Source: a virus
Direction: 5' to 3' (one strand)
Length of the DNA: 54,344 bases
Virus genome (UHGV): UHGV-0189308
Shown here: in pieces, positions 1-54,344 of the stretch
Layout of the letters: each line of letters starts with the position of its first letter
How positions within the stretch are numbered: the stretch's first letter is position 1
Translations under genes and position numbers: made by a program
Notes under the pieces: model-generated
Database searches by the model: none
The model's input: only the letters and a program-made list of their open reading frames with translations
Told to the model about the DNA's origin: nothing

Positions 1-18
1 ATCTGTGTAGGGAGGCGC

Positions 19-1923
19 ATGAAGCTTGAAGCAATACGTTTATCTGGTTTTCAGTCGTTTGGGTATGAATCAACGGAACTCAGCCTTGAAGATATAACAT
101 ATATCATTGGTCCTAATGGTTCAGGTAAAACCGCAGTTCTTCAGGCTTTGTGTCGACTCTTTGCATTCGACCCCGCGTTAAGGCGGATCCAGCGTTCAGA
201 TTTTCACGTGCCCTTTGATGAGAAGGACGTTCCGCTTGAGCGCCAGTTGTGGATAGAGGCTGATTTTCTGTTTCCCGAACTGGAAGAGGACGAGGACAAC
301 AGTACCGTAGCACCCCACTTCAGCCATATGCGACTGGACGAGCCAGATGGAGTTCCGCGCGTGCGTTTTCGCCTAACAGCATCTATGGGAATAGATGGCG
401 ATATTGAAGAAGCTCTGGTATATGTCCTGGAAGTTGATGAAGATGATTCACCTCTAAATATCGCTCAGGTTCCACGCTCCGAACGTAATCATATCCATGT
501 ACACTATCTGCCTGCCAGACGCGATCCCGCTGAACATATTGCGTACGGTGCGAATGCATTACTCGGGCGTTTACTTCGCGCTGTCCGTTGGGACGCTGAG
601 CGTGAAAAGATTAAAAGCCTGACTAATCAAATAAGCGTCAGCCTTGCGGCCAATCCCTCGGTGAATGCTTTTAGTGAGAGTTTAAAGACAACATGGGCAA
701 CACTGCATAGGGGTAAATTTTTTGCTGATCCTAAAATTACTTTTGTCGCGTCAGAAATTGAATCGTTGTTAAGGCATCTATCGGTTTCATTTACCCCTAG
801 TCACGATGGCTCATTTGTCGATTTTTCAAGGCTGAGCGATGGCCAAAAATCAATGCTTTATCTTTCACTTGTCTTATCGTCTCAAGCTATTGGCAGGGCT
901 GTGCTTGCAGATGAAGATATATCATTTGATCCCGATAAATTACGTCCTCCGGTCTTCACACTGGTAGCCCTTGAAGAACCAGAAAACAGCCTTTCCCCAC
1001 ATTATCTGGGTCGCATTGTTAGCTCCCTGAATGCCATGATAGGAAACCTAGATGCACAAGCTCTCATTGCGACGCATGCCCCTGCAATGCTGCGTCGGGT
1101 GAGTCCTAAACTAATACGTTATCTTCGTCTGAATGAATCGCGAGAGACGTGTGTCACATGTATCACCTTACCTGATGAAACTGATGAGGCACATAAGTTT
1201 GTGCGGGAAGCCATCCAGGCATTTCCGGAAATCTACTTTTCACGGCTGGTCGTGCTTGGTGAAGGTGATAGTGAAGAAATTGTGTTGCCAAGCTTGCTTC
1301 AGGCAAAAGGTGCACCCATTGATGAGTCCGCCATCACAATAGCTCCATTAGGGGGGCGGCATGTAAACCATTTCTGGCGTCTGCTTGCAGCATTAAAGAT
1401 CCCCTATTTTACTCTGCTTGATCTTGACGTTGCCCGCTATGCGGCAGGGTGGGGTAGAATTAAGTACGTAAACGATCAATTTGCGATACATCAACCAGGG
1501 AAAAAACTCCCAGAAGATTACGGAATTCCAAAATGGAATTCTGAAAAATACAAAATTCGAGACTACGAACATTATCTTGGCAAGCTTGAAGAGCGCGGCG
1601 TGTTTTTCTCCTACCCGATGGATTTAGACTTTGCAATGTTACTTGCTTATCCGGAAGCCTATAACGTTGAGGAAGAGAAGCCCGACGATGCAACTATAAA
1701 AGCTGTTCTTGGAAAAAGTCATTACGATTCATCTCAGTACAGGGAAGATGAATTAGCGCTTTTTAATACCTATCACCAACGTTTCAAGCTCGGCAGTAAA
1801 CCCGCAGCTCACATTGAGGCGTTAACTCAGCTAAATGATGCTGATCTACTTAAAAACATGCCAGATTCACTGGATAGGCTGGCTGATGCGGTTATTGCCA
1901 AACTCACGGAACTGCCAGAATGA
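19..1923 (+). CDS. gajA: Gabija GajA-like OLD-family ATPase/TOPRIM endonuclease
   Basis: Walker A GPNGSGKT near the N-terminus. ABC-type signature LSDGQKS and Walker B LVALEEPE follow. C-terminal TOPRIM motif VVLGEGDSEE matches OLD family. Stop overlaps the start of the next gene (ATGA at 1920). GGGAGG RBS at 6-11. Confidence 0.8.
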   Translation: MKLEAIRLSGFQSFGYESTELSLEDITYIIGPNGSGKTAVLQALCRLFAFDPALRRIQRSDFHVPFDEKDVPLERQLWIEADFLFPELEEDEDNSTVAPHFSHMRLDEPDGVPRVRFRLTASMGIDGDIEEALVYVLEVDEDDSPLNIAQVPRSERNHIHVHYLPARRDPAEHIAYGANALLGRLLRAVRWDAEREKIKSLTNQISVSLAANPSVNAFSESLKTTWATLHRGKFFADPKITFVASEIESLLRHLSVSFTPSHDGSFVDFSRLSDGQKSMLYLSLVLSSQAIGRAVLADEDISFDPDKLRPPVFTLVALEEPENSLSPHYLGRIVSSLNAMIGNLDAQALIATHAPAMLRRVSPKLIRYLRLNESRETCVTCITLPDETDEAHKFVREAIQAFPEIYFSRLVVLGEGDSEEIVLPSLLQAKGAPIDESAITIAPLGGRHVNHFWRLLAALKIPYFTLLDLDVARYAAGWGRIKYVNDQFAIHQPGKKLPEDYGIPKWNSEKYKIRDYEHYLGKLEERGVFFSYPMDLDFAMLLAYPEAYNVEEEKPDDATIKAVLGKSHYDSSQYREDELALFNTYHQRFKLGSKPAAHIEALTQLNDADLLKNMPDSLDRLADAVIAKLTELPE

Positions 1924-3584
1924 TTACTGTCGAAGAATGGCAGCCCGCAGATGGATTGACGCTGGAACCTAATGCGAAACGTGCTGCGAAAGCGCGTAAA
2001 CGTTGCTTGGCACTGACTGCCGGACCGGGGGCGGGTAAGACGGAAATGCTTGCGCAGCGTGCTGATTTCCTTTTGCGAACAGGAACGTGTCGATACCCTA
2101 AAAGGATTCTGGCGATCTCATTTAAGGTTGATGCCAGCAGAAATCTTACAGAACGTGTTGAACGCAGGTGTGGAAGATACCTGGCTTCTCGCTTTGACAG
2201 TTTTACCTTCCACGCATTTGCCAAACGCATCATAGATCGATTTAGGCCGGTACTTACGGGAGAATATGCCTTAGATGCTGGTTACACCATTGTAGACAAG
2301 AAAAGCGGGGCGTCTCGTCACGAAATAGCATTCGGCGATCTGGTACCTTATGCAATTCAAATATTGCGAACGTCAAAAATAGCCCGAAATGCAATCCGGC
2401 AAACTTATAGTGACATTTTCCTTGATGAATTTCAGGACTGCACAAATTTACAATATGACTTAGTAAAGCTTGCTTTTAAGGGAACAAAAATTCGACTGAC
2501 TGCAGTCGGTGACACAAAACAGAAAATTATGGCTTGGGCAGGTGCTCTGGACGGCATTTTCCAGTCCTTCACAAAGGACTTCAATGCTGTGCCACTCAAC
2601 ATGTATCGCAATTTCCGCTCAAAACCAATTTTGCTGCGTGTTCAGAACGAAATTATTCGTAAGTTAGATCCTGACTCTGTAATGCCTGATTCTCAGCTGG
2701 AAGGGGACGAAGGGGAGGTTTTTGCCTGGAAATTTGAAGACAGTCAAACTGAAGCTATCTATCTGGCTGACCTAATTTATGAATGGATTAACACAGAGAA
2801 GCTACCTCCAGCTGACATTGCAGTCCTGATCTCTAAGCAACCAGATTTATATGCTGATCACCTCTTCAGAGAGTTAGAGCAACGCGGAATTCCCTACCGC
2901 AATGAGCAGCAAATGCAGGACATCACTGTCGAACCAGTGGCTAGGTTAATCGTTGATTACCTATCATGCCTGTATGGACATCGGGAACCTAAAGCCTGGA
3001 TTCGTCTGATGAATCAGCTGGTTCCCTTTGCTGATGAAGAAATTCAAACCAGCGTACGAAAAGATCTTGATCACCTGATTAAAAAGCATCGTAAGGGAGT
3101 GTCTGAAGCAAAAAAAACGGACCATCCCTTTTCTGAATGGTGGACATTTAGTCGCGCTTTCTTAAAGCATATAGGTTTACAGATGCTTGTTGCCTTATCG
3201 CCTGATTATGAGTCCCATGATCGTCTTAAACAGGTTGTGCGCGATGTTGAAGCACGTATTAATGATTTACTGAAAATCGAATCTGATTTACCCCTCGCAT
3301 TAAAACGATTTAGTGATGATCAAGCTGTACGCATTTTGACTATTCACAAAAGCAAAGGATTAGAGTTTGATTCTGTTGTAATCATGGCTATAGAAAATGA
3401 GATATTTTTTGGTGATGAAGAAGAGAATCGCTGTGCGTTTTTTGTCGGTGTTTCGCGAGCAAAGAGACGCCTTATTTTAACGCATACTGACAAGCGTGAT
3501 GAACCTGCTAATGCCAGGCATTGGAAAGTTTTTCGGACTGCTAGAGTAGAGTATTTAAATTATGTTATTCCATTTGTGAGGTAA
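1920..3584 (+). CDS. gajB: Gabija GajB-like UvrD/PcrA-family helicase
   Basis: Walker A LTAGPGAGKT, motif II FLDEFQD, motif VI-like VGVSRAKRRLIL. Translationally coupled to upstream ATPase/TOPRIM gene, which is the canonical two-gene Gabija architecture. Confidence 0.8.
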   Translation: MITVEEWQPADGLTLEPNAKRAAKARKRCLALTAGPGAGKTEMLAQRADFLLRTGTCRYPKRILAISFKVDASRNLTERVERRCGRYLASRFDSFTFHAFAKRIIDRFRPVLTGEYALDAGYTIVDKKSGASRHEIAFGDLVPYAIQILRTSKIARNAIRQTYSDIFLDEFQDCTNLQYDLVKLAFKGTKIRLTAVGDTKQKIMAWAGALDGIFQSFTKDFNAVPLNMYRNFRSKPILLRVQNEIIRKLDPDSVMPDSQLEGDEGEVFAWKFEDSQTEAIYLADLIYEWINTEKLPPADIAVLISKQPDLYADHLFRELEQRGIPYRNEQQMQDITVEPVARLIVDYLSCLYGHREPKAWIRLMNQLVPFADEEIQTSVRKDLDHLIKKHRKGVSEAKKTDHPFSEWWTFSRAFLKHIGLQMLVALSPDYESHDRLKQVVRDVEARINDLLKIESDLPLALKRFSDDQAVRILTIHKSKGLEFDSVVIMAIENEIFFGDEEENRCAFFVGVSRAKRRLILTHTDKRDEPANARHWKVFRTARVEYLNYVIPFVR

Positions 3585-3819
3585 CGGTCAGTCTCAAAAT
3601 TACTTATAACTCCACTTTTATTTTCACATCATTTTGGGCTAAACAGCATTAATTTTTACAATTGGTTATTCAAACATCGCTCAATAATCGATATGGAGTG
3701 CCATTTGCAACGTCCGCTCATGGCACTCAGCGGACATCTCAGCTTTGCCTCACCCCGGAATAATAAAACTTAGTTTTGACATCCCGTACCAGCTGCTGTT
3801 GATTCTATTTAAGGCATAA

Positions 3820-4266
3820 TCAGCACCTCGCCGCATTGCGCAGGCAGCGGTTACGCATTTTGGCAAGCAACCAGAGTTCGTTTGCTGTTGTAGCCATCCC
3901 AAGCATCGATGTGTAAACAGTCGCAGCCCGGCGCCACAGCTTTTTGTCTTCCAGCATCTTCGCCAGGGACAGTGCGTCATGGACTTTTTTCACATATTCT
4001 TCAGATAATTGTGTTGCAGCCTGCGGCAGGGCAACATCGGGAACCTCAACGCCTGCAACAACCCGGTAGACATACTGGCAGCCGTTATGGGTACGATGGA
4101 GTTTTCCCGCGGCATGTAGCTGCCGCAGCAAGTTACCTGCTGTACTGGCTTGCAAGTCCAGCGCATCACAGACATCCTGCAGGACGCATTCTGGCGTCCG
4201 GCTAACGATTGCAAACACCATCTGCGCTTTGGTTACTTTGGTTTTTGATTGTTTGGTCATGGTCAA
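3820..4266 (-). CDS. hypothetical nin-region protein, possible PerC/ANR-like regulator
   Basis: ORF of 148 aa. The tool's start is TTG; an ATG 6 nt downstream (4260) is more likely. C-terminal LWRRAATVYTSMLGMATTANELWLLAKMRNRCL resembles the PerC family from memory only. Confidence 0.3.
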   Translation of the reverse strand: MTMTKQSKTKVTKAQMVFAIVSRTPECVLQDVCDALDLQASTAGNLLRQLHAAGKLHRTHNGCQYVYRVVAGVEVPDVALPQAATQLSEEYVKKVHDALSLAKMLEDKKLWRRAATVYTSMLGMATTANELWLLAKMRNRCLRNAARC

Positions 4267-4273
4267 AACTCGT

Positions 4274-4993
4274 TTACTTGGTTAAACCTGCCGCCTTGCG
4301 GCGTTTGTACTCTTCCATCAGAAGCTGTGCTGGTGTCGGCCCAGCCGGATGTCGAGGGGATTCAAGCTGTCGGCGAATCGGGGGAATAGAAAACCCGTTA
4401 GCCAGGTGTCTAGTCCATTTCGTGAGTAAGTTTTCTGCCAGTCTTTTCAGCTCTCCCTCCGTCAGGTTCCTCTCAACTCCGGTTCTGCGCATCTCAATGC
4501 AAATGTGATACAGAACATCCTGTTTCCATGGGTATTTGTCGCTGCCCGAGTATCGGTAAAACTCATTCCTCCAGCGCTTGTATTCCGCCATTACAGATTC
4601 GGATGTCAGATTGAACGGGTTAGCACCGCTGGCAGATACCAGAGCAACGAATTCAGCCAGATCCGGTGGCCATGTGTTACCCGCGGCGCAGCGCTCCATG
4701 CACTGACTGCAGACCAGAGTAATCTGGGCTTCACTCATCGCTCCAATCTGGGCAATCCACATATCCGAGGGCGCCGCCCCGTTCTTCTGGGTCCACCGGT
4801 TCGAAAATATTTCCCCCATGACTGTCCATAGCCGCCATGCCGTATCCGCCGCCAGCAAGTCCGTTTTGCTTTTCCCAGCGTTCTCTGGCTGCCTGAATTT
4901 CCTGAACTGCCCGGGATGCGGTGTTAACTGGTTGAATTCCTGCATGGTCTTTACCTCCGGTTGCTGGTTGTGGTTTGGATTTGGCTCTGGCAT
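4274..4993 (-). CDS. lambda P-like replication protein (DnaB helicase loader)
   Basis: C-terminal half aligns by eye to lambda P (YPWK...LTEGELKRLAENL...IPP..RQLESP vs lambda YPWKSNAHYWL...LTDAELRRKAADEL...IPEPVKQLP). The 5' 263 nt overlap the O-like gene, so the true start is probably an internal Met (e.g. about 4738-4819). Confidence 0.7.
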   Translation of the reverse strand: MPEPNPNHNQQPEVKTMQEFNQLTPHPGQFRKFRQPENAGKSKTDLLAADTAWRLWTVMGEIFSNRWTQKNGAAPSDMWIAQIGAMSEAQITLVCSQCMERCAAGNTWPPDLAEFVALVSASGANPFNLTSESVMAEYKRWRNEFYRYSGSDKYPWKQDVLYHICIEMRRTGVERNLTEGELKRLAENLLTKWTRHLANGFSIPPIRRQLESPRHPAGPTPAQLLMEEYKRRKAAGLTK

Positions 4994-5714
4994 TTATCAC
5001 GCTGCGGGCAAATTTCTGCTCCCACTGAACCTGAGTGAACACTTTCCCCTCGGATTTCCAGTACGCGGTGAACTCTGCCAGCTCTGTCGGCAGGTATGCC
5101 GGTTCGGGAAGCGCTATACCCCAGGTAGCTGCCAGTCGCGGCCAGTCCTGTGACGGCAGCCAAAGGTCGTGCATGGCGAATTTCCCGATCGGAATATCCA
5201 CTCCAGGCAGATACTGAGGTTGCTGGGGAAAATTTCTCTCCTGCGCATAGAGAGTGGGGTTTGATCCTTTTCCCTTCCCTTCCCTTCCTTTTCCGTCAGT
5301 GAGTCCTCCATGAGGATTCACTGAGTCCTCACTGAGCCCTCCTTGATTAGGAGCTCTCTTTTCTTCCTTTCCTGCCTTAGACTCAGTGAATTCTGGCGGA
5401 AGAGGTATTTTTGAGGCCGAAGGCCTGTTTATTTTTTGATGCTTAAGGAAACCTTTAATCTGCAAATAGCAGACATCATTCACTGAATACTCAGTGAGTA
5501 ATCCATGAGTAATCAGTTCCTGTATTAGTGGTTCGCAATCGAGCACGTCCGCAGGGAAGATTTGCATCTTCAACCGTTTTGGCGAACGCTCAAGGCATCC
5601 CATATCGTTGGCGAAGTTGAACAACCCGATAAACAGGAGACGCGCTGGAATTGAACATTCCACCACCTTCTCATCTGTCCAGAATTCAGGTTTAACTGTT
5701 CTGATGCGGGCCAT
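4731..5714 (-). CDS. replication initiator (lambda O-like organiser), iterons embedded
   Basis: Sits in the O position between a cII-position gene and the P-like gene. N-terminal MARIRTVKPEFWTDEKV. Central low-complexity linker is encoded by the repeat/iteron DNA. Acidic C-terminus. Confidence 0.55.
   Translation of the reverse strand: MARIRTVKPEFWTDEKVVECSIPARLLFIGLFNFANDMGCLERSPKRLKMQIFPADVLDCEPLIQELITHGLLTEYSVNDVCYLQIKGFLKHQKINRPSASKIPLPPEFTESKAGKEEKRAPNQGGLSEDSVNPHGGLTDGKGREGKGKGSNPTLYAQERNFPQQPQYLPGVDIPIGKFAMHDLWLPSQDWPRLAATWGIALPEPAYLPTELAEFTAYWKSEGKVFTQVQWEQKFARSVINARAKSKPQPATGGKDHAGIQPVNTASRAVQEIQAARERWEKQNGLAGGGYGMAAMDSHGGNIFEPVDPEERGGALGYVDCPDWSDE
5290..5520. repeat. iteron cluster plus AT-rich segment: candidate origin of replication inside the O-like gene
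   Basis: CACTGAG(T/C)CCTC repeated at 5295-5342 in direct orientation, with the near-palindrome gaggattcactgagtcctc. Inverted copies at 5381-5393 and 5479-5510. AT-rich stretch gtatttttgaggccgaaggcctgtttattttttgatg at 5405-5440. Same layout as ori-lambda. Confidence 0.5.
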
Positions 5715-5765
5715 CTGAAACCTCTTATTAGCCAGCTGGTGCTGGTGGTCATTGTCAAAACTCGA

Positions 5766-6320
5766 TTAGAAAAACTGCGGCGCTACGGCGCTGATGCTCG
5801 CCAGAAGTGGTCCCGCCGCATCTGCAGGAAGCATGTTAAAAAGTGCAATTGCTGCCTCCCGAATTTCACGCTCTAACTTCTGCAACGGAGCACCAAGCAA
5901 TTTTGCCTGGTGCGCTTCGCTACACTCTTTGATTGCTTGAGCCACCAGCTCGCTTTCAGTCAATCCACGTTTCAATCCGTGTTTGCGCGCAATCTCAATA
6001 GGCATCGCATCAGCGATCGCTCCTGAAAGCTGCATGACGTAGCTGGTGTACTTCTCTGATCCGGATTCGTTTTTCAGGTAGCGGTACAGATTCTGTTTAT
6101 TGACGTTAATTCCGCGACCGTTTTGTTTTCTCCATTGCTCATCCACCAGCTGCGCGATGTGGTCCTGTGCACGTCCAGGTAAAGTCGACTCCCATTCCTG
6201 AACGGCAGCAAAAATTGCTCTACTCTTCATCCGAGCCCGGCGTAGACCGGAAAACTGATTTTCTGAGTTCAGTTGCAGGCCCATTACCGGGTTATGATTT
6301 TTAAAAGAGATGGTTTGCAT
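5766..6320 (-). CDS. hypothetical protein in cII/YdaT position
   Basis: 184-aa ORF immediately downstream of the cro-like gene (2-nt gap) and upstream of the O-like gene. No motif recognised with confidence. Confidence 0.3.
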   Translation of the reverse strand: MQTISFKNHNPVMGLQLNSENQFSGLRRARMKSRAIFAAVQEWESTLPGRAQDHIAQLVDEQWRKQNGRGINVNKQNLYRYLKNESGSEKYTSYVMQLSGAIADAMPIEIARKHGLKRGLTESELVAQAIKECSEAHQAKLLGAPLQKLEREIREAAIALFNMLPADAAGPLLASISAVAPQFF

Positions 6321-6322
6321 GG

Positions 6323-6577
6323 TTAAGCCTGCCTCCCACTCAGTTCTTTATCAGTCGGGAAGACGCTATCAAGCGAACATTCAGCTCCTAGTTTGTTAAG
6401 TGCATCCACAATAGAACGGCACTCCGTCAATCCAGGTTCGCGAAGGTTGGCCTCATAATTTGATAGACGCGAACGACCCCAATTGAGAGTTTTTGCAAGC
6501 TGTGCTTGAGAGATGCCCAGCTTTTGACGCTCAGAAGCAATGTTGTTCACTTGATTTCTCCTTGCTATTTGATGCAA
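6323..6577 (-). CDS. Cro-like HTH (XRE family) regulator
   Basis: HTH GISQAQLAKTLNWGRSRLSNYE. Likely real start is GTG at 6550, preceded by a perfect AAGGAG SD. Divergent from the cI-like gene. Confidence 0.7.
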   Translation of the reverse strand: MHQIARRNQVNNIASERQKLGISQAQLAKTLNWGRSRLSNYEANLREPGLTECRSIVDALNKLGAECSLDSVFPTDKELSGRQA

Positions 6578-6659
6578 CCAATTTAGTCACATTATGTGTC
6601 TATTGTCAATCTCAAAACGTGATCAATACGATGCCACAAAGCGTGGTAACATTTTGCAT
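6551..6659. promoter_or_regulatory. divergent cI/cro promoter-operator region
   Basis: Intergenic 109 bp between divergent HTH genes. Holds two CAC-N5-GTG dyads: tCACattatGTGt at 6587-6599 and cCACaaagcGTGg at 6634-6646. Confidence 0.5.
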
Positions 6660-7049
6660 ATGAAAAGCATGTCTGAAGTTGTCGGCGAGAGACTTAAAGC
6701 TCTTCGCGAAAGGAAAAAATTAAGCCAAGCGCAACTTTCTAAGCTGTGCGGCTGGGCTACGGCCTCACGCGTTGGTAACTATGAGCTAGGCGTGAGAAAC
6801 ATAGGTATCGACGATGCTGTTGTCTTGGCGAGAGTGCTGGACACTACCCCGAGTTATCTTCTTTTTGGTGATGAACTTAATAAAGGACAAGAACTCCCCC
6901 CAAAACAACGCAGGATGCTTCATCTTTTCAATCAGTTACCTGATACTGAGCAAGACAGAATGCTAGATCTCTTCGAAGTTCGTTTAAAAGAGATTGATGA
7001 ATACGTTGAGCGATACCTCCAAGGCAGATTCAAGAAAGACTCCGAATAA
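6660..7049 (+). CDS. cI-like prophage repressor (HTH XRE, no peptidase S24 domain)
   Basis: ATG at 6660 (MKSMSEV) within the tool ORF 6594..7049. N-terminal HTH LSQAQLSKLCGWATASRVGNYE. Short helical C-terminal domain without the Ser/Lys autopeptidase motifs. Followed by an intrinsic terminator. Confidence 0.7.
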   Translation: MKSMSEVVGERLKALRERKKLSQAQLSKLCGWATASRVGNYELGVRNIGIDDAVVLARVLDTTPSYLLFGDELNKGQELPPKQRRMLHLFNQLPDTEQDRMLDLFEVRLKEIDEYVERYLQGRFKKDSE

Positions 7050-7060
7050 CGTTGATAAAG

Positions 7061-7085
7061 CCAGCTAGATGCTGGTTTTATTTTA
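7061..7085 (+). terminator. rho-independent terminator after cI-like gene
   Basis: ccagctagatgctgg hairpin followed by ttttatttt. Confidence 0.6.
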
Positions 7086-7110
7086 TCCCCATCGGACACA
7101 TATTGTGTAT

Positions 7111-7141
7111 TGACAAAACAACACATATCGTGACTATAATA
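7111..7141 (+). promoter_or_regulatory. sigma70 consensus promoter (pL-like) with embedded operator dyad
   Basis: TTGACA (7111-7116) ... TGacTATAAT (7132-7141) with a 19-bp spacer. Spacer contains aCACatatcGTGa (7122-7134), matching the operator dyads in the cI/cro intergenic region. Confidence 0.5.
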
Positions 7142-7329
7142 ATCACACAGAAACACGTCATCGAGGCAGGAAGCCCACGAAGTAGCTGCCGGCGGCATAC
7201 GAAACACCGGATGAGATGACAGCAATATCAATCGCAGCAGGTTATAACGTTCCGCCGGCCGGCGTTACAGGCATGAGATAGGACATCACTATGAGAATAG
7301 ATATATCCAAGATAGGGAAAATTTACTTT

Positions 7330-7680
7330 TTACTCGTCTCCCCAATCAAACTCTCTGTCGCGCAGGATTTGGAGGCCCGATTCGGAGACCGCGTAATCAT
7401 TGCAGCTTTTGGTACTGATATCACGTCCATGGGCCTGGCACCAGGTGATGAAATCGTAAGTGCTGGCTACCACCTTCACAGCCTGGATACCGCTGTTTTC
7501 GTAGCGCTCCACCATGCTATCGGTGCGGATACGCCAGTCGTGGTAGTCAAAGGGAAGGACGTAAGCATCTGAAAGGATTTTTTGGAATTCTTCATAGTGA
7601 GCGGGATTTTCGTACCAGAAGACAGGTATAGGGCTACGAGACATTTTGCTCTCTTTTATTTGGCTGTGTGAGAGCGCCAA
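7330..7680 (-). CDS. hypothetical protein (gene A), convergent on cI
   Basis: Probable ATG at 7644 with AAGAGAG SD. Yields about 104 aa, rich in aromatic and charged residues. Conserved 27-bp element just upstream. Overlaps the antisense tool ORF 7291..7572, which I consider less likely. Confidence 0.4.
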   Translation of the reverse strand: MALSHSQIKESKMSRSPIPVFWYENPAHYEEFQKILSDAYVLPFDYHDWRIRTDSMVERYENSGIQAVKVVASTYDFITWCQAHGRDISTKSCNDYAVSESGLQILRDREFDWGDE

Positions 7681-7688
7681 GAATACCG

Positions 7689-7715
7689 CCGAGCCTGGAG
7701 TGGTGAAAAGACAGG
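7689..7715. repeat. 27-bp conserved element, copy 1 (ccgagcctgGagtggtgaaaagacagg)
   Basis: 26/27 identity with copy 2 at 8471-8497. Each copy lies immediately upstream (on the minus strand) of one of the two cI-convergent genes. Copy 1 is preceded by hairpin gcctctcccgagaggc. Confidence 0.6.
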
Positions 7716-7924
7716 AGGTGAGCCTCTCCCGAGAGGCGTTACCAAAGCCAGATTAAGAGCTGGTTTTGGTATCCAGGCAACACCAATCACCACACAGTGG
7801 TTGGGAACCATAAAACGTTCTGCTACCCGGCGAAAAGGGTCAAAATTTCGCTTGCCAGAGTGCTAGGCAAAAAAAAGCGCCCCGATGGACGCTTAGCTCT
7901 TTAACAATCTGGATATCTTTAACA

Positions 7925-8395
7925 TCAGTAGCTGGCTGGAGGTGCAAAATCTGTATCAAACACATTCTTACAGGAGGGGCATCTGCTTTGATTGAAACTC
8001 GCATACATACTCACCTGTTGAGGTTGCAGTATAGATACTTTATTTGCAGCAAAACAATGTGGACAAAGATGCACGGTTATTTCCGTATCACCCACAATCT
8101 GGTTCTTGGAATACACCAGAGAACCAGAATCAAATTTATTCAGAAGATAACCTTCAGTCTGTCTTTTAAAATCTTCGAACTCTGCAATTTTTGCTTTGAG
8201 ATGCATTATCTCTTCATCACGAAGGCGAATAGCATCGCCAAGAGAGAAGCATTCAGCCTGAAGAGTAATTAGTTTGTTCTGGAGATCGATGGTTGCAGCT
8301 TTAACTTCTGCATCAGTCTTTGCGTCATTAATAACTTTAACAAGACCCGCAGTCTCTTTGATAGCGGTCATAGCCGCAGATAATTCAGCTATCAC
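7925..8395 (-). CDS. hypothetical protein (gene B): N-terminal coiled coil, C-terminal C4 zinc ribbon
   Basis: 156 aa. Heptad-like N-terminus (LQNKLITLQAE...IMHLKAKIAEFEDFKRQ). CPHC-x27-CPSC at the C-terminus. Tool start is GTG at 8395 with an AAAGAG SD; the alternative start is ATG MTAIKE. Confidence 0.45.
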   Translation of the reverse strand: MIAELSAAMTAIKETAGLVKVINDAKTDAEVKAATIDLQNKLITLQAECFSLGDAIRLRDEEIMHLKAKIAEFEDFKRQTEGYLLNKFDSGSLVYSKNQIVGDTEITVHLCPHCFAANKVSILQPQQVSMYASFNQSRCPSCKNVFDTDFAPPASY

Positions 8396-8470
8396 TGTAA
8401 ATACTCTTTTTTGTTGTTGGGGATATCCAGATTAAACGAATCCTTGTTGTTGGGGAATAGCCAGGATCCA

Positions 8471-8497
8471 CCGAGCCTGAAGTGGTGAAAAGACAGG
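8471..8497. repeat. 27-bp conserved element, copy 2 (ccgagcctgAagtggtgaaaagacagg)
   Basis: See copy 1. Tandem TTGTTGTTGGGGA repeats at 8412-8424 and 8446-8458 lie between it and the gene B start. Confidence 0.6.
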
Positions 8498-8696
8498 CAT
8501 GACGACTAGTAGGTTTTGCAATGCGGTGAATGCGGCTATGCGCACGCGGCACAGTTAAAAAATAAACATGGCGGTTATTCACATGTTGTGGGGAAAAAGT
8601 TGTCGGCGGTAGTTGTTAACTGGCTGCCGTCACCGGGAGGCACCCGGCGCCGCATTGCAAAACCACATCCTAATACTGAGTTAACTGGAGATAACT

Positions 8697-8819
8697 ATGA
8701 AGGATTTTGCACGAGTACCTACCGGCAACCAGGCGACCCGCCTGAACTGGTTCGAGGTGAGACTACGCCAGCTGTGTTACTTGCTGGCGCAGAAAGGAAA
8801 CCCTGAGGCTGAGGCATGA
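8697..8819 (+). CDS. small ORF (40 aa), first gene of left-operon cluster
   Basis: ATG at 8697 with a GGAGA SD. MKDFARVPTGNQATRLNWFEVRLRQLCYLLAQKGNPEAEA. Stop overlaps the next ATG (ATGA at 8816). Not in the ORF track because it is below the length cutoff. Confidence 0.35.
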   Translation: MKDFARVPTGNQATRLNWFEVRLRQLCYLLAQKGNPEAEA

Positions 8820-9010
8820 ATACCCTGTTTGCCCTTGTCATCAGCGTGTGTGCTCTTACTGGTGAATGCTCTGATGTTCTGATCGGTGTTTATCCATCAG
8901 AGGCCAGTTGCAACAGCAACGCCGATGAACAAAAAGTACAGGGCCAGTGCCTCCCCTACCGAAATGCACAAAACATGGCTGACGACCAACAGCCTGCAGT
9001 GAGTTTTTGA
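8816..9010 (+). CDS. small Cys-rich protein with N-terminal signal/TM segment
   Basis: 64 aa. Hydrophobic N-terminus MNTLFALVISVCALTG, six Cys, acidic tail. Translationally coupled to the upstream 40-aa ORF. Confidence 0.4.
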   Translation: MNTLFALVISVCALTGECSDVLIGVYPSEASCNSNADEQKVQGQCLPYRNAQNMADDQQPAVSF

Positions 9011-9029
9011 ATCGAGTTTTGACCAATGG
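9010..9029. repeat. 20-bp direct repeat gaatcgagttttgaccaatg (copy 1)
   Basis: Identical copy at 9457-9476. The pair brackets the Rrf2-like gene. Confidence 0.6.
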
Positions 9030-9397
9030 CCGTTACGGCCGGAGAAGTGATTATGGAATTTGGAATGAAACGCGTTCTGGCATCTGTCCAGGCCGCCGCC
9101 ACTTTGAATAAGCTCTATGACGGCTCGCCCGTTTCACTGACGGCCATCAGTAAAGAGTCAAAGCTGTCTACTTCATACCTTGAGCAGATCTTCAAAAAGC
9201 TGCGGGCGGGTAACCTGGTAATTTCACAGCGTGGCCCAGGTGGTGGTTATAGCCCCCGCGGCGATGACATCACCGTTACAGAAGTGATCACTGCGGTATC
9301 TAAACTGCCAGCCCATAAAACTTTTGAGCCTATCCTGCGAGCGCTTGACGACGTTCGCGTATCACAGTTGCTGCGGGGTGATTCGCCAGCCCCATAA
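9026..9397 (+). CDS. truncated Rrf2/IscR-like winged-helix regulator
   Basis: Likely start MKRVLAS (about 9065). SYLEQIFKKLRAGNLVISQRGPGGGY matches the Rrf2 signature (IscR ...[26 protein letters not shown]). Lacks the C-terminal dimerisation and Cys-cluster region. Confidence 0.6.
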   Translation: MAVTAGEVIMEFGMKRVLASVQAAATLNKLYDGSPVSLTAISKESKLSTSYLEQIFKKLRAGNLVISQRGPGGGYSPRGDDITVTEVITAVSKLPAHKTFEPILRALDDVRVSQLLRGDSPAP

Positions 9398-9456
9398 AGC
9401 ACAAAACCCGCGCAAGGCGGGTTAAGTACCCGGTCAGCCGACCAAAGCTTTCCGGA

Positions 9457-9476
9457 ATCGAGTTTTGACCAATGAC
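9457..9476. repeat. 20-bp direct repeat gaatcgagttttgaccaatg (copy 2)
   Basis: See copy 1. Confidence 0.6.
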
Positions 9477-9538
9477 CACCACCAGGGCGGCTGCCATCAG
9501 CTGCCGGGTATCTTACAATCCAAAGGAGCCCAAACGCA

Positions 9539-11677
9539 ATGAACAACTACCCGTATCTCATTAAAGCGAAGGCAAAAGCAAACGAAGCGAAAAGTCTCTT
9601 CTGCTGGTTCTCTGCTAAATCCGATTCTCGCGCCGAGCGCAAAATCCTGGACATCCTGGAAGACGCTGAAATTAACGTTGGCCGCGGCGCCAGCCATCAG
9701 CTGCCGATCCGCACCAACTGGCTCATCGTTGATGACTTACCGGAAGAAGGTGTACTGGATGACACCTGGTGCGATCGCTACGAGCTTGGTGGTGAAGACG
9801 GGCTGACATGGCAAAAAATCGTTGCGTCGGCGGCTGCTGAACCACAGCCCTCCAGTAAACCAGAAAACGATATCTCTCCTGCAAATAGCGATGAAGAGGA
9901 CTATTCGAACAATGAAGAAGCACTCTTCAACCTGGCGGAAATGTCATTCCGCACGCAACTGCTTGCCCAGTATATGGCCGACGAGCGTCACGTGTATCAC
10001 ATTAGCATTCCTCATCGTAACCGCCTTTCAGCGATGGAAATGGATACGGATAATCACGGTGTGCAGAATCTGCTGCTGACGGCAGAAAACATTCCGGAGC
10101 TTAAAAAATATGATATGCCTGGCCTGTGGAAATTTACCAGTGCATTTAAGAGCGTATTTCCTGTGGGGAAACGCCATGAGCTCGGCAAGCAAATTCAGTT
10201 CGCCAAATTGTGGCTTGAAACGTCGCACATTGACCGCGGGATCCTTACAAAGGAATGGGCTGCTGGAAACTATATCACCTCAATAAACAAAACCGATGCC
10301 GGCGCCAATGCTGGCGGCGGTAACAAAACTGACCGCAATCCGGATTATCAGCATTCGCTGGATACTCTGGATATAGAGATCGCCCTTGCGACGATGCCTA
10401 TGGATTTTGATATCTATAATTTTCCGGCATCAGTCCACCGCCGCGCGAAGGAAATAGTACAGAAGAAAGAAAGTCCATTTAAAGAATGGTCTGCAGCATT
10501 ACGGAGCACACCAGGCATCCTTGATTATTCCCGTGCAGCGATTTTTGCACTAATCAGGGAAGCATCCAGTGGAATAACTCCTTTTCCAGATCGGTTGCGT
10601 GGCTACATCAACGCGAATCTGACTGAACATAAGCATGATACCCCGAGCGCTGAAACGCTTGCCAAGGCGGGACATATTCCATCTGCTGCAGTCACTCTGG
10701 ATGCAATAAACCAAGCAATCGCCGGAGATGATAGCAGCGCAAACCTGGAAACACTCTCCTCCGACTTTAAAGCAGTTGGTACCGAACTGGTAAAAGAGGC
10801 TCAAAAGCAACGACCAGACGCTAATCAGGTTCTGGCCTCCGAGCGCGGCGAATATGTTGAAGGGATTAGCGACCCTACGGATCCGAAGTGGATAACCGAA
10901 GACCTTACCAAGACCAGGCAGCCTGAAGTTTCAAAAATTGGGGACGGAGTATTTTCCATTGACGATCTTGTTGATGTTAAGGGCAAGGTTAACCAAAAAG
11001 AAAAAACAGATGAAGTTGTTCATCAAACGGATGCTGTAGATATTGAATCCGGTCATCATAATAAGGATGAAGATCAGCCAATTGATTATGTTCACGTTAT
11101 GGTTGATCTGGAAACCATGGGTAAAAAAAATAACGCCCCTATCGTCGCTATTGGTGCGGTTGTTTTTGACCCGGCAACCGGCTCTATTGGAGAAAGTTTC
11201 TATAAAGTCGTATGCCTTGAATCCTCTGTGAACTGGGGCGCCGTAATCGATCCATCTACTGTTATCTGGTGGCTTAAGCAGTCCTCCGAAGCACGCTCTG
11301 CGATCGTAAATGATGATGCTATCCCGTTGCAGGATGCATTACTCCAGTTCAGAGAATTTGTTGATGATAATGTCGCTGGTGGGAGCAAAAAGGCGCAGGT
11401 ATGGGGTAACGGTGCGTCATTCGACAACTCTATTCTGCGTTCTTCTTACGATTGCATTGCTGAAGATTATCCGTGGGAATACTGGAACGATCGGGACGTA
11501 CGAACAATGGTAGAGCTCGGCCAGGCCATTAGCTTCGACCCCAAAACAACGATCCCGTTTGAAGGGTCTCGTCACAATGCCCTAGCTGATGCTATTCATC
11601 AGGCCCGCTATGTATCAGCGATCTGGCAGCGAATAATTGCCGGCCATCAGGTGCTGCAAAAATTGATGCAAAACTGA
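9539..11677 (+). CDS. large phage protein with C-terminal DEDDh 3'-5' exonuclease (DnaQ/ExoX-like) domain
   Basis: C-terminal about 190 aa carry Exo I VDLETMG, Exo II WGNGASFD and Exo III HNALADA motifs. The N-terminal about 500 aa are unrecognised. Occupies the exo/bet region upstream of xis-int; no Bet/RecT/Erf-type recombinase was seen in this block. Confidence 0.65.
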   Translation: MNNYPYLIKAKAKANEAKSLFCWFSAKSDSRAERKILDILEDAEINVGRGASHQLPIRTNWLIVDDLPEEGVLDDTWCDRYELGGEDGLTWQKIVASAAAEPQPSSKPENDISPANSDEEDYSNNEEALFNLAEMSFRTQLLAQYMADERHVYHISIPHRNRLSAMEMDTDNHGVQNLLLTAENIPELKKYDMPGLWKFTSAFKSVFPVGKRHELGKQIQFAKLWLETSHIDRGILTKEWAAGNYITSINKTDAGANAGGGNKTDRNPDYQHSLDTLDIEIALATMPMDFDIYNFPASVHRRAKEIVQKKESPFKEWSAALRSTPGILDYSRAAIFALIREASSGITPFPDRLRGYINANLTEHKHDTPSAETLAKAGHIPSAAVTLDAINQAIAGDDSSANLETLSSDFKAVGTELVKEAQKQRPDANQVLASERGEYVEGISDPTDPKWITEDLTKTRQPEVSKIGDGVFSIDDLVDVKGKVNQKEKTDEVVHQTDAVDIESGHHNKDEDQPIDYVHVMVDLETMGKKNNAPIVAIGAVVFDPATGSIGESFYKVVCLESSVNWGAVIDPSTVIWWLKQSSEARSAIVNDDAIPLQDALLQFREFVDDNVAGGSKKAQVWGNGASFDNSILRSSYDCIAEDYPWEYWNDRDVRTMVELGQAISFDPKTTIPFEGSRHNALADAIHQARYVSAIWQRIIAGHQVLQKLMQN

Positions 11678-11705
11678 TTTTTTATTTTCAGATACTGGCC
11701 CAGCA

Positions 11706-11975
11706 ATGGGCCATAATGAGGTAAAACATATGCTTCAGATGTTAACCCTTGAAGAGTGGGCAAACGAGAAATATAGAAGCAATCCTCCAAGCGTTTCCAC
11801 TCTCAGGAATTATGCTAAACAGAATATGTTTTCTCCCCCAGCCAAAAAAGAAGGTCGATTCTGGCGCGTCAGGGAGGATGCTGAGTTGGTCGGTACATTG
11901 ACCACTCCTGTAGTAAAGAAAAGCGACCCTGTTCTTTTGCAGAGGATTTTGAACGATGGCTGCCAGACCACGTAA
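11706..11975 (+). CDS. xis: excisionase (lambda Xis-like)
   Basis: MLTLEEWANEKYRSNPPSVSTLRNYAKQNMFSPPAKKEGRFWRV resembles lambda Xis MYLTLQEWNARQRRPRSLETVRRWVRECRIFPPPVKDGREYLF. Probable ATG at 11730 with a GAGGT SD. Overlaps the int start. Confidence 0.75.
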   Translation: MGHNEVKHMLQMLTLEEWANEKYRSNPPSVSTLRNYAKQNMFSPPAKKEGRFWRVREDAELVGTLTTPVVKKSDPVLLQRILNDGCQTT

Positions 11976-13083
11976 AAATAATATATCTATTCCAAATTTA
12001 TACCCGCTCTACAGTAGAAAGGTTAATAAAGTATACTGGCGTTATAAGCACCCGATAACTGGTAAGTTTCATAGTCTAGGAACAGATGAAGCAGAGGCCA
12101 CGGCAATAGCTATTGAAGCAAATAAAAGACTGGCGGAACAACAAACCCGCCAGATAATGGCAATCACTGACAGAATTTCCACCAACTCAGGAAAATCAAT
12201 ATCGACTAACACCTGGCTTGAACGTTACTGGAAGATTCAGCAGGAAAGATTAAAGTCCGGAGATATTAAAGAAAACACTATCAAACAAAAAGCAAAACCA
12301 GTATCTCTGCTTAAGGAGCGGGTAGGAATGAAATTAATATCCGCTGTCAATGTTCGAGATGTTGCGCAAATTCTTGATGAATATTTAGCGGAGGGACAAC
12401 CCAGAATGGCTCAGGTCATTCGCTCTGTCCTAATAGATGTTTTTAAAGAAGCTCAGCATGCGGGAGAAGTACCTCCTGGTTATAACCCTGCACTAGCAAC
12501 TAAACAACCTCGTAGAAAGATCACTCGCCAGCGCCTCACTCTTGAGGAATGGCAAAAGATTTTTGATATAGCCGATGAAAATCACAAATACATGGGGAAC
12601 GCCATGCTTTTAGCCATAGTAACAGGACAGCGACTAGGTGATATATCCCGTATGAAATTCTCGGACATCTGGGACGATCATCTACACGTTGAGCAAGAGA
12701 AAACCGGAAGCAAAATCGCTATACCATTAGCTCTGCGTTGCAACGCAATCAACTGGAGCCTCCGAGATGTAATCAGTCGTTGCCGGGATTATGCAGTAAG
12801 CCCTTATTTGGTTCATTTCTTTAGAACCACCTCACAGGCTGAGCGAGGAGCACAGGTGAAACCCAGAACACTGACCATGAATTTCAGCAAGGCAAGAGAC
12901 AGTGCAGATATTGACTGGGGACAAGGTACACCGGCAACTTTCCATGAACAAAGATCGCTTTCCGAGCGGTTATATAAAGCCCAGGGTATAAACACGAAAG
13001 ATTTACTTGGACATAAAACTCAACAACAAACGGATAGGTACCATGATGATCGTGGGAAGGGGTGGACAACGGTGGCCTTATGA
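11956..13083 (+). CDS. int: tyrosine integrase (lambda Int family)
   Basis: N-terminal arm-binding region similar to lambda Int (PNLY...YWRYKHPITGK). C-terminal catalytic region ...LLGHKTQQQTDRYHDDRGKGW resembles the lambda LGHKSDTMASQYRDDRGREW tail. Transcribed toward the icd fragment. Confidence 0.9.
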   Translation: MAARPRKNNISIPNLYPLYSRKVNKVYWRYKHPITGKFHSLGTDEAEATAIAIEANKRLAEQQTRQIMAITDRISTNSGKSISTNTWLERYWKIQQERLKSGDIKENTIKQKAKPVSLLKERVGMKLISAVNVRDVAQILDEYLAEGQPRMAQVIRSVLIDVFKEAQHAGEVPPGYNPALATKQPRRKITRQRLTLEEWQKIFDIADENHKYMGNAMLLAIVTGQRLGDISRMKFSDIWDDHLHVEQEKTGSKIAIPLALRCNAINWSLRDVISRCRDYAVSPYLVHFFRTTSQAERGAQVKPRTLTMNFSKARDSADIDWGQGTPATFHEQRSLSERLYKAQGINTKDLLGHKTQQQTDRYHDDRGKGWTTVAL

Positions 13084-13100
13084 GGTTTTTCGGGAGGGGT

Positions 13101-13133
13101 TTTGATAACTTGTTTTGATAAAATTTTGATAAC
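13101..13133. repeat. three direct TTTTGATAA repeats: candidate Int arm-type sites
   Basis: ggttttgataacttgttttgataaaattttgataacc lies immediately after the int stop. A fourth copy, cagttttgataactgg, is at about 13481-13497 on the far side of the icd fragment. Confidence 0.4.
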
Positions 13134-13199
13134 CGTTCGAAAACTAATAATAAAAACGGGAACCACCAGGTTCCCGTTCTGACATAATCTGTGGGCCAG

Positions 13200-13368
13200 A
13201 TTACATGTTCGCGATAATCGCGTCGCCAAACTCTGAACATTTCAGCAGTTTAGCGCCTTCCATCAGACGTTCAAAGTCATAGGTCACGGTCTTGGCGGCG
13301 ATAGCGCCTTCCATGCCTTTGACGATCAGGTCTGCGGCTTCGAACCACTGCATGTGGCGCAGCAGTAG
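13200..13368 (-). other. icd: icd (isocitrate dehydrogenase) 3'-terminal fragment: phage-borne replacement end / att core homology
   Basis: Minus-strand translation gives [53 protein letters not shown], nearly identical to the Icd C-terminus. No icd sequence continues upstream of 13368. Flanked by int on one side and AT-rich cargo on the other. Confidence 0.85.
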
Positions 13369-13599
13369 TTAACTAATAACATCATTACTTATTGATTTAA
13401 AAAGGAAAATAGGTGTTTTTGATATGTGGTTAATGTTTTTTGCCTAAGCCCTAACCTATTGAAATCCATTAATATATTTTCAGTTTTGATAACTGGCTTT
13501 GAGTTTTTCAGCTCATCTGGATAGAGAATTATTAGCCAATAATACTCACCCCCTGTGAGTCGGGTTAAATATTTCCGGTGTTATAAATCATGATTTGAA

Positions 13600-13631
13600 A
13601 AGAATATAAAAAAGCCTCAGAATCTGAGGCT
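13600..13631 (-). terminator. rho-independent terminator after the cargo operon
   Basis: Minus strand reads gcctcagattctgaggc hairpin followed by TTTTTTAT. Confidence 0.6.
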
Positions 13632-13673
13632 TGCATTGGAACCACCAACGCCATTATATTATTTAATTTCTAC

Positions 13674-13997
13674 CTACCATGTTATGATTGCTCTTTTCCA
13701 AACTATTTTCCCTTTTTTCTTTTCTTTTATATGCAGGATCCTTTTCATAATAAAATAAAAAATAAGAGAAAACACAATGATAGAAATATATGTCCCGATA
13801 CCGAAAGATACCAGAAAAACGACCAAGAACCCAAAGAGCGCTACCAGTAAAGATGTGCAGATAGATATCAAATTAATTTTCTTGCGTGCGTCTCTTGATA
13901 CATACCCTTTAATCTTAAATGCATGGCAACTGTGGCAGTGGTCCTCATTAATTAAATTTGCACCACAAAATGGACATTTATCATCTTTTGTCGTCAT
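13674..13997 (-). CDS. small membrane protein with N-terminal zinc ribbon (CPFC...HCHSCH) and two TM helices
   Basis: 107 aa. Low-GC codon usage like the two upstream genes. 5-nt gap to the EAL gene. Terminator downstream. Confidence 0.5.
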   Translation of the reverse strand: MTTKDDKCPFCGANLINEDHCHSCHAFKIKGYVSRDARKKINLISICTSLLVALFGFLVVFLVSFGIGTYISIIVFSLIFYFIMKRILHIKEKKKGKIVWKRAIITW

Positions 13998-14002
13998 TTA
14001 TT

Positions 14003-14794
14003 TTAAATCTCAACATAGTAGTAATCACTCATCCACAACCTTCCCTGGCAAGCGCAATCAACAACAGAATGTACTTTATTTTTTTGTTCTATTGTCTCAA
14101 CTCCCTCAACAATTACGAAATTGCAGTATGATTTTACTTCATTTAATATCTTAAATAATTTACTCTCATACTGTATTTCCCAGAAATAATCTTTATCGAT
14201 TTTTATACATTCAAAATTAAACATCTGAATAATTGTAATACTTGTTAAACCCCTCCCAAAATCATCCAGCCATACTGGACACAATTTCGAAAGACACTTT
14301 AAGTCAATCATACAGCATTTAGTATTAAATTCATGAAACTCTTCGTTAATCTCAAAGGCAATGTTTTTTTGTTTTTTTAAGTAATCGCTAATATATTTAT
14401 CATTCAAGATATAATCGCTAATTAGACTGTCAACATTCAACGAAACTGGCTTTAACTTCAATTTAGAAGCATCAATTTCTTCAATTGTCAATATCTGTTT
14501 ATTAAACAAATCGATTTTTTCTTTGTCACTTAGTGTGCTGAAACAAAAAGCACTTTCATTAGCAAGATAACCATTAGCATTCTTTTTTTTAACATTTTTC
14601 GTGAGAATTTCCCAAGAATGTACAGAACCATCTTTTTTGTAAGATGGTTCTAAAACAAATCTACAGGATTCTATTTCCACACTGTTCTTTATCATTAAAA
14701 AAACACCGGAACTAAGAATAATCCTAATCGTGTCATAATTAAATATGAAAGAGAAATAGTTTAAAATGATCGATAACGATCTAATGATAGGCAA
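14003..14794 (-). CDS. stand-alone EAL-domain c-di-GMP phosphodiesterase (PdeH/YhjH-like)
   Basis: Motifs WEILTK (EAL-type), VSLNVDS (Asn), EINEEF, WLDDFGRG, KIDKDYF, VIVEGVET, QGRLW. The segment LCPVWLDDFGRGL...VIVEGVETIEQ resembles E. coli PdeH. Real start is probably internal (about 14695). AT-rich. Confidence 0.7.
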   Translation of the reverse strand: MPIIRSLSIILNYFSFIFNYDTIRIILSSGVFLMIKNSVEIESCRFVLEPSYKKDGSVHSWEILTKNVKKKNANGYLANESAFCFSTLSDKEKIDLFNKQILTIEEIDASKLKLKPVSLNVDSLISDYILNDKYISDYLKKQKNIAFEINEEFHEFNTKCCMIDLKCLSKLCPVWLDDFGRGLTSITIIQMFNFECIKIDKDYFWEIQYESKLFKILNEVKSYCNFVIVEGVETIEQKNKVHSVVDCACQGRLWMSDYYYVEI

Positions 14795-15050
14795 AAGCTA
14801 TCATACTTTGTGTATCGATCGATTATTCAAATCAAATGAAAAGGAAGGTTAAAAAAGAAACATAATTTCAATATTAAAGCTATTTGGATCAGATAGTTGC
14901 ATTACGCGAATGACTTGGGTGGCAGATGTCCAATGTAAGTTGAAAGGCGCTTATGGTTTCGAAGAGATTTATCCTTGTTATAATTGTGGATAATAAACGT
15001 TCTTAAACATATATATGTATAAAATCATGAGATCAGAAATTATTTCATCA

Positions 15051-16130
15051 TCAATCATTCGGCATGCAATATCCATTCTTCCCATTACGTTTAACTTCAT
15101 ATAGCATTTTATCAGCCTCTTTAATCCACTCAATGATTGATTCTTTATTTTCTGCACAAGAAATACCGATACTGACAGTACAGTACATGTCTTTATGAGA
15201 AGGTAATGAAAGATCTTTAATTTTTTTCTGAATTATATGAACCATGGTTATAACATGCTTGCTATTACTGTTGTTAACAATAATAGCCAACTCATCGCCA
15301 CCAAATCTTGCTGGCACATCCTTCTCGCCAGCGCACTCTCGTAATATTGTTGATATACGAGATAACACCGCATCGCCAACTTCATGACCATATGTATCAT
15401 TAATTTTTTTAAAATTATCAACATCAATGAGCATAAGATATGAATGAATTCTCTTTTTACGCGTCGCACGAAAAGCACTTTCCATTTTCTGTTCAAAAAA
15501 GCGACGATTTGGCAGATCTAAGCCAGGATCCATTAGAGCCTGTTTTTCCAGTAACTCCCTTCTTTTCCTCAGCTTTAGAGATAAGTGCCTTGAAACAACA
15601 CTCAACACTATGGGATAACAGGTTGCCAACGGTAAAGAAAGTAATACCGTTCGGGTGCTGAATTCTATAGTATATCTGAAATCATTTGCTAACCAAACTA
15701 TCACGAAACTTATCATCATCCACGTTAATGCTGGTTTTAAAATTTTCCATCCACCAGCAGCATAGCGATCTGCTATTTGAACGGAGATTATAAATAATGA
15801 TGGAATTGGGCTAACTTGCATTACGGCTATCCAGATACCAGCCCAGAATGAATCGAGTACCATATTCTTTTTTTCAGTACTCAGCATATCCTTCGACATC
15901 ATGCTTGCCAGATAAGCAACCGATGGCCAGATGAGTGCATTCAAAATTAACAGGGCTATCGTTATTTTTTGATGTGACTGTTCCTGGAGGACTGAATATA
16001 TAGGAAGAAAGCAAAGAACGACACCTATCTGACGTAGAAAATATACTCGTTTAATAAACGATGAATTTCTGTCAGATATGTATTTTTCATCTGGGAATTT
16101 TGTTAACATAGAAAGCCTATTATAAATCAC
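15051..16130 (-). CDS. membrane-anchored GGDEF diguanylate cyclase
   Basis: N-terminal multi-TM region. C-terminal GGDEF domain with LMLIDVDNFKKINDTYGHEVGD and the active-site variant RFGGDEL. No RxxD I-site. Confidence 0.75.
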   Translation of the reverse strand: MIYNRLSMLTKFPDEKYISDRNSSFIKRVYFLRQIGVVLCFLPIYSVLQEQSHQKITIALLILNALIWPSVAYLASMMSKDMLSTEKKNMVLDSFWAGIWIAVMQVSPIPSLFIISVQIADRYAAGGWKILKPALTWMMISFVIVWLANDFRYTIEFSTRTVLLSLPLATCYPIVLSVVSRHLSLKLRKRRELLEKQALMDPGLDLPNRRFFEQKMESAFRATRKKRIHSYLMLIDVDNFKKINDTYGHEVGDAVLSRISTILRECAGEKDVPARFGGDELAIIVNNSNSKHVITMVHIIQKKIKDLSLPSHKDMYCTVSIGISCAENKESIIEWIKEADKMLYEVKRNGKNGYCMPND

Positions 16131-16494
16131 TAAGAGCCGCTATCACTTCAAACCACTAAATTACAAAATAAAACCGTCCTACATTACAAACTTATAACAT
16201 AGATGTGAAAATTACAAGATGGCACTTCAATTAACGATAAACGTATCAATAATAACATTTGACATCCATTTTCTTGAATCTATCTGTGCATTTTCAATCT
16301 GATGAAAGACAATAGTTTAGGGTTATATCCTTAAACATGAAAAGCCAACAGGATTTAGCACTATTTTATTATTGATTTTGGTAGATTATTAAAAAACGAC
16401 AAAACATCTGACCAGTAAAACTTTACTTGAACTTACTTATCGTTTACTGCAAATTATTCTGTGATGTACACAGCAATTAATGTCGTTTCAGTTG

Positions 16495-16526
16495 CCCCCG
16501 GCAAGTGCCTCCGGGGGATTTTTTAT
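16495..16526 (+). terminator. intrinsic terminator-like hairpin (plus orientation)
   Basis: cccccggcaagtgcctccggggg followed by attttttat. Located between the tail-fibre gene end and the cargo operon. Confidence 0.4.
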
Positions 16527-16531
16527 GCTCC

Positions 16532-17956
16532 TCAACTTTCTAGTGCGTCAAGTCGCCTAATCAAATCCTGCACCACTGTTACCAAATCGGCAATGATTGC
16601 CGTGTAATCCACATTCATCACCCTGAATTTTTCACCATCGATCTCCTGCTCGATGCCGGGGAAGGTATACAGGTCATCAACTTTCTCAGCTTGCTGGGCT
16701 ATAAACCCACGCCTCCTGCGTGTTTCGCCCTTCATATTGAACTCGCATACCCCGAGCGCATTAATGCGCCTGGAGGCCCCTTCCTGCGATTCAGTAAAAT
16801 CCTCTTTCAGTCGTAAATCTGAGCCGGTGGTCAGGACGTCACCCTTACCGGTGGAAATCGTGCCGCCAGCCCGGAAAATCCATGCGTCAGTACGTCCGAA
16901 CCCATCCGCGTACAGCACAAGCCGGTGCTCAGTCCCGACCTGCTCTTCCATGTACATCTGTACATAAGCGCCGTCCACGTCACCATAGGCCCCGCGCCCG
17001 GCCATCAATGAGCGTACCGGACTGGAGGTCAGTTGCGTTCCGATGGCTGGGTTTGCTGGCATGGTCGATGATGCTGTGATCCTCCCGTCCGTTACCCAAA
17101 AACTTTGTACCTGCGCGTTCAGGCGGTTCTGCCTGTCGTGGATAAGGCGAGCGGTATAATCCGCACTGCTGCCGTTGTAGTGGAAGTCAATGTAAGGCGT
17201 GCTCATTGACAGCTCGATCGCCTGCGTCAGAACCTTCCCCTTTGACGTGTTATCGATGTTGCCGCCAGCTGATAACCCACCGGGCAAAGTCGTCTGGTTA
17301 TCGGTCCCAATAACGAGGATGTCATCAAAGGTATCTGACGGTGACACAGTGGTCGCTCTTGAACGCTGAACCCTGAACGGTGTTCCCGAGCCAACGGCAA
17401 TTGTCCCGCCTTGCCCCTGTTTTTTGAGCAGAGCCAGATCTGAGTTCTTACCGAGGATAAAACCGGCATTATCGCTGGTTATAACCTGCGAGCCGTCGAG
17501 TTTGTTTCCTCCGGTGAGTTTTGCCAGCGCGTTAAGATCCGATGCCTTCGCCATCCCGCCTATCGCCGGCACGGTCACCTGCTTTCCGGTGATCGGGTCA
17601 GTCAGGGTGATATTGCCACTGCCGGTCAGGGCCATCGACCAGCCCTCCGCCACACTACGCCAGAATGCAAATGCGCTGGCCAGCTGGTTAGCAAACGACG
17701 AGGTACTGGCGGTTTCAGCGGTTATAATGCCGTAACTGGCGCCGGAAAATGCGGTGGTGATATTCCGGGTCAGCGTCAGTTGCGTGTCGCTGTCCACGGA
17801 TTTGATCGCATACAGGTCAGCACTACCGCTGCGGTAGACCACCAGAATCGACCCGGGCAGTATCCCCAGCGCCACCTGTGACCATTTTGTTGTCGCACCT
17901 GTCACCCGTGCCTGCGACGCTGCACCCGTGACGGTGCCGACTTCATACATCGCCAT
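16532..17956 (-). CDS. tail fibre/spike protein with C-terminal intramolecular chaperone (peptidase S74-like) domain
   Basis: C-terminal ...GSDLRLKEDF...RINALGVCEFNMKG...RRGFIAQQAEKVDDLY...VDYTAIIADLVTVVQDLIRRLDALE is typical of auto-cleaving fibre chaperone domains. Gly/Ser/Thr-rich beta-type body. Confidence 0.7.
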   Translation of the reverse strand: MAMYEVGTVTGAASQARVTGATTKWSQVALGILPGSILVVYRSGSADLYAIKSVDSDTQLTLTRNITTAFSGASYGIITAETASTSSFANQLASAFAFWRSVAEGWSMALTGSGNITLTDPITGKQVTVPAIGGMAKASDLNALAKLTGGNKLDGSQVITSDNAGFILGKNSDLALLKKQGQGGTIAVGSGTPFRVQRSRATTVSPSDTFDDILVIGTDNQTTLPGGLSAGGNIDNTSKGKVLTQAIELSMSTPYIDFHYNGSSADYTARLIHDRQNRLNAQVQSFWVTDGRITASSTMPANPAIGTQLTSSPVRSLMAGRGAYGDVDGAYVQMYMEEQVGTEHRLVLYADGFGRTDAWIFRAGGTISTGKGDVLTTGSDLRLKEDFTESQEGASRRINALGVCEFNMKGETRRRRGFIAQQAEKVDDLYTFPGIEQEIDGEKFRVMNVDYTAIIADLVTVVQDLIRRLDALES

Positions 17957-18017
17957 AATAAAGTTCCTCCTGGATGATTATCCCTGGAAAAAGAAAAGGC
18001 CCCTGGCGGGGCCTCTG

Positions 18018-21000
18018 TTAGCTAAATGAACTGCTGTCCGTTCGGAAGGCGGTTGCGGTGATGTTCTCGACTGTGCAGGTGTAATCAATCGCGGCATTTC
18101 GACCTGTAGCCTTGATAAAGAAGCCGACATTGTTGTAGTCAGCATCCAGGCGCGCGGCAAACCGCAATTCAAAGGCCGTGGTGCCAGCTGTGATATTACC
18201 GGCATCGACGAAGATACGGCGGGTTACCTCCTGCCCACCAATGTTGAACGTAATATCAGAGGTATACCCCAGGCCACTGCCCGTCCCATAGGTCTGGCAC
18301 ACCAGGGTGCAGGCCAGAACCACTGTCATGCTATACCCCCTGTTCTGATACGCACCGTTCCGCTGTACCGTCTGGTTGCGGCGGAAGGTCAGGCTGTCGT
18401 AACCTTTTGCCACCGCAATGTCACCGATGAACGCATCCGCCTGGACAGTGCCACGGAACACGCCGCTATTCGCTTCGACCCTGCCACGAACGATCACGTT
18501 ATTGAACTGCGAAGAGCCATCCTTGGCGATACGCCAGCCTTGCGACCCGTCAACAAAGTTATTCGAGCGGATCTCGTTGCCGATCTTCGCGTTCGTGATG
18601 GAACCGTCCGCGATTTTGGTTGAGGTCAGGGAACTGTTTTTGATACGTGCCGTATCGATATACAGTTCATTGCCTTCGGCAATCATCACCGGCACTGCCG
18701 TCGCATTGTTACGGTTAAACAGCGAGAAGCGGTCGGCGTAGAGGATCATGTCGCTCGTTTCACCATTGCTGCCCAGCGTAATCCCCGCGCCAACATTCTT
18801 CCCGTTAACCGTCTCAACCTTCATCGACCACAGCGAACTCACCGTACCATTCACATCCGCCACGGTTTTAGCGGTGTTTTGAACGGAAGCGCTGAGATCC
18901 CCGACACTGGATGTCAGGGTCGTCTGCTGCGTTGCCAGCGCCTCCAGTGCCGTTGCATGCGTCTGCTGGGTACTGGTGATACTGGCCACCGATTTAATCG
19001 TGTTGTCCAGCGTCGTCTGGTTTTTGATGTTGGCGGCCGCCTGCGCGTCAATCTGCGACTGAAGCGAGGTATTCAGGCTGGCCTGTGTGCTCTGGCTGTC
19101 GCTCAGCGTTTTCGCCATGTTATCGACGCGGGAGTTGGCGTTATCCACTTTCGTGGCCAGTGCCGTCTGCTGCTGCGCCTGAGCGGTAATTTTCCCTTCG
19201 GCATCCGTTACGCGCGCCGTCAGGCCGCTCACGGCGCTCGCCGTCGCGTCAGAGGCATCCTGTGCCGCTTTCGCATCGGTAACATCCGTGATGACCAGAT
19301 CGTCGATATACAGTGAATAGCCAGGGGTACCGTTGCCGGTGGCGCCACGGGTGGAGATCCAGACCACCGCGCGTGTTCTGCCCGCCCCGTTGTTACTGGC
19401 GATACCCGTGAATTTCACCCACTTATCGCGCGCGCCCAGAGAGGCTTCGCTGACAGTGACCGCCGCCTGCCACGCATTTTGCCCGGCAGCATTCTGCGAC
19501 TGGATACCGACCAGCGTTGTCCACCCGGAGGAGGGCGCCTGATCCGCCGGCATCATGGCCCAGAACTCAAACCGGAACTTCGCGTCCTCACGGACTGACT
19601 GCCAGGTGCCAAGCTGTTTATCACTGTTGCCGCTGTTGTTCTCATCCCGTCTCAACTTCAGGCTCTTACCGCCGGTGAATTTCTGAGACACCACCACAAC
19701 GGCGGTGCCGTTCCCGCCCAGCACCTGGCCATCGCTGTAGCTTTCAAACGTACCGTCAACCCACGGATTAGCTCCCTGAGTGCGGATGGTATTGATGGTG
19801 CTGGTCAGCGACGTGATGCTCTGCGACTGGCTGGTGATGGTGTTTTCCACCTGGCTTACGCGACCGGTCAGTGAACTCACCGCGGACGTGTCAGCCTTTT
19901 TACCCAGCTCCGTATTCATCGTGGTCAGGCTGTTCTGCAGACTGGTGAGCTGCTGCGACTGCGAATCCAGTTTACCCTCGGCAGACGTCATCCGGGTGGT
20001 CAACCCGGTGACAGCGCTTTGCTCTGCTTTCTGACTGACCGCCGCATTCGTGACGGCCAGATCGCCGCTGAGTTTCGTCAGCTGCTGCGCCTGGGTGGTG
20101 ATAGCCCCTTCCGCAGCGGTGACGCGGGTATTCATCTGTGAGATGGCCCCGGCATTAGCAGCGATATCCTTTTCATCCGTAACATCGAGGACATGGAAAT
20201 CATCAAAATACATTGCCCCCGCGCTGAGGAAGGTTGTCAGCTGGAAACTGGCCGTCGTGGTCTTCGTGGCTTTCCAGTCAAACGTTACCAGTTGCCAGCC
20301 AGAACTAAACGGTCCGTAGTTTGAGCCAACCAGCAGGCCAGTGCTGTCGGCCACACGAAACTTCGTGTTACCCGCATCTTTAATCGTGGTCCCCGGGTCC
20401 TGCTTCGCCCATACCCCCATGCGGTAGGTACGGCCCTGCGTGATACTGATTTCCTGTCCGACCAGGTTCGACTGGCCGGCGGACATTTTCAGCGCCTTGT
20501 TACCCGAGTGCGGAACCTGTAAATCGGCCACCGTCGCGGTACTGCTCCAGCCGGTAAAGCCCGCCGCGCCGCGCTCAAAACTGCCGTTGACAATGAGGTT
20601 GCCCGGCATTTTCCCGCTGGCGTCAATATCCGCTGCCGTCTGGCTCAGGCTGTTACTCAGTTGCGTCAGAGAATCCCCCTGCGCACTGAGTGTTTTGCCC
20701 TGCTCCGTGACCTGGTTCTGCAGGGTGTTCATCGCGCTTGCATCCGCTTTTTTGTTCACGTTCGCATTCGTCGTGGCCAGATCGCTGCTGAGTTTTGTCA
20801 GCGCGCTGTTAGCTGCCGCGATGTCATTCCCCTGCTGCGTCACCGTGCCCTGCAGCTGCGTCACCGCTGTCGTGTCAGCCTTTTTACTCACCGTATCGTT
20901 TGTCGACCGGAGGCTGTTCTCCAGCGAGGTGGTCCGCGTGCCGATGCTGCTGAGCGTATCGCCCTGCTGGCTAACCGTGGTGGTCAGTGAATCCACCGCT

Positions 21001-24000
21001 TTTGCGGTCGCATCTGCGGTTTTCTGCGCACTGTTCGCTGCCGTCACGTTACGCATATGCCAGTCGGCAGCGTACCAGACGGTGCCGAACGGGCTGCTCT
21101 GATTAACCTGCAGGAACGGCCGCAGCAAGCTGGTATCGGATGGCACCGTAAAGCGCCAGGTGGCTCGTTTCCACGCGGTGGTGGTCCTGGTGTTGCCCCC
21201 GGACGCTTTCGCTCCGATACCACCGGTGGCGGTGGTGGCCCGACCGATATAGAAGTTAAAGTCAGCGCTGCCGGTACCACACGCTACCAGAGCAGACATT
21301 TCGAAAACGTCGCCCGGCGTCACGGCGATATTGTTGATTTTTGGCACATGGTCTCGCCCGGCCAGCCGGACGGCATACCTGAACGGGCAGTCAGCCGGCA
21401 CACCATCGGCGGTGGTCTCCACCACGTCATAACCCATGCGGTCATACGCCGGATCAAATGACGGGTTTGGAATGTAATCATCCCCGGCAGCATTCCCGGC
21501 GTTCACCGCTGCCGTCAGGCTGACAATGTTGCTGTTGGCTGCCGTGAGGCCTGCCTCGGTTTTCTCCACCCGGCCAGTCAGCGCGTTAAGCGCCGTCTGA
21601 TCCGCTTTGGTGTTGACCTTATCGGTGGTGCTGCTCAAATCGCCCTGCAGCTTCGTGATAGCCTGCCCCTGGGCGGTGATTTTGCCTTCCGCACTGGTGA
21701 CCCGGCTGGTGAGATCACTCACCGACTGCGCGCTGGCCTTTTGTGCCACGTTGTTGTTGGTGGTGTTCAGGCTGTTCTGCAGATTCGTGATGCTCTGAGA
21801 CTGCGCGGTCAGTTGCCCCTCGGCGTTCGTCACCCGACTGGTGAGGCTATTAATGGCCGATGTGTTCGCGGTAATACCGCTGGCCGCATCATCCGGACTC
21901 GGTGACCAGTCGGTCAGCACGGTCCCGGTTTCCAGCTGAGGGCGGCAGAGCCAGACTTCTTTGTCGGCAGACGTCGCGCTTTCCAGACGCGCGGCAATCA
22001 GCCGTTTGGTGCCACTGGTGGCAGGAATAACCCATTTCACCCAGTAACGCGCCCATGCGGTGGTCAGTTTCGTGACCGCCTTGCCGTCACCGGCCCCGCC
22101 TTTAACGCCCTGGCTGGTTTCCGTGGTGGTGGTGTTCGATGGGTTATAGAAATAACTCGCCATCTCCTGCCCGTCATAAGCCCCTTTCGCATAGAAGCTG
22201 AATACAAATTCCGTACGCCCGGTAACTTCCAGCGTCTGTTCATCCAGTTGGGTAAAACCGGATGCACCTTTCGCCAGCCGGGTGTAGGCCACGCGGTCGC
22301 CCAGATAGGTCTCTGTGGCGTGGCGGCTGCTCCATCCCTCCAGTGTGTCCGCATTGCGGATAAGGTTGGTCCCGCCCACGGCCAGGGAGGAAAAGTTGTT
22401 TTCCAGGTTCGTCAGCGCGCTGCTTTGCGTGGTCAGATCCCTGCCATGCTGTTCAACGGTATTCTGCAGGCTCTGCAGCGCCGTTGCATCAGCCTTCTTC
22501 GCCACATTGCTGTTGGTCGTGTTCAGGCTGTTCTGCAGGCTGGTCAGGCTGTCTCCCTGCGATCTCAGGCTGCCTTCGGTAGCCGTCACGCGAGTCGTCA
22601 GATTCGTCAGCGCGCTGGCATCGGCCTTGCCGCTGATATCCTTTCCTAGTTGCGTCACATCTGACTGCAGTTTCGTGATCGCGCTGCCCTGAGACGTAAT
22701 ATTCTTCCCGTTCTGCGTGACTGACGCGGACAGACTGGAAAGCGCCTGCGCATTCGCATCGGCGGCATCGAGCGCCGCTTTCGCATCGGTCACGTCAGTG
22801 ATGATCAGATCATCAATCAGGAAGGCGTCACCCAGGCGAACTTTTGGTGTGTTCGGGATGGAGATCCTCACCATTGCCTGTTTCAGCGCGGTTCGGTTGT
22901 TGGTCAGATAGCCACTGACTTTTGTCCAGTTGTCCACCGACAACCCGGAGACTTTTACGTTCAGGCCAGGCCACGACCAGCCATTGGCAGAATCCTGGAA
23001 GGAAAATCCGAGCACCATATAAACGGTCGGATCGGCGGTCGAGCCAGCCGGCAACTTAACCCACGCCTCCACGTAATAGACCGCGTTATCGCGAACCTGC
23101 ATGCCCGAAAAGATATGGGTATCGTTATTATCCGTCGCGTTCGGGTTGTACTCCGTACTGCGCGTAACACGCAGGCTTTTAGTCCCGCTGTGCGCAGCTT
23201 CACTGGTGATAACGGCGCGGGCATTACTGAGAACATCGCCGACGGCATAGGATTCAAAACTGCCGTCCGGCAGTACGTTGGCTCCCCGTGTCGCCTGCTG
23301 CTTCAGCGATGTATTCAGGCTGGTCAGGCTGTCGGCCTGGCTACGGATATCCTTTTCAGTCTGGGTAACCCGGTTGGTCAGTGAACTGACCGCCGACGCA
23401 TCGGCCTTCTTCGCCACATCGCCTTTGACCCCTTCCAGCGCGTTTTTCAGCGCCGTGATGGATTGCCCCTGCGATGTCAGGGTGTTCCCCTGGTTCGTCA
23501 CCGTCCCGGTCAGAGACGAAACAGCATCGCTGGTCGCCTTGATGTTGGTTTCATCGGTGATATCAAACACCCGGACGGAATCGAGCCAGATTTCACCGTT
23601 TGTCGGATGAGAATAAAGTTTGAAGTTCTGCCCGTCCGCGCCGGCAGCCGTCAATCCGGTTTCCCAGGTGATGGTTTGCCAGTCAGTGGTCAGCGTGACC
23701 GTTTTATCCTCATACGTACTGTCCGTCTGGCCGATTTTGTTCTGGCGACGGATCAGCAGACTCATCGCGCCGGAAACACCTTTGGCCTTCACCACCACCC
23801 GGTACTTGCGCTGGCCATTCAGCGGCACCGGCTTGTTGTTGTTGGAGAAGATCCCCGGACTGGTGTTAGTCGTCCGGTTCAGTCGGACCCCCGCTTTCCC
23901 GTCCCCGAAATCGCCAAAGGTCACACCGGCAGGATACTGAATATCCCAGGCCGTGCTGCCCTGCAGAAAATCAAAGTTCGGGATCAGGTTGTCGCCGGCG

Positions 24001-27000
24001 TTGCGGGTGGCCGTCAGCACATTCGCCAGATTTGTCAGCTGCTGGCTCTGTGTGGTCAGTTTCCCTTCCGCCTCTGTCACCCGGTTATCGACCGAAGTCA
24101 GTGCCGTTGCATCGGCCTTCTTCGACACATTGCTGTTGGTCGTGTTCAGGCTGTTCTGCAGGTTCGTCAGCTGCTGGCTTTGTGAGGTGATGGCCCCTTC
24201 CGCTGTGCTGACCCGGCTCGTCAGTCCGGTAACGGCGCCGGCGGTGGCATCGATGTCCACCCGGTCGGTAACGTCAGTGACGTAAAAGTCATCGAAGTAG
24301 CGGCTGCCGCTAATCAGATAGTTACTCAGCGTCACCGGCAGGCTGGCTGTCTCCGTCGCTTTCCAGCGACCGGAAATCAGGGTCCAGTTTGTCCCCACCG
24401 TACCGCTGTTGTATGGACGCTCAAAAACCGGCTGGCCGGCAGAGTTGCCGATCCGCAGCTTGTTGTTCCCCGCGCCATTATCCGTCGTCGCTCCGGGTTC
24501 CTTGACCCACACCCCGATTTCATAGGTTCGCCCCTGAATAAACGGGATGTATTGCCCCGGAGTCACATTCCCCGGATCAACCTTCAGCGCCCGCGTCCCG
24601 CTATGAGGAACGGAAACCTCCACCACACTGGTCGCGGTTGACCGCCCGGCGTAACCATCCAGCCCACGTTCAAACGAGGGATTCACGACCAGGTTACCCG
24701 GTATCTGCCCGCTGGCATCGATATCTGCCGCGACGTGCGAGAGGCTGTTCGACAGGTTCGTCAGCGAATTGCTCTGGCTCTCCAGCGTTTTGCCCTGCTG
24801 CGTCACTTTCGTGTCGAGCGTGGCCAGCGCTGTCGCATCGGCTTTCTGCGCCAGCGCTTTATCGGTATTCGCCAGATTTCCGGTCAGTTTCGTGATGGCG
24901 CTGTTCGCAGCCGTCAGGTCGTTGCCCAGCTGTGTGACGGTATTGGTCAAATTCTGCACCGCTGTCGCATCAGCCTTTTTGGCCACTGCGGCATTGGTGG
25001 TTGCCAGCCCGTTTTCCAGCTGGGTTGTCCGGTTGCCGGTCGAGGTCAGCAGATTACCCTGTTGCGTCACGGTGGTGGTCAGGGAGTCAACCGCCGCCGC
25101 CGTGGCATCCGCAGTATCCTGAACCTTTTGCGCCGCTGTCACATTTCGCATATGCCAGTCCGTAACGAACCATACGGTGCCATACGGGCTGTTCTGCGAG
25201 ATCTGCAGGAACGGGCGGATATAACCCCTGTCCACCATCGCCTGCGTGACCTTGAAGCGCCAGGTGGTTCTCTGCCAGGTCGCGGAGGGTGATTTCCCGC
25301 CCCCCGCCATGAGTGGCGCACCGGTGCTCGTATCTGGCCGAACGGCGGTGCCAACATACAGATTAAAATTCGCCGTGCCGGCGCCGCAGGCAACCAGTGC
25401 GCTGATCTCAATCACATCGTTAAGCGTGGCCGGGAACGCGGCAAACTCAGGATGGTGATCCCGGCTGGCAATTCGGGCCGCATAACCATACGGGCAGCCA
25501 GGAGGGACCTCCTCAGCCGTCGTGGATACGACGCTAAACCCCATCTGGTCGTAAGCCGGGTCAAATGTCGGGTTGGGAATTAAATCTCCGCCTGATGCGT
25601 TTCCGGCCCGTACAGCGGATTTCAGCGAGGTAATGTTGGCGTTAGCAGCCGTTAGCCCGGATTCCGTTTTCTCCACTCGTCCGGTTAGCGAGTTCATCGC
25701 CGTCTGATCCGCTTTGCTGGCCACGTTCACGTCTGTCTGCGTCAGCGCATTCCGGAGTTGGGTGATGCTCTGCGAATTGCTGACCACCTCGTTGCCAATC
25801 TGGCTGACATTCGAGCTGAGCACGCCGGCTGCGTTTGCCAGCGCGGATACCCCGAGACCGGAGTACATCTCAGCAACCTTGTCTGACAGCTTCAGGCCCA
25901 GGTTGATATACGCCTGGCCGGTCCACTGATTCACCAGAAATTCAACGGTGTTCCAGCCGCCTTTCAGTTCAAAACTGACGGTATTCCAGCTGGCGTTACC
26001 CCAGGCGACCTGAACCCCGTTCACAAATATGGCGCCGGTATCATCAAAAACCCTGGCGCCGGGCGCCAGTGTGATGGTGGTATCTGCGGCCACTTTCACC
26101 TGGCAGGAATACAGCGCGATCAGATAGCTGCCGGCGGACGTAAAGTCCAGTTTGGCCGCGTCGGCCACCTCATCCACGACCGTTGGTGCCACAGCGCGAA
26201 CATCGCTGAATGACGGGACTGTCCCGGCGTTAGCCAGCTGCACCGGATAGAGTCGACGGGACCAACGATTCGGCTGGCCATTGACCAGTTGATTCGACAG
26301 GCTGGTGATGCTGTCAGTATTGCTGCGAATATCCCGCCCGTTTTGCTCTACCTGCTGCGTTAAGGCAGTGACCGCAGCCGCTTCGGCTTTCTTCGCCAGC
26401 GCGGCATTTGTCGTGCCCAAATCGCTCGTCAGTTTCGTGATGGACTGACCCTGGTTGGTTATCCTGTCGCCCTGCCGGGTAACAACAGACTGCAGCCCGC
26501 TCAGCGCCTCATTCGTACCAGCCAGGCCCGTTTCCGTCTGGCCAACCCGGTTAGTAAGCGATGTTAACGCGGCGCCCTGCGATGTCAGCGTGGCGCCCTG
26601 TTGCTCAACTTTCTGCGTCAGGGACGTCAGCGCGGCCGCATCGGCTTTTTTCCCGAGGCTGGTTTCCAGGCCACCGATACGGCTCGCCTGCGCGCTCTGC
26701 TCTGTCGTCAGAGAACTCAGTTCACCAGAAACAGCAGCTTTGTTGTCGTTAAACTGCGTCTGCAGGGACTCTCTGGCCTTAACTTCCGCCGAGATGGCGG
26801 TAACGCGCGCGGTTTTTTCCTGGTACAGCAGCCCGGAGGTGACTTTCTCCAGATCGCTCCCATCATAGGAGCCACGCATCTGCGCCGCCAGCGTGCTGCG
26901 TGCCTGCGCTTCGGCGGTCAGCGCGTTACTCAGCGTACTGCGCACATCCTGCAGAGCCGCCGTACTGGCGCCGGGTGCTGGCCGGCCAACGGCGATCCAG

Positions 27001-30000
27001 TCGAATTCGATAAAGTTGCTGGCATCCTGCTGGTTCGTCAGGTCCAGGCGAATACGATCAATGTTCCCTGTCCACGGAATATCACGCACCGTCAGGGTTG
27101 CCACCCCATCGGCATATTCCGGCTCAGCAACAATGTATCGCTTCGTGTTATTGAAGTTTTCGCCGGCAGACACCCAGCGGATCTCACCCGCCCAGACGGG
27201 TTTGCCGGTTTTACGAAAGCGCAGCATGATGAAACGGTACGCCGCACCATCGACAGCCAGCCCGCCAGGAGAGGTAATGTACGGATCGGTGGCGCTGTCC
27301 GCCGGGCGTAACCAGCCATCCTGTGACACACCCGGTACGCCGGCGCTGCCGGTCCAGCCCTCGGTCGTCTGATTGTTGAAATGCCAGATAACCTGCGAAT
27401 CGAACTGGATATTAGCGCCGGCAGCGAGGCTGGACATTTCCCGCGCCAGATTTTCATCGGCGGTCTTCATCACCTGAGTCAGGCTCTCGATACTCGCCTC
27501 AATCCCCTGCGTTGCCGCCAGCAGTTCATCAGCGGCCTGTGCCGCCTTCGCGTTAACATCGGCGATACGATCCGCGGTCTCCTGCTTCACCGCACTGGTC
27601 AGCGTGGTGTTGACCTGAGACAGCGACTGCTTCAGGCCATTTTCGGCAGTCTTTATCTGCGCATTCAATGCGGCATCGCCGTCGGCCAGCGTTTTGTTGA
27701 CCCTGGCAATCTCCAGGTCGATGGTGGCGTTGATTTCCGCAGCCGTATCAGTGACTGACTGTCTGACCTGGGTGATGCTGTCGGTCAGCGACTTGTTCAC
27801 AGTTGCGATCTGCTTGTTCGCATCTGCGACGGCGGATTTCGCCTCCTGAACACCTTTGTTTGCCTGAGCCAGACCAGAATCGAGAGCCTCATTGACCGAG
27901 GTTATCTCATCCGTGATGGTTTTATTCACGGCGAAGATCTTCCCGTCAACATCAGCAGTGATGCTTTTCGCCGATGATTCAATATCCTGGCTGACCTGCT
28001 TCGCCTGGTCTTCGGCTTCCTTACGCAAAGCTTCAGCGGTCTGCTCCAGTTCCTGCTGCGTATTGCGGATACCTTCCTGCGTTTCGCTAATGGTGCGCTG
28101 CGTTTCCTCCCAGGCAGCCGTATCCTTGATCGCGTCAGTCAGGTTTTCGTAGTAGTCATCAAAGTTATCGCTGGCCATCCCCTGGACCCAGCCGGTCCAC
28201 GGGCTTTCATTGCCCAGACGATCCACAAGGCGCGCCCGATACCAGAATTCTGCGCCCATACTGAGGCCCATCTGCTGATAGCTTTTCCCCGGATAGGCCA
28301 CGTCTGATAACAGCATCGGCGCACTGCCGTCCTGATTTTTGCTGTACTGCAGTTCCGTGCGCAGCGTATCCCCCGAGCCGGTCGGGAATTCCCAGCTAAC
28401 CTGGACCCCATGAACCAGCGAACGGGTTGCCAGCGCCAGCGGCGGAAGTGGGGCACCAGACTTACCGGTCAGCTCGGTTTCTTTCGAGATCCCCCATACG
28501 GATGCGATATCCTGCGCGTTAATCGCCCGCACACGCACAACGTATCGACCGGTATAGATACCATCGACCTCAAACCGCGTATTGCCGGTGCGCGGCAGGT
28601 TAATCCAGTCACCATTGTTCTGACGCCACTGCATTTCATACGCAATCGCATTTTTCACCGGCGACCAGGTGGCAACCAGGGTGGTGATGCCAATCCCCTG
28701 CGACACCCGGTAGAGGCTGGAAATGGTAATGTCGTCCGGTGCCTCCTGTCCCCGTGGGGGAACAACGGTCACAGGACGGTCTTCGATCACCGCGCCATCA
28801 TCCACCCGGGGAAACTTGTTCGGGTTATACGGCAGGCCGTTAATAGTGACCGTGCCATCGTTATTGTTCACAACGCGCTTAACCCTGAATTGCTGAATGG
28901 CCAGGTCTGACTGATCCAGAATCCAACCCGCCTCCGCCTGCGGTGCCGGGTTATACTCCTGCTCTACCGTAACAATACGGTCCTGCACCCCCTGAACTTT
29001 ACGCCCCTGCGACTTTCCGTCCGGCAGGTTAATGATGAGCGTATCCCCGGCTTTTGCCGCGACCGCGCGGTCGAGAGTAATCCTTTTTCCTGAGACTGCC
29101 GCCACACGACCGCCGTTCTGCCGGCCAGCCATAGGGGCATTGTTGATACCGATAACCTTGCCAACACGGGGAATGCGACCCTCCATCCCCGTTTTAAACT
29201 CAACGCCATTGTCGTCGCGGTTTGTCTCGATGGCGTAGGCGCCGTGGCGCTGCGCCTCGGATTCACGTGTACAGCCAATCCGGGACAGCTCGATAGTGTT
29301 AAATCCGAAGCGGTCTGCAATCTCCTGCGAATAGACGCTGGCTTGATCGTCCTGATAGTTATTCTGTGGGTTGCTGTAAGTGACGATGGCCGCGCTATAG
29401 TTGGTCCGCTCGGACGTGCTGGAGAACGTGAAGGAGCCGACAATATTCGATTTGTTGAAAACAAAATCGGGGTCCATCTCACGCGGCATATCGGCATCAA
29501 CCGACAGCAGATTATTCGACCAGCTAATCATGCCCCGAAAAATGTTCGCGAGATCCATTAATACGGTCCAGGCGTCAGTCCGCTGGGATATATAGAGATC
29601 GCAGAGATAACGGGCCTCTTTTCCGCCAGCACCATCTGAGACCGGCGCATCGCAATACTGGCCGATTTGATACAGGGTCCATTTATCCACCTGGTCGGAC
29701 GAAATACGCTTTCCAAGTCCATAGCGTTTGTTCAGCACCAGATCGTAAAAAATCCAGGCGGGGTTATTCGACCAGGCCCACTTGAAGGTCCCGTCCCAGC
29801 TTCCGCTGTAGGTACGTTCGACAGGGTCATAGTTCGACGGTACGCGAATGACCAGCCCCTTTGCCTTGACCGTCACGGTCGGTGTCCGGCCATCAAAAAG
29901 CGTTGAATCGAACTGAACGAACAACAGCGCGGTGTTCGGATAGCGCAGTTTGGCGTCAACGATTTCCGTTATCGACTCGATACGACTCACGTCCGCCGTT

Positions 30001-30614
30001 TTGTTATTATTCTTATTCTCAGTCAGACGGCGAACGCGGATCTGCCAGCCGGAGTTTGCCCGCGGCAAATCGATGCGGTAGCTGCGCTCATAGCCCGTGT
30101 TAGCTATGCCATCGACGGTATCGCGGCCATATTCGGTATACGTGCTGCCGTCTGTTGAAACATCGATAGCGAACTCAATGCGGTAACCATCTTTGCCACC
30201 GCTGTCACGCAGGCTGTAGACCCCGTTCGGAAATTTAATACGCAGGCGAACAGCCGACAGCTGCGTGTTGTTGATCGCCTTTACCCACGGAGTGCCAGAC
30301 TTGATTTCCGTGCTGACGCTGATTTCGTTTTCGACCGCCGGGAAACCCTGAATGTAATCCTGGTCAACCAGACCACTGCGCCACTCCCACGTCACGCCCG
30401 GAAAATTTTCATGGCCATCGGCATCGAGCAACGGCGTACCGTCGAGGCAAATATCCTGACCGGTAAACTGACCGGCAATTTGACCTTCTGACAGTGCCAG
30501 CAAGATTTTCATATAGGCGACCGAGGCAATTTCCGTCCCGCGATTCTGCCCGTTATCCTTGTTACCACCGTTATTTTTAGCGCCAGCGATTCCTTTTATT
30601 TCAGCCATTCTCAA
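18018..30614 (-). CDS. giant J-like central tail fibre / host-specificity protein (4198 aa) with internal repeat modules
   Basis: N-terminal about 1100 aa align with lambda J (LRYPNTALLFVQFD vs QCYPNTALVGVQVD; VPSNYDPVERTYSGSWDGTFKWAWSNNPAWIFYDL vs VPSNYNPQTRQYSGIWDGTFKPAYSNNMAWCLWDM). C-terminal about 400 aa match the J receptor-binding end (ILYADRFSLF... vs FLVAANRIAF...). About 2.8 kaa of inserted repeats lie between: fibre-type heptad segments (...LT.L.N.L..TN..V.KKADATA...), six CBM4/9-like jelly-roll modules (NPSFERG / NGSFERG / DGSFESY motifs) and two copies of an approximately 200-aa domain (IPNP.FDPAYD...DWHMRNVTAA). Probable ATG at 30608 with a GGAG SD. Confidence 0.8.
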   Translation of the reverse strand: MRMAEIKGIAGAKNNGGNKDNGQNRGTEIASVAYMKILLALSEGQIAGQFTGQDICLDGTPLLDADGHENFPGVTWEWRSGLVDQDYIQGFPAVENEISVSTEIKSGTPWVKAINNTQLSAVRLRIKFPNGVYSLRDSGGKDGYRIEFAIDVSTDGSTYTEYGRDTVDGIANTGYERSYRIDLPRANSGWQIRVRRLTENKNNNKTADVSRIESITEIVDAKLRYPNTALLFVQFDSTLFDGRTPTVTVKAKGLVIRVPSNYDPVERTYSGSWDGTFKWAWSNNPAWIFYDLVLNKRYGLGKRISSDQVDKWTLYQIGQYCDAPVSDGAGGKEARYLCDLYISQRTDAWTVLMDLANIFRGMISWSNNLLSVDADMPREMDPDFVFNKSNIVGSFTFSSTSERTNYSAAIVTYSNPQNNYQDDQASVYSQEIADRFGFNTIELSRIGCTRESEAQRHGAYAIETNRDDNGVEFKTGMEGRIPRVGKVIGINNAPMAGRQNGGRVAAVSGKRITLDRAVAAKAGDTLIINLPDGKSQGRKVQGVQDRIVTVEQEYNPAPQAEAGWILDQSDLAIQQFRVKRVVNNNDGTVTINGLPYNPNKFPRVDDGAVIEDRPVTVVPPRGQEAPDDITISSLYRVSQGIGITTLVATWSPVKNAIAYEMQWRQNNGDWINLPRTGNTRFEVDGIYTGRYVVRVRAINAQDIASVWGISKETELTGKSGAPLPPLALATRSLVHGVQVSWEFPTGSGDTLRTELQYSKNQDGSAPMLLSDVAYPGKSYQQMGLSMGAEFWYRARLVDRLGNESPWTGWVQGMASDNFDDYYENLTDAIKDTAAWEETQRTISETQEGIRNTQQELEQTAEALRKEAEDQAKQVSQDIESSAKSITADVDGKIFAVNKTITDEITSVNEALDSGLAQANKGVQEAKSAVADANKQIATVNKSLTDSITQVRQSVTDTAAEINATIDLEIARVNKTLADGDAALNAQIKTAENGLKQSLSQVNTTLTSAVKQETADRIADVNAKAAQAADELLAATQGIEASIESLTQVMKTADENLAREMSSLAAGANIQFDSQVIWHFNNQTTEGWTGSAGVPGVSQDGWLRPADSATDPYITSPGGLAVDGAAYRFIMLRFRKTGKPVWAGEIRWVSAGENFNNTKRYIVAEPEYADGVATLTVRDIPWTGNIDRIRLDLTNQQDASNFIEFDWIAVGRPAPGASTAALQDVRSTLSNALTAEAQARSTLAAQMRGSYDGSDLEKVTSGLLYQEKTARVTAISAEVKARESLQTQFNDNKAAVSGELSSLTTEQSAQASRIGGLETSLGKKADAAALTSLTQKVEQQGATLTSQGAALTSLTNRVGQTETGLAGTNEALSGLQSVVTRQGDRITNQGQSITKLTSDLGTTNAALAKKAEAAAVTALTQQVEQNGRDIRSNTDSITSLSNQLVNGQPNRWSRRLYPVQLANAGTVPSFSDVRAVAPTVVDEVADAAKLDFTSAGSYLIALYSCQVKVAADTTITLAPGARVFDDTGAIFVNGVQVAWGNASWNTVSFELKGGWNTVEFLVNQWTGQAYINLGLKLSDKVAEMYSGLGVSALANAAGVLSSNVSQIGNEVVSNSQSITQLRNALTQTDVNVASKADQTAMNSLTGRVEKTESGLTAANANITSLKSAVRAGNASGGDLIPNPTFDPAYDQMGFSVVSTTAEEVPPGCPYGYAARIASRDHHPEFAAFPATLNDVIEISALVACGAGTANFNLYVGTAVRPDTSTGAPLMAGGGKSPSATWQRTTWRFKVTQAMVDRGYIRPFLQISQNSPYGTVWFVTDWHMRNVTAAQKVQDTADATAAAVDSLTTTVTQQGNLLTSTGNRTTQLENGLATTNAAVAKKADATAVQNLTNTVTQLGNDLTAANSAITKLTGNLANTDKALAQKADATALATLDTKVTQQGKTLESQSNSLTNLSNSLSHVAADIDASGQIPGNLVVNPSFERGLDGYAGRSTATSVVEVSVPHSGTRALKVDPGNVTPGQYIPFIQGRTYEIGVWVKEPGATTDNGAGNNKLRIGNSAGQPVFERPYNSGTVGTNWTLISGRWKATETASLPVTLSNYLISGSRYFDDFYVTDVTDRVDIDATAGAVTGLTSRVSTAEGAITSQSQQLTNLQNSLNTTNSNVSKKADATALTSVDNRVTEAEGKLTTQSQQLTNLANVLTATRNAGDNLIPNFDFLQGSTAWDIQYPAGVTFGDFGDGKAGVRLNRTTNTSPGIFSNNNKPVPLNGQRKYRVVVKAKGVSGAMSLLIRRQNKIGQTDSTYEDKTVTLTTDWQTITWETGLTAAGADGQNFKLYSHPTNGEIWLDSVRVFDITDETNIKATSDAVSSLTGTVTNQGNTLTSQGQSITALKNALEGVKGDVAKKADASAVSSLTNRVTQTEKDIRSQADSLTSLNTSLKQQATRGANVLPDGSFESYAVGDVLSNARAVITSEAAHSGTKSLRVTRSTEYNPNATDNNDTHIFSGMQVRDNAVYYVEAWVKLPAGSTADPTVYMVLGFSFQDSANGWSWPGLNVKVSGLSVDNWTKVSGYLTNNRTALKQAMVRISIPNTPKVRLGDAFLIDDLIITDVTDAKAALDAADANAQALSSLSASVTQNGKNITSQGSAITKLQSDVTQLGKDISGKADASALTNLTTRVTATEGSLRSQGDSLTSLQNSLNTTNSNVAKKADATALQSLQNTVEQHGRDLTTQSSALTNLENNFSSLAVGGTNLIRNADTLEGWSSRHATETYLGDRVAYTRLAKGASGFTQLDEQTLEVTGRTEFVFSFYAKGAYDGQEMASYFYNPSNTTTTETSQGVKGGAGDGKAVTKLTTAWARYWVKWVIPATSGTKRLIAARLESATSADKEVWLCRPQLETGTVLTDWSPSPDDAASGITANTSAINSLTSRVTNAEGQLTAQSQSITNLQNSLNTTNNNVAQKASAQSVSDLTSRVTSAEGKITAQGQAITKLQGDLSSTTDKVNTKADQTALNALTGRVEKTEAGLTAANSNIVSLTAAVNAGNAAGDDYIPNPSFDPAYDRMGYDVVETTADGVPADCPFRYAVRLAGRDHVPKINNIAVTPGDVFEMSALVACGTGSADFNFYIGRATTATGGIGAKASGGNTRTTTAWKRATWRFTVPSDTSLLRPFLQVNQSSPFGTVWYAADWHMRNVTAANSAQKTADATAKAVDSLTTTVSQQGDTLSSIGTRTTSLENSLRSTNDTVSKKADTTAVTQLQGTVTQQGNDIAAANSALTKLSSDLATTNANVNKKADASAMNTLQNQVTEQGKTLSAQGDSLTQLSNSLSQTAADIDASGKMPGNLIVNGSFERGAAGFTGWSSTATVADLQVPHSGNKALKMSAGQSNLVGQEISITQGRTYRMGVWAKQDPGTTIKDAGNTKFRVADSTGLLVGSNYGPFSSGWQLVTFDWKATKTTTASFQLTTFLSAGAMYFDDFHVLDVTDEKDIAANAGAISQMNTRVTAAEGAITTQAQQLTKLSGDLAVTNAAVSQKAEQSAVTGLTTRMTSAEGKLDSQSQQLTSLQNSLTTMNTELGKKADTSAVSSLTGRVSQVENTITSQSQSITSLTSTINTIRTQGANPWVDGTFESYSDGQVLGGNGTAVVVVSQKFTGGKSLKLRRDENNSGNSDKQLGTWQSVREDAKFRFEFWAMMPADQAPSSGWTTLVGIQSQNAAGQNAWQAAVTVSEASLGARDKWVKFTGIASNNGAGRTRAVVWISTRGATGNGTPGYSLYIDDLVITDVTDAKAAQDASDATASAVSGLTARVTDAEGKITAQAQQQTALATKVDNANSRVDNMAKTLSDSQSTQASLNTSLQSQIDAQAAANIKNQTTLDNTIKSVASITSTQQTHATALEALATQQTTLTSSVGDLSASVQNTAKTVADVNGTVSSLWSMKVETVNGKNVGAGITLGSNGETSDMILYADRFSLFNRNNATAVPVMIAEGNELYIDTARIKNSSLTSTKIADGSITNAKIGNEIRSNNFVDGSQGWRIAKDGSSQFNNVIVRGRVEANSGVFRGTVQADAFIGDIAVAKGYDSLTFRRNQTVQRNGAYQNRGYSMTVVLACTLVCQTYGTGSGLGYTSDITFNIGGQEVTRRIFVDAGNITAGTTAFELRFAARLDADYNNVGFFIKATGRNAAIDYTCTVENITATAFRTDSSSFS

Positions 30615-30621
30615 ACTCCGG

Positions 30622-30649
30622 GCAAAAAAAATCCCGCCGTGGCGGGAAG
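30622..30649 (-). terminator. intrinsic terminator-like hairpin between gpI-like gene and J start
   Basis: Minus strand reads cccgccacggcggg followed by ATTTTTTTTG, ending about 10 nt before the J GGAG SD. Confidence 0.35.
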
Positions 30650-30665
30650 GGTAAAATGCATTTTT

Positions 30666-31265
30666 TTATTGCTGTTCTTCGGTATAAATACCGCCACTGA
30701 TAATGACGCCGCCTATTTCACGCAGGCCATACAAGATCGGTACACCGTTGCCGGCAGCGACCTGATTAACAGGCGCACCAAATGAGTACGATTTTTTCGT
30801 ATCCCGATCCGTTGTCATACCCTGGGTACCGCTGGGCGCCAGCATTTGTACAACGCCGCCCAGCATCATCGCCGCCCCCATTTTGTAGAGGAACGGCGAG
30901 GCAGCGGCGGCAGGGGTAAAACTCAGCACCATACCAACGGCAACGAGTACGGCACCAAAAATGGTCTGGAACACCCCGGCTTTTTTACTGCCAATAATCA
31001 CAGGCGCAATTTTGATTACGTCATGCACACCATTCAGAAACAGGTCATCCTGGCTTAGATTTTTTTCACCGTTAAAGACCATGTACGTGACTCCACGTCC
31101 CTCGCTGGTCTCCAGCCATCGTTCCAGTCCTGGAACCATGATGCACAGCGCGCGGATAGCCTCCCGTACAGAAGATACCGACAGGCGATGCTCCCGGCCG
31201 AACAGCTTGCCCAGCTTGCCGTACAGGCGAACCAGAACCATTTTCTCTATCGTATTAGTCGTCAT
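30666..31265 (-). CDS. tail assembly protein (lambda gpI-like)
   Basis: Position and size. Hydrophobic Gly/Ala-rich C-terminal half typical of gpI. Confidence 0.75.
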   Translation of the reverse strand: MTTNTIEKMVLVRLYGKLGKLFGREHRLSVSSVREAIRALCIMVPGLERWLETSEGRGVTYMVFNGEKNLSQDDLFLNGVHDVIKIAPVIIGSKKAGVFQTIFGAVLVAVGMVLSFTPAAAASPFLYKMGAAMMLGGVVQMLAPSGTQGMTTDRDTKKSYSFGAPVNQVAAGNGVPILYGLREIGGVIISGGIYTEEQQ

Positions 31266-31962
31266 TTTTATGCCTCAGCGTCAGCATGGTTCGCTCCCGC
31301 CAGATCCCACCGTATGGAACCTCACCACTCAGCTGGCCATACATGTGGTGCAACATTTTTCCGTTGCCCAGGTAAATGCCGGCGTGGTTGATTTCGTCCG
31401 CTCTGTACTGCATCAGAATCACATCGCCTGCCTGCAGCTCGCTGGCGTGAGAATAAAATCCGGCCTCCGCATAGTGCCGCACATACAGGTTTTCCCCCCG
31501 GGTCCACCAGTTGTCCTCTCTGGGAAAATCAGGCAGTTCGATACCTCGCTCCTGCATATACCAGTCGCGGACCAGTCCGTAGCAATCCCAGCTACCGTGG
31601 ATAAACGGACGGTTCAGAAGAGGCGGGGAATCATCCGGCGTCGTGACGGTGTAGTCGCCACCTGGCCAGCTAATAATGATCCACGGCAGGCCTGTTTTCT
31701 GGCAGCCCTGCAGGTCCTCGGCGGATGCGTGCGGACCGGCATCCGGATGCGAATGCACCACGGCCAGCACGTCTCCGGCATCCTCTGCGGCAATCCAGTC
31801 ACCGGCTGCGATCCGAAAATGCTCCGTCGGCATTTCATGACTGTTTTCGCAGCGAATATATCGGCGCTGCCGCCCGCCCCGGGTAATCAGGCCGCAGCAT
31901 TCGTTCGGGTAAACATCCGCGGCGTGCGCCTCAATAGCGGTTTTCAGTCTCTGGCTCAGCAT
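31255..31962 (-). CDS. tail assembly protein (lambda gpK-like; NlpC/P60 + JAB/MPN)
   Basis: HSHP (JAMM-like) and Cys/His hydrolase motifs. Order I-K-L-M conserved. Confidence 0.8.
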   Translation of the reverse strand: MLSQRLKTAIEAHAADVYPNECCGLITRGGRQRRYIRCENSHEMPTEHFRIAAGDWIAAEDAGDVLAVVHSHPDAGPHASAEDLQGCQKTGLPWIIISWPGGDYTVTTPDDSPPLLNRPFIHGSWDCYGLVRDWYMQERGIELPDFPREDNWWTRGENLYVRHYAEAGFYSHASELQAGDVILMQYRADEINHAGIYLGNGKMLHHMYGQLSGEVPYGGIWRERTMLTLRHKNDD

Positions 31963-31964
31963 GA

Positions 31965-32840
31965 CTACATCCTCAGCAGACCAATAGCCGGGAATCCGCC
32001 AAACGGCAGCATGGCATCATCACCAAAACGTAACTTACAGCCCGCGACTGTTCCCGGGCAGACGTCCAGTGCCGGGTTGTCTACGGGATTGCCGAATTTG
32101 TCGTAATAACGCGTGCCGGTATAGCCGCAGTCAGCACCACGGTACTGGCCCTGCATGCACCAGGCACAACGGTTGGTCATCTGGCGTGCAGGCAACTTCT
32201 GTCCGGTAACATCCACCGGCGAGCTAAGCTTGAACTGGACCTGTTCATCGTCATCGCTGGATTTACTGTCAATGTAAAAAACATCAATCTGCTCTGCTGT
32301 CGGGTCAGCCTGTGGGTTGCCGCCAGGGAAGTTTCTGGCATCGAGATAGTGCGCATACGTGCGGTGAACCGTTACCTTCGCCTGCTTCATATCCTGGAAC
32401 ATGTGGCATAACGCACTGATTGAGCCATCCAGGTTCGCAATGGACAGCTTGGGGGAAGCTGGCGAACCTTCACCGTTGGACTCAACGTCCTCGATCTCAC
32501 ATGGCCAGAGCGTATATTTCACGCCCTGCCAGTAAATCGGTTTGCCCGTCAGCTTTTCCGCATCGCTGCCAGCGGCGATAATTTCTTCTTCGGTATACGG
32601 AATAGCGTGGTTGTGAAAATACAGTACGTCTGCACCAAAAGTGGTGCCATCAACTTCGAACAGAGTGATGACGTTACCGGGTTCCAGTTTTTGATCGTCA
32701 GCTGCAATGCCCATAATGTCCTCGCTGCAGGACCGTAGCCCCAATAATAAAAAACCCCGCTGAGCGGGGTTAAATTGATGGTGTGGGTGCCGGACGGCAC
32801 GGGTGGTTAACGGGGAAAGTGGTAGCCGGCATCGGTGCAA
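31965..32840 (-). CDS. minor tail protein (lambda gpL-like)
   Basis: C-terminal TNRCAWCMQGQYRGADCGY...CPGTVAGCKLRFGD...FGGFP matches lambda L ANTCTWTYRGDECGY...CSKCLSGCKFRNN..NFGGF. Real start probably MGIAADD at about 32714. Confidence 0.8.
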   Translation of the reverse strand: MHRCRLPLSPLTTRAVRHPHHQFNPAQRGFLLLGLRSCSEDIMGIAADDQKLEPGNVITLFEVDGTTFGADVLYFHNHAIPYTEEEIIAAGSDAEKLTGKPIYWQGVKYTLWPCEIEDVESNGEGSPASPKLSIANLDGSISALCHMFQDMKQAKVTVHRTYAHYLDARNFPGGNPQADPTAEQIDVFYIDSKSSDDDEQVQFKLSSPVDVTGQKLPARQMTNRCAWCMQGQYRGADCGYTGTRYYDKFGNPVDNPALDVCPGTVAGCKLRFGDDAMLPFGGFPAIGLLRM

Positions 32841-33172
32841 ATTGGCATCATCAGTTCGGCTATATCATCACTGTCAATAGATACTCCAGCTTCAATGATT
32901 TTCCCTTGGCTATCACGTTTAACACCTGCCAACAGAAGCGCTTTCCCTGCGTAACCTCCATAGGAATTTTTGGCGTTAATTTGAGCGCAATAAGCATCCC
33001 CACCCATATCAGGTTGCCAATAAATTTTGGCGCTATCCGGATCTTTCAGCTTCTGCTTCGCAGACTCTTCGATGACCTTTTTTTCCGACGCCGTTAACTC
33101 ACGTGCTGCCGCTGTACCGGAAAAAAGAACGGCGATGCTGGCCAGCGCCAGTACCATTTTTTGCATTATCAT
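32807..33172 (-). CDS. secreted/periplasmic protein with Sec signal peptide (moron inside tail cluster)
   Basis: MQKMVLALASIAVLFSGTAAA|RE signal. 121 aa. Inserted between the M-like and L-like genes, where lambda has no gene. Confidence 0.5.
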   Translation of the reverse strand: MIMQKMVLALASIAVLFSGTAAARELTASEKKVIEESAKQKLKDPDSAKIYWQPDMGGDAYCAQINAKNSYGGYAGKALLLAGVKRDSQGKIIEAGVSIDSDDIAELMMPICTDAGYHFPR

Positions 33173-33178
33173 TCTCCA

Positions 33179-33529
33179 TTATATCGGTCCGGCTCTGTAT
33201 GCCGTCACAAACGTAACAGTAACGGTCATGCGCGCAAAATCAAGCAGTTGAGGCTTTATCTGTGTCGCACGGTATAGCCCCCGCTCGCCCAGCGGATTAA
33301 CCCATATGAATGCACGTGTTTCGCCATGACGGCGCAAAAACTGCAGGATCGGCATGACCTCCTCCCTGTAGTCGGTGAATGTCAGTGGCCATGATTGCGA
33401 TTCAGGATTAATACCATCACCAGTGACCTGCTCATAACCATCACCATATTTCACGGACCGCGTCGCATATTTAATATCCGCAGTGGGACCATTCAGCGGC
33501 GACCAGTCGAACGTTTCCAGTGCGGCCAT
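33179..33529 (-). CDS. minor tail protein (lambda gpM-like)
   Basis: VKYGDGYEQV...RAFIWVNP resembles lambda M VRFGDGYSQR...KSFLWTPP. Immediately downstream of tape measure. Confidence 0.8.
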   Translation of the reverse strand: MAALETFDWSPLNGPTADIKYATRSVKYGDGYEQVTGDGINPESQSWPLTFTDYREEVMPILQFLRRHGETRAFIWVNPLGERGLYRATQIKPQLLDFARMTVTVTFVTAYRAGPI

Positions 33530-36500
33530 TAGCGCATGCTCCTCAGTTTTACATCGATCATCCCACCGTTACCCATTTCCTTATCCAGGGTGCTCAAAAC
33601 TATCTGAATGATTTGTTGCTTCATCTGAGCGATACCACTCTCAGACCGCTTCCCGGACTGATCCTGATTACCATTGCTATTGACCACCTGTAACGGGATA
33701 TTAACCGTTATTCCCCCTGCTGCTCGCTGGCTCTCACCAGTCATTGGAAGCGGCCCGCTCGGCGCGCCAGCCAGACCACCGTTGGCATAGCCACTGCCGT
33801 AAGTTAACTGGTTCAGAAAGCTGAGCATGCCTGGTCTTTTAACCACCTCCTGTGGCACAACCCACTCACCCCGGTGGACTGGCCCGGCAACCTCATACTT
33901 CCCGCCATCACCGGTATACCCGCCGCCGGAGAACCCAGACAGAAACCCGCCAAAATCCGCGAGGATGCCAATCCCGGATCCCGACATAGCTGAGCCTGCA
34001 GATCGGATGGACTGAAAAAAGAGCATTTTTGTTATCATCTGCCCAATATCGTCAATGATAGACAGCGCCATCTCCTTAAATGACGATTTACCCCGCGATG
34101 CCATTTGCCAGATCGAGTTGGCCATACTGTCCATAGCATTGACGGAGGTGTCACGAACCTGGGCATAAATGTTGGTTGCATCGGCACCCCATTCACGCAG
34201 CCCGGCTCGTAATCCCTCGGTCCAGGAACCCTCAATCTGCGCTTTATCCTTGGCACCATTGCGAACGATGCTCAGTTGCTTTTGTTCCTCAGCGTTCAAT
34301 GCTGCAGTTTTTGCTTTATAAATGGTTGGGTTTACTGATTTAAAACCCCTATCTGCATCCTCGCGCAACTTCGCGAATTTCGACCTGACCTGCTGCTCCT
34401 TCGCCATCTGGTCATAGGCAGCGCTGCTCATCGTCATCCTGGCCACGTTGGCATCCATCTCGGCCTGTAGCTGAATGGTTGAGCGGTGCAGATCATTATT
34501 CTCCTGTTGCATTTTCAGCGACAGCTGGCGCTGCACGTTCGCCTTCTCCAGCTGTACGTTGATGTTCAGCTGAGCGCGCAGCTCCTGCTCAGCATTGAGA
34601 ATGCTGCGCTGCCCGGCGGTCAGGATTTTTTTTGCCTTGAGATCGGCGATCTCCTGGTTGAACTGCAGCAGCTTTCGCTCTGAACCGGTCAGGTTAACGG
34701 TCTGCTGGTTTTGCTGACGAAGAACCGATTCCTGCTCGCGCAGACTCTGCAGACGCTGGGTGGCCTGGTCATCTTTGTACGCCGCCGGTTTCTTCTGCTT
34801 CTCCCCGTACAATTTATCTATACCGCGTAACGCCTGCGCGTACTCTTCCGTTCCTTTCTTGAGAGTGCGATTGAGAACCGCCAGTGCATCGGCGCGCTGC
34901 TTCTCTTTTGTCACGCCAGCAGCCATCAGTCCTTGAACGGTATTTTCGGCCTTCAGGCGATCAGCTGTATCTTTCTGCAGCTTTTCTTGCTCCTTCCGCA
35001 GCCTTTCCACCTCTTCGCGCTGTTTTATCGCCGGGTCCGGGCTGGGTGTCAGGTTTATTCCCAATGCTGACGCCTGCGCCTGGGCTGTGGCCATCTGGGC
35101 GTCACCCATTGTTTTAAACGCGCTGCTGACATAATCCTTCAGCGATTTCCAGGCCCCTTTCAGCCCGTCAACCTTATCTTCCTGATCCTTTATCTGCTTT
35201 TCCAGCTCGGCCATCGCCTGCTTTTGCAGGAGCGCCGTAGCCTCACTTTCCCTGCCCTGGCGCTGCAGCGTGACTATCTGGTCGATAAACGTCGCGTTTA
35301 GCTGAATTCCCTGATTGTTCAGCTTCTCCATCGCCTGGACAGGATCGCCCTGCAGATTCGTGAGCATCGAGACCAGATCCCCCGAACTCTGCCCCAGCTC
35401 TTCCATCCGGGCGCCAAGTCCGGCAACGCGGTCCAGCATTTCACCACCGAATCCGGCATTAACAGACGCGGTGATCGCTTTTACGGCACCGTCAGTATCT
35501 CCCAGCTGCGACTGCAGGCTCTGGAGATACTGAACCGACATAATCGACTGCTGTCCTGATTTGAATAACGCATTGCTGTAGCCGCTGATAGTTTCCTGAG
35601 ACTTTGAAAACGACGAATAGAGCATCGTCACCGCGCCGGCGATCGCCATGATACCGATCCCGACCGGGCCACCGACCAGCGCCAGGGCGCCACGCAGTGT
35701 TCCCGCCGCCGCCGCCGCTGCGCGCTGCCGGAACGTCAGCTCCTGGCTGGCCGTGGCCAGCGTTCGCGTTGAGGTGGTCAGGGTACGCTTGGCGTCAGAC
35801 TCAGCGATATCTGCGGCCAGAACCTCTTTTGTGGCTTCTGCCAGGCTCTTTTTCCCGCGTGCCTCAGCTATATTGGCCTCGCTGATGGTGCGGGCGTTTT
35901 TCGCGTGCTCTGCTTCATAGCTGGCCGTGATGCCATACTGCTTATTCACCTCTGCCTGTTTGGCATAATACTCATCCAGCGTAAACGCCTTCTCGCGCTC
36001 CGCCTGCGCCGCCTGAATGGTTTGTACGGCTGCTTTCTGCCGCGCCAGTGCCTCTTCTCGCAGCGTGCGGGCATTGTTGATAGACGCCTGCGCGCCATCT
36101 ACCGCCGCCTGCGATGCGGCAATCTGAGCCTGTCGCTGTAGCTCCAGACTTTGGGTGCTACTGGTCAGCGCAGTACTCATACCTTCGGTCAGCGCCGAGA
36201 TCGCCGCAGTGGTGAAACTGCTGCCGGTAACGCCACTACCGGCAGACAGATTCGCCAGTACGTTACGCATCTCATCCAGCCCGGTAAGCCGTAGTGACCC
36301 CAGCTTTTCGATACGTTTATCCAGCCTGGAAAATTCAGCATCAGCGGCTTTTACACCTACGCCGATCCCTTTAAAGGCAGCCTCAGTTTTTGCCGCATCA
36401 GCCTGTGCTTTTTTGTTGAACTGCTGTGCGTTGCCATCCGCCTGACGCATTGCGTCAGCGAACTGCGAATTAAATGTCGCACGGTTGAGGTGCAACGCGA

Positions 36501-36531
36501 CAGCGAGTGATGCTACATCAGCCATTTCCAA
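33529..36531 (-). CDS. tail tape measure protein
   Basis: 1000 aa. Ala/Gln/Lys-rich, coiled-coil, Gly-rich C-terminal region. Located between the G-T chaperone and the M-like gene. Confidence 0.85.
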   Translation of the reverse strand: MEMADVASLAVALHLNRATFNSQFADAMRQADGNAQQFNKKAQADAAKTEAAFKGIGVGVKAADAEFSRLDKRIEKLGSLRLTGLDEMRNVLANLSAGSGVTGSSFTTAAISALTEGMSTALTSSTQSLELQRQAQIAASQAAVDGAQASINNARTLREEALARQKAAVQTIQAAQAEREKAFTLDEYYAKQAEVNKQYGITASYEAEHAKNARTISEANIAEARGKKSLAEATKEVLAADIAESDAKRTLTTSTRTLATASQELTFRQRAAAAAAGTLRGALALVGGPVGIGIMAIAGAVTMLYSSFSKSQETISGYSNALFKSGQQSIMSVQYLQSLQSQLGDTDGAVKAITASVNAGFGGEMLDRVAGLGARMEELGQSSGDLVSMLTNLQGDPVQAMEKLNNQGIQLNATFIDQIVTLQRQGRESEATALLQKQAMAELEKQIKDQEDKVDGLKGAWKSLKDYVSSAFKTMGDAQMATAQAQASALGINLTPSPDPAIKQREEVERLRKEQEKLQKDTADRLKAENTVQGLMAAGVTKEKQRADALAVLNRTLKKGTEEYAQALRGIDKLYGEKQKKPAAYKDDQATQRLQSLREQESVLRQQNQQTVNLTGSERKLLQFNQEIADLKAKKILTAGQRSILNAEQELRAQLNINVQLEKANVQRQLSLKMQQENNDLHRSTIQLQAEMDANVARMTMSSAAYDQMAKEQQVRSKFAKLREDADRGFKSVNPTIYKAKTAALNAEEQKQLSIVRNGAKDKAQIEGSWTEGLRAGLREWGADATNIYAQVRDTSVNAMDSMANSIWQMASRGKSSFKEMALSIIDDIGQMITKMLFFQSIRSAGSAMSGSGIGILADFGGFLSGFSGGGYTGDGGKYEVAGPVHRGEWVVPQEVVKRPGMLSFLNQLTYGSGYANGGLAGAPSGPLPMTGESQRAAGGITVNIPLQVVNSNGNQDQSGKRSESGIAQMKQQIIQIVLSTLDKEMGNGGMIDVKLRSMR

Positions 36532-36753
36532 GAACCCTCAGGCAGTTTTCAAAATCATCATCCCGGGCTACGGCAGAGGGTGCTGTAGATGACTGTGGAG
36601 CCGCCAGCGGTGGTTCTCCCTCTTCTTTAAGGAGCGCAAAGTACGCCTCCCAGTAGGTCAGGATGTTCGCCGGCATGGCGGCCAGTTTCGTGGGGTCCGG
36701 CTCACCCCAGCGATCTGCCAGCGTAAACAGGGTGCGCAGCTGGGGTGATTCGG

Positions 36754-37098
36754 TTAGTTTTTTTTGGCATCTTCCAGTGTGCCGATAGCATGACGCTGTA
36801 CGGCAATGACCGCCTCCAGCAGATCTGCTCCCGAATGGGCTGACAGAAAAGCCTCTGCGGCCGGGAGTTCATCCGCTGCCGGGCGGCTTCCGTCCTCATT
36901 TACCAGCGCAGAGAGAAACAGTGTGATGCCACGGATAGAGGTCTGGCGAGCGTTGTCATCGCTCTTTTCCAGCGCCTGCAGATCGGCTTCATAATCCCAT
37001 AGTTCCTCCTGCGTCAGACGGCGAATAAAGATCTGCTGACCAAGCAGCGTAATCGGGTGGGCTTTGATAATAGGGTTGAGAAGGTTTTGATAATTCAC
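36754..37098 (-). CDS. tail assembly chaperone (gpG-like)
   Basis: Acidic 114-aa protein directly upstream of the tape measure. Ends in an A8 slippery run. Confidence 0.65.
   Translation of the reverse strand: MNYQNLLNPIIKAHPITLLGQQIFIRRLTQEELWDYEADLQALEKSDDNARQTSIRGITLFLSALVNEDGSRPAADELPAAEAFLSAHSGADLLEAVIAVQRHAIGTLEDAKKN
36757..36768 (-). other. candidate programmed -1 frameshift site (G-T type), A AAA AAC on minus strand
   Basis: The G frame ends GCC AAA AAA AAC TAA. The -1 frame continues CCA AAA AAA ACT AAC... to a stop at 36702 (tool ORF 36702..36899). Confidence 0.4.
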
Positions 37099-37112
37099 AG
37101 TCGTTATTCCTT

Positions 37113-37592
37113 TTATTCAGTGCCACTATTGGCGGCGTTCGTGGTAGTCCACTTCACGCCGCCGTTCTGCTTGCCGTATACCTCGTCCTGCAGGACTTTA
37201 CCATCAGGCTGGTCAACGGCCTGCTGCGCCCATCCGGACAGCACCAGCTCCATTTCCGCCGAGCGCCCATTTGGGAAGTCGAAGAAAAACGCCACGGTCT
37301 TATTGGCCTCCGCCGCTTCCAGCAACGCCTGCTGATTCGCATCCGTCGGATCGGCAATAAACACTAGGGTTTTATCCTCACCCTCGCCCATATCGGCCAT
37401 GTATTTCGGATCACGGTCAATCAGGCGTGTCACCTTCATGAAGGTGCCCTTTTTGCCTACGGCACCGATGGCCATCGTACTTTGCAGTAGCTTTGCCGCC
37501 GCCTTCAGCGTGCCTTTCATACCCCAGTACGTGCGGGTTCCCGCCGGAATGCTTGCATATTCCGAGGGGCTTTTAATGACGTCTTCACCCAT
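37113..37592 (-). CDS. major tail (tube) protein
   Basis: 159 aa between the HK97 gp10-like gene and the G chaperone. Canonical position. Confidence 0.6.
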   Translation of the reverse strand: MGEDVIKSPSEYASIPAGTRTYWGMKGTLKAAAKLLQSTMAIGAVGKKGTFMKVTRLIDRDPKYMADMGEGEDKTLVFIADPTDANQQALLEAAEANKTVAFFFDFPNGRSAEMELVLSGWAQQAVDQPDGKVLQDEVYGKQNGGVKWTTTNAANSGTE

Positions 37593-37612
37593 TTTTTTCT
37601 CTCTCTTTTTGA

Positions 37613-38086
37613 CTACCGGCCTTCCAGCCCATAGCGAATTTCAGCTGCCAGTATCGACAGCACTTTTTCGACGTTGTAATCCAGCGCCGGACGGATAAAC
37701 GGCTTAGCCACCTGTTTCACCGTGCCGAACTCCTGCGCCAGCGCTTTCATGTGATGCGCTTTGCTGGGACCGACTCGAAACGTGATGAGAGTCCCGTAAC
37801 GCTCGCTCTTTGCTGCGCTGGTTGAGCTACGGATTTTGATCGTGTCGCGCATGTGCGGCCCGCCGCTTAACTCGTCGTAGCCGGCGTTTTGCTGCATATC
37901 TTCCTGCACGATAGCCAGCGCCCGGCGCCCGGCATCACGCAACAACCTGGTGCTGACCTTCTTGTCCATCTCGGAAATCAGGCGTTCAAAATCCTTCCCC
38001 GACGGGAATTTCATCTCAATGCGCATGGGGTTACTCCGGAGTGGTGAATATAAAGTCGCGCACCAGTCGGTACTGGATGCGACCAC
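37613..38086 (-). CDS. tail component, HK97 gp10-like
   Basis: Position and size. Probable start about 38026 (MRIEMKF). Confidence 0.55.
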   Translation of the reverse strand: MVASSTDWCATLYSPLRSNPMRIEMKFPSGKDFERLISEMDKKVSTRLLRDAGRRALAIVQEDMQQNAGYDELSGGPHMRDTIKIRSSTSAAKSERYGTLITFRVGPSKAHHMKALAQEFGTVKQVAKPFIRPALDYNVEKVLSILAAEIRYGLEGR

Positions 38087-38411
38087 TGGTCAGCGTGATC
38101 TTGTCCTGCTGGATACTGCCGCGCGTCACATAACTGACCGGACAATCCTCAAGCCGGGTTTGCACAATGGCTTTCCATTCTGACCAAAGCTGCTTATCCA
38201 GCATCAGCAGGCGGCTGTAGTTATCGATCAGATAAATCGCCACCTGTATGCGGACAGAGGAAATCCCGGTTCTGGCCAGGCCAGCCCCTACCGGCGCATC
38301 CGAAATACGCTGGTAAGTCACGCCTTCCTGGACCGTGTCCGGCAGTAAAAGCGGATACGCATTCATGCCGGTGATGCGCTCCAGCGCACCCTTAATCGCC
38401 AGCTCTATCAT
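38031..38411 (-). CDS. head-tail joining / tail completion protein (HK97 gp9-like)
   Basis: The tool ORF 38031..38696 has a spurious N-terminal extension. A start at MIELAIKG (about 38411) gives a 127-aa product in the canonical position. Confidence 0.5.
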   Translation of the reverse strand: MIELAIKGALERITGMNAYPLLLPDTVQEGVTYQRISDAPVGAGLARTGISSVRIQVAIYLIDNYSRLLMLDKQLWSEWKAIVQTRLEDCPVSYVTRGSIQQDKITLTSGRIQYRLVRDFIFTTPE

Positions 38412-38787
38412 GCCGCCCGTCAGCCTCCCCCGTGATAATGATCCGGTCCGTTTTGCGGTCGATATTCCGGACGGTATAAACCAGATTTTTCGTCGTGATT
38501 TTCCAGTCAATATCAACCAGCACACCCGGATAGACCGTAAACAGGCAGGTTTCCACCACCTGCTGCTGATCCAGCGTGCGGATTTTCCGCCCCGATACCA
38601 GCTCCCGTTTTGCCCACGCTTTTCCCGATTCAACCTGCTTTTCCGGTAGCGGTTCACCCAGCGGCCCACGACCGGACTGAACGTGGCTAATTGCAATGCG
38701 ACAGTTCATATCACCCGGTTTCAGGCTCATAGCGTATGCTCCTGCAGGGGGAAAAGAAGATGCCTCACCGCAGCGGTTTCCAGCCAC
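38392..38787 (-). CDS. head-tail adaptor / head closure protein
   Basis: Likely start MSLKPGD at about 38730, coupled to the upstream connector gene stop. Confidence 0.5.
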   Translation of the reverse strand: MAGNRCGEASSFPPAGAYAMSLKPGDMNCRIAISHVQSGRGPLGEPLPEKQVESGKAWAKRELVSGRKIRTLDQQQVVETCLFTVYPGVLVDIDWKITTKNLVYTVRNIDRKTDRIIITGEADGRHDRAGD

Positions 38788-39044
38788 TGTCCGGTATGGC
38801 CATTCAGATACGCATCGCTGACCAGAAACTGAATAGCCAGCCGGATATCTTCATCCGCGATAAATCCGCGGACGGTCTCCGGGAGCGCCTGCAGCTCTTC
38901 ATCACTGGTGACCAGCTTGCAGTAATAATCACGCTCGATGCTCCGCTGCGCGGCGTTCACCATTTGCGTGAGCATGGCGTCATGCTCCATGAAATCCAGT
39001 TCCAGGCGTAGCTGGGTTTTCACATCATCCAATGTCAGTATCAA
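38727..39044 (-). CDS. head-tail connector (gp6-like DNA-packaging/connector protein)
   Basis: 105-aa helical protein downstream of the capsid region. Typical gp6-like size and position. Confidence 0.6.
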   Translation of the reverse strand: MILTLDDVKTQLRLELDFMEHDAMLTQMVNAAQRSIERDYYCKLVTSDEELQALPETVRGFIADEDIRLAIQFLVSDAYLNGHTGQWLETAAVRHLLFPLQEHTL

Positions 39045-39396
39045 AATCGCTGTCTCCCGGCTTCGGTTTCAGCGCGCGTTCGGCATCCTTCGGCCATACC
39101 GCGATACGGCGCTTAACCAGCTCTTCGGCGTGCGATCCTTCAAACCACGCGATATCACCACGGGAATAACGGCTATGCGGACCGAGGAACACAACGGATT
39201 TGCGTTCTGCCTGTGCGACCACGGTCGCACGGTTATCCTGTGCGGTCTCAGTCGCATGGTTGTCCTGTGCGGTCTCGGTCGCATGGTGGTCCTGTGCGGT
39301 CTCGGTCGCATGGTGGTCCTGTACGACCGTTTCTTCCGGCTCCACTGCTTTATTTTTCGCAGTCATGACATTCTCCTTAAAGGGAAAAGCCCGCAT
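39025..39396 (-). CDS. head-associated protein with tandem QDHHATETA repeats
   Basis: Start probably MTAKNK (about 39366). Encoded by a 27-bp x4 tandem DNA repeat at 39215-39330. Confidence 0.5.
   Translation of the reverse strand: MRAFPFKENVMTAKNKAVEPEETVVQDHHATETAQDHHATETAQDNHATETAQDNRATVVAQAERKSVVFLGPHSRYSRGDIAWFEGSHAEELVKRRIAVWPKDAERALKPKPGDSDFDTDIG
39215..39330. repeat. 27-bp tandem repeat (about 4 copies) inside the head-associated gene
   Basis: gtcctgtgcggtctcggtcgcatggtg units. Copies differ at 1-3 positions. Confidence 0.7.
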
Positions 39397-39424
39397 ATGC
39401 GGGCTTTATTAACAGAGGGGGGGG

Positions 39425-40711
39425 TTAGAACAGGACACCGGTACCCAGCACCAGGCCTTCCGGATGACGGAAGCCGATATCGTGTTCGAGGACGACGCGG
39501 ATCAGCGACTGGTTTCGCGCAAACGCGGAAACCGTGTTGCCTTCGGCATCCAGGTAGGTGGCTTCTCTGGAGAAATCGACCTTCATGGCGCCATCTTCAC
39601 CGATAACAACATCATTAAAGTCAGCGAAATAAATTTCCGATTCCTTGCCACTTTCGCCCAGGTTAACCGGAATAGCGCTGGTATGCTGAATCGGATAGCC
39701 CTTGAGCATCCCCTGCGCCATTTCCGGATAGACTTTGTTGCCGTTGCCGTCACGCAGGCCAAACAGCTTCATATAGGTACGGTTCGACATACCCCAGCCG
39801 CAACGGATCATCAGGCTGTTGCCATCCATCGCCATCAAAATAATCTTGTCCAGGTACTCATCAACCGTGTTCAGGTTGATCGTGGAACCCGCTTCCCACG
39901 GCAGCAGGCGGTTCCACTGCGTCGCACGTGCCTTCATACCAATCGGTGTATCGCCGGTACCGTCATCGCGCATAAACGCTTTATCCTCACGAACAGAGAT
40001 GGCGGTCAGAATATCCTGCAGGACCAGCTGCTCAACGTTAAAACCGGCGCGGCCAATCAGCTGGTTCGACATCGGGACCAGTGCGATCATGGTTTTGGCA
40101 TTCAGTTTTACATCGTCGAATTTTGATTCAGACGATTTGGCATCCTTTCCTTCGCCGGTGTAGCTGGCCGTTGCACCGCCAGCCGAGCGCGGTAACGACA
40201 GATTACCGTTAGGCAGCGGAATGGAGCGGGCGCCCAGCTTACGGACGATGGTACGGTCGCTCAGCAGCTCGATGACTTCGTTTTGCATGTTCTCCGGGAT
40301 GAGCGCCCCACCGGAACCCGCAGCGGTGGAAATGGCCATCGATACGGACTGGTCATTCAGCTCTTCTGAAGCGAATTTTGCCGCGTCCTGCAGATTACCT
40401 GCGCCTGCGGCGACAGACATCACCAGTCGGGTCATGCCAGCACCGGTGTACTGTTTCGGCTCCTGCTTAATAATAATGCCGGGGGCCTGCTGAGTCGCTT
40501 TCACGGGCTTTGCGACCAGCGCCGCAGCACGTTCGGCGGCTTCCAGGCGTTCAATTTTGGCGCTGATATCAGTGAACTGCTGCTGCAGGTTCGCAAACTC
40601 CGTCATCTGCTCCGCAGTCAGCGTACCGCCGCTGGCGTCAATGGTTGCCAGGGCCTGAACCTGTTCGTTGATACCCGCACGCTGACGACGCAATTCTTCA
40701 ATATGTGGCAT
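39425..40711 (-). CDS. major capsid protein (HK97 fold) with N-terminal delta/scaffold-like domain
   Basis: 428 aa. Coiled-coil N-terminal about 100 aa, then a capsid-like body. Follows the protease gene. Confidence 0.85.
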   Translation of the reverse strand: MPHIEELRRQRAGINEQVQALATIDASGGTLTAEQMTEFANLQQQFTDISAKIERLEAAERAAALVAKPVKATQQAPGIIIKQEPKQYTGAGMTRLVMSVAAGAGNLQDAAKFASEELNDQSVSMAISTAAGSGGALIPENMQNEVIELLSDRTIVRKLGARSIPLPNGNLSLPRSAGGATASYTGEGKDAKSSESKFDDVKLNAKTMIALVPMSNQLIGRAGFNVEQLVLQDILTAISVREDKAFMRDDGTGDTPIGMKARATQWNRLLPWEAGSTINLNTVDEYLDKIILMAMDGNSLMIRCGWGMSNRTYMKLFGLRDGNGNKVYPEMAQGMLKGYPIQHTSAIPVNLGESGKESEIYFADFNDVVIGEDGAMKVDFSREATYLDAEGNTVSAFARNQSLIRVVLEHDIGFRHPEGLVLGTGVLF

Positions 40712-40788
40712 TTTATTTCTCTCTTTTTAGACATAAAAAAAGCAGCCTGCTGGCTGCTTAAGGTGACGCGGTTTGTGTTTGCGCCGGG

Positions 40789-41709
40789 TTACATTTTGGT
40801 TTGCAGGTCCATCGCGGCTGCCTGCATCTGAATGGAGGTTTTTTGACGGGGTTGCTGATAGTTTGCCGCGATAGCATTGATCGCCGCCTGGGGGTCAGAG
40901 ACTTCATCCGCCAGGCCGGCAGACACCGCGCCAGGGCCAAAATACAGCCCCGCCTGTGTATCAATGACGGCCTGCTGCTTCAGGCCGCGATATTCGGCCA
41001 CCGACCCCGTAAACGTCTCGTACATTTCGTCGATCATGCCCTGGAACATACCCAGCGACTCTTCACTCAGTGGTTCATGTTGGGTGCCGTTATTTTTGTT
41101 ATCTCCCCGGTAAATGGTGGTGAACGTCAGCCCCATTTTTTCTTCCATCTTCGACGTATCGAGGTGCTCCATTATCACACCAATCGACCCCACGCCACTG
41201 GTCTGGCTGACGATGATTTTGCTGCAGGCTGATGCGATGAAATACGCGGCGGAATACGCGCTGTAGTTCACAATCGCCGTGATGGGCTTCGAGTCGCGAG
41301 ACTGATAAATGTAATCGGCCAGCTCCTTGCACCCCACCGCTGCGCCACCGCCGGAGTTAATATCCAGAACGATTTCGCTGATTGAGGGGTCGTTTAACGC
41401 CGCCTGCAACTGCCCGCGGATCCGCTCGTAGCTGGTCAGCTCGGAGCACATCGCCGTAATCTGCCCCCGGCGTGGAACGAGAATGCCGTGAACGGGGATC
41501 ACCGCCACCCCGCCGGTGGGTTGGACCTGCTCAGCAGCAGGTGATTTACCCGGATTCAGCGCCATCTGAATGGCGGCATCTTCGGTGATCCCCTGAATAC
41601 GGGGGATGAGCACCGCTTTCACGGAGTCCATTGTTTGCCGCGTCACGTAATGCGGCACGCCAAAGACCATATCTGCCAGGTGCGGCAGGTTAATTAATTT
41701 CGTTGTCAT
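40789..41709 (-). CDS. prohead protease (S49/ClpP-like serine peptidase)
   Basis: IVLDINSGGGAAVG and SAAYFIASAC match the ClpP/SppA fold. Sits between portal and capsid. Confidence 0.8.
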   Translation of the reverse strand: MTTKLINLPHLADMVFGVPHYVTRQTMDSVKAVLIPRIQGITEDAAIQMALNPGKSPAAEQVQPTGGVAVIPVHGILVPRRGQITAMCSELTSYERIRGQLQAALNDPSISEIVLDINSGGGAAVGCKELADYIYQSRDSKPITAIVNYSAYSAAYFIASACSKIIVSQTSGVGSIGVIMEHLDTSKMEEKMGLTFTTIYRGDNKNNGTQHEPLSEESLGMFQGMIDEMYETFTGSVAEYRGLKQQAVIDTQAGLYFGPGAVSAGLADEVSDPQAAINAIAANYQQPRQKTSIQMQAAAMDLQTKM

Positions 41710-41745
41710 GTTGTCTTCCAGGTCATCCCGCGCGGCGGGAAATAA

Positions 41746-43005
41746 TCAGGCTCTGGTCAGAAGGGTTTCGATTTCGGCCAGCTGTTTTGCTGTCGGCGAC
41801 TTATCGCCAGGAAGGATCTTCGCGCTGTCGACCATATTGAGCGGCGTCAGGTATTTGTCCCCGCCGGCAATTGGCGGCAGATTCTCCATACGCCGGATAT
41901 CGTTAGTGGATAGCCATCCCCACTGGCGGCCCAGCGCATACGATTCATAGCGTGACTTCTGGTCGCCTCGCAGCAGCCCGGAAACGTTGAACTCGATGTA
42001 CAAATCGCGGCGTTCGCTGGGCAGAAGCAGATCGCGCTGCAGCGCACCCTCATGGCGTTTCAGCCAGGCCAGCAGCGTGTACATCACGAACTGCAGGCCC
42101 TGGTGCTCAATGTTGTTGTTGGTCGCTTTCGCCAGCATCTGCACCATATGTGGCGGAATTTTATAGAGCCGGCAGACCTCTTCCACGCCCCACTGCCGCG
42201 ACTGTAGCAGCTGCGCCTTTTCGTTATCCTGAGACAGTTGTTTGTAGCTCATGCCCTCCTGCAGCAATGCCACAGAGAACATATTGTGAATACCGGAATG
42301 GCGCTCGGTCCATTTCGCCAGCAGGCGATCAATAGCATCCTGACTTTTAATGGTCGCGGCCTCTTTCGGACGCTCTATCACCCCGCTCATCGTTGTCCCG
42401 CGCCGGAATGTCGCGGCCGCATGCTCCTCAACCGCAAGATTCAGCCCCAGAACATCGGCGTTCGTCTGAATGGGGGAACTGCCGATATAGCCATCCAGAG
42501 AAAAGACCTTCACATGGTGCATCATGCGCATCGGCAGAATTTCGCCGACTTCCGGGAGTTGGTAATACGGCATACCGTCCGGCCCTTTCAGCACTATGAC
42601 CTTTTTCGGGTTAATGGGGATCAGCTCTTTCGGGTAGCCTTTTCCGTCCCGTTCGATGATCGAGTAGCAATTTCCCTCCAGCCCCAGCAACCCCTGCTGC
42701 TGCTCGAAATACTCGAATGAGGTGTCTTTCCTGTTAGGCTGGGAGTGAATCAGGTCATAAACCGGGTGATCCGTTGCACGCTGGCGCCCGCCATTATTAT
42801 CCCGCCGGTAAAGTTCGCACGGCAGCTGCGCGACGGACTCCGCCAGGAGGGTGACACAGGCCCGGATCGCAGAAAGTCCCAGAGCAGTTTCCGGCGTGAT
42901 TATGATGCCAGTTTTGCTCTGGCTTGAACGAACCCCGCCCAGCATGGCTTCCCAGAAGCTATTTCCCGAGTATTGTTGGCCCCTGAACATCTGGGGTAGG
43001 AACAT
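41746..43005 (-). CDS. portal protein (HK97 family)
   Basis: 419 aa in the canonical position after the terminase large subunit. Confidence 0.85.
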   Translation of the reverse strand: MFLPQMFRGQQYSGNSFWEAMLGGVRSSQSKTGIIITPETALGLSAIRACVTLLAESVAQLPCELYRRDNNGGRQRATDHPVYDLIHSQPNRKDTSFEYFEQQQGLLGLEGNCYSIIERDGKGYPKELIPINPKKVIVLKGPDGMPYYQLPEVGEILPMRMMHHVKVFSLDGYIGSSPIQTNADVLGLNLAVEEHAAATFRRGTTMSGVIERPKEAATIKSQDAIDRLLAKWTERHSGIHNMFSVALLQEGMSYKQLSQDNEKAQLLQSRQWGVEEVCRLYKIPPHMVQMLAKATNNNIEHQGLQFVMYTLLAWLKRHEGALQRDLLLPSERRDLYIEFNVSGLLRGDQKSRYESYALGRQWGWLSTNDIRRMENLPPIAGGDKYLTPLNMVDSAKILPGDKSPTAKQLAEIETLLTRA

Positions 43006-43184
43006 TATTCACCTCCGCCATTGCTGACGCCGGAGGAAAAGGCCCGGGTTGTCATATATGACCAGCCCAGACAAATAATCCCTCCTGTTATCAATCCCAC
43101 TGATGGAGAAATAAGCCAGGCACCTGCGGATAACAATCCAGCACCAGTGAGGCCGACAATAAAACTCAGAACTGAAATTAGCAT
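43005..43184 (-). CDS. unannotated 59-aa hydrophobic (2-TM) ORF wedged between TerL and portal
   Basis: Hand translation gives MLISVLSFIVGLTGAGLLSAGAWLISPSVGLITGGIICLGWSYMTTRAFSSGVSNGGGE. The ATG overlaps the TerL stop (ATGCTAA) and the stop overlaps the portal ATG (TAATG). Below the ORF-track cutoff. Confidence 0.4.
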   Translation of the reverse strand: MLISVLSFIVGLTGAGLLSAGAWLISPSVGLITGGIICLGWSYMTTRAFSSGVSNGGGE

Positions 43185-44899
43185 GCTATATCTTCCTCAT
43201 CGTATACGGATGTCATCACTGAACTGTTAAGCATGGCGCGCCCCAGCCCCATCATTAAACCAACCGCACCATCAATCTTGTTCTGCCGCCCTTCTTTCCC
43301 GGGACGCACAATATCGTCACTTCCGGGAAGGTACTGACCGACGATATTGGAAATACACCAGTTCATGACAGGGTGTCCGTCATGATGGAATCTCCCCGAG
43401 ATGAGCGCAGCCTCAATCTCTCTCATAGGATCACTCATATGGGTAAAATTTTGTCTTATCTCGACAGGCTCAAGCCCCTCTTCCTCGAGCATGTGACGTA
43501 ATGAAGTCGCGCCATAAGGGTCAATGGGGCATTGGGCAATTTTTACGGTATTCCGCAGTTTCAGGATCGTTTCAAATATCAGCCTGTAATCAACTTCGCC
43601 GCCATCGGTCGGGATCAACTTACCCTGCCGGACAAAGGACTGATAACGTTCTGCGGTACTCTTCAGCGCGGTCTCCTGCGAGTAAATTGTTTCTTCCGGT
43701 GCCCAGAACAGAGGTGAAACACAGTAAAAATGTGTTATTCCATCTATTTCACGACGAAAAACCGGAACCACGGCATTGAGGTCAACTTTCGAGGCCAGAT
43801 CGATACCCAGCCAGCATTCCTCCCCTTCAAAATCTGACAACTTAAGGGTTTTATCGGCCGCATCCATCCATTTTCTCAGGTCGTAATAAGCTGATTTTGC
43901 GCTTACCCAGCGATTGAAATGCTTGGTCAGAATCTTGTTTGTCTGCCCGGGCGTCGACATACCCAATAATTGTTTCGCCCGGAGAAAATCTGCTTTTACC
44001 GAAATGCCATAGTTGGGGTTTGCCTTGATTAATGCCTCGGGAGTCGTCCAGTCATCATCGTCATCAAGGCCATAAATCAGCCCAAATATGGTTTCATTTT
44101 CCTCGCCATTACGGGTTCTCCGCAGGATCTCAACAACCTGAGTACGCTTTTCATAGCAAGGGGATGTAATGTCATAGCCGGCGGTGGTGATGATCAGTGT
44201 CATCGGTTGTTCACGAGCTCCCATACCGGTGGTCATGGTGGTGTAAAGCGCGTCAGTAGTATGTTCGTGATATTCATCAATGATGGCGCATGATGGCGAA
44301 TCACCATCCCCCGGGTCACCGATCACCGGCGCAAAAACCGAACCGTCAGGGCGCGTCATTTTTTTTGCCCAGGGTTTTATCGAGAATTTTTGCCGCAATG
44401 CCGGCAGCTTTTTCACCATTTGCAGCGCCGGAGAAAATACCTTCCATGCCTGTTTTTCAGTCGTGGCGCCGCAATAGACTTCTGCACCATGCTCGCCATC
44501 TGCACAAAACATATAATTTCCTACAGCAGCGGCAATAGCGGATTTCCCGTTCTTCCTGGGCACCTCGATATAGATTTCAGAGAAACGACGCAGACCTGTC
44601 TTCTTGTGTACCCATCCAAACGGTACGCCAAGAGCGAACTTCTGCCAGGCTTCAAATTCAATCCGGAGTTTACGCCGGGCCCATTCCCCTGAGGTATGAG
44701 GCATTTTCTGGGCAAAACGAAGAAATCGTTCTGCTTTGTTTTTATCGAAGCGGTAGGGCCAGTGGGGATCCTTTGCTCGTTCGAGGTCGTCCAGATGTCG
44801 CTGACAGGCAAGTACCGTTAACTGACACGCCAGAATCTTCCCGCCAACGATATCCCGCGCATACTGGTTCGCCGCATTGACGTTCGGATAGGTAGCCAT
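43178..44899 (-). CDS. terminase large subunit
   Basis: 573 aa. Walker A-like region near the N-terminus and a C-terminal nuclease region. Coupled to TerS (ATGA overlap at 44899). Confidence 0.9.
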   Translation of the reverse strand: MATYPNVNAANQYARDIVGGKILACQLTVLACQRHLDDLERAKDPHWPYRFDKNKAERFLRFAQKMPHTSGEWARRKLRIEFEAWQKFALGVPFGWVHKKTGLRRFSEIYIEVPRKNGKSAIAAAVGNYMFCADGEHGAEVYCGATTEKQAWKVFSPALQMVKKLPALRQKFSIKPWAKKMTRPDGSVFAPVIGDPGDGDSPSCAIIDEYHEHTTDALYTTMTTGMGAREQPMTLIITTAGYDITSPCYEKRTQVVEILRRTRNGEENETIFGLIYGLDDDDDWTTPEALIKANPNYGISVKADFLRAKQLLGMSTPGQTNKILTKHFNRWVSAKSAYYDLRKWMDAADKTLKLSDFEGEECWLGIDLASKVDLNAVVPVFRREIDGITHFYCVSPLFWAPEETIYSQETALKSTAERYQSFVRQGKLIPTDGGEVDYRLIFETILKLRNTVKIAQCPIDPYGATSLRHMLEEEGLEPVEIRQNFTHMSDPMREIEAALISGRFHHDGHPVMNWCISNIVGQYLPGSDDIVRPGKEGRQNKIDGAVGLMMGLGRAMLNSSVMTSVYDEEDIAC

Positions 44900-45333
44900 C
44901 AGTCAAACTCATCGAATTCATTCCCGTCATCGTCCGGATCCTTTTGTCCGCTGGTCATGCGAAGACGACTGAGCGGATCTAACCCCAACAGAGAGCCGAG
45001 GCGGGCAAGCTGGGAAACCGAGTCATTCCGGACATTGACTGCAGGGTGTTTTTTCAGGCCCCCCATTTCACTTTCTGAGGTCAGTCCGCTGGCCAGCATT
45101 TTTTCGGCTTCGAGCATCAGATGAAAAGCATTGCAATAAGCCAGCAACAAAGGTGCGTCCTCCAGCTCAAACACCCCTCGGTCGATGAGTATTTTGCTTT
45201 GCGTCTTCCACATTCTTATTGCCGCCTCCCCCATTAACTCAGCGGGAGGCGCAATACGTGTTAATTTGCTTTTTTGCCCGGTGGGTAAAGTGGGTTTTCG
45301 GCCACCACCGGACGATCGAATTCCTCCGGCCAT
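44899..45333 (-). CDS. terminase small subunit (P27 family-like)
   Basis: 144 aa. Basic N-terminus and acidic C-terminus. Immediately upstream of TerL. Confidence 0.7.
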   Translation of the reverse strand: MAGGIRSSGGGRKPTLPTGQKSKLTRIAPPAELMGEAAIRMWKTQSKILIDRGVFELEDAPLLLAYCNAFHLMLEAEKMLASGLTSESEMGGLKKHPAVNVRNDSVSQLARLGSLLGLDPLSRLRMTSGQKDPDDDGNEFDEFD

Positions 45334-45581
45334 AAACGTTCCTTTGATAGATGAAACCTTCCGGAAAAAAGTTTCTTATTTCTGGCGTGTAAAAATAGAC
45401 TTCAACGGGCAGTCCCGAAGCGCGAAAGGGGTCAGGGATTTGATCCCCCCTACCCCTGGCTGCAGCTGCCTCTGTCGAGGTGGAGGTCGTCATTCCGGCT
45501 GCGCCGGCGGCGAATGCGGTTCGCATTGCGTGGGCCGGCGTATCTCAGACGTTCAATGAACACCAGTTGTTATACCGGCGA

Positions 45582-46013
45582 TCAGGATCCTGTCTCGGTA
45601 GCGGAGCCTCCATCGGCCTGCAGTACGCTTTCTGGTAGCCGTTCATCTAATGGCTGGTTCTCGAACACCTTCATGCCAAACTGACCGATCCAGGTGCTGA
45701 CTGAGTTGATGTTCCCTGCGATGAAGTCGGTCACCTCGGCGATCAATCCTTTAACGACGACATCCGTACTCTGACGCCAGTAATTCTCAATCGCGACCAG
45801 CAACGGATCGGAACCATTACTGACAGATTGTTCACCTACGCTATACGTTTTTTTCTTCGCGCTATCGGTGATACATCGCAGCTGGCTGGTCTGGACGGCC
45901 CCAGCCTCTGCAGCGATGACCTGCATCGTCAACGTAGCCACTTTGTTCCCGTCTGCATCAGCGCTGGATGCATAGAACATGGAAAGCGTCAGATCCGTGC
46001 GTTGATACATCAT
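45582..46013 (-). CDS. hypothetical protein
   Basis: 143-aa ORF between the HNH region and the putative cos/TerS region. No motif recognised. Confidence 0.35.
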   Translation of the reverse strand: MMYQRTDLTLSMFYASSADADGNKVATLTMQVIAAEAGAVQTSQLRCITDSAKKKTYSVGEQSVSNGSDPLLVAIENYWRQSTDVVVKGLIAEVTDFIAGNINSVSTWIGQFGMKVFENQPLDERLPESVLQADGGSATETGS

Positions 46014-46333
46014 TGCTTACCTCCACGACGATGACGTGAACGGCGACCACCGGGAACCATTGTCTGTTGTTCCTGCACCAACTCCCCCTCTAAAGGCTCC
46101 TGATCCAGTGCAGGTGATGAAACAGGGGCCGGAGCAATATCATGTGCAATCGTCAGTTTCAGCAGTGGGCGGCCGCCCTGGACATGCTCAAAATGGATGC
46201 CATGTACGGCTTCATTCATTCGTGACTGACCATCCGTCTCCAGAACGGTCAAAACACCATCAACGTATTCAATTTTGAAACTCTTCATCGGGTTCTCTCT
46301 GTTGCTGTTTTCTTGCTGTGGCAGGTCCAGCAC
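46010..46333 (-). CDS. small protein, paralog B (MKSFKIEYVDGVLTV...)
   Basis: Probable start MKSFKI (about 46288), abutting the HNH stop. N-terminus paralogous to the small ORF upstream of HNH. Confidence 0.4.
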   Translation of the reverse strand: MLDLPQQENSNRENPMKSFKIEYVDGVLTVLETDGQSRMNEAVHGIHFEHVQGGRPLLKLTIAHDIAPAPVSSPALDQEPLEGELVQEQQTMVPGGRRSRHRRGGKQ

Positions 46334-46653
46334 AATGACTCCAGATTAAAGTCATCATCGGTACCGCCATGAGCTTTAGGAATGATGTGGTCGACACTTG
46401 AGGCTTTCGTGGCAATACCGTCTCGCCTGCAGTTCTGACAAAGGTATTTATCCCTCTTCATGATACGGGCCCGTTTAATTTCCCACGGTCGACCATAACC
46501 ACGTTCCTGCCGAGTTTTTCCGGGCTGATAGTTACGCCAGCCATCACCAGCGTGTTGCTGCCTATGCATCTCACAGTATCCTCCGACATCATTGGTCACA
46601 GCCGTGCATCCTCTGTGCCGGCAAGGTCGTTTAGCTCGTGGCGGCATAAACAT
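46285..46653 (-). CDS. HNH endonuclease (terminase-associated)
   Basis: CxxC...HIIPKAHGG...N...CWTCH HNH/zinc motif. Typical location upstream of TerS in HK97-like cos phages. Confidence 0.8.
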   Translation of the reverse strand: MFMPPRAKRPCRHRGCTAVTNDVGGYCEMHRQQHAGDGWRNYQPGKTRQERGYGRPWEIKRARIMKRDKYLCQNCRRDGIATKASSVDHIIPKAHGGTDDDFNLESLCWTCHSKKTATERTR

Positions 46654-46797
46654 CCTCGAGCATGAGTTGAGGGAGAAGAGTTAAAGCGGCACTGTCGATG
46701 GGAAACTCTGAAACGGGCAGCGATGAGCATGACAATCCGTCACACTCAATCGCCACCAGCTTCTCGTCTACGTATGCAATTTTTAAGTTCTTCATCG
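46644..46797 (-). CDS. small protein, paralog A (MKNLKIAYVDEKLVAIECDG...)
   Basis: 51-aa hand-translated ORF overlapping the HNH start in another frame. Shares MK.[FL]KI.YVD..L with paralog B. Confidence 0.3.
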
Positions 46798-46973
46798 CGT
46801 TACCTTTTGCGAATAAAAAAGCCCCGCAGATGCGAGGCTACTGGTTAAATATCAGGGTGTTACTGTGAAAGCTCAGAGTGTAAGGTTGCGGCTCAGCCTA
46901 TCTGTGGTGGGACACAGTTAAATATTGTACTTGCAGAGGAATGGCTGATTAGCTCTGCTTAAGGAACTTTAAA

Positions 46974-47198
46974 ATGGAAGAAGAAATTAAATATAACATC
47001 GAGGTGGATTGCTCAACTCTGGAGTCTGCAGCAAAAGAAATAAGAGCTCTCAAAGGTCTTCTGGCAACTATGTTTGTTTGCCTTGATCAGGATATGAAGG
47101 GTGTCGTAATACATCAACTTTCGCAGATTGATGATGAATACAACCAGAAAAACTTGGAGATGCTAAAGCAAATCCAACATATCCATAACCGACCTTAA
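46974..47198 (+). CDS. small helical protein encoded antisense to the late operon (moron)
   Basis: 74 aa. Followed by its own plus-strand terminator. Confidence 0.4.
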   Translation: MEEEIKYNIEVDCSTLESAAKEIRALKGLLATMFVCLDQDMKGVVIHQLSQIDDEYNQKNLEMLKQIQHIHNRP

Positions 47199-47205
47199 TA
47201 GCTAT

Positions 47206-47248
47206 GGCAGACGGTTACAGGCTGTCTGCCGATCTATTATTTATTTCG
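47206..47248 (+). terminator. rho-independent terminator shared by convergent moron pair
   Basis: ggcagacgg...tgtctgcc hairpin followed by gatctattatttatttcg. Confidence 0.55.
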
Positions 47249-47689
47249 ATATCTTAATTGTAGTTCCGCAATCTTACAGTCCATAAAGTGTAGTAGTGCC
47301 TCAGCAGCATCTAACCGTTTGAATACCTCATCAATGTTTGGCTGCATACCTGAAGCGTATATCTTACCCTGCGTTTGAATGCTCCAAGCACTGACAGAGG
47401 TCAGGGTATTATCCGGTTTATAACACTCTGCAGAGGAAATTGCCGCTGAGACTACAAGCTCCTGCAGGTCTGGGCGATCATGTTCCACCACCAGAGATTC
47501 ATCATTCGCATTGACATCATAAGATAAGGTAAACGGAGCGGTAGCCTTGCCTGATATAACCTTCTCGACCAGCACGCAACCAGACTGAATGACTTTAAAT
47601 CTGACTTTGACCCCACAGACAATGCCATCATTAATCTGTTGAAGGTTTGTAATAGTGACTTTCAACGTTTTCAAGTTGCTTCTCCTCAT
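47237..47689 (-). CDS. hypothetical protein (150 aa) between lysis cassette and HNH
   Basis: ORF only. No signal peptide or recognisable motif. Confidence 0.4.
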   Translation of the reverse strand: MRRSNLKTLKVTITNLQQINDGIVCGVKVRFKVIQSGCVLVEKVISGKATAPFTLSYDVNANDESLVVEHDRPDLQELVVSAAISSAECYKPDNTLTSVSAWSIQTQGKIYASGMQPNIDEVFKRLDAAEALLHFMDCKIAELQLRYRNK

Positions 47690-48505
47690 TATCTCTTAAA
47701 AGGGATATCGTTTTTTTATCCCTTAGAGGGGATAGACGTTCGCACCGATTCGTAAATCCGCTCACAGGGCATTCCTGTTTCCCCTGATTGGTTTTGTCAC
47801 ATATTCTCGTCCAGGATGTCCTCAAGCCATGAAACCGGCTAAAAAAAAGGCCGCATAGATATGCGACCTTTGGTTAGTACCAGTTAGAAAACTAAAATCT
47901 CTCAGGAGCCACCCAAGAGAGGCTTTTCTGCTTTTTAACTGACCACTGCCGTTTCGGTGTTGGCTGGCAGTGATAACGTGATGATAGCTTCATTTAAGTT
48001 ATCGATAGCATTTAAATATCGAAAGAGCTCATTGAACCAATCATTTTCAACTTGCCGGAACATTCAACCAGAGCAACAGGCTTCTATGCTGGTCTTTTGA
48101 GAGCAATTATCAGTTCGCCCTAACGAGGCTGGTAACTAACATATTATTCGATGGTTCCTTAGACAGTGACCCATAAATCTAATTGTTTAATGTACCATTG
48201 GATGGGCACACAAATAACCACACCATCCCCAAAGTTAACAGATTTGATAACACACCCTTGTGGCGGAAAAAATTCCGCACCAGTCTGGGGCCGGATCGAG
48301 CGCTCAATGCCGTAACGATAACCGCATGGTAGTTGTGGTAGTAAGTTTACTGTCATGAGTGGCTACTTAGTTAAGAGTGGTTTGAGATCCTATAGTGCAT
48401 GACATCCCCTGAATTAGATACAAACATTTCGATGCTGAAAGCTTGAATGTCTTGTTTTCAGATTTTTTGTTCACTTAAAGCCACTTATTTCATGTGCTAT
48501 GCCTG

Positions 48506-48748
48506 TTACTTACTCACCGCCCGATAGTACGCCTGCCAGCGATACTTATCCAAACGGAGCTGGCGCAGGCATTGAGCGGTTTCTACATCAGACTGTAAAT
48601 CTTCATCGCTGTCATTCCCTGCGTCACTTGCTTTGCACGGCGGACTCATCAAATCCGGGGATGGAGTTGGCAGCATCGATGGCGCGCTGACGCAACTGCA
48701 CAGCAGCATCATCAAACCTACACACAGTACGATTCGGAGACTGAACAT
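48506..48748 (-). CDS. o-spanin (Rz1-like lipoprotein), overlapped arrangement
   Basis: Signal peptide with LCSC lipobox-like site. Pro-rich region [12 protein letters not shown]. Starts inside Rz in a +1 frame and ends beyond the Rz stop. Confidence 0.55.
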   Translation of the reverse strand: MFSLRIVLCVGLMMLLCSCVSAPSMLPTPSPDLMSPPCKASDAGNDSDEDLQSDVETAQCLRQLRLDKYRWQAYYRAVSK

Positions 48749-48992
48749 ATTTCACCACGTCGCGGGTTATTGTTTTGTAGATGACCTTACCCGCTTCGTT
48801 AGCAGTCGCGGCCTTTTCCTCTACAGGCTTAATGGCATTCTCGGCCTTCTCTCTCTTCTTCGCAGCCTGAGCATTGATGTGATCAGCGTGGGAACTCCAT
48901 CCCATACGCCATGAAATGGCACAGGACATTAGCAGGATTGCTATTGCGATGATAACGGCGGTTAAGCGACTCATCTTTGCTCCCATAAACAC
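48624..48992 (-). CDS. i-spanin (Rz-like)
   Basis: N-terminal TM ([19 protein letters not shown]) and a charged coiled-coil periplasmic domain. Likely start MSRLTAV overlapping the endolysin stop. Confidence 0.7.
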
Positions 48993-49468
48993 ACTTCACG
49001 CTCAATTTCCCTCCGGGTAATAAGTCCTTTCCACTGCTTACCTTTGGCATAGGTCCAGCGGCGCAGCTGATCACACGCACCTTTCTGGTCACCCTGGTTG
49101 ATTTTGCGAAGCAGAGTAGAGGTCTGGAAGTTCCCGGCTCCGACGTTATAGGCAAATGAGTACAGAGCCCCACGCATTGTTTCTGGGATCGGTTTTTTGA
49201 TGTAAGGGTTGATCTGCCAGGCGACGGTATTCAGGTCTTTATTTAGTAGCGCCCGACACTCTGCCTCGGTATAGGTTTTGCCGAGCATGATGTCTTTACC
49301 TGTGTGGCCGTAACAAACCGTCCAGACACCTACCACATCCTGATAAGGCTCGTATCGCACTCCCTCAAGCCCATCATTACCCGTCGGGCCAGTAATGAGT
49401 GCAGAGGCAATCGCAAAGGCTCCACCGCCGACTGCAGCAAGAACGCTTTTACGTAGTGTCGGAGACAT
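48971..49468 (-). CDS. SAR endolysin (T4-lysozyme family, phage 21 R-like)
   Basis: N-terminal SAR segment [20 protein letters not shown]. Remainder near-identical in pattern to R21 ([45 protein letters not shown]...). Confidence 0.9.
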
Positions 49469-49752
49469 TATTCACCTCGCACAGCTTTTCGCCGGTCTTC
49501 TTTAATTTTGAAATACAGATTCGTCAGGTATGTCAGCAAGCCAAATACCAGACTTCCCAGAACACCAATAGCGGCCCACTGGGATGGGGATACTTTGTCG
49601 AGCAATTGCAACATCCAGAACCCCGCGTTACCTGCGGACGTTCCGTAGGCAATACCTGTTGTTAGCTTGTCCATTCGATACATACTCCACCTCCGGATTA
49701 ACGGGGTGCTTTGTGCGTGTAGGGGGTCAGGCCCATCGGGCTGATTTAACAA
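49468..49752 (-). CDS. pinholin (phage 21 S-like), dual-start motif
   Basis: [26 protein letters not shown]...[36 protein letters not shown] closely resembles S21. Met-Tyr-Arg-Met dual start at about 49683/49674. Confidence 0.8.
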
Positions 49753-49861
49753 CGAGCCGTATCGATGATGATTCCCGTGAGCCTGAAATGAAAAAGGCCA
49801 CGCAAATGCGCAGCCTTCAAATGATGTTTACCTTTTCTTTCTGAAGCGCCCTATTGATGGC

Positions 49862-49888
49862 GTAAAAAAGCCCGCCTGAAGGCGGGCA
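49862..49888 (-). terminator. rho-independent terminator upstream of lysis cassette (second late terminator)
   Basis: Minus strand reads gcccgccttcaggcgggc hairpin followed by TTTTTTACG. Confidence 0.6.
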
Positions 49889-50340
49889 GAAAGTAGGCAT
49901 TCTAGGTAGTAACGAAACGAAGGAACTCCTAATAGTCCGAGCTACCGATTTACCAGGAAGCATTCACTTTTGCCGTTACGTTCTATAAACATAGAAGGGC
50001 AACCGCAAAAGTAAACCCACTATGAAATATTCAATATGCTTAGTGACAGTGTGGTGCCGGGTGCCTCCCGGTGAGCATGCCCCAGTCGGCATGGCCCGCG
50101 CTGCATTTACAGGTTTCTGTAACTGACTGGTCGCCCCTCCGCATAGGGGGATTCACCACCTCAATAATTTATGATGCAAACATTCAAAGTGTCAATATCT
50201 GACCATACCGCCAGCGCCTCTGCCATAATATAAGCCAACAACGCCCACTTAAATTGTATGCATTCTAATACTTAAAGCTATTGCGAAGCCCTGACTCTAT
50301 GTAGCACTCACTGATATCAGGTAAATGCGAGGTAAGTAAA

Positions 50341-50544
50341 ATGCTATCTACTGAAAACCAAAGAATTTCAGAGATTTTTGAACGTTTGGCAGAAATAGCA
50401 GCTAAAACTGCTGAATTAACAAGCAACCCTAATCTATCCCCTGCTCAAAAGCAGGCAGCATGTGACAGTTACTTTAGCGAACATGATCAGTTAACAACCG
50501 AAGCCCTAGAGATCTTCAAAAAAATCACTAAAAATCCTCGGTGA
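50341..50544 (+). CDS. small helical protein (67 aa), moron between Q-like gene and lysis genes, opposite strand
   Basis: GAGGTAA SD 7 nt upstream of the ATG. Followed by a GC hairpin terminator. Confidence 0.4.
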   Translation: MLSTENQRISEIFERLAEIAAKTAELTSNPNLSPAQKQAACDSYFSEHDQLTTEALEIFKKITKNPR

Positions 50545-50639
50545 ATGCTGAAGCATGTGAGATTGCGTATGCAATACGACGATATGACAGGGGTATTGAT
50601 GCAGCGCATCTCGCGAATACCCCTGTCGTATCGCCGGAA

Positions 50640-50678
50640 AGCAAAAACCCCGCACGGGCGGGGTCTTCATTATATTCA
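50640..50678. terminator. bidirectional intrinsic terminator (tR'-like on minus strand; also ends plus-strand moron)
   Basis: ccccgcacgggcgggg hairpin. AAAAA on the plus-strand 5' side gives TTTTTG on the minus strand. Plus-strand 3' side is tcttcattatatt. Confidence 0.6.
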
Positions 50679-50730
50679 GATTGTCGCTTTTTGTCGCTGC
50701 CGAGTGGCGCAGCTCTGCCAAGCATGAATT

Positions 50731-50759
50731 GATTATCTAACTTTCTGGCCCATTTTCAA
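50731..50759 (-). promoter_or_regulatory. candidate late promoter (pR'-like) just downstream of Q-like gene
   Basis: Minus strand TTGAAA-N17-ATAATC. Predicted transcript of about 80 nt to the terminator at about 50645. Confidence 0.4.
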
Positions 50760-50787
50760 TACCCAAAAGGCAACATAGCACTTTTTG

Positions 50788-51390
50788 CTAATTCGCATGA
50801 ATCGCCTTATGAACAGAAAGGAAAGCTTTTGCTCTGAATATTTCAAGGCACCAGCGCACTCTTTTCCGGGCCTCACTGTCTGTTAACCATGGAGCCACCA
50901 GCTGTATTTCCCGTGTTATGTCTGAGATTTTTTTGCGGGTGGTGTAATAGTTAACGCCAACGAGATAAACAGGATCACCCGTTTCAAATATCGCCAGTAC
51001 ACATCGTTCAACAAATTCAACATCATCCTCAGTGATCGCAGCGTCAATGGCGACAGTTGGAGGTTTTGGCCACAAAATGGCATGCGCCCTGCTTAGTGCC
51101 TGCCGCCCGCGATAGCCTTCACTCCTTGCCTGCTCGATTGCTGCCGTAAAGCGCTCTAATGCTCTATCTGACCAGTGATCACCCTTCATACCTCGCCAGC
51201 ATGAATGTCCTGATGGTTTGCGCGGGGCCGCACCTCCTCTCATACCTTCTCCCCATACAGTAAGCAGAGATTTTATCCAGGCGGACTGAATGCCATTAAG
51301 GGGAGTGAATCGGCCCAGCCAGCTTTTGCGCGGGGCGGCGGCCACTGTTTCTAATCCTGCACGGTGTAGACGGCGTTGACGTGGTGTCAT
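50788..51390 (-). CDS. putative late-gene antiterminator (Q-like) by position
   Basis: 200-aa basic protein located immediately upstream of a promoter-terminator unit and the lysis genes. No confident sequence match to lambda Q. Confidence 0.4.
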   Translation of the reverse strand: MTPRQRRLHRAGLETVAAAPRKSWLGRFTPLNGIQSAWIKSLLTVWGEGMRGGAAPRKPSGHSCWRGMKGDHWSDRALERFTAAIEQARSEGYRGRQALSRAHAILWPKPPTVAIDAAITEDDVEFVERCVLAIFETGDPVYLVGVNYYTTRKKISDITREIQLVAPWLTDSEARKRVRWCLEIFRAKAFLSVHKAIHAN

Positions 51391-51406
51391 TCTGTTCTTC
51401 TCCTTA

Positions 51407-52450
51407 CTACGCCAGAACGCCGAGCGCGTATGCCCGGTCCAGCAATTTAATAATTAATACCGGCTGGGTGCCGTATTCACGCTCAAAAGCGGCAGGGTCA
51501 TGGTGCAAAGTGCGGTGGTGCTTGCGGCATAATGGGATCGTAAAAATATCGTGGGCCTTGGTGCCTACGCCGCCCTGCCCCCAGCCAATAAGATGATGTG
51601 CATCATCTGCAGGCTGCCCACAGCACATACACGGCTGTTTTTTAACCCATGAGATAAAGTCAGCTGATAACCATCGGCTCCGCTTAGGTCTCGCGAATAG
51701 TGTCGCCGGTGCAACAGGATCGACGTTCACAGGAACCAGAGGTTTGCCCGGCGTTGTTTTTGCCGTTGGCCTGATTGCTTTTTCGAGACGGGGAGAAAGA
51801 ATGCTGGTGGCCGGTACCGACGGAACAATCTCACTCTCCCTGTAAACCGATTTAATCCCATCGTCTTTAATACGCAGGGATCGGCGCGCCATTTCTTCTG
51901 TAATTTCATCGCCAATCCCGGCGCCTACCGCCCACCAGCATAACTCTGCCAGTGACAGTGCCCGCTGAGCGTCCAGGCCAAGCGCGATGCGGGCAGTGTC
52001 GATTACCCAGTCAGCGTTATTAACACCTACCAGTTGATCGAGGGTTTGTTCCGTTTGGTTTTTCAGCTCATTATCACAGTGCCAGCATGCGATTATTACA
52101 CCCGTCGAATGGCGAAACGGGACGAGCTCATGGTGATGGTAATCGGAATGTGTCCACTGACAGTTTTTAACCTGCCTACGCAACCATGACTCGAGGGCAC
52201 TAACCCCACCAGCTGCAGTGATAACTGCCTTCTTCATGAAAAAAGGTCTGATCCCTATATCATCCCGCAATGGCTGCCGGGCATCAGGAAGACGTCCACT
52301 GGGTATCTTTTTCATGCTTGCCGGCGGTATTTCAACAAGAACTCGGCCGGCACCGAATAACGGCATTAATTCACTACCCGGCTTAAGCAGCACAATTCCA
52401 AGATGGCGTGCAATATCCACGTTAAGCAAAGCTCGCATCAGTCCCTCCAC
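51407..52450 (-). CDS. DUF968/NinG-like protein with C-terminal HNH-like Cys/His motif
   Basis: C-terminal CMCCGQPADDAHHLIGWGQGGVGTKAHDIFTIPLCRKHHRTLHHDP. nin-region position upstream of Q. Confidence 0.45.
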   Translation of the reverse strand: MEGLMRALLNVDIARHLGIVLLKPGSELMPLFGAGRVLVEIPPASMKKIPSGRLPDARQPLRDDIGIRPFFMKKAVITAAGGVSALESWLRRQVKNCQWTHSDYHHHELVPFRHSTGVIIACWHCDNELKNQTEQTLDQLVGVNNADWVIDTARIALGLDAQRALSLAELCWWAVGAGIGDEITEEMARRSLRIKDDGIKSVYRESEIVPSVPATSILSPRLEKAIRPTAKTTPGKPLVPVNVDPVAPATLFARPKRSRWLSADFISWVKKQPCMCCGQPADDAHHLIGWGQGGVGTKAHDIFTIPLCRKHHRTLHHDPAAFEREYGTQPVLIIKLLDRAYALGVLA

Positions 52451-52641
52451 ATCTTCTGTATGTAGGTCCTGTCAATCCGTGGCGGCTTCTTCGATTCCGG
52501 CAACAACACGCGGATCTCCCACGATGCAAAGTCTCTGGACAAGCTCTTCTCAACCACACAGTTATTTTTACGGTATCGCTCCACCAGCTCTGTAGCCTCA
52601 GCCTCTGAAAGTTGCTCGTGTAAAAACCAACTTTTCTTCAT
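52438..52641 (-). CDS. hypothetical small protein
   Basis: 67-aa ORF. Start overlaps the upstream gene stop (ATGA). Confidence 0.3.
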   Translation of the reverse strand: MKKSWFLHEQLSEAEATELVERYRKNNCVVEKSLSRDFASWEIRVLLPESKKPPRIDRTYIQKMWRD

Positions 52642-53135
52642 GGCTGATCACCGAACAGTCGCAAAAACTCAATCGCTCTTTCACGCGCGCCGGGTTCTTC
52701 AGCGATCATTTCCTGCAGCAGCTGCACGGCGAGCATAGGCTCCTTTCGCCCGACGATGGAAATTCCTCTGGAGACACGGCGAGAGAGTTTTATAAAATTT
52801 TTTCTCTCTAACGCACGCAGATGCAACAGGACAGCATTAGACGAGCTAACGCCGAGCATATCGGCCAGCTCAGATAGCGTAGGTGGGTAGCCATGCTGAT
52901 TGATGTAGGCCACCAGCAGATCGAAAACTTCCTGCTGTCGAAAAGTTAGTTTTGAAGACGAAAGCAAACCGGCGCTCGATGAAGGAGCACCAGTCTGATG
53001 GGGTTTTGATACTTCGGGGGTTTGCGTCATGGTTTCTCTCCGCGACGCAGCAGGTATAGGTTGTTCAGGCCTATGACGGGATTGTAACAGAACCAGGGGG
53101 AACCTGGTAACCAACTCCAGACTTAGCCTTTTCAA
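52638..53135 (-). CDS. LexA N-terminal DNA-binding-domain-only protein (no S24 peptidase domain)
   Basis: [55 protein letters not shown]...SRGI matches LexA [58 protein letters not shown]...SRGI. Probable start MTQTPEV (about 53030). Confidence 0.6.
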   Translation of the reverse strand: [165 protein letters not shown]

Positions 53136-53328
53136 TCATCTGTGAAAAAAGAGAGAGAGTCCCCACGATCTCATCCGGCTGCAAAGGCATAAACGAAACA
53201 GTGTCGCCGCGCCGGTACATTAAAGCGCGCTCACACACAGGAAAGGATGTAAGACGAGCAACGATCACCCCATCGTCGCATCTGATAATTGCATAGCCGG
53301 TGTTCGGCATTTCTTGTTTTTTACTCAC
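53071..53328 (-). CDS. hypothetical protein in SOS-box operon (antirepressor candidate)
   Basis: 85-aa ORF between the dinI-like gene and the LexA-DBD gene. Confidence 0.3.
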   Translation of the reverse strand: MSKKQEMPNTGYAIIRCDDGVIVARLTSFPVCERALMYRRGDTVSFMPLQPDEIVGTLSLFSQMIEKAKSGVGYQVPPGSVTIPS

Positions 53329-53372
53329 AGCAAAATCCTCAAAATAAACCAGGCAAGCTACTGGACCTCAAC

Positions 53373-53624
53373 TTAATAGAACCAGTCATCAGCGCTTTCC
53401 CAGGTGTCCTGCAGGATTTCCTCTACACGTTTTTTATCTCCGTCCATTCCACCAAGCACGGTCAACCCATCGGAGCTGGCCCGACGAATCACAAGACTGC
53501 AGTTATTAAAGTTTTGATCCAATCGCCGCAGTAGCTCCTTCTCCAGAGCAGGCACAGCGCCATCCGGCAATTTTTTTTGGCGATCAATTGTGATTTCCAC
53601 TTTCATAACTAGCTCCTCACGCAA
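53373..53624 (-). CDS. dinI: DinI-like protein
   Basis: MKVEITIDRQKKLPDGAVPALEKELLRRL...EEILQDTWESADDWFY closely resembles DinI MRIEVTIAKTSPLPAGAIDALAGELSRRI...SEILQETWESADDWF. Real start is ATG at 53606 with a GAGGAG SD. Confidence 0.8.
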   Translation of the reverse strand: MREELVMKVEITIDRQKKLPDGAVPALEKELLRRLDQNFNNCSLVIRRASSDGLTVLGGMDGDKKRVEEILQDTWESADDWFY

Positions 53625-53625
53625 G

Positions 53626-53645
53626 TACTGTATAAATAAACAGTA
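53626..53645. promoter_or_regulatory. LexA (SOS) box TACTGTATAAATAAACAGTA
   Basis: Perfect CTGT-N8-ACAG with an AT-rich spacer, about 20 nt upstream of the dinI-like ATG. Confidence 0.7.
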
Positions 53646-53688
53646 TACTTGTTAGGTGAAATGTTCAAGCGTTTAATGCCACTTTTCG

Positions 53689-53946
53689 CTAACCCATGCT
53701 CATGTTTAGATTGATCTTTTCTCCACTAAGGACGAAATCCGCTATCACAGGGATACAGTCATTTTTGTGGTGATCAACACCGTTGATAAGAAACGTTGCT
53801 ACCTCTGACGCTCCAGATTCCGCTCTTGGCACAGAGCGGACAATCTGAATGGGATGAAGGTCTGCTTCGAGCCATTGAACCAACAGCGACAAGCCGACGT
53901 TCGTAGTTGAGTCGCCATAGAGTTTGCTCACAATGTCGTGTGTCAA
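53689..53946 (-). CDS. hypothetical ORF / possible gene fragment
   Basis: 85-aa ORF with no clear RBS or motif. Adjacent to the AT-rich window end. Confidence 0.2.
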   Translation of the reverse strand: MTHDIVSKLYGDSTTNVGLSLLVQWLEADLHPIQIVRSVPRAESGASEVATFLINGVDHHKNDCIPVIADFVLSGEKINLNMSMG

Positions 53947-54344
53947 TTAACTGGGAACAGCTCACTGAGGCTTTGCATGGTTCATATCTCTGCACACTGC
54001 TTCGTTTCGCGGTCCTTAATGCGTCCAGAAATCTGCCACAAGGGCGACCTTATGCAAGAGTCGCTTTGCTTAATTTCAGCACTCACTTCGCTCCGGCTGC
54101 GGCCTTGCCGTTTCCGCTTTGCGTTCTGCCCTAGCACCGAGTGTTAGTTCTGGTGTTGGGGAGCGAGATTACCTAATCACTGAATTAAAAAAATGACTTT
54201 AATTTTTTCATTAAAACTGTTATTAAAATTTATTAAGAATAAGGAATAAGAAATTTCTGTAATTATTATATTTATGTCTGATTTTAACAGGATATCGTCG
54301 TTAGATGAGAAGTGGATTAACTAATTGATTTAGAAGTTTAATTA

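Follow-up and report, generated by a model that had tools for sequence, protein, structure and literature searches.

The DNA analysed here, a 54,344-nt viral genome (UHGV-0189308; the whole of this stretch is called the window), carries beside its cI-like repressor gene two small genes, A and B, which run against both the repressor gene and the left operon and are each preceded by nearly the same short repeat. This raises the question of whether they form one system, as in the original prediction of a co-regulated two-gene module, or are independent genes that came to lie side by side. The host phage is an e14/SfV-like lambdoid prophage of Klebsiella, and the features on which our answer rests are collected in Table 1. 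A and B are two independent single-gene accessory units stacked in tandem, not a module. As a whole, we think that the locus is probably a cargo slot of the PL operon that holds two stacked, unrelated cassettes, with the repeated block as slot marker and with cargo that would be on in the lysogen and silenced by PL.

Table 1. Features of the locus between the repressor gene and the early-left operon (coordinates of the window).
Feature	Coordinates	Strand	Description
cI-like repressor	6660..7049	+	129 aa, HTH only, no S24 peptidase domain; Pfam HTH_3 (E 2e-10); PHROG transcriptional repressor families
Putative OL/PL	7095..7140	+	TTGACA (7110-7115), 19-nt spacer, TATAAT (7135-7140); read from sequence
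PL-proximal leader	7156..7264	+	aggcaggaMgcccacgaagtagc...; common to SfV, Citrobacter phage Chris1 and many Rip1-type loci
Gene A	7330..7644	-	104 aa, phrog_4753 family; cargo cassette 1
Leader of A with block copy 1	7645..7715	-	Block 7686-7715; GGCGGTAT; hairpin TTGGC/GCCAA; Shine-Dalgarno AGAGAG
Foreign left flank brought with cassette 2	7716..7863		Two parts
Rip1-type 3' module	7864..7924	-	GGATATCCAGATT (complementary to 5' leader), then intrinsic terminator
Gene B	7925..8395	-	156 aa, Rip1-family pore-forming anti-phage protein by homology; cargo cassette 2
Rip1-type 5' leader	8396..8499	-	Two TCCCCAACAACAA boxes, AATCTGGATATCC, hairpin GGATCCT/AGGATTC, block copy 2 (8468-8497)
Structured left-operon leader	8512..8664	+	Perfect 15-bp long-range stem (8512-8526 / 8650-8664); MFE -70 kcal/mol, z -2.85
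First early-left operon gene	8697..8819	+	40 aa, phrog_22279

Directly after the cI terminator lies a putative PL, which escaped the promoter scan because the scan takes spacers of 16–18 nt only. Operator-like 11-mers flank and overlap it (CACATATTGTG, 7097–7107; CACATATCGTG, 7122–7132), one recurs in the cro–cI intergenic region (6588–6598) and another is found at 8580–8590; the layout matches that of SfV, where TTGACA and OR-like operators stand right behind the cI terminator. Given this position of PL, A and B are both downstream of it and antisense to it, and the rexAB-like position that had been assigned to them must be abandoned, since the operator-flanked PL precedes both genes, neither of which lies between cI and PL or is co-transcribed with cI. 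The lambda rexAB genes, an obligate pair, share the strand of cI, lie in the interval from cI to PL and are co-transcribed from PRM. The resemblance is in a defence function by the immunity region and in the lysogen expression to be expected, but A and B follow PL, are encoded on the other strand and occur independently of each other.

The PL-proximal leader is 89% identical to that of Chris1, its motif also follows PL in SfV, and in six of the other loci (L138, L139, L142, L143, L148 and L149) the reverse complement of this motif directly adjoins the Rip1 terminator; the fold of the leader is not unusual (z −1.1). The structured left-operon leader gave the sole Rfam hit within 6000–10000, to STnc100 (33.8 bits, below the gathering score of 47; E 8e-5), and none of eight related loci reached the gathering score for this family. 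No N gene is evident in the left operon, the first gene of which begins ~12–25 nt past the repeat in other contigs. We propose that the early-left (PL) operon has, at 7146–8700, a dispensable slot for cargo close to its promoter, with the two cassettes stacked against PL.

Gene A proved to be a genuine minus-strand gene, matching phrog_4753 with E 3e-27, although its extent had been given as 7330–7680: all of its homologues are 104 aa long and start with MSRSPIP, which sets the start codon at ATG 7644 rather than TTG 7680 and places the repeat 45 nt 5' of it. In every case its relatives are neighbours of a prophage cI/cro switch, in prophages ranging from those of Klebsiella to those of Sphingomonas, and antisense embedding recurs among them; phrog_4753 is an uncharacterised family that keeps this position across the Proteobacteria, alpha- to gamma-. 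No match to gene A was found in Pfam, NCBIfam, PADLOC or the PDB, database family searches with the wider family came out likewise empty, and the structure predicted from a seven-sequence alignment reached a pLDDT of only 52. The plus-strand ORF antisense to A (7291–7572), which might have been the conserved one instead, has no family match and no similarity to its positional equivalents, ymfJ in e14 and orf33 in SfV.

Gene B, also a genuine minus-strand gene, matches phrog_1244 (E 2e-49), and its GTG start at 8395 is backed by 48 aligned homologues. The predicted combination of a coiled coil and a C4 zinc ribbon was borne out, with long N-terminal helices and a C-terminal ribbon whose four cysteines (C111, C114, C139 and C142) are invariant in the 48 homologues. 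Moreover, B resembles Rip1 (ring interacting pore 1), reportedly a gene of P. aeruginosa JBD30-type prophages and gp37 of HK446. The structure search and model that had been proposed as a check both led to this family: a profile of the 48 homologues matched PDB 9oox_L, the HK446 Rip1 in complex with the T6 small terminase, with E 9e-18 over residues 5–150 (E 2.7e-9 for the single sequence, with both CxxC pairs aligned to those of HK446), and the AF2 model (pLDDT 90.4; helices 2–24 and 28–79, then a beta-rich domain) retrieved 9oox_M and 9oox_L in Foldseek against the PDB with probability 1.00 and TM 0.61/0.73, no other match having E<0.4. In tblastn, B showed 27.6% identity to JBD30, DMS3 and D3112 over 97% of its length (E 6e-11) and matched HK446 with E 1e-6; identity to the experimentally tested Rip1 proteins is 25–33%. 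PADLOC, Pfam and NCBIfam returned for B only weak zinc-ribbon and coiled-coil noise. From these sequence and fold matches, B is a clear homologue and a new member of the Rip1 pore-forming anti-phage family, its trigger specificity and activity being those predicted by homology.

JBD30 gp30 is on the opposite strand between terminase genes, in agreement with the published location of Rip1 (PMC13434031), and Rip1 genes are repeatedly found antisense within lytic operons in three unrelated phage groups. Relatives adjoin BstA, or Kiwa and ParE, and their settings are prophage immunity regions and a Kiwa/ParE island. What is known of the mechanism concerns the HK446 and Pseudomonas Rip1 proteins only: they are harmless when expressed alone, and oligomeric rings, of either small terminase or portal, activate them to form membrane pores and cause abortive infection (PMC13434031). 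The expectation of accessory genes of a defence or exclusion type is thus upheld insofar as both genes are non-housekeeping and beside the immunity region, B belonging to the Rip1 family and A to a family always found by cI/cro.

The repeat itself is as predicted, with 27-mer copies at 7689–7715 and 8471–8497 that are identical at 26 of 27 positions in a whole-window comparison and that extend to 30 nt (7686–7715 and 8468–8497; 28/30 identical). No further copy with three or fewer mismatches occurs elsewhere in the window, where the chance expectation is 0. The 27-mer is the core of a block of ~32 nt, GCCTGTCTTTTCACCACTTCAGGCTCGGTGG, of which copy 2 has the consensus form and copy 1, the internal one, departs from it twice (CCGCC and CTGGAG). 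An Rfam search of 6000–10000 on both strands returned nothing for the block or the cassette leaders.

Outside the window the block is widespread and solitary. The 27-mer occurs once per contig in 120 of 120 viral contigs (at least 120 in all), and it is present in 848 of 5426 E. coli genomes at a median of one and a maximum of three places each, on separate prophages and in the same prophage slot every time. At least 15 unrelated cargo families are headed by it, reading against PL and starting 40–47 nt away, generally in the order block, stem-loop with co-varying stem, Shine–Dalgarno sequence. In K-12, the block lies upstream of ymfI in prophage e14 and is absent from CPS-53. It also accompanies Rip1-type genes at other places, namely between cIII and N in Plesiomonas and in the icd island of Erwinia, and cross-genus homology starts exactly at its outer edge (GCCTG, 8499) and continues toward the cargo gene. 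The idea that a shared element marks A and B as a pair therefore fails on an element that is single-copy elsewhere and heads so many unrelated genes: the 27-mer is the common upstream block of a widespread gene-swapping slot, not the sign of a two-gene system.

As for what the block does, a systematic scan found one sigma-70-like signal in a consistent place, TTCACC-N16-TGgTATnnT (in 56 of 60 distinct sequences), and no other such signal; no −10 element occurred consistently at a fixed distance upstream of the block in 13 different right flanks. The block is most likely the source of an expression signal, which for non-Rip1 cargo we would assign to a −35 TTCACC, 16 nt and an extended −10 TGgTATnnT, and it would in addition be a homology handle for cargo exchange. 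Rip1-type leaders carry GGTGGATCC for the TAT of the −10, so that B would need a promoter other than the one proposed in this form. A stem-loop beside the block was found in ~30 of 33 distinct leaders (z −2 to −4), and in the alignment of Rip1-type leaders 94.6% of stem cells are paired, three pairs show compensatory changes and U–G pairs are on the cargo-sense strand. A start ~7 nt past TATnnT would leave the 5' arm of this stem untranscribed, yet the stem co-varies and has its G–U pairs on the cargo strand, which argues for a start further upstream. Two other leads were discarded. A LexA or cI operator reading was set aside for the block, which has CTG-N14-CAG and not CTG-N10-CAG and occurs in phages with unrelated repressors; ymfI has been entered under 'potential SOS box' (PMC6590174). 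A minor-sigma SELEX peak listed near ymfI (PMC5493296) maps inside xisE, ~600 bp off.

The alternative that survives best, which we nonetheless consider rather unlikely, is that the 27-mer is a structured RNA (a hairpin or small pseudoknot in which GCCUG/CAGGC is interleaved with CCAC/GUGG) heading the left operon in the plus-strand PL transcript, where it would affect how the first left-operon gene is translated, or else act in antitermination or in RNA processing or stability, while the cargo had merely been inserted alongside. Although the ribosome-binding site of that gene does lie ~12 nt after the 27-mer in several contigs, the block stays with Rip1-type genes that lack a following left operon (Plesiomonas cIII/N, the Erwinia icd/Kiwa island and copy 1 of the window). 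The plus-strand form of the neighbouring stem-loop has the greater average stability (−9.5 versus −7.4 kcal/mol for the minus strand; p 5e-4), but the U–G pairs of the same helix favour the cargo-sense strand. Two candidate helices within the block are ~96–97% paired with one compensatory change; helix 1, however, is invariant and hence gives no covariation signal. Finally, conservation of the block goes far beyond what a promoter spacer needs, a point for an RNA role, to which is opposed the direction of the cross-genus homology described above, from the outer edge of the block toward the cargo.

An expression signal for independent cargo being the preferred reading of the block, we return to A and B themselves. 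That they would be one co-regulated defence or exclusion system, with the 27-mer as common operator or promoter, draws on their same orientation, on the same block before each and on a small lineage (L017, L052 and L096; 95–98% identity) in which the tandem is kept; it is nevertheless largely refuted by distribution and very improbable. The gene-pair co-occurrence proposed earlier as a check gave, among the fetched loci, 17 with A alone, 30 with B alone and only three with both, and Kp4865-4 differs from the phage of the window by the lack of exactly one 782-bp unit, B plus one repeat. B has its own intrinsic terminator on the minus strand (7894–7875, AAGCGTCC-ATCG-GGGCGCTT-T8, with an 8-bp stem, detected both by the terminator scan and as an inverted repeat), which lies between B and A and makes them separate transcription units; the terminator scan found none after A. 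Further against a single system are the at least 15 unrelated genes headed by the same block, the fact that the degenerate block copy is the internal one, and the literature on B homologues, which act as single genes (PMC13434031).

The structure of the second cassette indicates how the tandem could have arisen. In the leader of B, TTGTTGTTGGGGA boxes lie at 8411–8423 and 8444–8456; the repeats that had been noted upstream of B are thus present in two copies, but their starts are 33 nt apart, which makes them direct repeats with a spacer between rather than a strict tandem. At the other end, the 3' module including the terminator is conserved across ~15 genera. Beyond it, 7721–7782 corresponds to the repressor-gene terminator (tIMM-like) of another phage, with 93.5% identity to KpnBHU6, in which it comes directly after the stop codon, and resembles the cI terminator of the window; 7778–7843 is a PL-proximal fragment that occurs in other 27-mer loci (blastn against the fetched loci). 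The inserted segment thus carries ~150 bp of unrelated former flank, and the novel joint in the window is within 1–2 nt of the block edge. We propose that a Rip1 unit with a piece of its former left flank joined the right edge of the block in an A-only phage of the Kp4865-4 type, and that the duplication arose in this way. Cassette 2 (~7864–8499) would then be a complete, horizontally mobile unit with conserved 5' leader, ORF and terminator, next to a cassette 1 spanning 7330–7715 and encoding the 104-aa phrog_4753 protein.

The same joint might suggest that the block and its imperfect inverted repeat are an attC-like site-specific recombination site and the window a two-cassette array, to which we give little credence. 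The sharp homology boundary and the novel joint at the block edge, one copy per cassette, and an adjacent hairpin kept in structure rather than in sequence would all fit. Nevertheless, the copies never exceed one in the 120 viral contigs or three, on separate prophages, per E. coli genome; no dedicated recombinase is linked to the block or next to the slot; cargo exchange breaks at the start codon inside the shared leader, as homologous recombination predicts; and the unrelated former flank in the insert speaks for an illegitimate join, not a precise cassette. That the repeat is a common host element of the REP/BIME type with no special role, in keeping with a short conserved sequence that has internal dyad symmetry and nothing more, can be set aside almost with certainty, because such repeats occur in tens to hundreds of copies over chromosomal intergenic regions and the 27-mer, absent from most of the 5426 E. 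coli genomes, always occupies the same prophage slot.

Under the reading as a PL-operon cargo slot, the geometry, in which PL (7110–7140) faces both cassettes, hints at how the cargo could be controlled. In the lysogen, cI would shut PL, and A and Rip1 could be transcribed unopposed; upon induction, PL transcription would run head-on through both cassettes and silence them as a convergent excludon. Such silencing would spare the terminase and portal of the prophage from its own Rip1, which, judged from its homologues, may dock through its C-terminal zinc-ribbon domain on phage assembly proteins that form rings, either small terminase or portal, and then form a membrane pore through its N-terminal amphipathic helices, as a single-protein abortive infection system. 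That Rip1 genes lie antisense in lytic operons of three unrelated phage groups likewise points to a way in which a prophage could keep from setting off its own sensor. In e14, ymfI–ymfJ is given as a convergent excludon from RNA-seq (PMC12288877), so that at a homologous locus there is experimental evidence for cargo-strand transcripts that overlap the PL side. More tentatively, block and co-varying stem-loop may be a portable device of e14/SfV-like Enterobacterales prophages that confers lysogeny-specific expression on cargo, through an excludon with PL, and doubles as a recombination handle; an RNA fold or a binding protein would then possibly also act in the lysogeny-specific control.

Among the closest known systems is e14, with an identical block, leader architecture and position in the order repressor ymfK, PL side, ymfJ, convergent ymfI, block and ymfH–xisE–intE. 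It differs from the window in its cargo gene (ymfI falls in one of the cargo families found at the slot), in its LexA-like repressor and in having a single cassette. Like the Rip1 proteins of JBD30 and HK446, B is a stand-alone prophage gene antisense inside a lytic operon, and it matches them in full-length sequence and in fold (156 versus 164 aa; N-terminal helices, C-terminal ribbon with CxxC pairs). Its identity to known Rip1 is 25–28% (33% to HkaP of HK620), and it falls into a separate enterobacterial subfamily whose C-terminal tail varies. Whereas the known genes follow N or lie between terminase genes, B occupies the extreme promoter-proximal end of the PL operon. It also carries a conserved ~105-nt leader and the 3' module.

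HK620 hkaP and the sieB genes of lambda and P22 are, as here, accessory genes with their own signals in the early-left operon near the immunity region. HkaP is a Rip1-family homologue convergent with PL transcription, for which we found no functional data in the literature, and HK446 rip1 is likewise downstream of PL and antisense. Unlike in hkaP and sieB, the slot here precedes all left-operon genes and has a sequence marker common to many unrelated genes.

As accessory genes inserted among conserved phage genes at a fixed locus of variable content, A and B are probably two stacked morons of the kind reportedly described in lambdoid phages, two hallmarks of which, a terminator and deviant base composition, are present in B (GC 0.39–0.40 against ~0.50 in the flanks), whereas A, at 0.50, does not deviate from its flanks (~0.50). 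Comparable loci are the prophage defence hot-spots in P2/P4 (Rousset et al. 2022; PMC9122126) and BstA beside the repressor (Owen et al. 2021; PMC8585504). Unlike morons and hot-spots, the cargo units at this slot all share an upstream block of very high conservation, together with a leader hairpin that co-varies. We know of no earlier description of the slot from a non-exhaustive search.

The result on gene B is chiefly one of annotation, in that it gives the Rip1 name and a testable mechanism to phrog_1244, a 'hypothetical protein' that is common in Klebsiella, E. coli, Citrobacter, Enterobacter, Edwardsiella and related prophages, and the slot is the more useful outcome. Its 27–32-nt tag finds the cargo position downstream of PL in hundreds of genomes, K-12 e14 included, and offers a cheap harvest of candidate lysogen-expressed defence genes, with ymfI as a tractable K-12 model for block function and the gene A family as a concrete uncharacterised candidate. 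Should the portable-device reading be true, at least a dozen tiny unannotated slot proteins would amount to a so far untapped source of anti-phage or lysogeny functions encoded by single genes; among them are gene A, YmfI of e14 and the real gene on the strand opposite to the annotated orf33 of SfV, and phrog_4753 would be a new anti-phage or lysogeny family at immunity switches, alpha- to gamma-proteobacteria. The slot cargo consists mostly of tiny proteins (60–160 aa), and of ten others besides A and B, none of which PADLOC matched, one belongs to the BssS family and one is weakly Lar-like.

Each of the two minus-strand genes (A and B) downstream of the cI-like repressor is preceded, as originally noted, by a 27-mer (26/27 identical), which grows to a 28/30 match, is unique in the window and is not expected by chance. 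Both genes are real, matching phage protein families phrog_4753 (A) and phrog_1244 (B), whereas the plus-strand shadow ORF matches nothing. Homologues fix the start of B at GTG 8395 and place that of A at ATG 7644 (104 aa), not where it had been drawn; both TTGTTGTTGGGGA copies exist, but with a 33-nt spacing rather than in tandem. The observation is thereby confirmed and its interpretation partly right: the region is not one co-regulated two-gene module but two independent cargo cassettes, stacked in a slot that is widespread and carries a sequence tag, where minus-strand genes read against the early-left (PL) operon.

Features of the immunity region, cargo slot and left operon in the window
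Feature	Position	Strand	Remark
Cro-like HTH gene	6323-6577	minus	divergent from repressor
Short cI-like HTH repressor	6660-7049	plus	
Putative PL −35, TTGACA	7110		
Putative PL −10, TATAAT	7135		19 nt from TTGACA
Conserved PL-proximal element	7156-7264	plus	
Gene A	7330-7644	minus	phrog_4753
Block copy 1	7686-7715		before A
KpnBHU6 terminator match	7721-7782		
Match to PL-proximal DNA of other loci	7778-7843		
3' module of Rip1-type units	7864-7917		
Intrinsic terminator of B	7894-7875	minus	
Complementary ends of Rip1-type unit	7906-7927 / 8412-8433		
Gene B	7925-8395	minus	phrog_1244
Block copy 2	8468-8497		before B
Structured left-operon leader	8512-8664	plus	
Operator-like 11-mer	8580-8590		inside leader
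First left-operon gene	8697	plus	then DUF1482, Rrf2-like gene, exonuclease, xis, int
23-nt repeat pair	9009-9031 / 9455-9477		22/23 identical
Rrf2-like gene	9026-9397		

An exact-match scan found the 27-mer in single copy in each of at least 120 viral contigs; it is present in SfV and SfII, and of 5426 complete E. coli genomes 848 contain it (median one copy per genome). E. coli K-12 carries it within the cryptic prophage e14, where ymfI begins 45 nt downstream. On one side of it there is always a left operon on the plus strand and on the other a minus-strand ORF, which starts 40–47 nt away (75–77 nt for the Rip1-type genes, homologues of B) and belongs to one of at least 15 unrelated families. 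The conserved cargo-strand unit consists of GCCTGTCTTTTCACCACTTCAGGCTCGGTGGTAT, a stem-loop, AAGGA and the start codon, with stems that vary among leaders (CTTGG/CCAAG, GCTGG/CCAGC, CCTTC/GAAGG, CCTTTTA/TAAAAGG and others) while pairing is preserved. On the side away from the cargo, sequences diverge at once; moreover, Rip1-type genes in a dozen other genera retain a diverged block (the extended 27-mer) and a ~105-nt leader, their homology beginning sharply at GCCTG, outside lambdoid contexts too. The block is thus part of the cargo unit rather than of the left operon.

The e14 ymfI gene (L162, 3927-4339) is itself cargo of this slot, with identical block and leader, which makes K-12 a ready experimental model; in another contig the cargo is a BssS-family protein. 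In SfV (L002, NC_003444) an 81-aa ORF (MTFDEKELDNAINK..., ~2716-2958, on the minus strand as the locus is oriented) begins at a distance of 42 nt from the 27-mer and recurs in 52 viral contigs. It overlaps the annotated orf33 on the opposite strand, so the deposited record has probably assigned the gene to the wrong strand.

A and B do not form a pair. Of all the loci fetched, 17 have A without B, 30 have B without A and three, all close relatives of the window, have the tandem; Klebsiella phage Kp4865-4 aligns on both sides (97.6%) with one block copy and exactly the 782 bp containing B missing. Between block copy 1 and B lie a match to the terminator following a stop codon in phage KpnBHU6, which resembles the window's own cI terminator, a match to PL-proximal DNA of other loci at the slot, and the conserved 3' module of Rip1-type units. 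This stretch is foreign, indicating that the block was duplicated when a Rip1 unit, still carrying ~150 bp from its previous left-hand surroundings, became fused to the outer block edge of an A-only phage. The internal block copy is off consensus at two positions, and the G+C content of B is 0.39 versus 0.50.

As to how the block works, TTCACC-N16-TGgTATnnT occurs in 56 of 60 distinct sequences and is the only consistently positioned sigma-70-like signal; on this reading, the 27-mer would supply the −35 and spacer of a predicted extended −10 promoter. The TAT is missing from Rip1-type leaders. In the stem-loop that overlaps the −10, compensatory changes occur and U-G pairs appear on the cargo strand; 94.6% of cells are paired and the covariation score is 0.105 versus 0.056 in shuffles (0/500 reach 0.105), which implies that transcription begins further upstream. 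The dyads of the block itself (GCCTG/CAGGC, CCAC/GTGG) are nearly invariant, with one compensatory change, and might fold as an RNA pseudoknot or serve as a binding site for a protein. We regard the block as a shared 5' control block and, with moderate confidence, prefer the promoter reading.

Downstream of B, the strand that encodes it carries a strong intrinsic terminator. A profile of 48 B homologues retrieved a single PDB entry, 9oox (E 9e-18, almost full length), annotated as the phage HK446 protein 'ring interacting pore 1 (Rip1)' in complex with T6 small terminase; B alone matched it at E 2.7e-9 with both CxxC pairs aligned. Its AF2 model (pLDDT 90.4; two long N-terminal helices, then a beta-rich domain) had the 9oox Rip1 chains as its only significant PDB neighbours (TM 0.61/0.73), and tblastn related B to gp30 of JBD30 and relatives (27.6% identity, 97% coverage), HK620 HkaP (33%) and HK446 gp37 (25%). 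By sequence and predicted fold, B is thus a new member of the known Rip1 family. As described in section 5 of the review PMC13434031, which draws on Patel et al. 2026, Rip1 acts as one protein encoded by prophages and is harmless alone; it binds the small terminase ring (the portal in Pseudomonas), builds a 12-mer round it and forms a pore in the membrane, aborting infection. Rip1-type homologues of B also occur in defence-island contexts, adjoining a BstA-like gene between cI and N in a Plesiomonas prophage (L131, 5226-6152) and Kiwa (KwaA) plus ParE in an island beside icd in Erwinia (L133, 5156-6548). Antisense placement recurs: JBD30 gp30 lies on the opposite strand between small-terminase-like gp29 and TerL, and N is followed directly by rip1 in HK446 and by hkaP in HK620, both convergent with PL, as is B at the head of the operon.

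In Rip1-type units the 5' leader AATCTGGATATCC is complementary to the 3' end GGATATCCAGATT over 12–13 nt, and both ends are kept across genera (L129-L153); they could pair as mRNA ends or be two half-sites round the palindrome GGATATCC. Two TCCCCAACAACAA boxes of the leader, also conserved, read as (ARN)3 tracts and could be candidate Hfq or S1 sites.

Close homologues of A were confined to Klebsiella, Pluralibacter and Citrobacter, and an exhaustive profile search gave 143 representative relatives of ~100 aa. All 69 of 69 aligned belong to phrog_4753, and none had a relative in Pfam, NCBIfam or PDB. The family is uncharacterised. Its genomic context is remarkably constant and tied to the immunity region: prophages of Marichromatium, Novosphingobium and Sphingomonas have the gene between cro and a cII-like gene, on the strand opposite that operon, and those of Bradyrhizobium and Klebsiella have it between repressor and left operon, against the lytic operon. 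From this constant placement beside the immunity switch, we infer that A is a lysogeny-phase gene.

The window's plus strand here corresponds to 'leftward' of lambda. The 129-aa repressor is an HTH domain alone, without an S24 peptidase, so induction may need an antirepressor, in the Gifsy-type manner, instead of RecA-mediated self-cleavage. Its stop codon is followed by a hairpin/T-run and then directly by a TTGACA/TATAAT promoter enclosed by two copies of an 11-mer, CACATATTGTG and CACATATCGTG, which recurs in the cro–cI intergenic region; we read this as a putative OL/PL. SfV is alike: after its cI terminator comes a TTGACA, and two copies of that phage's OR-type operator overlap it. With PL directly 3' of the repressor, both A and B are located downstream of PL, antisense to the transcript that starts there, and do not occupy the rexAB-like position proposed for them; the transcript has ~1.5 kb to cross ahead of the first left-operon gene. 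While PL is repressed the cargo genes would be transcribed, and upon induction PL transcription would collide with them. The homologous e14 pair ymfI–ymfJ, given as a convergent excludon in an RNA-seq listing (PMC12288877), supports cargo-strand transcription and overlap at the slot. Such a switch would shield the phage from its own Rip1.

Immediately 3' of PL lies a conserved element (aggcaggaMgcccacgaagtagc...; SfV L002 2425-2480), common to phages with different repressors and directly abutting the Rip1 terminator in several genera; it had no Rfam match and folds unremarkably (z −1.1), and may act at the 5' end of the PL transcript, in a nut/put-like or another role. The left-operon leader folds over ~150 nt (MFE z −2.85), its ends held together by a perfect long-range stem of 15 bp, with a sub-threshold match to prophage sRNA family STnc100 (33.8 bits; gathering score 47); many related contigs lack it, their first left-operon gene directly following the 27-mer. 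A second direct-repeat pair (GAATCGAGTTTTGACCAATGRCC) flanks the Rrf2-like gene, its first copy including the start codon, a pattern resembling a further insertion signature where modules meet.

What the first reader, a model, noticed from the sequence alone, without database searches (positions are those of the whole stretch)
13674..16130. Low-GC c-di-GMP cargo operon in the b-region position: GGDEF cyclase, PdeH-like EAL phosphodiesterase, zinc-ribbon membrane protein
Three co-oriented, tightly spaced genes with strikingly lower GC than the surrounding phage DNA sit between the tail-fibre genes and attP. They end at a strong terminator. The cyclase keeps the DxD/GGDEL catalytic residues and the EAL protein keeps essentially all catalytic motifs. 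The set therefore encodes an antagonistic c-di-GMP make-and-break pair plus a small membrane partner. It could be lysogenic conversion of host motility or biofilm, or a nucleotide-signal-based exclusion module of the kind predicted for GGDEF-centred conflict systems.
Basis: partly seen in the sequence, partly recalled or inferred. Interest (0 to 1): 0.6.

Follow-up and report, generated by a model that had tools for sequence, protein, structure and literature searches.

The report
Mobile c-di-GMP gene cassette in Klebsiella phage
A Klebsiella temperate phage carries, between its tail-fibre gene and its integration site, an optional AT-rich cassette encoding a c-di-GMP-making enzyme, a c-di-GMP-degrading enzyme and a small zinc-ribbon membrane protein; it most likely re-tunes the lysogen's biofilm and surface signalling, and no known anti-phage system was detected in it.

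Summary
Three co-oriented minus-strand genes lie between the tail-fibre gene and attP (an icd 3' fragment), at GC 0.33 against 0.52 for the rest of the window, and end at a good terminator. They are a MASE2-GGDEF cyclase (GGDEL, no RxxD I-site), a PdeH-type stand-alone EAL enzyme with every catalytic residue, and a 107-aa zinc-ribbon/2-TM protein.

One correction: this is not a single tight operon. A 355-nt spacer separates the cyclase from EAL-ZnR, and its last ~170 nt are conserved better than the coding sequence.

The block is genuine optional phage cargo. It is present in circularised phage copies and in 34 sibling prophages, and absent from empty-site siblings. It also occurs on plasmid pKP187 and as a chromosomal islet in Raoultella. 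All three genes are intact and under purifying selection.

The pair was listed in 2008/2012 (KPK_3356/3355) but not recognised as phage cargo, and I found no functional test of it.

The best reading is lysogenic conversion of host c-di-GMP signalling with separately controlled make and break arms. A nucleotide-signal defence system is not supported: PADLOC finds nothing, distant ZnR relatives stand alone, and EAL-ZnR occurs without the cyclase. The leader resembles a Dam/OxyR phase-variation switch, but this is untested. Moderate interest.

The parts
16485..16525 (.). Upstream boundary hairpin of the cassette (CCCCCGG-N9-CCGGGGG, -14.3 kcal/mol). It is followed by a T-run only on the + strand, so it reads as a terminator for + strand (antisense) transcription and at most a weak stop for late tail transcription.
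   Evidence: Sequence; fold; conserved together with the cassette in unrelated contexts L116, L003 and L130.
16110..16484 (-). Conserved AT-rich upstream region of the cyclase, with a promoter-like core TTGTAA (16217-16212), a 15-nt spacer, then TATAAG/TATAAT (16196-16191).
   Evidence: The cross-context alignment shows CTTGTAA and TATAA invariant in phage, plasmid, Enterobacter and Raoultella copies. The promoter assignment is inferred; the consensus scan of the whole 13000-16700 region was at chance level (17 found against 16.6 expected).
15051..16109 (-). Membrane diguanylate cyclase: MASE2 domain (about 5 TM segments, residues 22-173) plus GGDEF domain with a GGDEL active-site variant and no RxxD inhibitory site.
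   Evidence: Pfam; NCBIfam best hit AdrA at 189 bits against a 402 cut-off; PDB alignments; GGDEL invariant in 30 alleles and in nearly all relatives at 43-59% identity; dN/dS 0.095; hydropathy.
14871..15050 (-). Poorly conserved 5' half of the cyclase-EAL spacer.
   Evidence: Alignment of 8 diverse loci.
14696..14870 (-). Hyper-conserved leader of the EAL-ZnR unit. It has OxyR-like half-sites A (14823-14809), B (14801-14787, ATAGCTTTTGCCTAT) and C (14779-14765). GATC sites begin at 14817, 14778 and 14768. The invariant 22-nt core is at 14754-14775.
   Evidence: 32 distinct leader alleles; retained in GGDEF-less copies L126 and L128; OxyR consensus 14/20, equal to the agn43 operator, shuffle P 0.035; the core is unique in the window and occurs only on cassette-bearing viral contigs; no Rfam family; no covariation.
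14003..14695 (-). Soluble stand-alone EAL c-di-GMP phosphodiesterase (PdeH-like, E-I-L motif) with the complete catalytic residue set.
   Evidence: Pfam, NCBIfam PRK11596 at 85.6 bits against a 190 cut-off; invariant catalytic columns; AF2 model pLDDT 88 with the EAL fold, nearest neighbours YdiV/STM1697 at TM 0.72-0.78; dN/dS 0.25.
13674..13997 (-). 107-aa protein: N-terminal zinc ribbon (CPFC-x9-CHSC), two TM helices (about 40-91) and a conserved basic C-terminal tail KGKxVWKRAIITW. Its start lies 5 nt after the EAL stop.
   Evidence: Alignments; dN/dS 0.30; only 14 representatives at E<1e-3 among 1.84 billion proteins; low-confidence model showing a small beta ribbon plus a helical hairpin; hydropathy.
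13612..13632 (-). Intrinsic terminator that ends the cassette.
   Evidence: conserved in phage, plasmid and Enterobacter copies.
13201..13500 (-). Flank: attP region, comprising the icd 3' fragment (13201-13368) and the P-arm with the Int arm-type site GTTATCAAAAC (about 13487). More arm-type repeats lie at 13100-13140.
16532..17956 (-). Flank: side tail-fibre gene immediately upstream of the cassette.

Best explanation
The region is a self-contained, horizontally mobile 'moron' cassette of about 2.9 kb (13612-16525). It is inserted between the side tail-fibre gene and attP of a lambda-like, icd-integrating Klebsiella temperate phage.

It has two expression units. Unit 1 has its own conserved promoter region and a membrane MASE2-GGDEF cyclase of the GGDEL, I-site-less subfamily. 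That enzyme should make c-di-GMP from GTP without product feedback. Unit 2 has a hyper-conserved ~170-nt leader, a soluble PdeH-type EAL phosphodiesterase that linearises c-di-GMP to pGpG, and a translationally coupled zinc-ribbon/2-TM inner-membrane protein. A terminator follows.

Expressed from the prophage, the two antagonistic enzymes shift the lysogen's c-di-GMP pool up or down depending on which unit is on. This would change c-di-GMP-controlled outputs of Klebsiella, such as type 3 fimbriae via MrkH, cellulose and other exopolysaccharides, and biofilm. The function is therefore lysogenic conversion.

Shown: the anatomy, the cargo status, mobility, intactness, purifying selection, and conservation of catalytic residues and of the leader. 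Inferred: enzymatic activity (especially of the GGDEL cyclase), expression in lysogens, the downstream targets and the role of ZnR. My best guess for ZnR is a membrane anchor or modulator of the EAL enzyme, or an independent membrane moron that has become co-expressed with it.
For: Optional phage cargo. The window has the attP arrangement xis/int-icd'-ZnR-EAL-GGDEF-tail fibre. The same arrangement occurs in circular 53-kb and 70-kb records deposited as plasmids. Of 79 tail-fibre-related prophage loci, 34 carry the module, and 3 siblings at the same icd site have only ~166 nt between tail fibre and icd'. The order J-tail fibre-GGDEF-EAL-ZnR-icd' holds in about 35 IMG/VR prophages.

Foreign origin. 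GC is 0.33 against 0.52.

Own signals. The upstream region and both boundary hairpins travel with the genes into other phages, plasmid pKP187, Enterobacter and the Raoultella chromosome.

Functional constraint. Intact copies number 43/43, 47/47 and 28/31, with dN/dS 0.095, 0.25 and 0.30.

Enzymology. The cyclase has the metal- and guanine-binding residues and D at the GTP-specificity position. The EAL protein has all catalytic residues invariant and a confident EAL-fold model.

Two units. A 355-nt spacer has a conserved 3' half that is retained upstream of EAL where the cyclase is absent.

Precedent. DgcX is a horizontally transferred, prophage-adjacent cyclase that raises cellulose production (PMC10459773).
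Against: No expression or activity data exist for any member that I could find. GGDEL departs from the canonical GG[D/E]EF, and I found no activity measurement for a GGDEL enzyme; one paper only assumes 'restricted' activity (PMC12900916). A constitutively co-expressed cyclase/phosphodiesterase pair would be futile, so the model depends on differential regulation that has not been shown. The AT-rich DNA may be H-NS-silenced in lysogens (inference from general knowledge). The role of ZnR is unexplained, and its distant relatives have no link to c-di-GMP genes. The nearest solved structures to the EAL protein are the non-enzymatic YdiV and STM1697.
Confidence: 0.58

Rival explanations
1. Phage-exclusion by surface remodelling. 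The cassette's selected function is to change the lysogen's susceptibility to other phages. Lowering c-di-GMP (EAL on) or raising it (cyclase on) would switch off or mask a c-di-GMP-dependent surface glycan or fimbrial receptor, possibly in only part of the population. This is a special case of lysogenic conversion.
For: In E. coli, c-di-GMP is required for N4 infection: seven phosphodiesterases were top gain-of-function resistance hits, and PdeL protects by lowering c-di-GMP (PMC7553319; PMC8669472). The cassette sits beside the receptor-binding tail fibre and attP, the same neighbourhood as the phase-variable gtr O-antigen modification genes of P22, which limit superinfection (PMC7380047; PMC2909390). 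The leader resembles that kind of switch.
Against: No receptor or target phage is known for Klebsiella. The same trio is a fixed chromosomal islet in Raoultella and lies on a large IncFIB plasmid, where a general signalling role fits as well. PADLOC finds nothing. The phage already carries a bona fide defence system, Gabija, elsewhere.
Confidence: 0.2
2. Nucleotide-signal abortive-infection system. The GGDEF enzyme makes a signal, the ZnR-2TM protein is a membrane-disrupting effector gated by that nucleotide, and the EAL enzyme resets or buffers the signal. This would be analogous to CBASS, Pycsar or Panoptes systems with 2-TM effectors.
For: The gene set formally resembles cyclase + small TM protein + nucleotide-degrading enzyme. 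The GGDEF domain gives weak Cas10-palm matches (Pfam PF22335 E 5e-5, PADLOC Cas10 E 7e-3), as any GGDEF domain does. The location is a prophage accessory region.
Against: There are no significant PADLOC matches for any of the three proteins. The cyclase is a full MASE2 sensor cyclase. Its closest relatives outside the cassette are chromosomal proteins in Pantoea, Erwinia and Acinetobacter, and the one Pantoea locus examined is a solitary gene. The cyclase has the canonical D at the GTP-specificity position. ZnR relatives occur alone, without cyclase or EAL. EAL-ZnR occurs without the cyclase, and cyclase-EAL occurs with a decayed ZnR (L004). The three parts therefore do not behave as an obligate system.
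Confidence: 0.06
3. The EAL protein is not primarily an enzyme but a YdiV/STM1697-like protein-binding regulator, and ZnR is its membrane partner or target. The cyclase is then an independent neighbour.
For: The closest solved structures by sequence and by fold are YdiV/CdgR and STM1697, at TM 0.72-0.78 and rmsd 2.6-3.0. EAL and ZnR are translationally coupled and co-inherited down to 39% ZnR identity.
Against: All catalytic residues that YdiV and STM1697 have lost (DDFG, EGVE) are invariant here. The best family model is the active enzyme PdeH. The known YdiV/STM1697 target is FlhD, the flagellar master regulator, and Klebsiella is classically non-flagellate (background knowledge).
Confidence: 0.08
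4. It is an ordinary host locus caught at a prophage border by mis-delimited prophage prediction, and is not phage cargo.
For: A homologous intact trio sits at a fixed chromosomal site (cls/yciY-yciI) in Raoultella without phage genes. R. scottii has a chromosomal copy. An earlier prophage survey described a diguanylate cyclase as a host gene at a prophage border (PMC7371120).
Against: In the window the cassette lies inside the phage, between tail fibre and attP on the phage side of the icd core. Circularised phage genomes contain it. Siblings at the same att site lack it. The pKP187 and L116 copies still carry tail-fibre or attP/icd' remnants, showing transfer together with phage DNA.
Confidence: 0.03

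Closest known systems
DgcX of E. coli O104:H4 / EAEC (horizontally transferred, prophage-adjacent diguanylate cyclase)
   Same: An accessory membrane cyclase that travels with prophages and sits next to a phage attachment site. Its documented effect is raised cellulose production (PMC10459773). It is the best functional precedent for lysogenic conversion of c-di-GMP signalling.
   Different: DgcX is a single gene with MASE4 (not MASE2) and a canonical GGEEF. It has no paired EAL gene, no ZnR gene and no conserved leader. E. coli lacks this cassette.
AdrA / DgcC (MASE2-GGDEF cyclase of E. coli and Salmonella)
   Same: Same two-domain architecture and similar length. It is the best NCBIfam hit, aligning over residues 24-352.
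   Different: The score is 189 bits against the 402-bit equivalog cut-off, so it is not an orthologue. It belongs to a distinct subfamily marked by GGDEL and no RxxD. AdrA is a core gene, whereas this one is mobile and AT-rich.
PdeH (YhjH), stand-alone EAL phosphodiesterase
   Same: A short, soluble, EAL-only protein. It has an E-[IL]-L motif in place of EAL, a complete catalytic set, and PdeH is the best family model (PRK11596).
   Different: The score is 85.6 bits against a 190 cut-off. PdeH belongs to the flagellar regulon (background knowledge). This protein is coupled to a ZnR membrane protein and preceded by a unique leader.
YdiV / STM1697 (degenerate EAL-like anti-FlhD4C2 factors)
   Same: Nearest solved structures by sequence and by fold, and the same short enterobacterial EAL-only clade.
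   Different: Those proteins have lost DDFG and EGVE and act by binding FlhD. This protein keeps every catalytic residue.
Dam/OxyR phase-variable horizontally acquired loci: P22 gtrABC, opvAB, agn43
   Same: gtr is likewise a phage moron that is expressed in lysogens. Its switch has three OxyR half-sites with GATCs in the outer ones and the promoter just downstream (PMC2909390). The leader here has a strong central half-site (9/10) flanked at 7-nt spacing by GATC-bearing sequences. Its OxyR score equals that of the agn43 operator.
   Different: Entirely untested here. The outer half-sites are weak (5/10 and 3/10). Only two GATCs are invariant, and GATC clustering is not significant on its own (P 0.09). 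The cargo is signalling enzymes, not surface-modifying enzymes.
KPK_3356/KPK_3355 and KPK_A0039/A0040 of Klebsiella variicola 342
   Same: pKP187 carries the same cassette at 90% DNA identity over the full length. A copy from IMG genome 643348560 (L105) may be the strain's chromosomal pair, but I did not confirm this. The pair was listed as strain-specific cyclase/phosphodiesterase genes (PMC2453333; PMC3431978).
   Different: Those papers did not recognise the phage context, the third gene or the leader, and attributed the genes to plant association. No function was tested.

Membership tests
Active GGDEF diguanylate cyclase | A-site motif GG[D/E]EF | tested here: inconclusive
   The motif is GGDEL (F to L). 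It is invariant in 30 alleles and in nearly all relatives at 43-59% identity, so it is a conserved subfamily variant and not decay. I found no activity measurement.
Active GGDEF diguanylate cyclase | Metal-binding Asp residues and guanine-binding Asn/Asp (PleD D327/D329, N335, D344 equivalents) | tested here: met
   DVDNFKKINDTYGHEVGD aligns with solved cyclases. D is present at the specificity position, so the enzyme is not a Hypr-type cGAMP synthase (PleD numbering from background knowledge).
Active GGDEF diguanylate cyclase | RxxD allosteric inhibitory site (common but not obligatory) | tested here: not met
   The sequence GEKD replaces RxxD five residues before GGDEL, and the site is absent throughout the subfamily.
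AdrA (NCBIfam NF007599 equivalog) | Score at or above the curated 402-bit cut-off | tested here: not met
   189.4 bits. The MASE2+GGDEF architecture is shared.
Active EAL c-di-GMP phosphodiesterase | Catalytic and metal-binding set: E of EAL, N, ExxE, DD, K, E of EGVE, Q, plus the loop-6 DFG motif | tested here: met
   E29, N87, E115/E118, D144-D145-F146-G147, K165, E197/E200 and Q217 are invariant or nearly invariant across 17 family members down to 33% identity. The position four residues after the E of EAL is K or R.
Active EAL c-di-GMP phosphodiesterase | EAL (TIM-barrel-like) fold | tested here: met
   AF2 model pLDDT 88.1, pTM 0.86. There are 102 PDB matches at E<=1e-3, and the 50 best listed are all EAL domains.
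PdeH (NCBIfam NF008617 equivalog) | Score at or above the curated 190-bit cut-off | tested here: not met
   85.6 bits.
Phage moron (accessory cargo cassette) | Present or absent among otherwise related phages at the same genome position | tested here: met
   34 loci have the module, and 3 icd-integrated siblings have about 166 nt between tail fibre and icd'.
Phage moron (accessory cargo cassette) | Own promoter and terminator, and deviant base composition | tested here: met
   GC is 0.33 against 0.52. The conserved upstream region and the terminator travel with the genes across contexts. Promoter activity itself is inferred.
Dam/OxyR phase-variation switch (agn43, gtr, opvAB type) | GATC sites lying within OxyR-binding half-sites next to the promoter | tested here: inconclusive
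   The OxyR consensus score is 14/20, the same as the agn43 operator (P 0.035). Half-sites score 5/10, 9/10 and 3/10 at 7-nt spacing. GATC-1 and GATC-3 are conserved in all 32 leader alleles of the cyclase-bearing copies and in the cyclase-less copies L126 and L128; GATC-2 is variable.
Dam/OxyR phase-variation switch (agn43, gtr, opvAB type) | Alternative heritable methylation states and ON/OFF subpopulations | not testable with these tools
   This needs methylome data (SMRT or Nanopore) or reporter fusions.
Known anti-phage defence systems (PADLOC-DB v2) | Significant match of any component to a defence-system model | tested here: not met
   The cyclase gives only marginal Cas10-palm matches (E about 7e-3). 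EAL and ZnR give none. The same library recognises Gabija elsewhere in the window with E values from 0 to 1e-265.
Cyclic-nucleotide signalling defence (cyclase + TM effector, CBASS/Pycsar/Panoptes-like) | Obligate co-occurrence of the cyclase with its effector across relatives | tested here: not met
   ZnR relatives are solitary. EAL-ZnR occurs without GGDEF. The one Pantoea GGDEL relative examined (P0109) is a solitary gene.
Zinc-ribbon proteins | Two CxxC (or CxxC/CxxH) knuckles about 10 residues apart | tested here: met
   C8, C11, C21 and C24 are invariant in 15 homologues and kept in distant relatives. No Pfam model matches, and metal binding is inferred.

The most novel reading that the evidence does not exclude
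The leader-EAL-ZnR unit is an epigenetic (Dam/OxyR-type) bistable switch, and ZnR is a new kind of membrane partner of a c-di-GMP phosphodiesterase. The prophage would then split a clonal Klebsiella population into heritable low- and high-c-di-GMP subpopulations that differ in biofilm and fimbriae production and in susceptibility to other phages. That would be a phage-borne bet-hedging device acting through a second messenger and not through direct surface modification.
Probability: 0.17. Interest if true: 0.72.

Novelty: new variant of a known kind. Interest (0 to 1): 0.45.

Why it matters
Klebsiella pneumoniae biofilm and type 3 fimbriae are controlled by c-di-GMP and matter for catheter and gut colonisation. 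This cassette is common: the protein clusters hold hundreds to more than a thousand member sequences. It moves between prophages, plasmids and chromosomes. [quoted passage not shown] It also offers a compact natural system for asking three questions. How can an antagonistic make/break pair be useful as cargo? What does the conserved GGDEL variant do catalytically? Does a very small, sparsely distributed zinc-ribbon membrane protein family have a role in second-messenger signalling or in phage exclusion?

Tried and rejected
- **Known RNA element in the spacers.** Rfam at E<=1 over 13000-16700 found no riboswitch or sRNA there. It gave only a sub-threshold STnc150 match near int and a spurious miRNA hit.
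- **Structured RNA leader.** RNAalifold on 8 diverse leaders gave 0 compensatory pairs. The block is too invariant to test.
- **Leader peptide.** A 13-codon uORF whose stop overlaps the EAL ATG exists in the window but is broken in L004, so I rejected it (my reading of the alignment).
- **Kp4865-4 as an empty-site control.** Its record ends 170 nt after the tail fibre, so it is uninformative. I replaced it with the tail-fibre-anchored survey.
- **Identity with the 2025 Klebsiella 'DgcG'.** Rejected: DgcG is an HmsT-like, highly prevalent 348-aa protein with four TM segments, only 26% similar to AdrA.
- **E. coli homologues (DgcY, PdeY and others).** There are no DNA matches in 5,426 complete E. 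coli genomes, apart from an EAL gene on a plasmid in two J53 strains named KPC_Vir. The Povolotsky & Hengge paper is not held.
- **ZnR structure.** The model has pLDDT 64.5, too low for a fold search.
- **Portable regulatory element.** The 22-nt leader core occurs only on cassette-bearing viral contigs.
- **GATC enrichment.** The module as a whole is not enriched (10 sites against 9.3 expected), and the 3-in-60-nt cluster has P 0.09.
- **Activity data for MASE2-GGDEL enzymes.** I found none.


Full report
**What is there.**

- 15051-16130. The likely start is the ATG at 16109, giving the 352 aa that RefSeq annotates in near-identical records.
- 14003-14695, which is 230 aa from the ATG.
- 13674-13997, which is 107 aa.

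Pfam calls the first MASE2 + GGDEF and the second EAL; the third has no family. GC is 0.33 over 13612-16531, against 0.52 for the rest of the window and 0.56-0.58 for the adjacent tail genes. GC3 is 0.29-0.36 against 0.63-0.69. A 9-bp, -13.1 kcal/mol hairpin with a T6 tail follows the third gene.

Upstream lies a tail-fibre gene (Peptidase_S74 C-terminus) and a 4198-aa J-like protein. Downstream lie a 55-codon 3' fragment of icd and a lambda-type integrase reading towards it. This is the attP arrangement of an icd-integrating phage of the e14/phage 21 type (background knowledge), so the 'b-region' description is correct.

One sub-claim fails. Only EAL and ZnR are tightly spaced (5 nt). The cyclase and EAL are 355 nt apart.

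**The proteins.** The cyclase best matches AdrA at 189 bits, far below the 402-bit equivalog cut-off. Aligned to solved cyclases, it keeps the metal- and guanine-binding residues and has Asp at the GTP-specificity position. Its signature is GGDEL, however, and the RxxD inhibitory site is replaced by GEKD.

GGDEL is not decay. It is invariant in all 30 distinct alleles and in nearly all relatives at 43-59% identity from Pantoea, Erwinia, Acinetobacter and Kosakonia, which also lack RxxD. A Pantoea member has been catalogued as 'MASE2-GGDEL' (PMC8294551). I found no activity measurement, and one paper merely assumes restricted activity for GGDEL (PMC12900916).

The EAL protein best matches PdeH/YhjH at 85.6 bits against a 190 cut-off. 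All catalytic positions are invariant or nearly so across 17 family members down to 33% identity: E29, N87, E115/E118, D144-D145, K165, E197/E200 and Q217. Its AlphaFold model is confident (pLDDT 88) and has the EAL fold. The nearest solved chains are the short enterobacterial EAL-only proteins YdiV and STM1697 (TM 0.72-0.78), but those have lost the DDFG and EGVE motifs that this protein keeps.

The third protein has an invariant CPFC-x9-C(H/Q)SC zinc ribbon, a hydrophobic hairpin of two helices (about residues 40-91) and a strongly conserved basic tail, KGKxVWKRAIITW.

**Is it phage cargo?** Yes, in this window. Five lines of evidence agree.

1. Two records deposited as non-mobilizable plasmids are circular copies of this phage. 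These are the 53-kb p2562_5 of K. michiganensis and the 70-kb pKpnB3_1. Both show xis-int-attP-ZnR-EAL-GGDEF-tail fibre-J in the same order.
2. About 35 IMG/VR prophages show J-tail fibre-GGDEF-EAL-ZnR-icd', usually ending at the icd stop as expected for attR.
3. A survey anchored on the tail-fibre protein found 34 loci with the module and 28 uninformative records. It also found 17 loci without the module. Three of those are integrated at the same icd site with only ~166 nt between tail fibre and icd'. The block is therefore an optional insertion between the tail-fibre stop and the attP P-arm, which carries the shared arm-type site GTTATCAAAAC.
4. The cassette carries its own signals. About 420 nt upstream of the cyclase, including a GC-rich hairpin and a CTTGTAA...TATAAT core, travels with the genes, as does the downstream terminator. 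They accompany the genes into a different phage type beside yedK (L116), Enterobacter wuhouensis (L003), plasmid pKP187 (L130) and partly the Raoultella chromosome.
5. The pKP187 copy still has the 3' end of the tail-fibre gene and the attP/icd' stub. L116 has an icd' remnant. Those copies therefore came from an icd phage.

The cassette is not exclusively phage-borne. In Raoultella an intact trio sits at a fixed site between cls/yciY and yciI with no phage genes nearby, at GC 0.36 against 0.55 in the left flank.

**Is it functional?** All 43 cyclase copies and all 47 family EAL copies in the fetched loci are full length. ZnR is intact in 28 of 31, truncated in R. scottii and shorter in the L128/L129 lineage. 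Median pairwise dN/dS is 0.095 for the cyclase, 0.25 for EAL and 0.30 for ZnR. Some truncated database entries exist, but pseudogenisation is clearly not the rule.

**Two units, and a remarkable leader.** Alignment of the cyclase-EAL spacer shows a poorly conserved 5' half. The 3' ~170 nt are almost invariant, even against R. scottii, where the proteins are 61-74% identical and dS exceeds 2.

The same block precedes EAL in copies that have no cyclase at all: R. planticola L126, and K. pneumoniae L128 beside an IS1 and a filamentous prophage. In those loci, homology to the window begins 120-180 nt before the EAL start. So leader + EAL + ZnR is a self-contained unit, and the cyclase with its own upstream region is a second unit.

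Rfam finds nothing in the leader. RNAalifold finds no covariation. The 22-nt invariant core occurs only on cassette-bearing viral contigs.

The block contains ATAGCTTTTGCCTAT, a 9/10 match to the OxyR half-site. It is flanked at 7-nt spacing by sequences that carry GATC sites. GATC-1 and GATC-3 are kept in all 32 leader alleles and in L126 and L128. The 37-nt OxyR consensus is matched at 14/20, identical to the genuine agn43 operator scored in the same way (shuffle P 0.035 against 0.02).

This layout recalls the P22 gtr switch. That switch has three half-sites A, B and C with GATCs in A and C and the promoter just downstream, and gtr is a prophage moron expressed in lysogens (PMC2909390; PMC7380047). 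But the outer half-sites here are weak (5/10 and 3/10), and GATC clustering alone is not significant (P 0.09). I treat phase variation as a hypothesis with roughly 0.3 probability.

**The small protein.** A full HMM scan of 1.84 billion representatives found only 14 relatives at E<1e-3. All share the design of zinc ribbon, two TM helices and a basic W-K-R/K tail. Three distant relatives were examined in context. One sits directly after xis-int at a prophage end and two lie in chromosomal islets; none has an EAL or GGDEF neighbour. ZnR is therefore not an obligate c-di-GMP component. Its 3-5-nt coupling to EAL is specific to the Klebsiella/Raoultella lineage, though there it persists down to 39% ZnR identity.

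**Mechanism.** The best-supported reading is lysogenic conversion of host c-di-GMP signalling by a two-armed cassette. One arm is an I-site-less membrane cyclase. The other is a PdeH-type phosphodiesterase, under separate and conserved control.

The closest documented precedent is DgcX of E. coli, a horizontally transferred, prophage-adjacent cyclase that raises cellulose production (PMC10459773). A related possibility is that the selected phenotype is altered phage susceptibility. In E. coli, c-di-GMP is required for N4 infection, and over-expressed phosphodiesterases protect against it (PMC7553319, PMC8669472).

A CBASS- or Panoptes-like nucleotide-gated abortive-infection system is not supported. 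PADLOC is negative for all three proteins, although it detects a complete Gabija system elsewhere in this window. The three components also do not co-occur obligatorily.

**What is known already.** The cassette on pKP187 of K. variicola 342 (KPK_A0039/A0040) matches at 90% identity over the full length. That pair, and the 96%-identical chromosomal KPK_3356/3355, were listed in 2008 and 2012 as strain-specific cyclase/phosphodiesterase genes. They were tentatively linked to plant colonisation and plasmid-chromosome exchange (PMC2453333, PMC3431978). A 2020 prophage survey deposited a prophage record cut inside this cyclase, and elsewhere described a diguanylate cyclase as a host gene at a prophage border (PMC7371120).

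None of these papers recognised a phage moron, the third gene or the leader, and I found no functional work. The 2025 Klebsiella 'DgcG' is a different, HmsT-like core gene.

**Verdict.** The finding is a new variant of a known kind, namely prophage-borne c-di-GMP turnover genes, with three unexplained and testable features. These are the conserved GGDEL cyclase subfamily, the rare ZnR membrane protein and the hyper-conserved GATC/OxyR-like leader. Interest is moderate.

Noticed in passing
window 19-1923 (+) and 1920-3584 (+): A complete Gabija anti-phage system is carried by this phage: GajA (PADLOC 1095 bits, full length) and GajB (880 bits), with overlapping stop and start.
   Followed up: partly
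window 18018-30614 (-): A single 4198-aa J-like central tail protein (DUF1983 in related records) with long internally repeated segments. It is unusually large for a siphovirus tip protein.
   Followed up: no
window 13000-13188 (+): A sub-threshold Rfam match to the Hfq-binding sRNA STnc150 (41 bits against a gathering score of 60, model 83-267). It overlaps the integrase 3' end and a 12-bp hairpin at 13153-13180 next to the icd' stop.
   Followed up: no
window 13100-13140 and about 13487: Repeated GTTATCAAAAC motifs lie on both sides of the icd' core. They are probably arm-type binding sites of the lambda-like integrase, and they are shared with empty-site sibling prophages.
   Followed up: partly
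L131 (NZ_CP116219.1) and L132 (NZ_CP030728.1): Two records deposited as non-mobilizable plasmids (53 kb and 70 kb) are circular copies of this phage genome with xis-int-attP-cassette-tail genes. They may be excised or replicating phage DNA, or assembly products.
   Followed up: partly
L085, L088, L089, L090: An integrase or integrase fragment lies directly beside the J/tail-fibre genes, followed by the intact cassette. These look like decayed or rearranged prophage remnants that kept the c-di-GMP cargo.
   Followed up: no
L128/L129 (K. pneumoniae JACJHE010000021.1): A 65%-identical EAL gene with its leader and a shorter ZnR-like ORF, but no cyclase, lies between an IS1 fragment and a filamentous prophage (Zot, secretin, Rep_trans, G5P).
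   Followed up: partly
L002 (JBEBQJ010000099.1): A contig binned into a 'Sphingobacterium yanglingense' MAG carries the cassette with a 100%-identical EAL protein plus a tail-fibre end and icd'. It is almost certainly a mis-binned Klebsiella phage contig.
   Followed up: no
H41/H42 (E. coli J53 strains named KPC_Vir, plasmids NZ_CP158675.1 and NZ_CP157326.2): The only E. coli matches are an EAL gene 73% identical at the DNA level, on large plasmids in two J53 strains whose names suggest KPC/virulence-plasmid transconjugants. EAL relatives therefore also ride on large plasmids.
   Followed up: no
window 46285-46653 (-): A small ORF with an HNH-endonuclease-like Cys/His pattern lies next to the low-GC patch at 47.0-48.5 kb. 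That patch holds two small ORFs with no PADLOC match.
   Followed up: no

Follow-up and report, generated by a model that had tools for sequence, protein, structure and literature searches.

A predicted SOS-responsive dinI-antirepressor operon of the Gifsy type, with a truncated LexA-like gene, in a temperate Klebsiella phage

The operon and its promoter

The DNA analysed here (the window, the whole stretch of 54,344 nucleotides, virus genome UHGV-0189308) is a single phage genome in circularly permuted form. On its minus strand, a near-consensus LexA box is followed by six tightly packed genes, which run from a dinI homologue to a Q-like gene. The features are listed below in the order in which the strand is read.

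53663-53668, minus strand: putative -35 hexamer, TTGAAC, read from the sequence
53626-53645: LexA (SOS) box, TACTGTATAAATAAACAGTA, a match to the 20-nt consensus that overlaps with the operon promoter at its -10 region
53373-53603, minus strand: dinI homologue, 76 aa, gene 1 of the operon (PF06183, E 2.6e-25; phrog_189)
53071-53328, minus strand: candidate antirepressor of the GfoA family, 85 aa (GTG start, GAGGA ribosome-binding site; phrog_1813)
52638-53030, minus strand: protein with the LexA DNA-binding domain (DBD) only, 130 aa (PF01726, E 1.9e-20; phrog_362)
52438-52641, minus strand: conserved protein, 67 aa (phrog_1212)
51407-52450, minus strand: DUF968/HNH nuclease-like protein of the YdfU type, 347 aa (PF06147, E 5e-70; phrog_96)
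50788-51390, minus strand: Q-like late antiterminator (phrog_753, E 1.2e-54)

Of the 20 positions of the consensus, the SOS box matches 18, and the ATG of dinI lies 22 nt downstream of its end. Across the whole window it is the only site with three or fewer mismatches from the LexA consensus, while 100 shuffles yielded none; a scan of all 54 kb of the phage gave no other usable SOS box. The CTGT-N8-ACAG core by itself carries little weight, with two matches against 0.56 expected. The putative -10 element (TATACT or TACTGT) falls within the left half of the box. It was observed that the promoter and operator align base for base with those before the Gifsy dinI homologues, where LexA control has been proven by experiment (PMC3121763; PMC8072944) and where nalidixic acid raises the dinI genes 14- to 23-fold (PMC8072944). 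The TTGA of the -35 hexamer is invariant in an alignment of the window promoter with those of Gifsy-2, the GfoA locus, SPN3UB, Chris1 and Kp4865-4. A generic sigma-70 scan did not call the SOS-controlled promoter.

The DinI-like domain spans the full product of the first gene (PF06183, 89 bits against a cutoff of 24.2 bits). Its score on the NCBIfam DinI equivalog model is 86.8 bits, under the 111-bit cutoff for chromosomal DinI, and it is therefore regarded as a phage member of the DinI family and not as the host orthologue. It shares 63% identity with the DinI of Gifsy-1 and 38% with TumB of PSP3. Further along, the start of the 67-aa gene and the stop of the LexA-DBD gene share bases (ATGA), and the 67-aa product is 37% identical to Gifsy-2 STM1021.1n, which is encoded by the gene after irsA. 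The following gene had been called NinG-like in an earlier note on this DNA, a label that has to be given up: its product is a DUF968/HNH protein with no match to NinG, and it merely occupies the position that NinG has in Gifsy. No convincing terminator was found between the genes of the operon, which are tightly packed or overlapping. Beyond the 3' end of the Q-like gene there is a PR'-like promoter site (50759-50732), followed by a hairpin with a T-run (50667-50640).

The antirepressor candidate and the phage repressor

The core of such an arrangement is already known. Lemire et al. 2011 (PMC3121763) described a LexA-controlled operon of dinI, antirepressor and irsA in the Gifsy prophages and already remarked that the stretch from dinI to irsA is conserved in Klebsiella. 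The Gifsy antirepressor has a non-canonical start codon, suffices to bring about induction and binds the repressor, the pairs being GfoA/GfoR, GftA/GtgR and GfhA/GfhR in the Gifsy-1, -2 and -3 operons (PMC3121763). The second gene of the window operon fits into this scheme. Its 85-aa product has no match in Pfam and is named 'hypothetical protein' in every source listed. The sequence of GfoA was recovered from Salmonella prophage contigs via the cloning primers of PMC3121763, and the 85-aa protein is 37% identical to it by BLASTP (E 3e-12), with an hhalign probability of 98.3% (E 1.9e-14); no similarity to GftA was detected. The gene lies in the slot that gfoA has in Salmonella prophages, after the LexA-controlled dinI promoter, and its GTG start parallels the non-canonical starts of the Gifsy antirepressors. 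The AlphaFold2 (AF2) model of the protein is of low confidence (pLDDT 50.5) and therefore adds no structural support.

The presumed target of this protein is encoded far from the operon, at the following position.

6660-7049, plus strand: phage repressor, 129 aa, with an HTH_3 domain only and no S24 domain

The repressor aligns with GfoR over its full length at 36% identity (E 1e-19) and with the Gifsy-2 repressor at 27%, and it matches positions 4-132 of 135 of the NCBIfam profile for the DicA subfamily. Replication and nin genes separate the operon from the immunity region, and because the window is a circularly permuted single phage genome, both belong to one phage. A useful comparison is offered by Kp4865-4, a heteroimmune phage whose antirepressor is 98.8% identical to the window 85-aa protein. 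Its repressor shares 24% identity with the window repressor in the HTH half and 63% in the C-terminal half. A divergent HTH next to a retained C-terminal half would fit an antirepressor that recognises the C-terminal part of the repressor, a suggestion that rests on the comparison of these two phages.

The 85-aa protein is thus a GfoA homologue and a candidate antirepressor, and prophage induction would most likely be antirepressor-mediated. Induction by an antirepressor, with the 85-aa gene as the candidate, was the proposal of the earlier note, which did not recognise a dinI-antirepressor pair behind a LexA box as a published arrangement. Its observations on the parts hold as well: an SOS box stands before a DinI homologue, a LexA DBD-only protein lies two genes on, and the repressor has no S24 domain. 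Antirepressor-mediated induction of the Gifsy type remains the most likely course in view of the GfoA homology, the shared slot and the GfoR/DicA-family repressor.

In a lysogen, host LexA would sit on the single promoter-overlapping SOS box and keep the operon shut. Upon DNA damage, RecA would become active, LexA would cleave itself, and the operon, which we infer to be SOS-inducible in Klebsiella, would be transcribed. The antirepressor would accumulate and bind the non-cleavable repressor, probably via the conserved C-terminal part; the repressor would leave its operators and lytic development would follow. The DinI homologue would be co-expressed and presumably modulate RecA filaments. One transcript probably runs on through the LexA-DBD, 67-aa and DUF968 genes, and perhaps to Q.

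Another reading holds that the 85-aa protein is not the inducer, that SOS control serves dinI and the accessory genes, and that induction comes from the antirepressor of a co-resident prophage or from some other signal. Specificity is indeed idiosyncratic in Salmonella, where GtgR ignores GfoA and GfhA and responds to FsoA of Fels-1 (PMC3121763), and the window pair has only 36-37% identity to GfoA/GfoR. Besides, the Rem/DicA pair of Qin operates without SOS control (PMC10448788). Against this, an antirepressor-type gene and a repressor of the cognate type occur in one phage, the operon is the sole SOS input of the genome, and the antirepressor and the C-terminal half of the repressor are conserved together in Kp4865-4. 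This reading is accordingly held to be quite improbable. The operon is likely to be the module by which a temperate, icd-integrating Klebsiella phage senses SOS and is induced, built on the Gifsy plan; sequence homology, synteny, operator conservation, and the kept length and gene order support it.

The resemblance to Gifsy covers the homologous promoter, the LexA box just before the dinI homologue, the small non-ATG antirepressor gene next to it, the 66/67-aa gene followed by a nuclease and then Q, the short S24-less repressor of the GfoR/DicA type and the location of the operon outside the immunity region. The differences are also clear. Gene 3 is irsA in Gifsy (NinB/Orf-like, 200 aa), whereas a LexA-DBD-only protein is encoded here; irsA is absent from the window operon, and BLASTP of the LexA-DBD protein against STM1020 of Gifsy-2 gives only an 11-residue chance match. 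NinG is replaced by DUF968/HNH, the host is Klebsiella, and the window module is known from sequence alone.

Other phages combine the same parts differently. In coliphage 186 (Tum) and in PSP3/Fels-2 (TumA-TumB), a LexA-controlled antirepressor is likewise linked to a DinI-like sequence; the two parts are fused in 186 and follow the order antirepressor, then DinI in PSP3 (PMC3121763), whereas dinI comes first in the window. These are P2-like phages with another repressor family and without a LexA-DBD gene. The Qin prophage of E. coli K-12 also has a non-cleavable DicA-family repressor and a small antirepressor, Rem, which was found via GfoA-based searches, and its spontaneous dicBF derepression is RecA-independent (Ragunathan & Vanderpool 2023, PMC10448788).

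The 85-aa module occurs in a great many Klebsiella genomes, judged by the 1017-member cluster of the neighbouring LexA-DBD gene. The GfoA-type assignment would explain the way in which DNA-damaging antibiotics induce a common class of K. pneumoniae prophages. A further prediction is that heteroimmune prophages can cross-induce one another when they have a common repressor C-terminal half.

The truncated LexA-like protein

The departure from Gifsy is the truncated LexA-like gene within the same operon, which was previously unstudied. Its product consists of a disordered N-terminal stretch of 25 aa, a LexA winged HTH and a two-helix C-terminal tail. The winged HTH and the linker are homologous to those of host LexA; the S24 domain is found only in the host protein, as PF01726 is the sole domain of the phage protein and a search for S24 gave no match, so that the dimerisation domain, Ser119 and Lys156 are missing. 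The protein aligns to residues 3-95 of E. coli LexA and stops about 105 LexA-equivalent residues in. Its match to TIGR00498 covers positions 2-99 of 203 and scores 68.6 bits, under the equivalog cutoff of 110.95 bits. At the cleavage-site position it has Ala-Glu in place of the Ala84-Gly85 of LexA, a region comparable to that of the G85D mutant LexA chain with which it aligns; G85D is a non-cleavable Ind- mutant. The AF2 model has a mean pLDDT of about 90 for residues 31-90 and of about 83-87 for the C-terminal tail, and it superposes on the LexA-DNA complex (3jso/3jsp) at 0.6-0.7 Å over 66 residues with 52% identity. Since homology continues past the DBD into the linker and the cleavage-site region and then stops, descent from a full-length lexA is indicated.

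That same abrupt end of homology at residue 95 could suggest a decaying frameshift or truncation remnant of a full-length LexA/CI-type repressor, in an operon that is a relic without a role; the earlier note had itself raised a frameshifted remnant as the objection to its proposal. This candidate was rejected. Homologues from Klebsiella, Raoultella, Enterobacter and Phytobacter that are as little as 52% identical still have the length of 130 aa, and the confidently modelled C-terminal helices are conserved in the family. The next gene, itself conserved with Gifsy, overlaps the stop, so that an S24 remnant would have no space. A single 90% cluster of the gene has 1017 member sequences, and 80 viral contigs share the gene order. 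A remnant is, with this record of conservation, scarcely credible.

The DNA-contacting residues of LexA are Ser39, Asn41, Ala42, Glu44 and Glu45 (PMC3091678). The corresponding positions of the window protein read S, N, A, L, L; three of the five are kept, and Glu44 and Glu45 are replaced by Leu-Leu in the recognition helix, a change common to its Klebsiella clade. The equivalents of Arg64 and Gly65 are also kept, and no variation is seen in the family at those of Ser39, Asn41, Arg64 and Gly65. The Glu44/Glu45 positions vary across the family (AE, AD, TL, LL, VA), with many relatives reading S, N, A, A, E (S-x-N-A-A-A-E), in which Glu45 is retained. With both glutamates changed to leucine, the binding of the window protein to SOS boxes becomes doubtful.

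According to the earlier note, the module may rewire host SOS by means of a LexA mimic and a RecA inhibitor, and this is left as a conjecture by the Leu-Leu contacts, the exchangeable slot and the silent Gifsy deletions described below. As a non-cleavable LexA surrogate on canonical SOS boxes, made only once LexA is gone, the protein would bring its own operon and host SOS genes back under repression, as negative feedback or SOS shut-off, or silence rival SOS-inducible prophages, while DinI damps the RecA co-protease. Such a role is unlikely, even though several features agree with it: the close fit of the winged HTH to the DNA-bound form of LexA, the retained contact residues, the Glu45 of many relatives, the loss of the catalytic domain together with Ala-Glu at the cleavage position, an SOS box upstream of the gene in 74 of 80 loci, and the company of a phage recA in relatives. 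Opposed to it are the loss of two of the five LexA contacts in the window protein and its clade, the missing dimerisation domain, with the predicted two-helix tail alone in its place, a subfamily that lives in nin regions with no SOS box, and a slot that is interchangeable with irsA. Moreover, the only characterised truncated phage LexA homologue activates from a non-LexA site. A related form of the idea has an equally small chance: the 130-aa protein, made once host LexA is destroyed, would hold SOS-type operators (with a shifted half-site preference in the window clade) and so close its own operon, reset or reprogramme host SOS in lytic growth, or silence rival prophages or SOS-triggered defences.

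The characterised homologue just mentioned is gp6 of GIL01, a tectivirus of Bacillus thuringiensis, a truncated LexA that recognises a site other than a LexA box and turns on the late promoter (Fornelos et al. 2018, PMC6182141). The window 130-aa protein is likewise a truncated phage LexA homologue. It differs from gp6, which belongs to a phage of a Gram-positive host, is shorter and lacks the conserved two-helix tail, and, unlike gp6, it is of enterobacterial LexA origin (its DBD is 52% identical to that of E. coli); each appears to be derived from the LexA of its own host. A gp6-like phage transcription factor, with its own operator and a delayed-early or late promoter, placed in an SOS operon only through nin mosaicism, is a serious candidate whose chances fall somewhat short of even. 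It is favoured by the GIL01 precedent, by the variation at Glu44/Glu45, which is the pattern expected of diversifying specificity, by the conserved C-terminal helices and by the frequency of the family in lambdoid nin regions. On the other side, the intergenic regions examined yielded neither a repeated palindrome nor a candidate operator, the literature searched gave no functional data on enterobacterial members, and the 130-aa subfamily's strict association with the SOS operon would have to be a coincidence of descent. Judged from its sequence, the window protein would most likely be a host-LexA-derived DNA binder whose specificity has drifted from canonical SOS boxes.

Slot exchange and distribution among relatives

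The LexA-DBD protein would be an accessory, exchangeable nin-region regulator in the irsA slot. Among related phages, the third slot of the operon is occupied by irsA, by the LexA-DBD gene or by nothing. SPN3UB and Chris1 carry relatives of the 85-aa protein, 57-65% identical, that follow dinI and precede irsA or the 66-aa gene, and mEp237 and ST974-OXA48phi18.2 have relatives of about 36-38% identity in the same slot. An SOS box stands before dinI at each of these four loci, and irsA-type genes are present in SPN3UB, mEp237 and ST974-OXA48phi18.2. In Gifsy, non-polar deletion of dinI or irsA leaves induction unchanged (PMC3121763), and accessory genes, including the LexA-DBD gene, may therefore add nothing to the switch. 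The LexA-DBD protein is probably dispensable for induction itself.

Where the 130-aa gene occurs, its surroundings are highly constant. The order LexA-DBD, 67-aa, DUF968 is kept in all 80 IMG/VR loci with this gene; the 85-aa gene is upstream in 79 and dinI in 75, and an SOS box is found within 2.2 kb upstream of the gene in 74. The wider family is common in the nin regions of lambdoid phages, where its genes are translationally coupled and lie just upstream of RusA, DUF968 and Q. A subfamily of 105-108 aa sits in ordinary nin regions (Dam, LexA-DBD, RusA), and no SOS box was found within 3 kb of its genes; a link to SOS is therefore not intrinsic to the family. If the LexA-DBD protein is just a nin-region transcription factor, the locus is an ordinary one.

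A different combination is seen in relatives from Raoultella and Phytobacter, where a phage recA replaces dinI and the LexA-DBD gene travels with it behind one or two SOS boxes. A truncated LexA paralogue under a LexA-controlled promoter, linked to recA in sister phages, offers a compact case of possible SOS interference or feedback. If the protein did stand in for LexA, the swap of dinI for recA in these sister phages would mark a wider phage toolkit for SOS manipulation.

The putative SOS promoter and the operon behind it

The operon lies on the minus strand and is preceded by an SOS box. The 20-mer TACTGTATAAATAAACAGTA, located at 53626-53645, agrees with the LexA consensus at 18 of 20 positions and is the sole site in the 54,344 nt of the window with three or fewer mismatches; no such site was obtained in 100 dinucleotide-preserving shuffles. 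A scan for weaker boxes revealed no second credible one in the window. The bare CTGT-N8-ACAG core, seen twice against 0.56 expected, is less telling than the full box. A TTGAAC hexamer is placed 17 nt upstream of TACTGT, and the SOS box thus overlaps the -10 region. When the promoter/operator is aligned with its counterparts from Gifsy-2, SPN3UB, Chris1, Kp4865-4 and one GfoA locus, no change is seen in the -35 TTGA or in either half-site of the box. In the Klebsiella prophage ST846-OXA48phi9.1, a second good SOS box, TACTGTACAAAAAAACAGTA, is flanked by the holin gene and two plus-strand hypothetical genes (locus L001, 4181-4200); the SOS-box scan found no counterpart of it in the window.

Six minus-strand ORFs follow the box, with gaps of 44, 40, -4, -13 and 16 nt between them:

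Genes of the operon, in order of transcription
53373-53603, minus: DinI homologue, 76 aa (PF06183, E 2.6e-25)
53071-53328, minus: 85-aa ORF with a GTG start and a GAGGA ribosome-binding site (no Pfam match; phrog_1813)
52638-53030, minus: 130-aa protein with the LexA DNA-binding domain (LexA-DBD) only (PF01726, E 1.9e-20; phrog_362)
52438-52641, minus: 67-aa ORF (phrog_1212)
51407-52450, minus: DUF968/HNH protein (PF06147, E 5e-70)
50788-51390, minus: Q-like antiterminator (phrog_753)

The fifth gene had been called NinG-like in the earlier note; its PF06147 match identifies it as a DUF968/HNH gene instead. The generic sigma-70 scan did not call the SOS promoter, and the terminator scan returned no convincing intergenic terminator within the operon, only weak intragenic terminator-like matches. 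Such scans, therefore, neither prove nor break the operon. The 67-aa protein is homologous to the product of the Gifsy-2 gene that follows irsA (37% identity, E 3e-15). Directly after the Q-like gene, a promoter-like site, TTGAAA-16-GATAAT, is followed by a GC-rich hairpin and a T-run (50640-50759, minus strand), which resembles the PR'/tR' arrangement for Q-dependent late transcription. Further downstream of this gene, a match to the Rfam sRNA STnc100 was found at 49987-50192 on the minus strand (79.9 bits; gathering score 47).

The antirepressor candidate and its presumed target, the repressor

The repressors of the Gifsy prophages are non-cleavable and are inactivated by small antirepressors (Lemire, Figueroa-Bossi and Bossi, PMC3121763). 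The antirepressor gene is carried in a LexA-controlled operon consisting of a dinI homologue, the antirepressor with its non-canonical start codon and an irsA homologue, and the region of the dinI operon was noted to be conserved in Klebsiella and other enterobacteria (PMC3121763). Nalidixic acid is known to induce the Gifsy dinI genes 14- to 23-fold (PMC8072944).

The sequence of the Gifsy antirepressor GfoA was recovered by searching IMG/VR viral contigs for the annealing portion of the 2011 paper's gfoA cloning primer. One identical 82-aa ORF was found in 35 loci and close variants of it in others; the reverse primer, too, has matches, in 46 loci. In the one locus inspected, the ORF is present between dinI and a 200-aa irsA-type gene. 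The 85-aa protein of the window is 37% identical to GfoA in BLASTP (E 3e-12), and a comparison of its family profile with GfoA gives 98.3% probability over 74 columns. Neither the 85-aa nor the 130-aa protein showed homology to Gifsy-2 GftA and IrsA in BLASTP. Relatives of the 85-aa protein occupy the same slot behind dinI in SPN3UB (Salmonella) and Chris1 (Citrobacter), with 57-65% identity, and remoter ones (about 36-38% identical) are found behind dinI in coliphage mEp237 and Klebsiella phage ST974-OXA48phi18.2. In each of these four loci, an SOS box is present just upstream of dinI. The AF2 model of the 85-aa protein, with four strands and a helix, has a mean pLDDT of 50.5, too poor for a fold search.

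The repressor encoded at 6660-7049 is a 129-aa protein with an HTH_3 domain only. It is 36% identical over its full length (E 1e-19) to GfoR, recovered with primer le144, and aligns with the whole of the DicA subfamily profile. DicA is the family to which Lemire et al. assigned the Gifsy repressors (PMC3121763), and the DicA of E. coli is inactivated by the antirepressor Rem (PMC10448788). The SOS-box promoter, the order of dinI and then antirepressor, the GfoA-type gene and the GfoR/DicA-type repressor are all common to the window phage and the Gifsy switch, whereas the third gene differs, being irsA in Gifsy and a LexA-DBD-only gene here. As judged from these sequences, the core of the operon is the already published Gifsy-type switch. 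The SOS-wired operon proposed in the earlier note is real and was for the most part read correctly, but its core is not a new system.

The following mechanism, taken as a whole, is quite likely. DNA damage would lead to the cleavage of LexA and open the operon promoter; the GfoA-type protein would build up and strip the non-cleavable GfoR-type repressor from its operators, and DinI would modulate RecA filaments. The LexA-DBD protein is probably an accessory regulator. Gifsy induction was not altered when dinI or irsA was deleted (PMC3121763), which cautions against a central role for the accessory genes.

The pairing of antirepressor and repressor can be viewed through Kp4865-4, which carries an antirepressor 98.8% identical to that of the window, together with a repressor that is heteroimmune to the window's own. 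Between these two proteins, identity is 24% in the N-terminal HTH half and 63% in the C-terminal 51 residues, and the motif L-x-L-[FY]-x-Q-L-P-x-x-E is also found in GfoR and GtgR. From these very few sequences, we infer that the antirepressor may read the C-terminal part of the repressor. A single antirepressor could then induce prophages of different immunity; induction of this kind has been reported for Gifsy-1 and Gifsy-3 (PMC3121763).

The LexA-DBD-only protein in the third position

The third slot is filled by irsA in Gifsy, SPN3UB, mEp237 and ST974-OXA48phi18.2; its product has about 200 aa and is annotated as NinB/Orf-like. A truncated LexA paralogue in this slot, along with recA in the dinI slot of relatives, is the new element. 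The 130-aa protein aligns with E. coli LexA without gaps over residues 3-75, and the HMMER alignment runs on to LexA residue 95, through the linker and the cleavage-site region, with one two-residue gap. The LexA-type homology ends before the catalytic core, and the score against the LexA equivalog, 68.6 bits, is under the cutoff of 110.95 bits. Near the columns of LexA residues 82-87, the window protein reads I-A-E-E-P-G; in the family alignment, the Salmonella members of a shorter subfamily (105-108 aa) have V-A-G-E, near the cleavage site V-A-A84-G85-E-P.

The earlier note had named a frameshifted remnant of a full-length LexA-like repressor as one of the findings that would overturn its reading. 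Such decay is ruled out by the conserved length and gene order and by the next gene, which overlaps the stop codon of the LexA-DBD gene. Homologues of exactly 130 aa, with identities as low as 52%, are present in Klebsiella, Raoultella, Enterobacter and Phytobacter, and the C-terminal tail is conserved in the family alignment. The downstream order of LexA-DBD, 67-aa and DUF968 genes is kept in all 80 IMG/VR loci retrieved, which are mostly close relatives and not 80 independent events; upstream, the 85-aa gene is present in 79, dinI in 75 and an SOS box within 2.2 kb in 74 of them. In Chris1, dinI and an 81-aa GfoA-like gene are followed by only a 29-aa ORF in the third slot and then the 67-aa gene (locus L006, 2330-2419). 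The Chris1 DNA still matches the window (86% over 70 nt) over the stretch where the 85-aa gene ends and the LexA-DBD gene begins, which suggests that the third gene was deleted there.

Does this protein act like LexA on DNA? In the AF2 model, a disordered N-terminal stretch of 25 residues is followed by a winged HTH (mean pLDDT about 90) and two C-terminal helices, 98-109 and 115-126 (pLDDT about 83-87). Superposition of the modelled HTH on LexA bound to DNA (3jso/3jsp) gives 0.6-0.7 A at 52% identity. LexA is reported to contact DNA through Ser39, Asn41, Ala42, Glu44 and Glu45 (PMC3091678). At these positions, the window protein has S, N, A, L and L, and both contact glutamates are lost. The last two positions are LL, TL or VA in the Klebsiella clade and mostly AE or AD in relatives from Raoultella, Enterobacter and Salmonella; in the wing, Arg64 and Gly65 do not vary within the family. 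The family as a whole could plausibly recognise CTGT-like half-sites. It was proposed in the earlier note that the protein is a non-cleavable LexA mimic acting on SOS boxes. The close superposition and the invariant wing speak for this; with two of five contacts replaced and the LexA dimerisation domain absent, it is improbable. The conserved two-helix tail might, on the model, substitute for that domain.

A regulator with its own site is a possible, though tentative, reading. GIL01 gp6, the only truncated phage LexA homologue characterised, binds a non-LexA site and activates a late promoter (PMC6182141). A search for operators of the LexA-DBD protein gave no altered palindromes (xTGT-N8-ACAx) or second SOS boxes beyond chance, and short inverted repeats in the five intergenic regions scanned showed nothing recurrent. 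The literature search retrieved no study of an enterobacterial LexA-DBD-only phage protein, nor a Klebsiella study of the module.

The members of 105-108 aa (SfV orf42, cdtI gp48, mEp460 and Stx phages) are encoded in nin regions of the ordinary kind (Dam, LexA-DBD, RusA) that lack a nearby SOS box; their context, therefore, indicates that the family is not intrinsically SOS-wired. In prophages of Raoultella and Phytobacter, a phage recA (353-361 aa) heads the module in place of dinI, followed by a 77-aa GfoA-like gene, a 130-aa LexA-DBD gene, a 66/67-aa gene, RusA in some loci, DUF968 and the Q-like gene. Two tandem SOS boxes precede recA in Raoultella (L067, 1538-1574, with recA at 1599-2684), just downstream of a strong intrinsic terminator, and one consensus-like box in Phytobacter (L070, 1540-1559). 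Thus, SOS-related genes can replace one another in the first and third positions, with the antirepressor as the constant element.

Genome setting and cargo

The nearest records are the Klebsiella prophages ST846-OXA48phi9.1 (97.6% identity) and Kp4865-4 (96%); the complete genomes of E. coli gave no close DNA relative, with one match at 72%. The gene order is colinear with Kp4865-4 (int, recE, immunity, O/P, variable segment, dinI operon), and the window thus represents, by this comparison, a single temperate phage genome of about 54 kb in circularly permuted form, with the dinI operon downstream of the replication genes across the window ends. An origin of the repressor (6660-7049) from another element is ruled out by the same colinearity; it belongs to the same phage as the operon. 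Pfam matches in the early region (cro-like HTH, YdaT-like, DnaT/O-like, P, Exo VIII, Xis, Int) agree with such a layout. Beside int (11956-13083), a fragment at about 13200-13368 matches the isocitrate dehydrogenase (icd) 3' end of lambdoid coliphages, which points to icd as the location of attP.

A complete Gabija defence system is encoded on the plus strand (GajA 19-1923, PDLC00097, 1095 bits; GajB 1920-3584, PDLC00144, 880 bits; PADLOC), within the variable slot of the nin region that separates P from the dinI operon, and on the opposite strand to the latter. The AT-rich stretch 54170-54344 is probably its promoter region. Kp4865-4 carries different cargo in this slot. An EAL-domain protein (14003-14794) and a MASE2-GGDEF diguanylate cyclase (15051-16130), both on the minus strand between attP/int and the tail-fibre genes, resemble c-di-GMP cargo (moron) genes; the GGDEF gene is also present at the end of the ST846-OXA48phi9.1 record. 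A single 4198-aa ORF (18018-30614, minus), about four times as long as lambda J, encodes a GpJ FNIII-A domain close to the N-terminus and a tail-tip-fibre domain close to the C-terminus. A YdaT-like protein takes the cII position beside the cro-like gene (5766-6320, minus), a Rrf2-family regulator is encoded in the early-left region (9026-9397, plus) and a PerC-like protein after P (3820-4266, minus).
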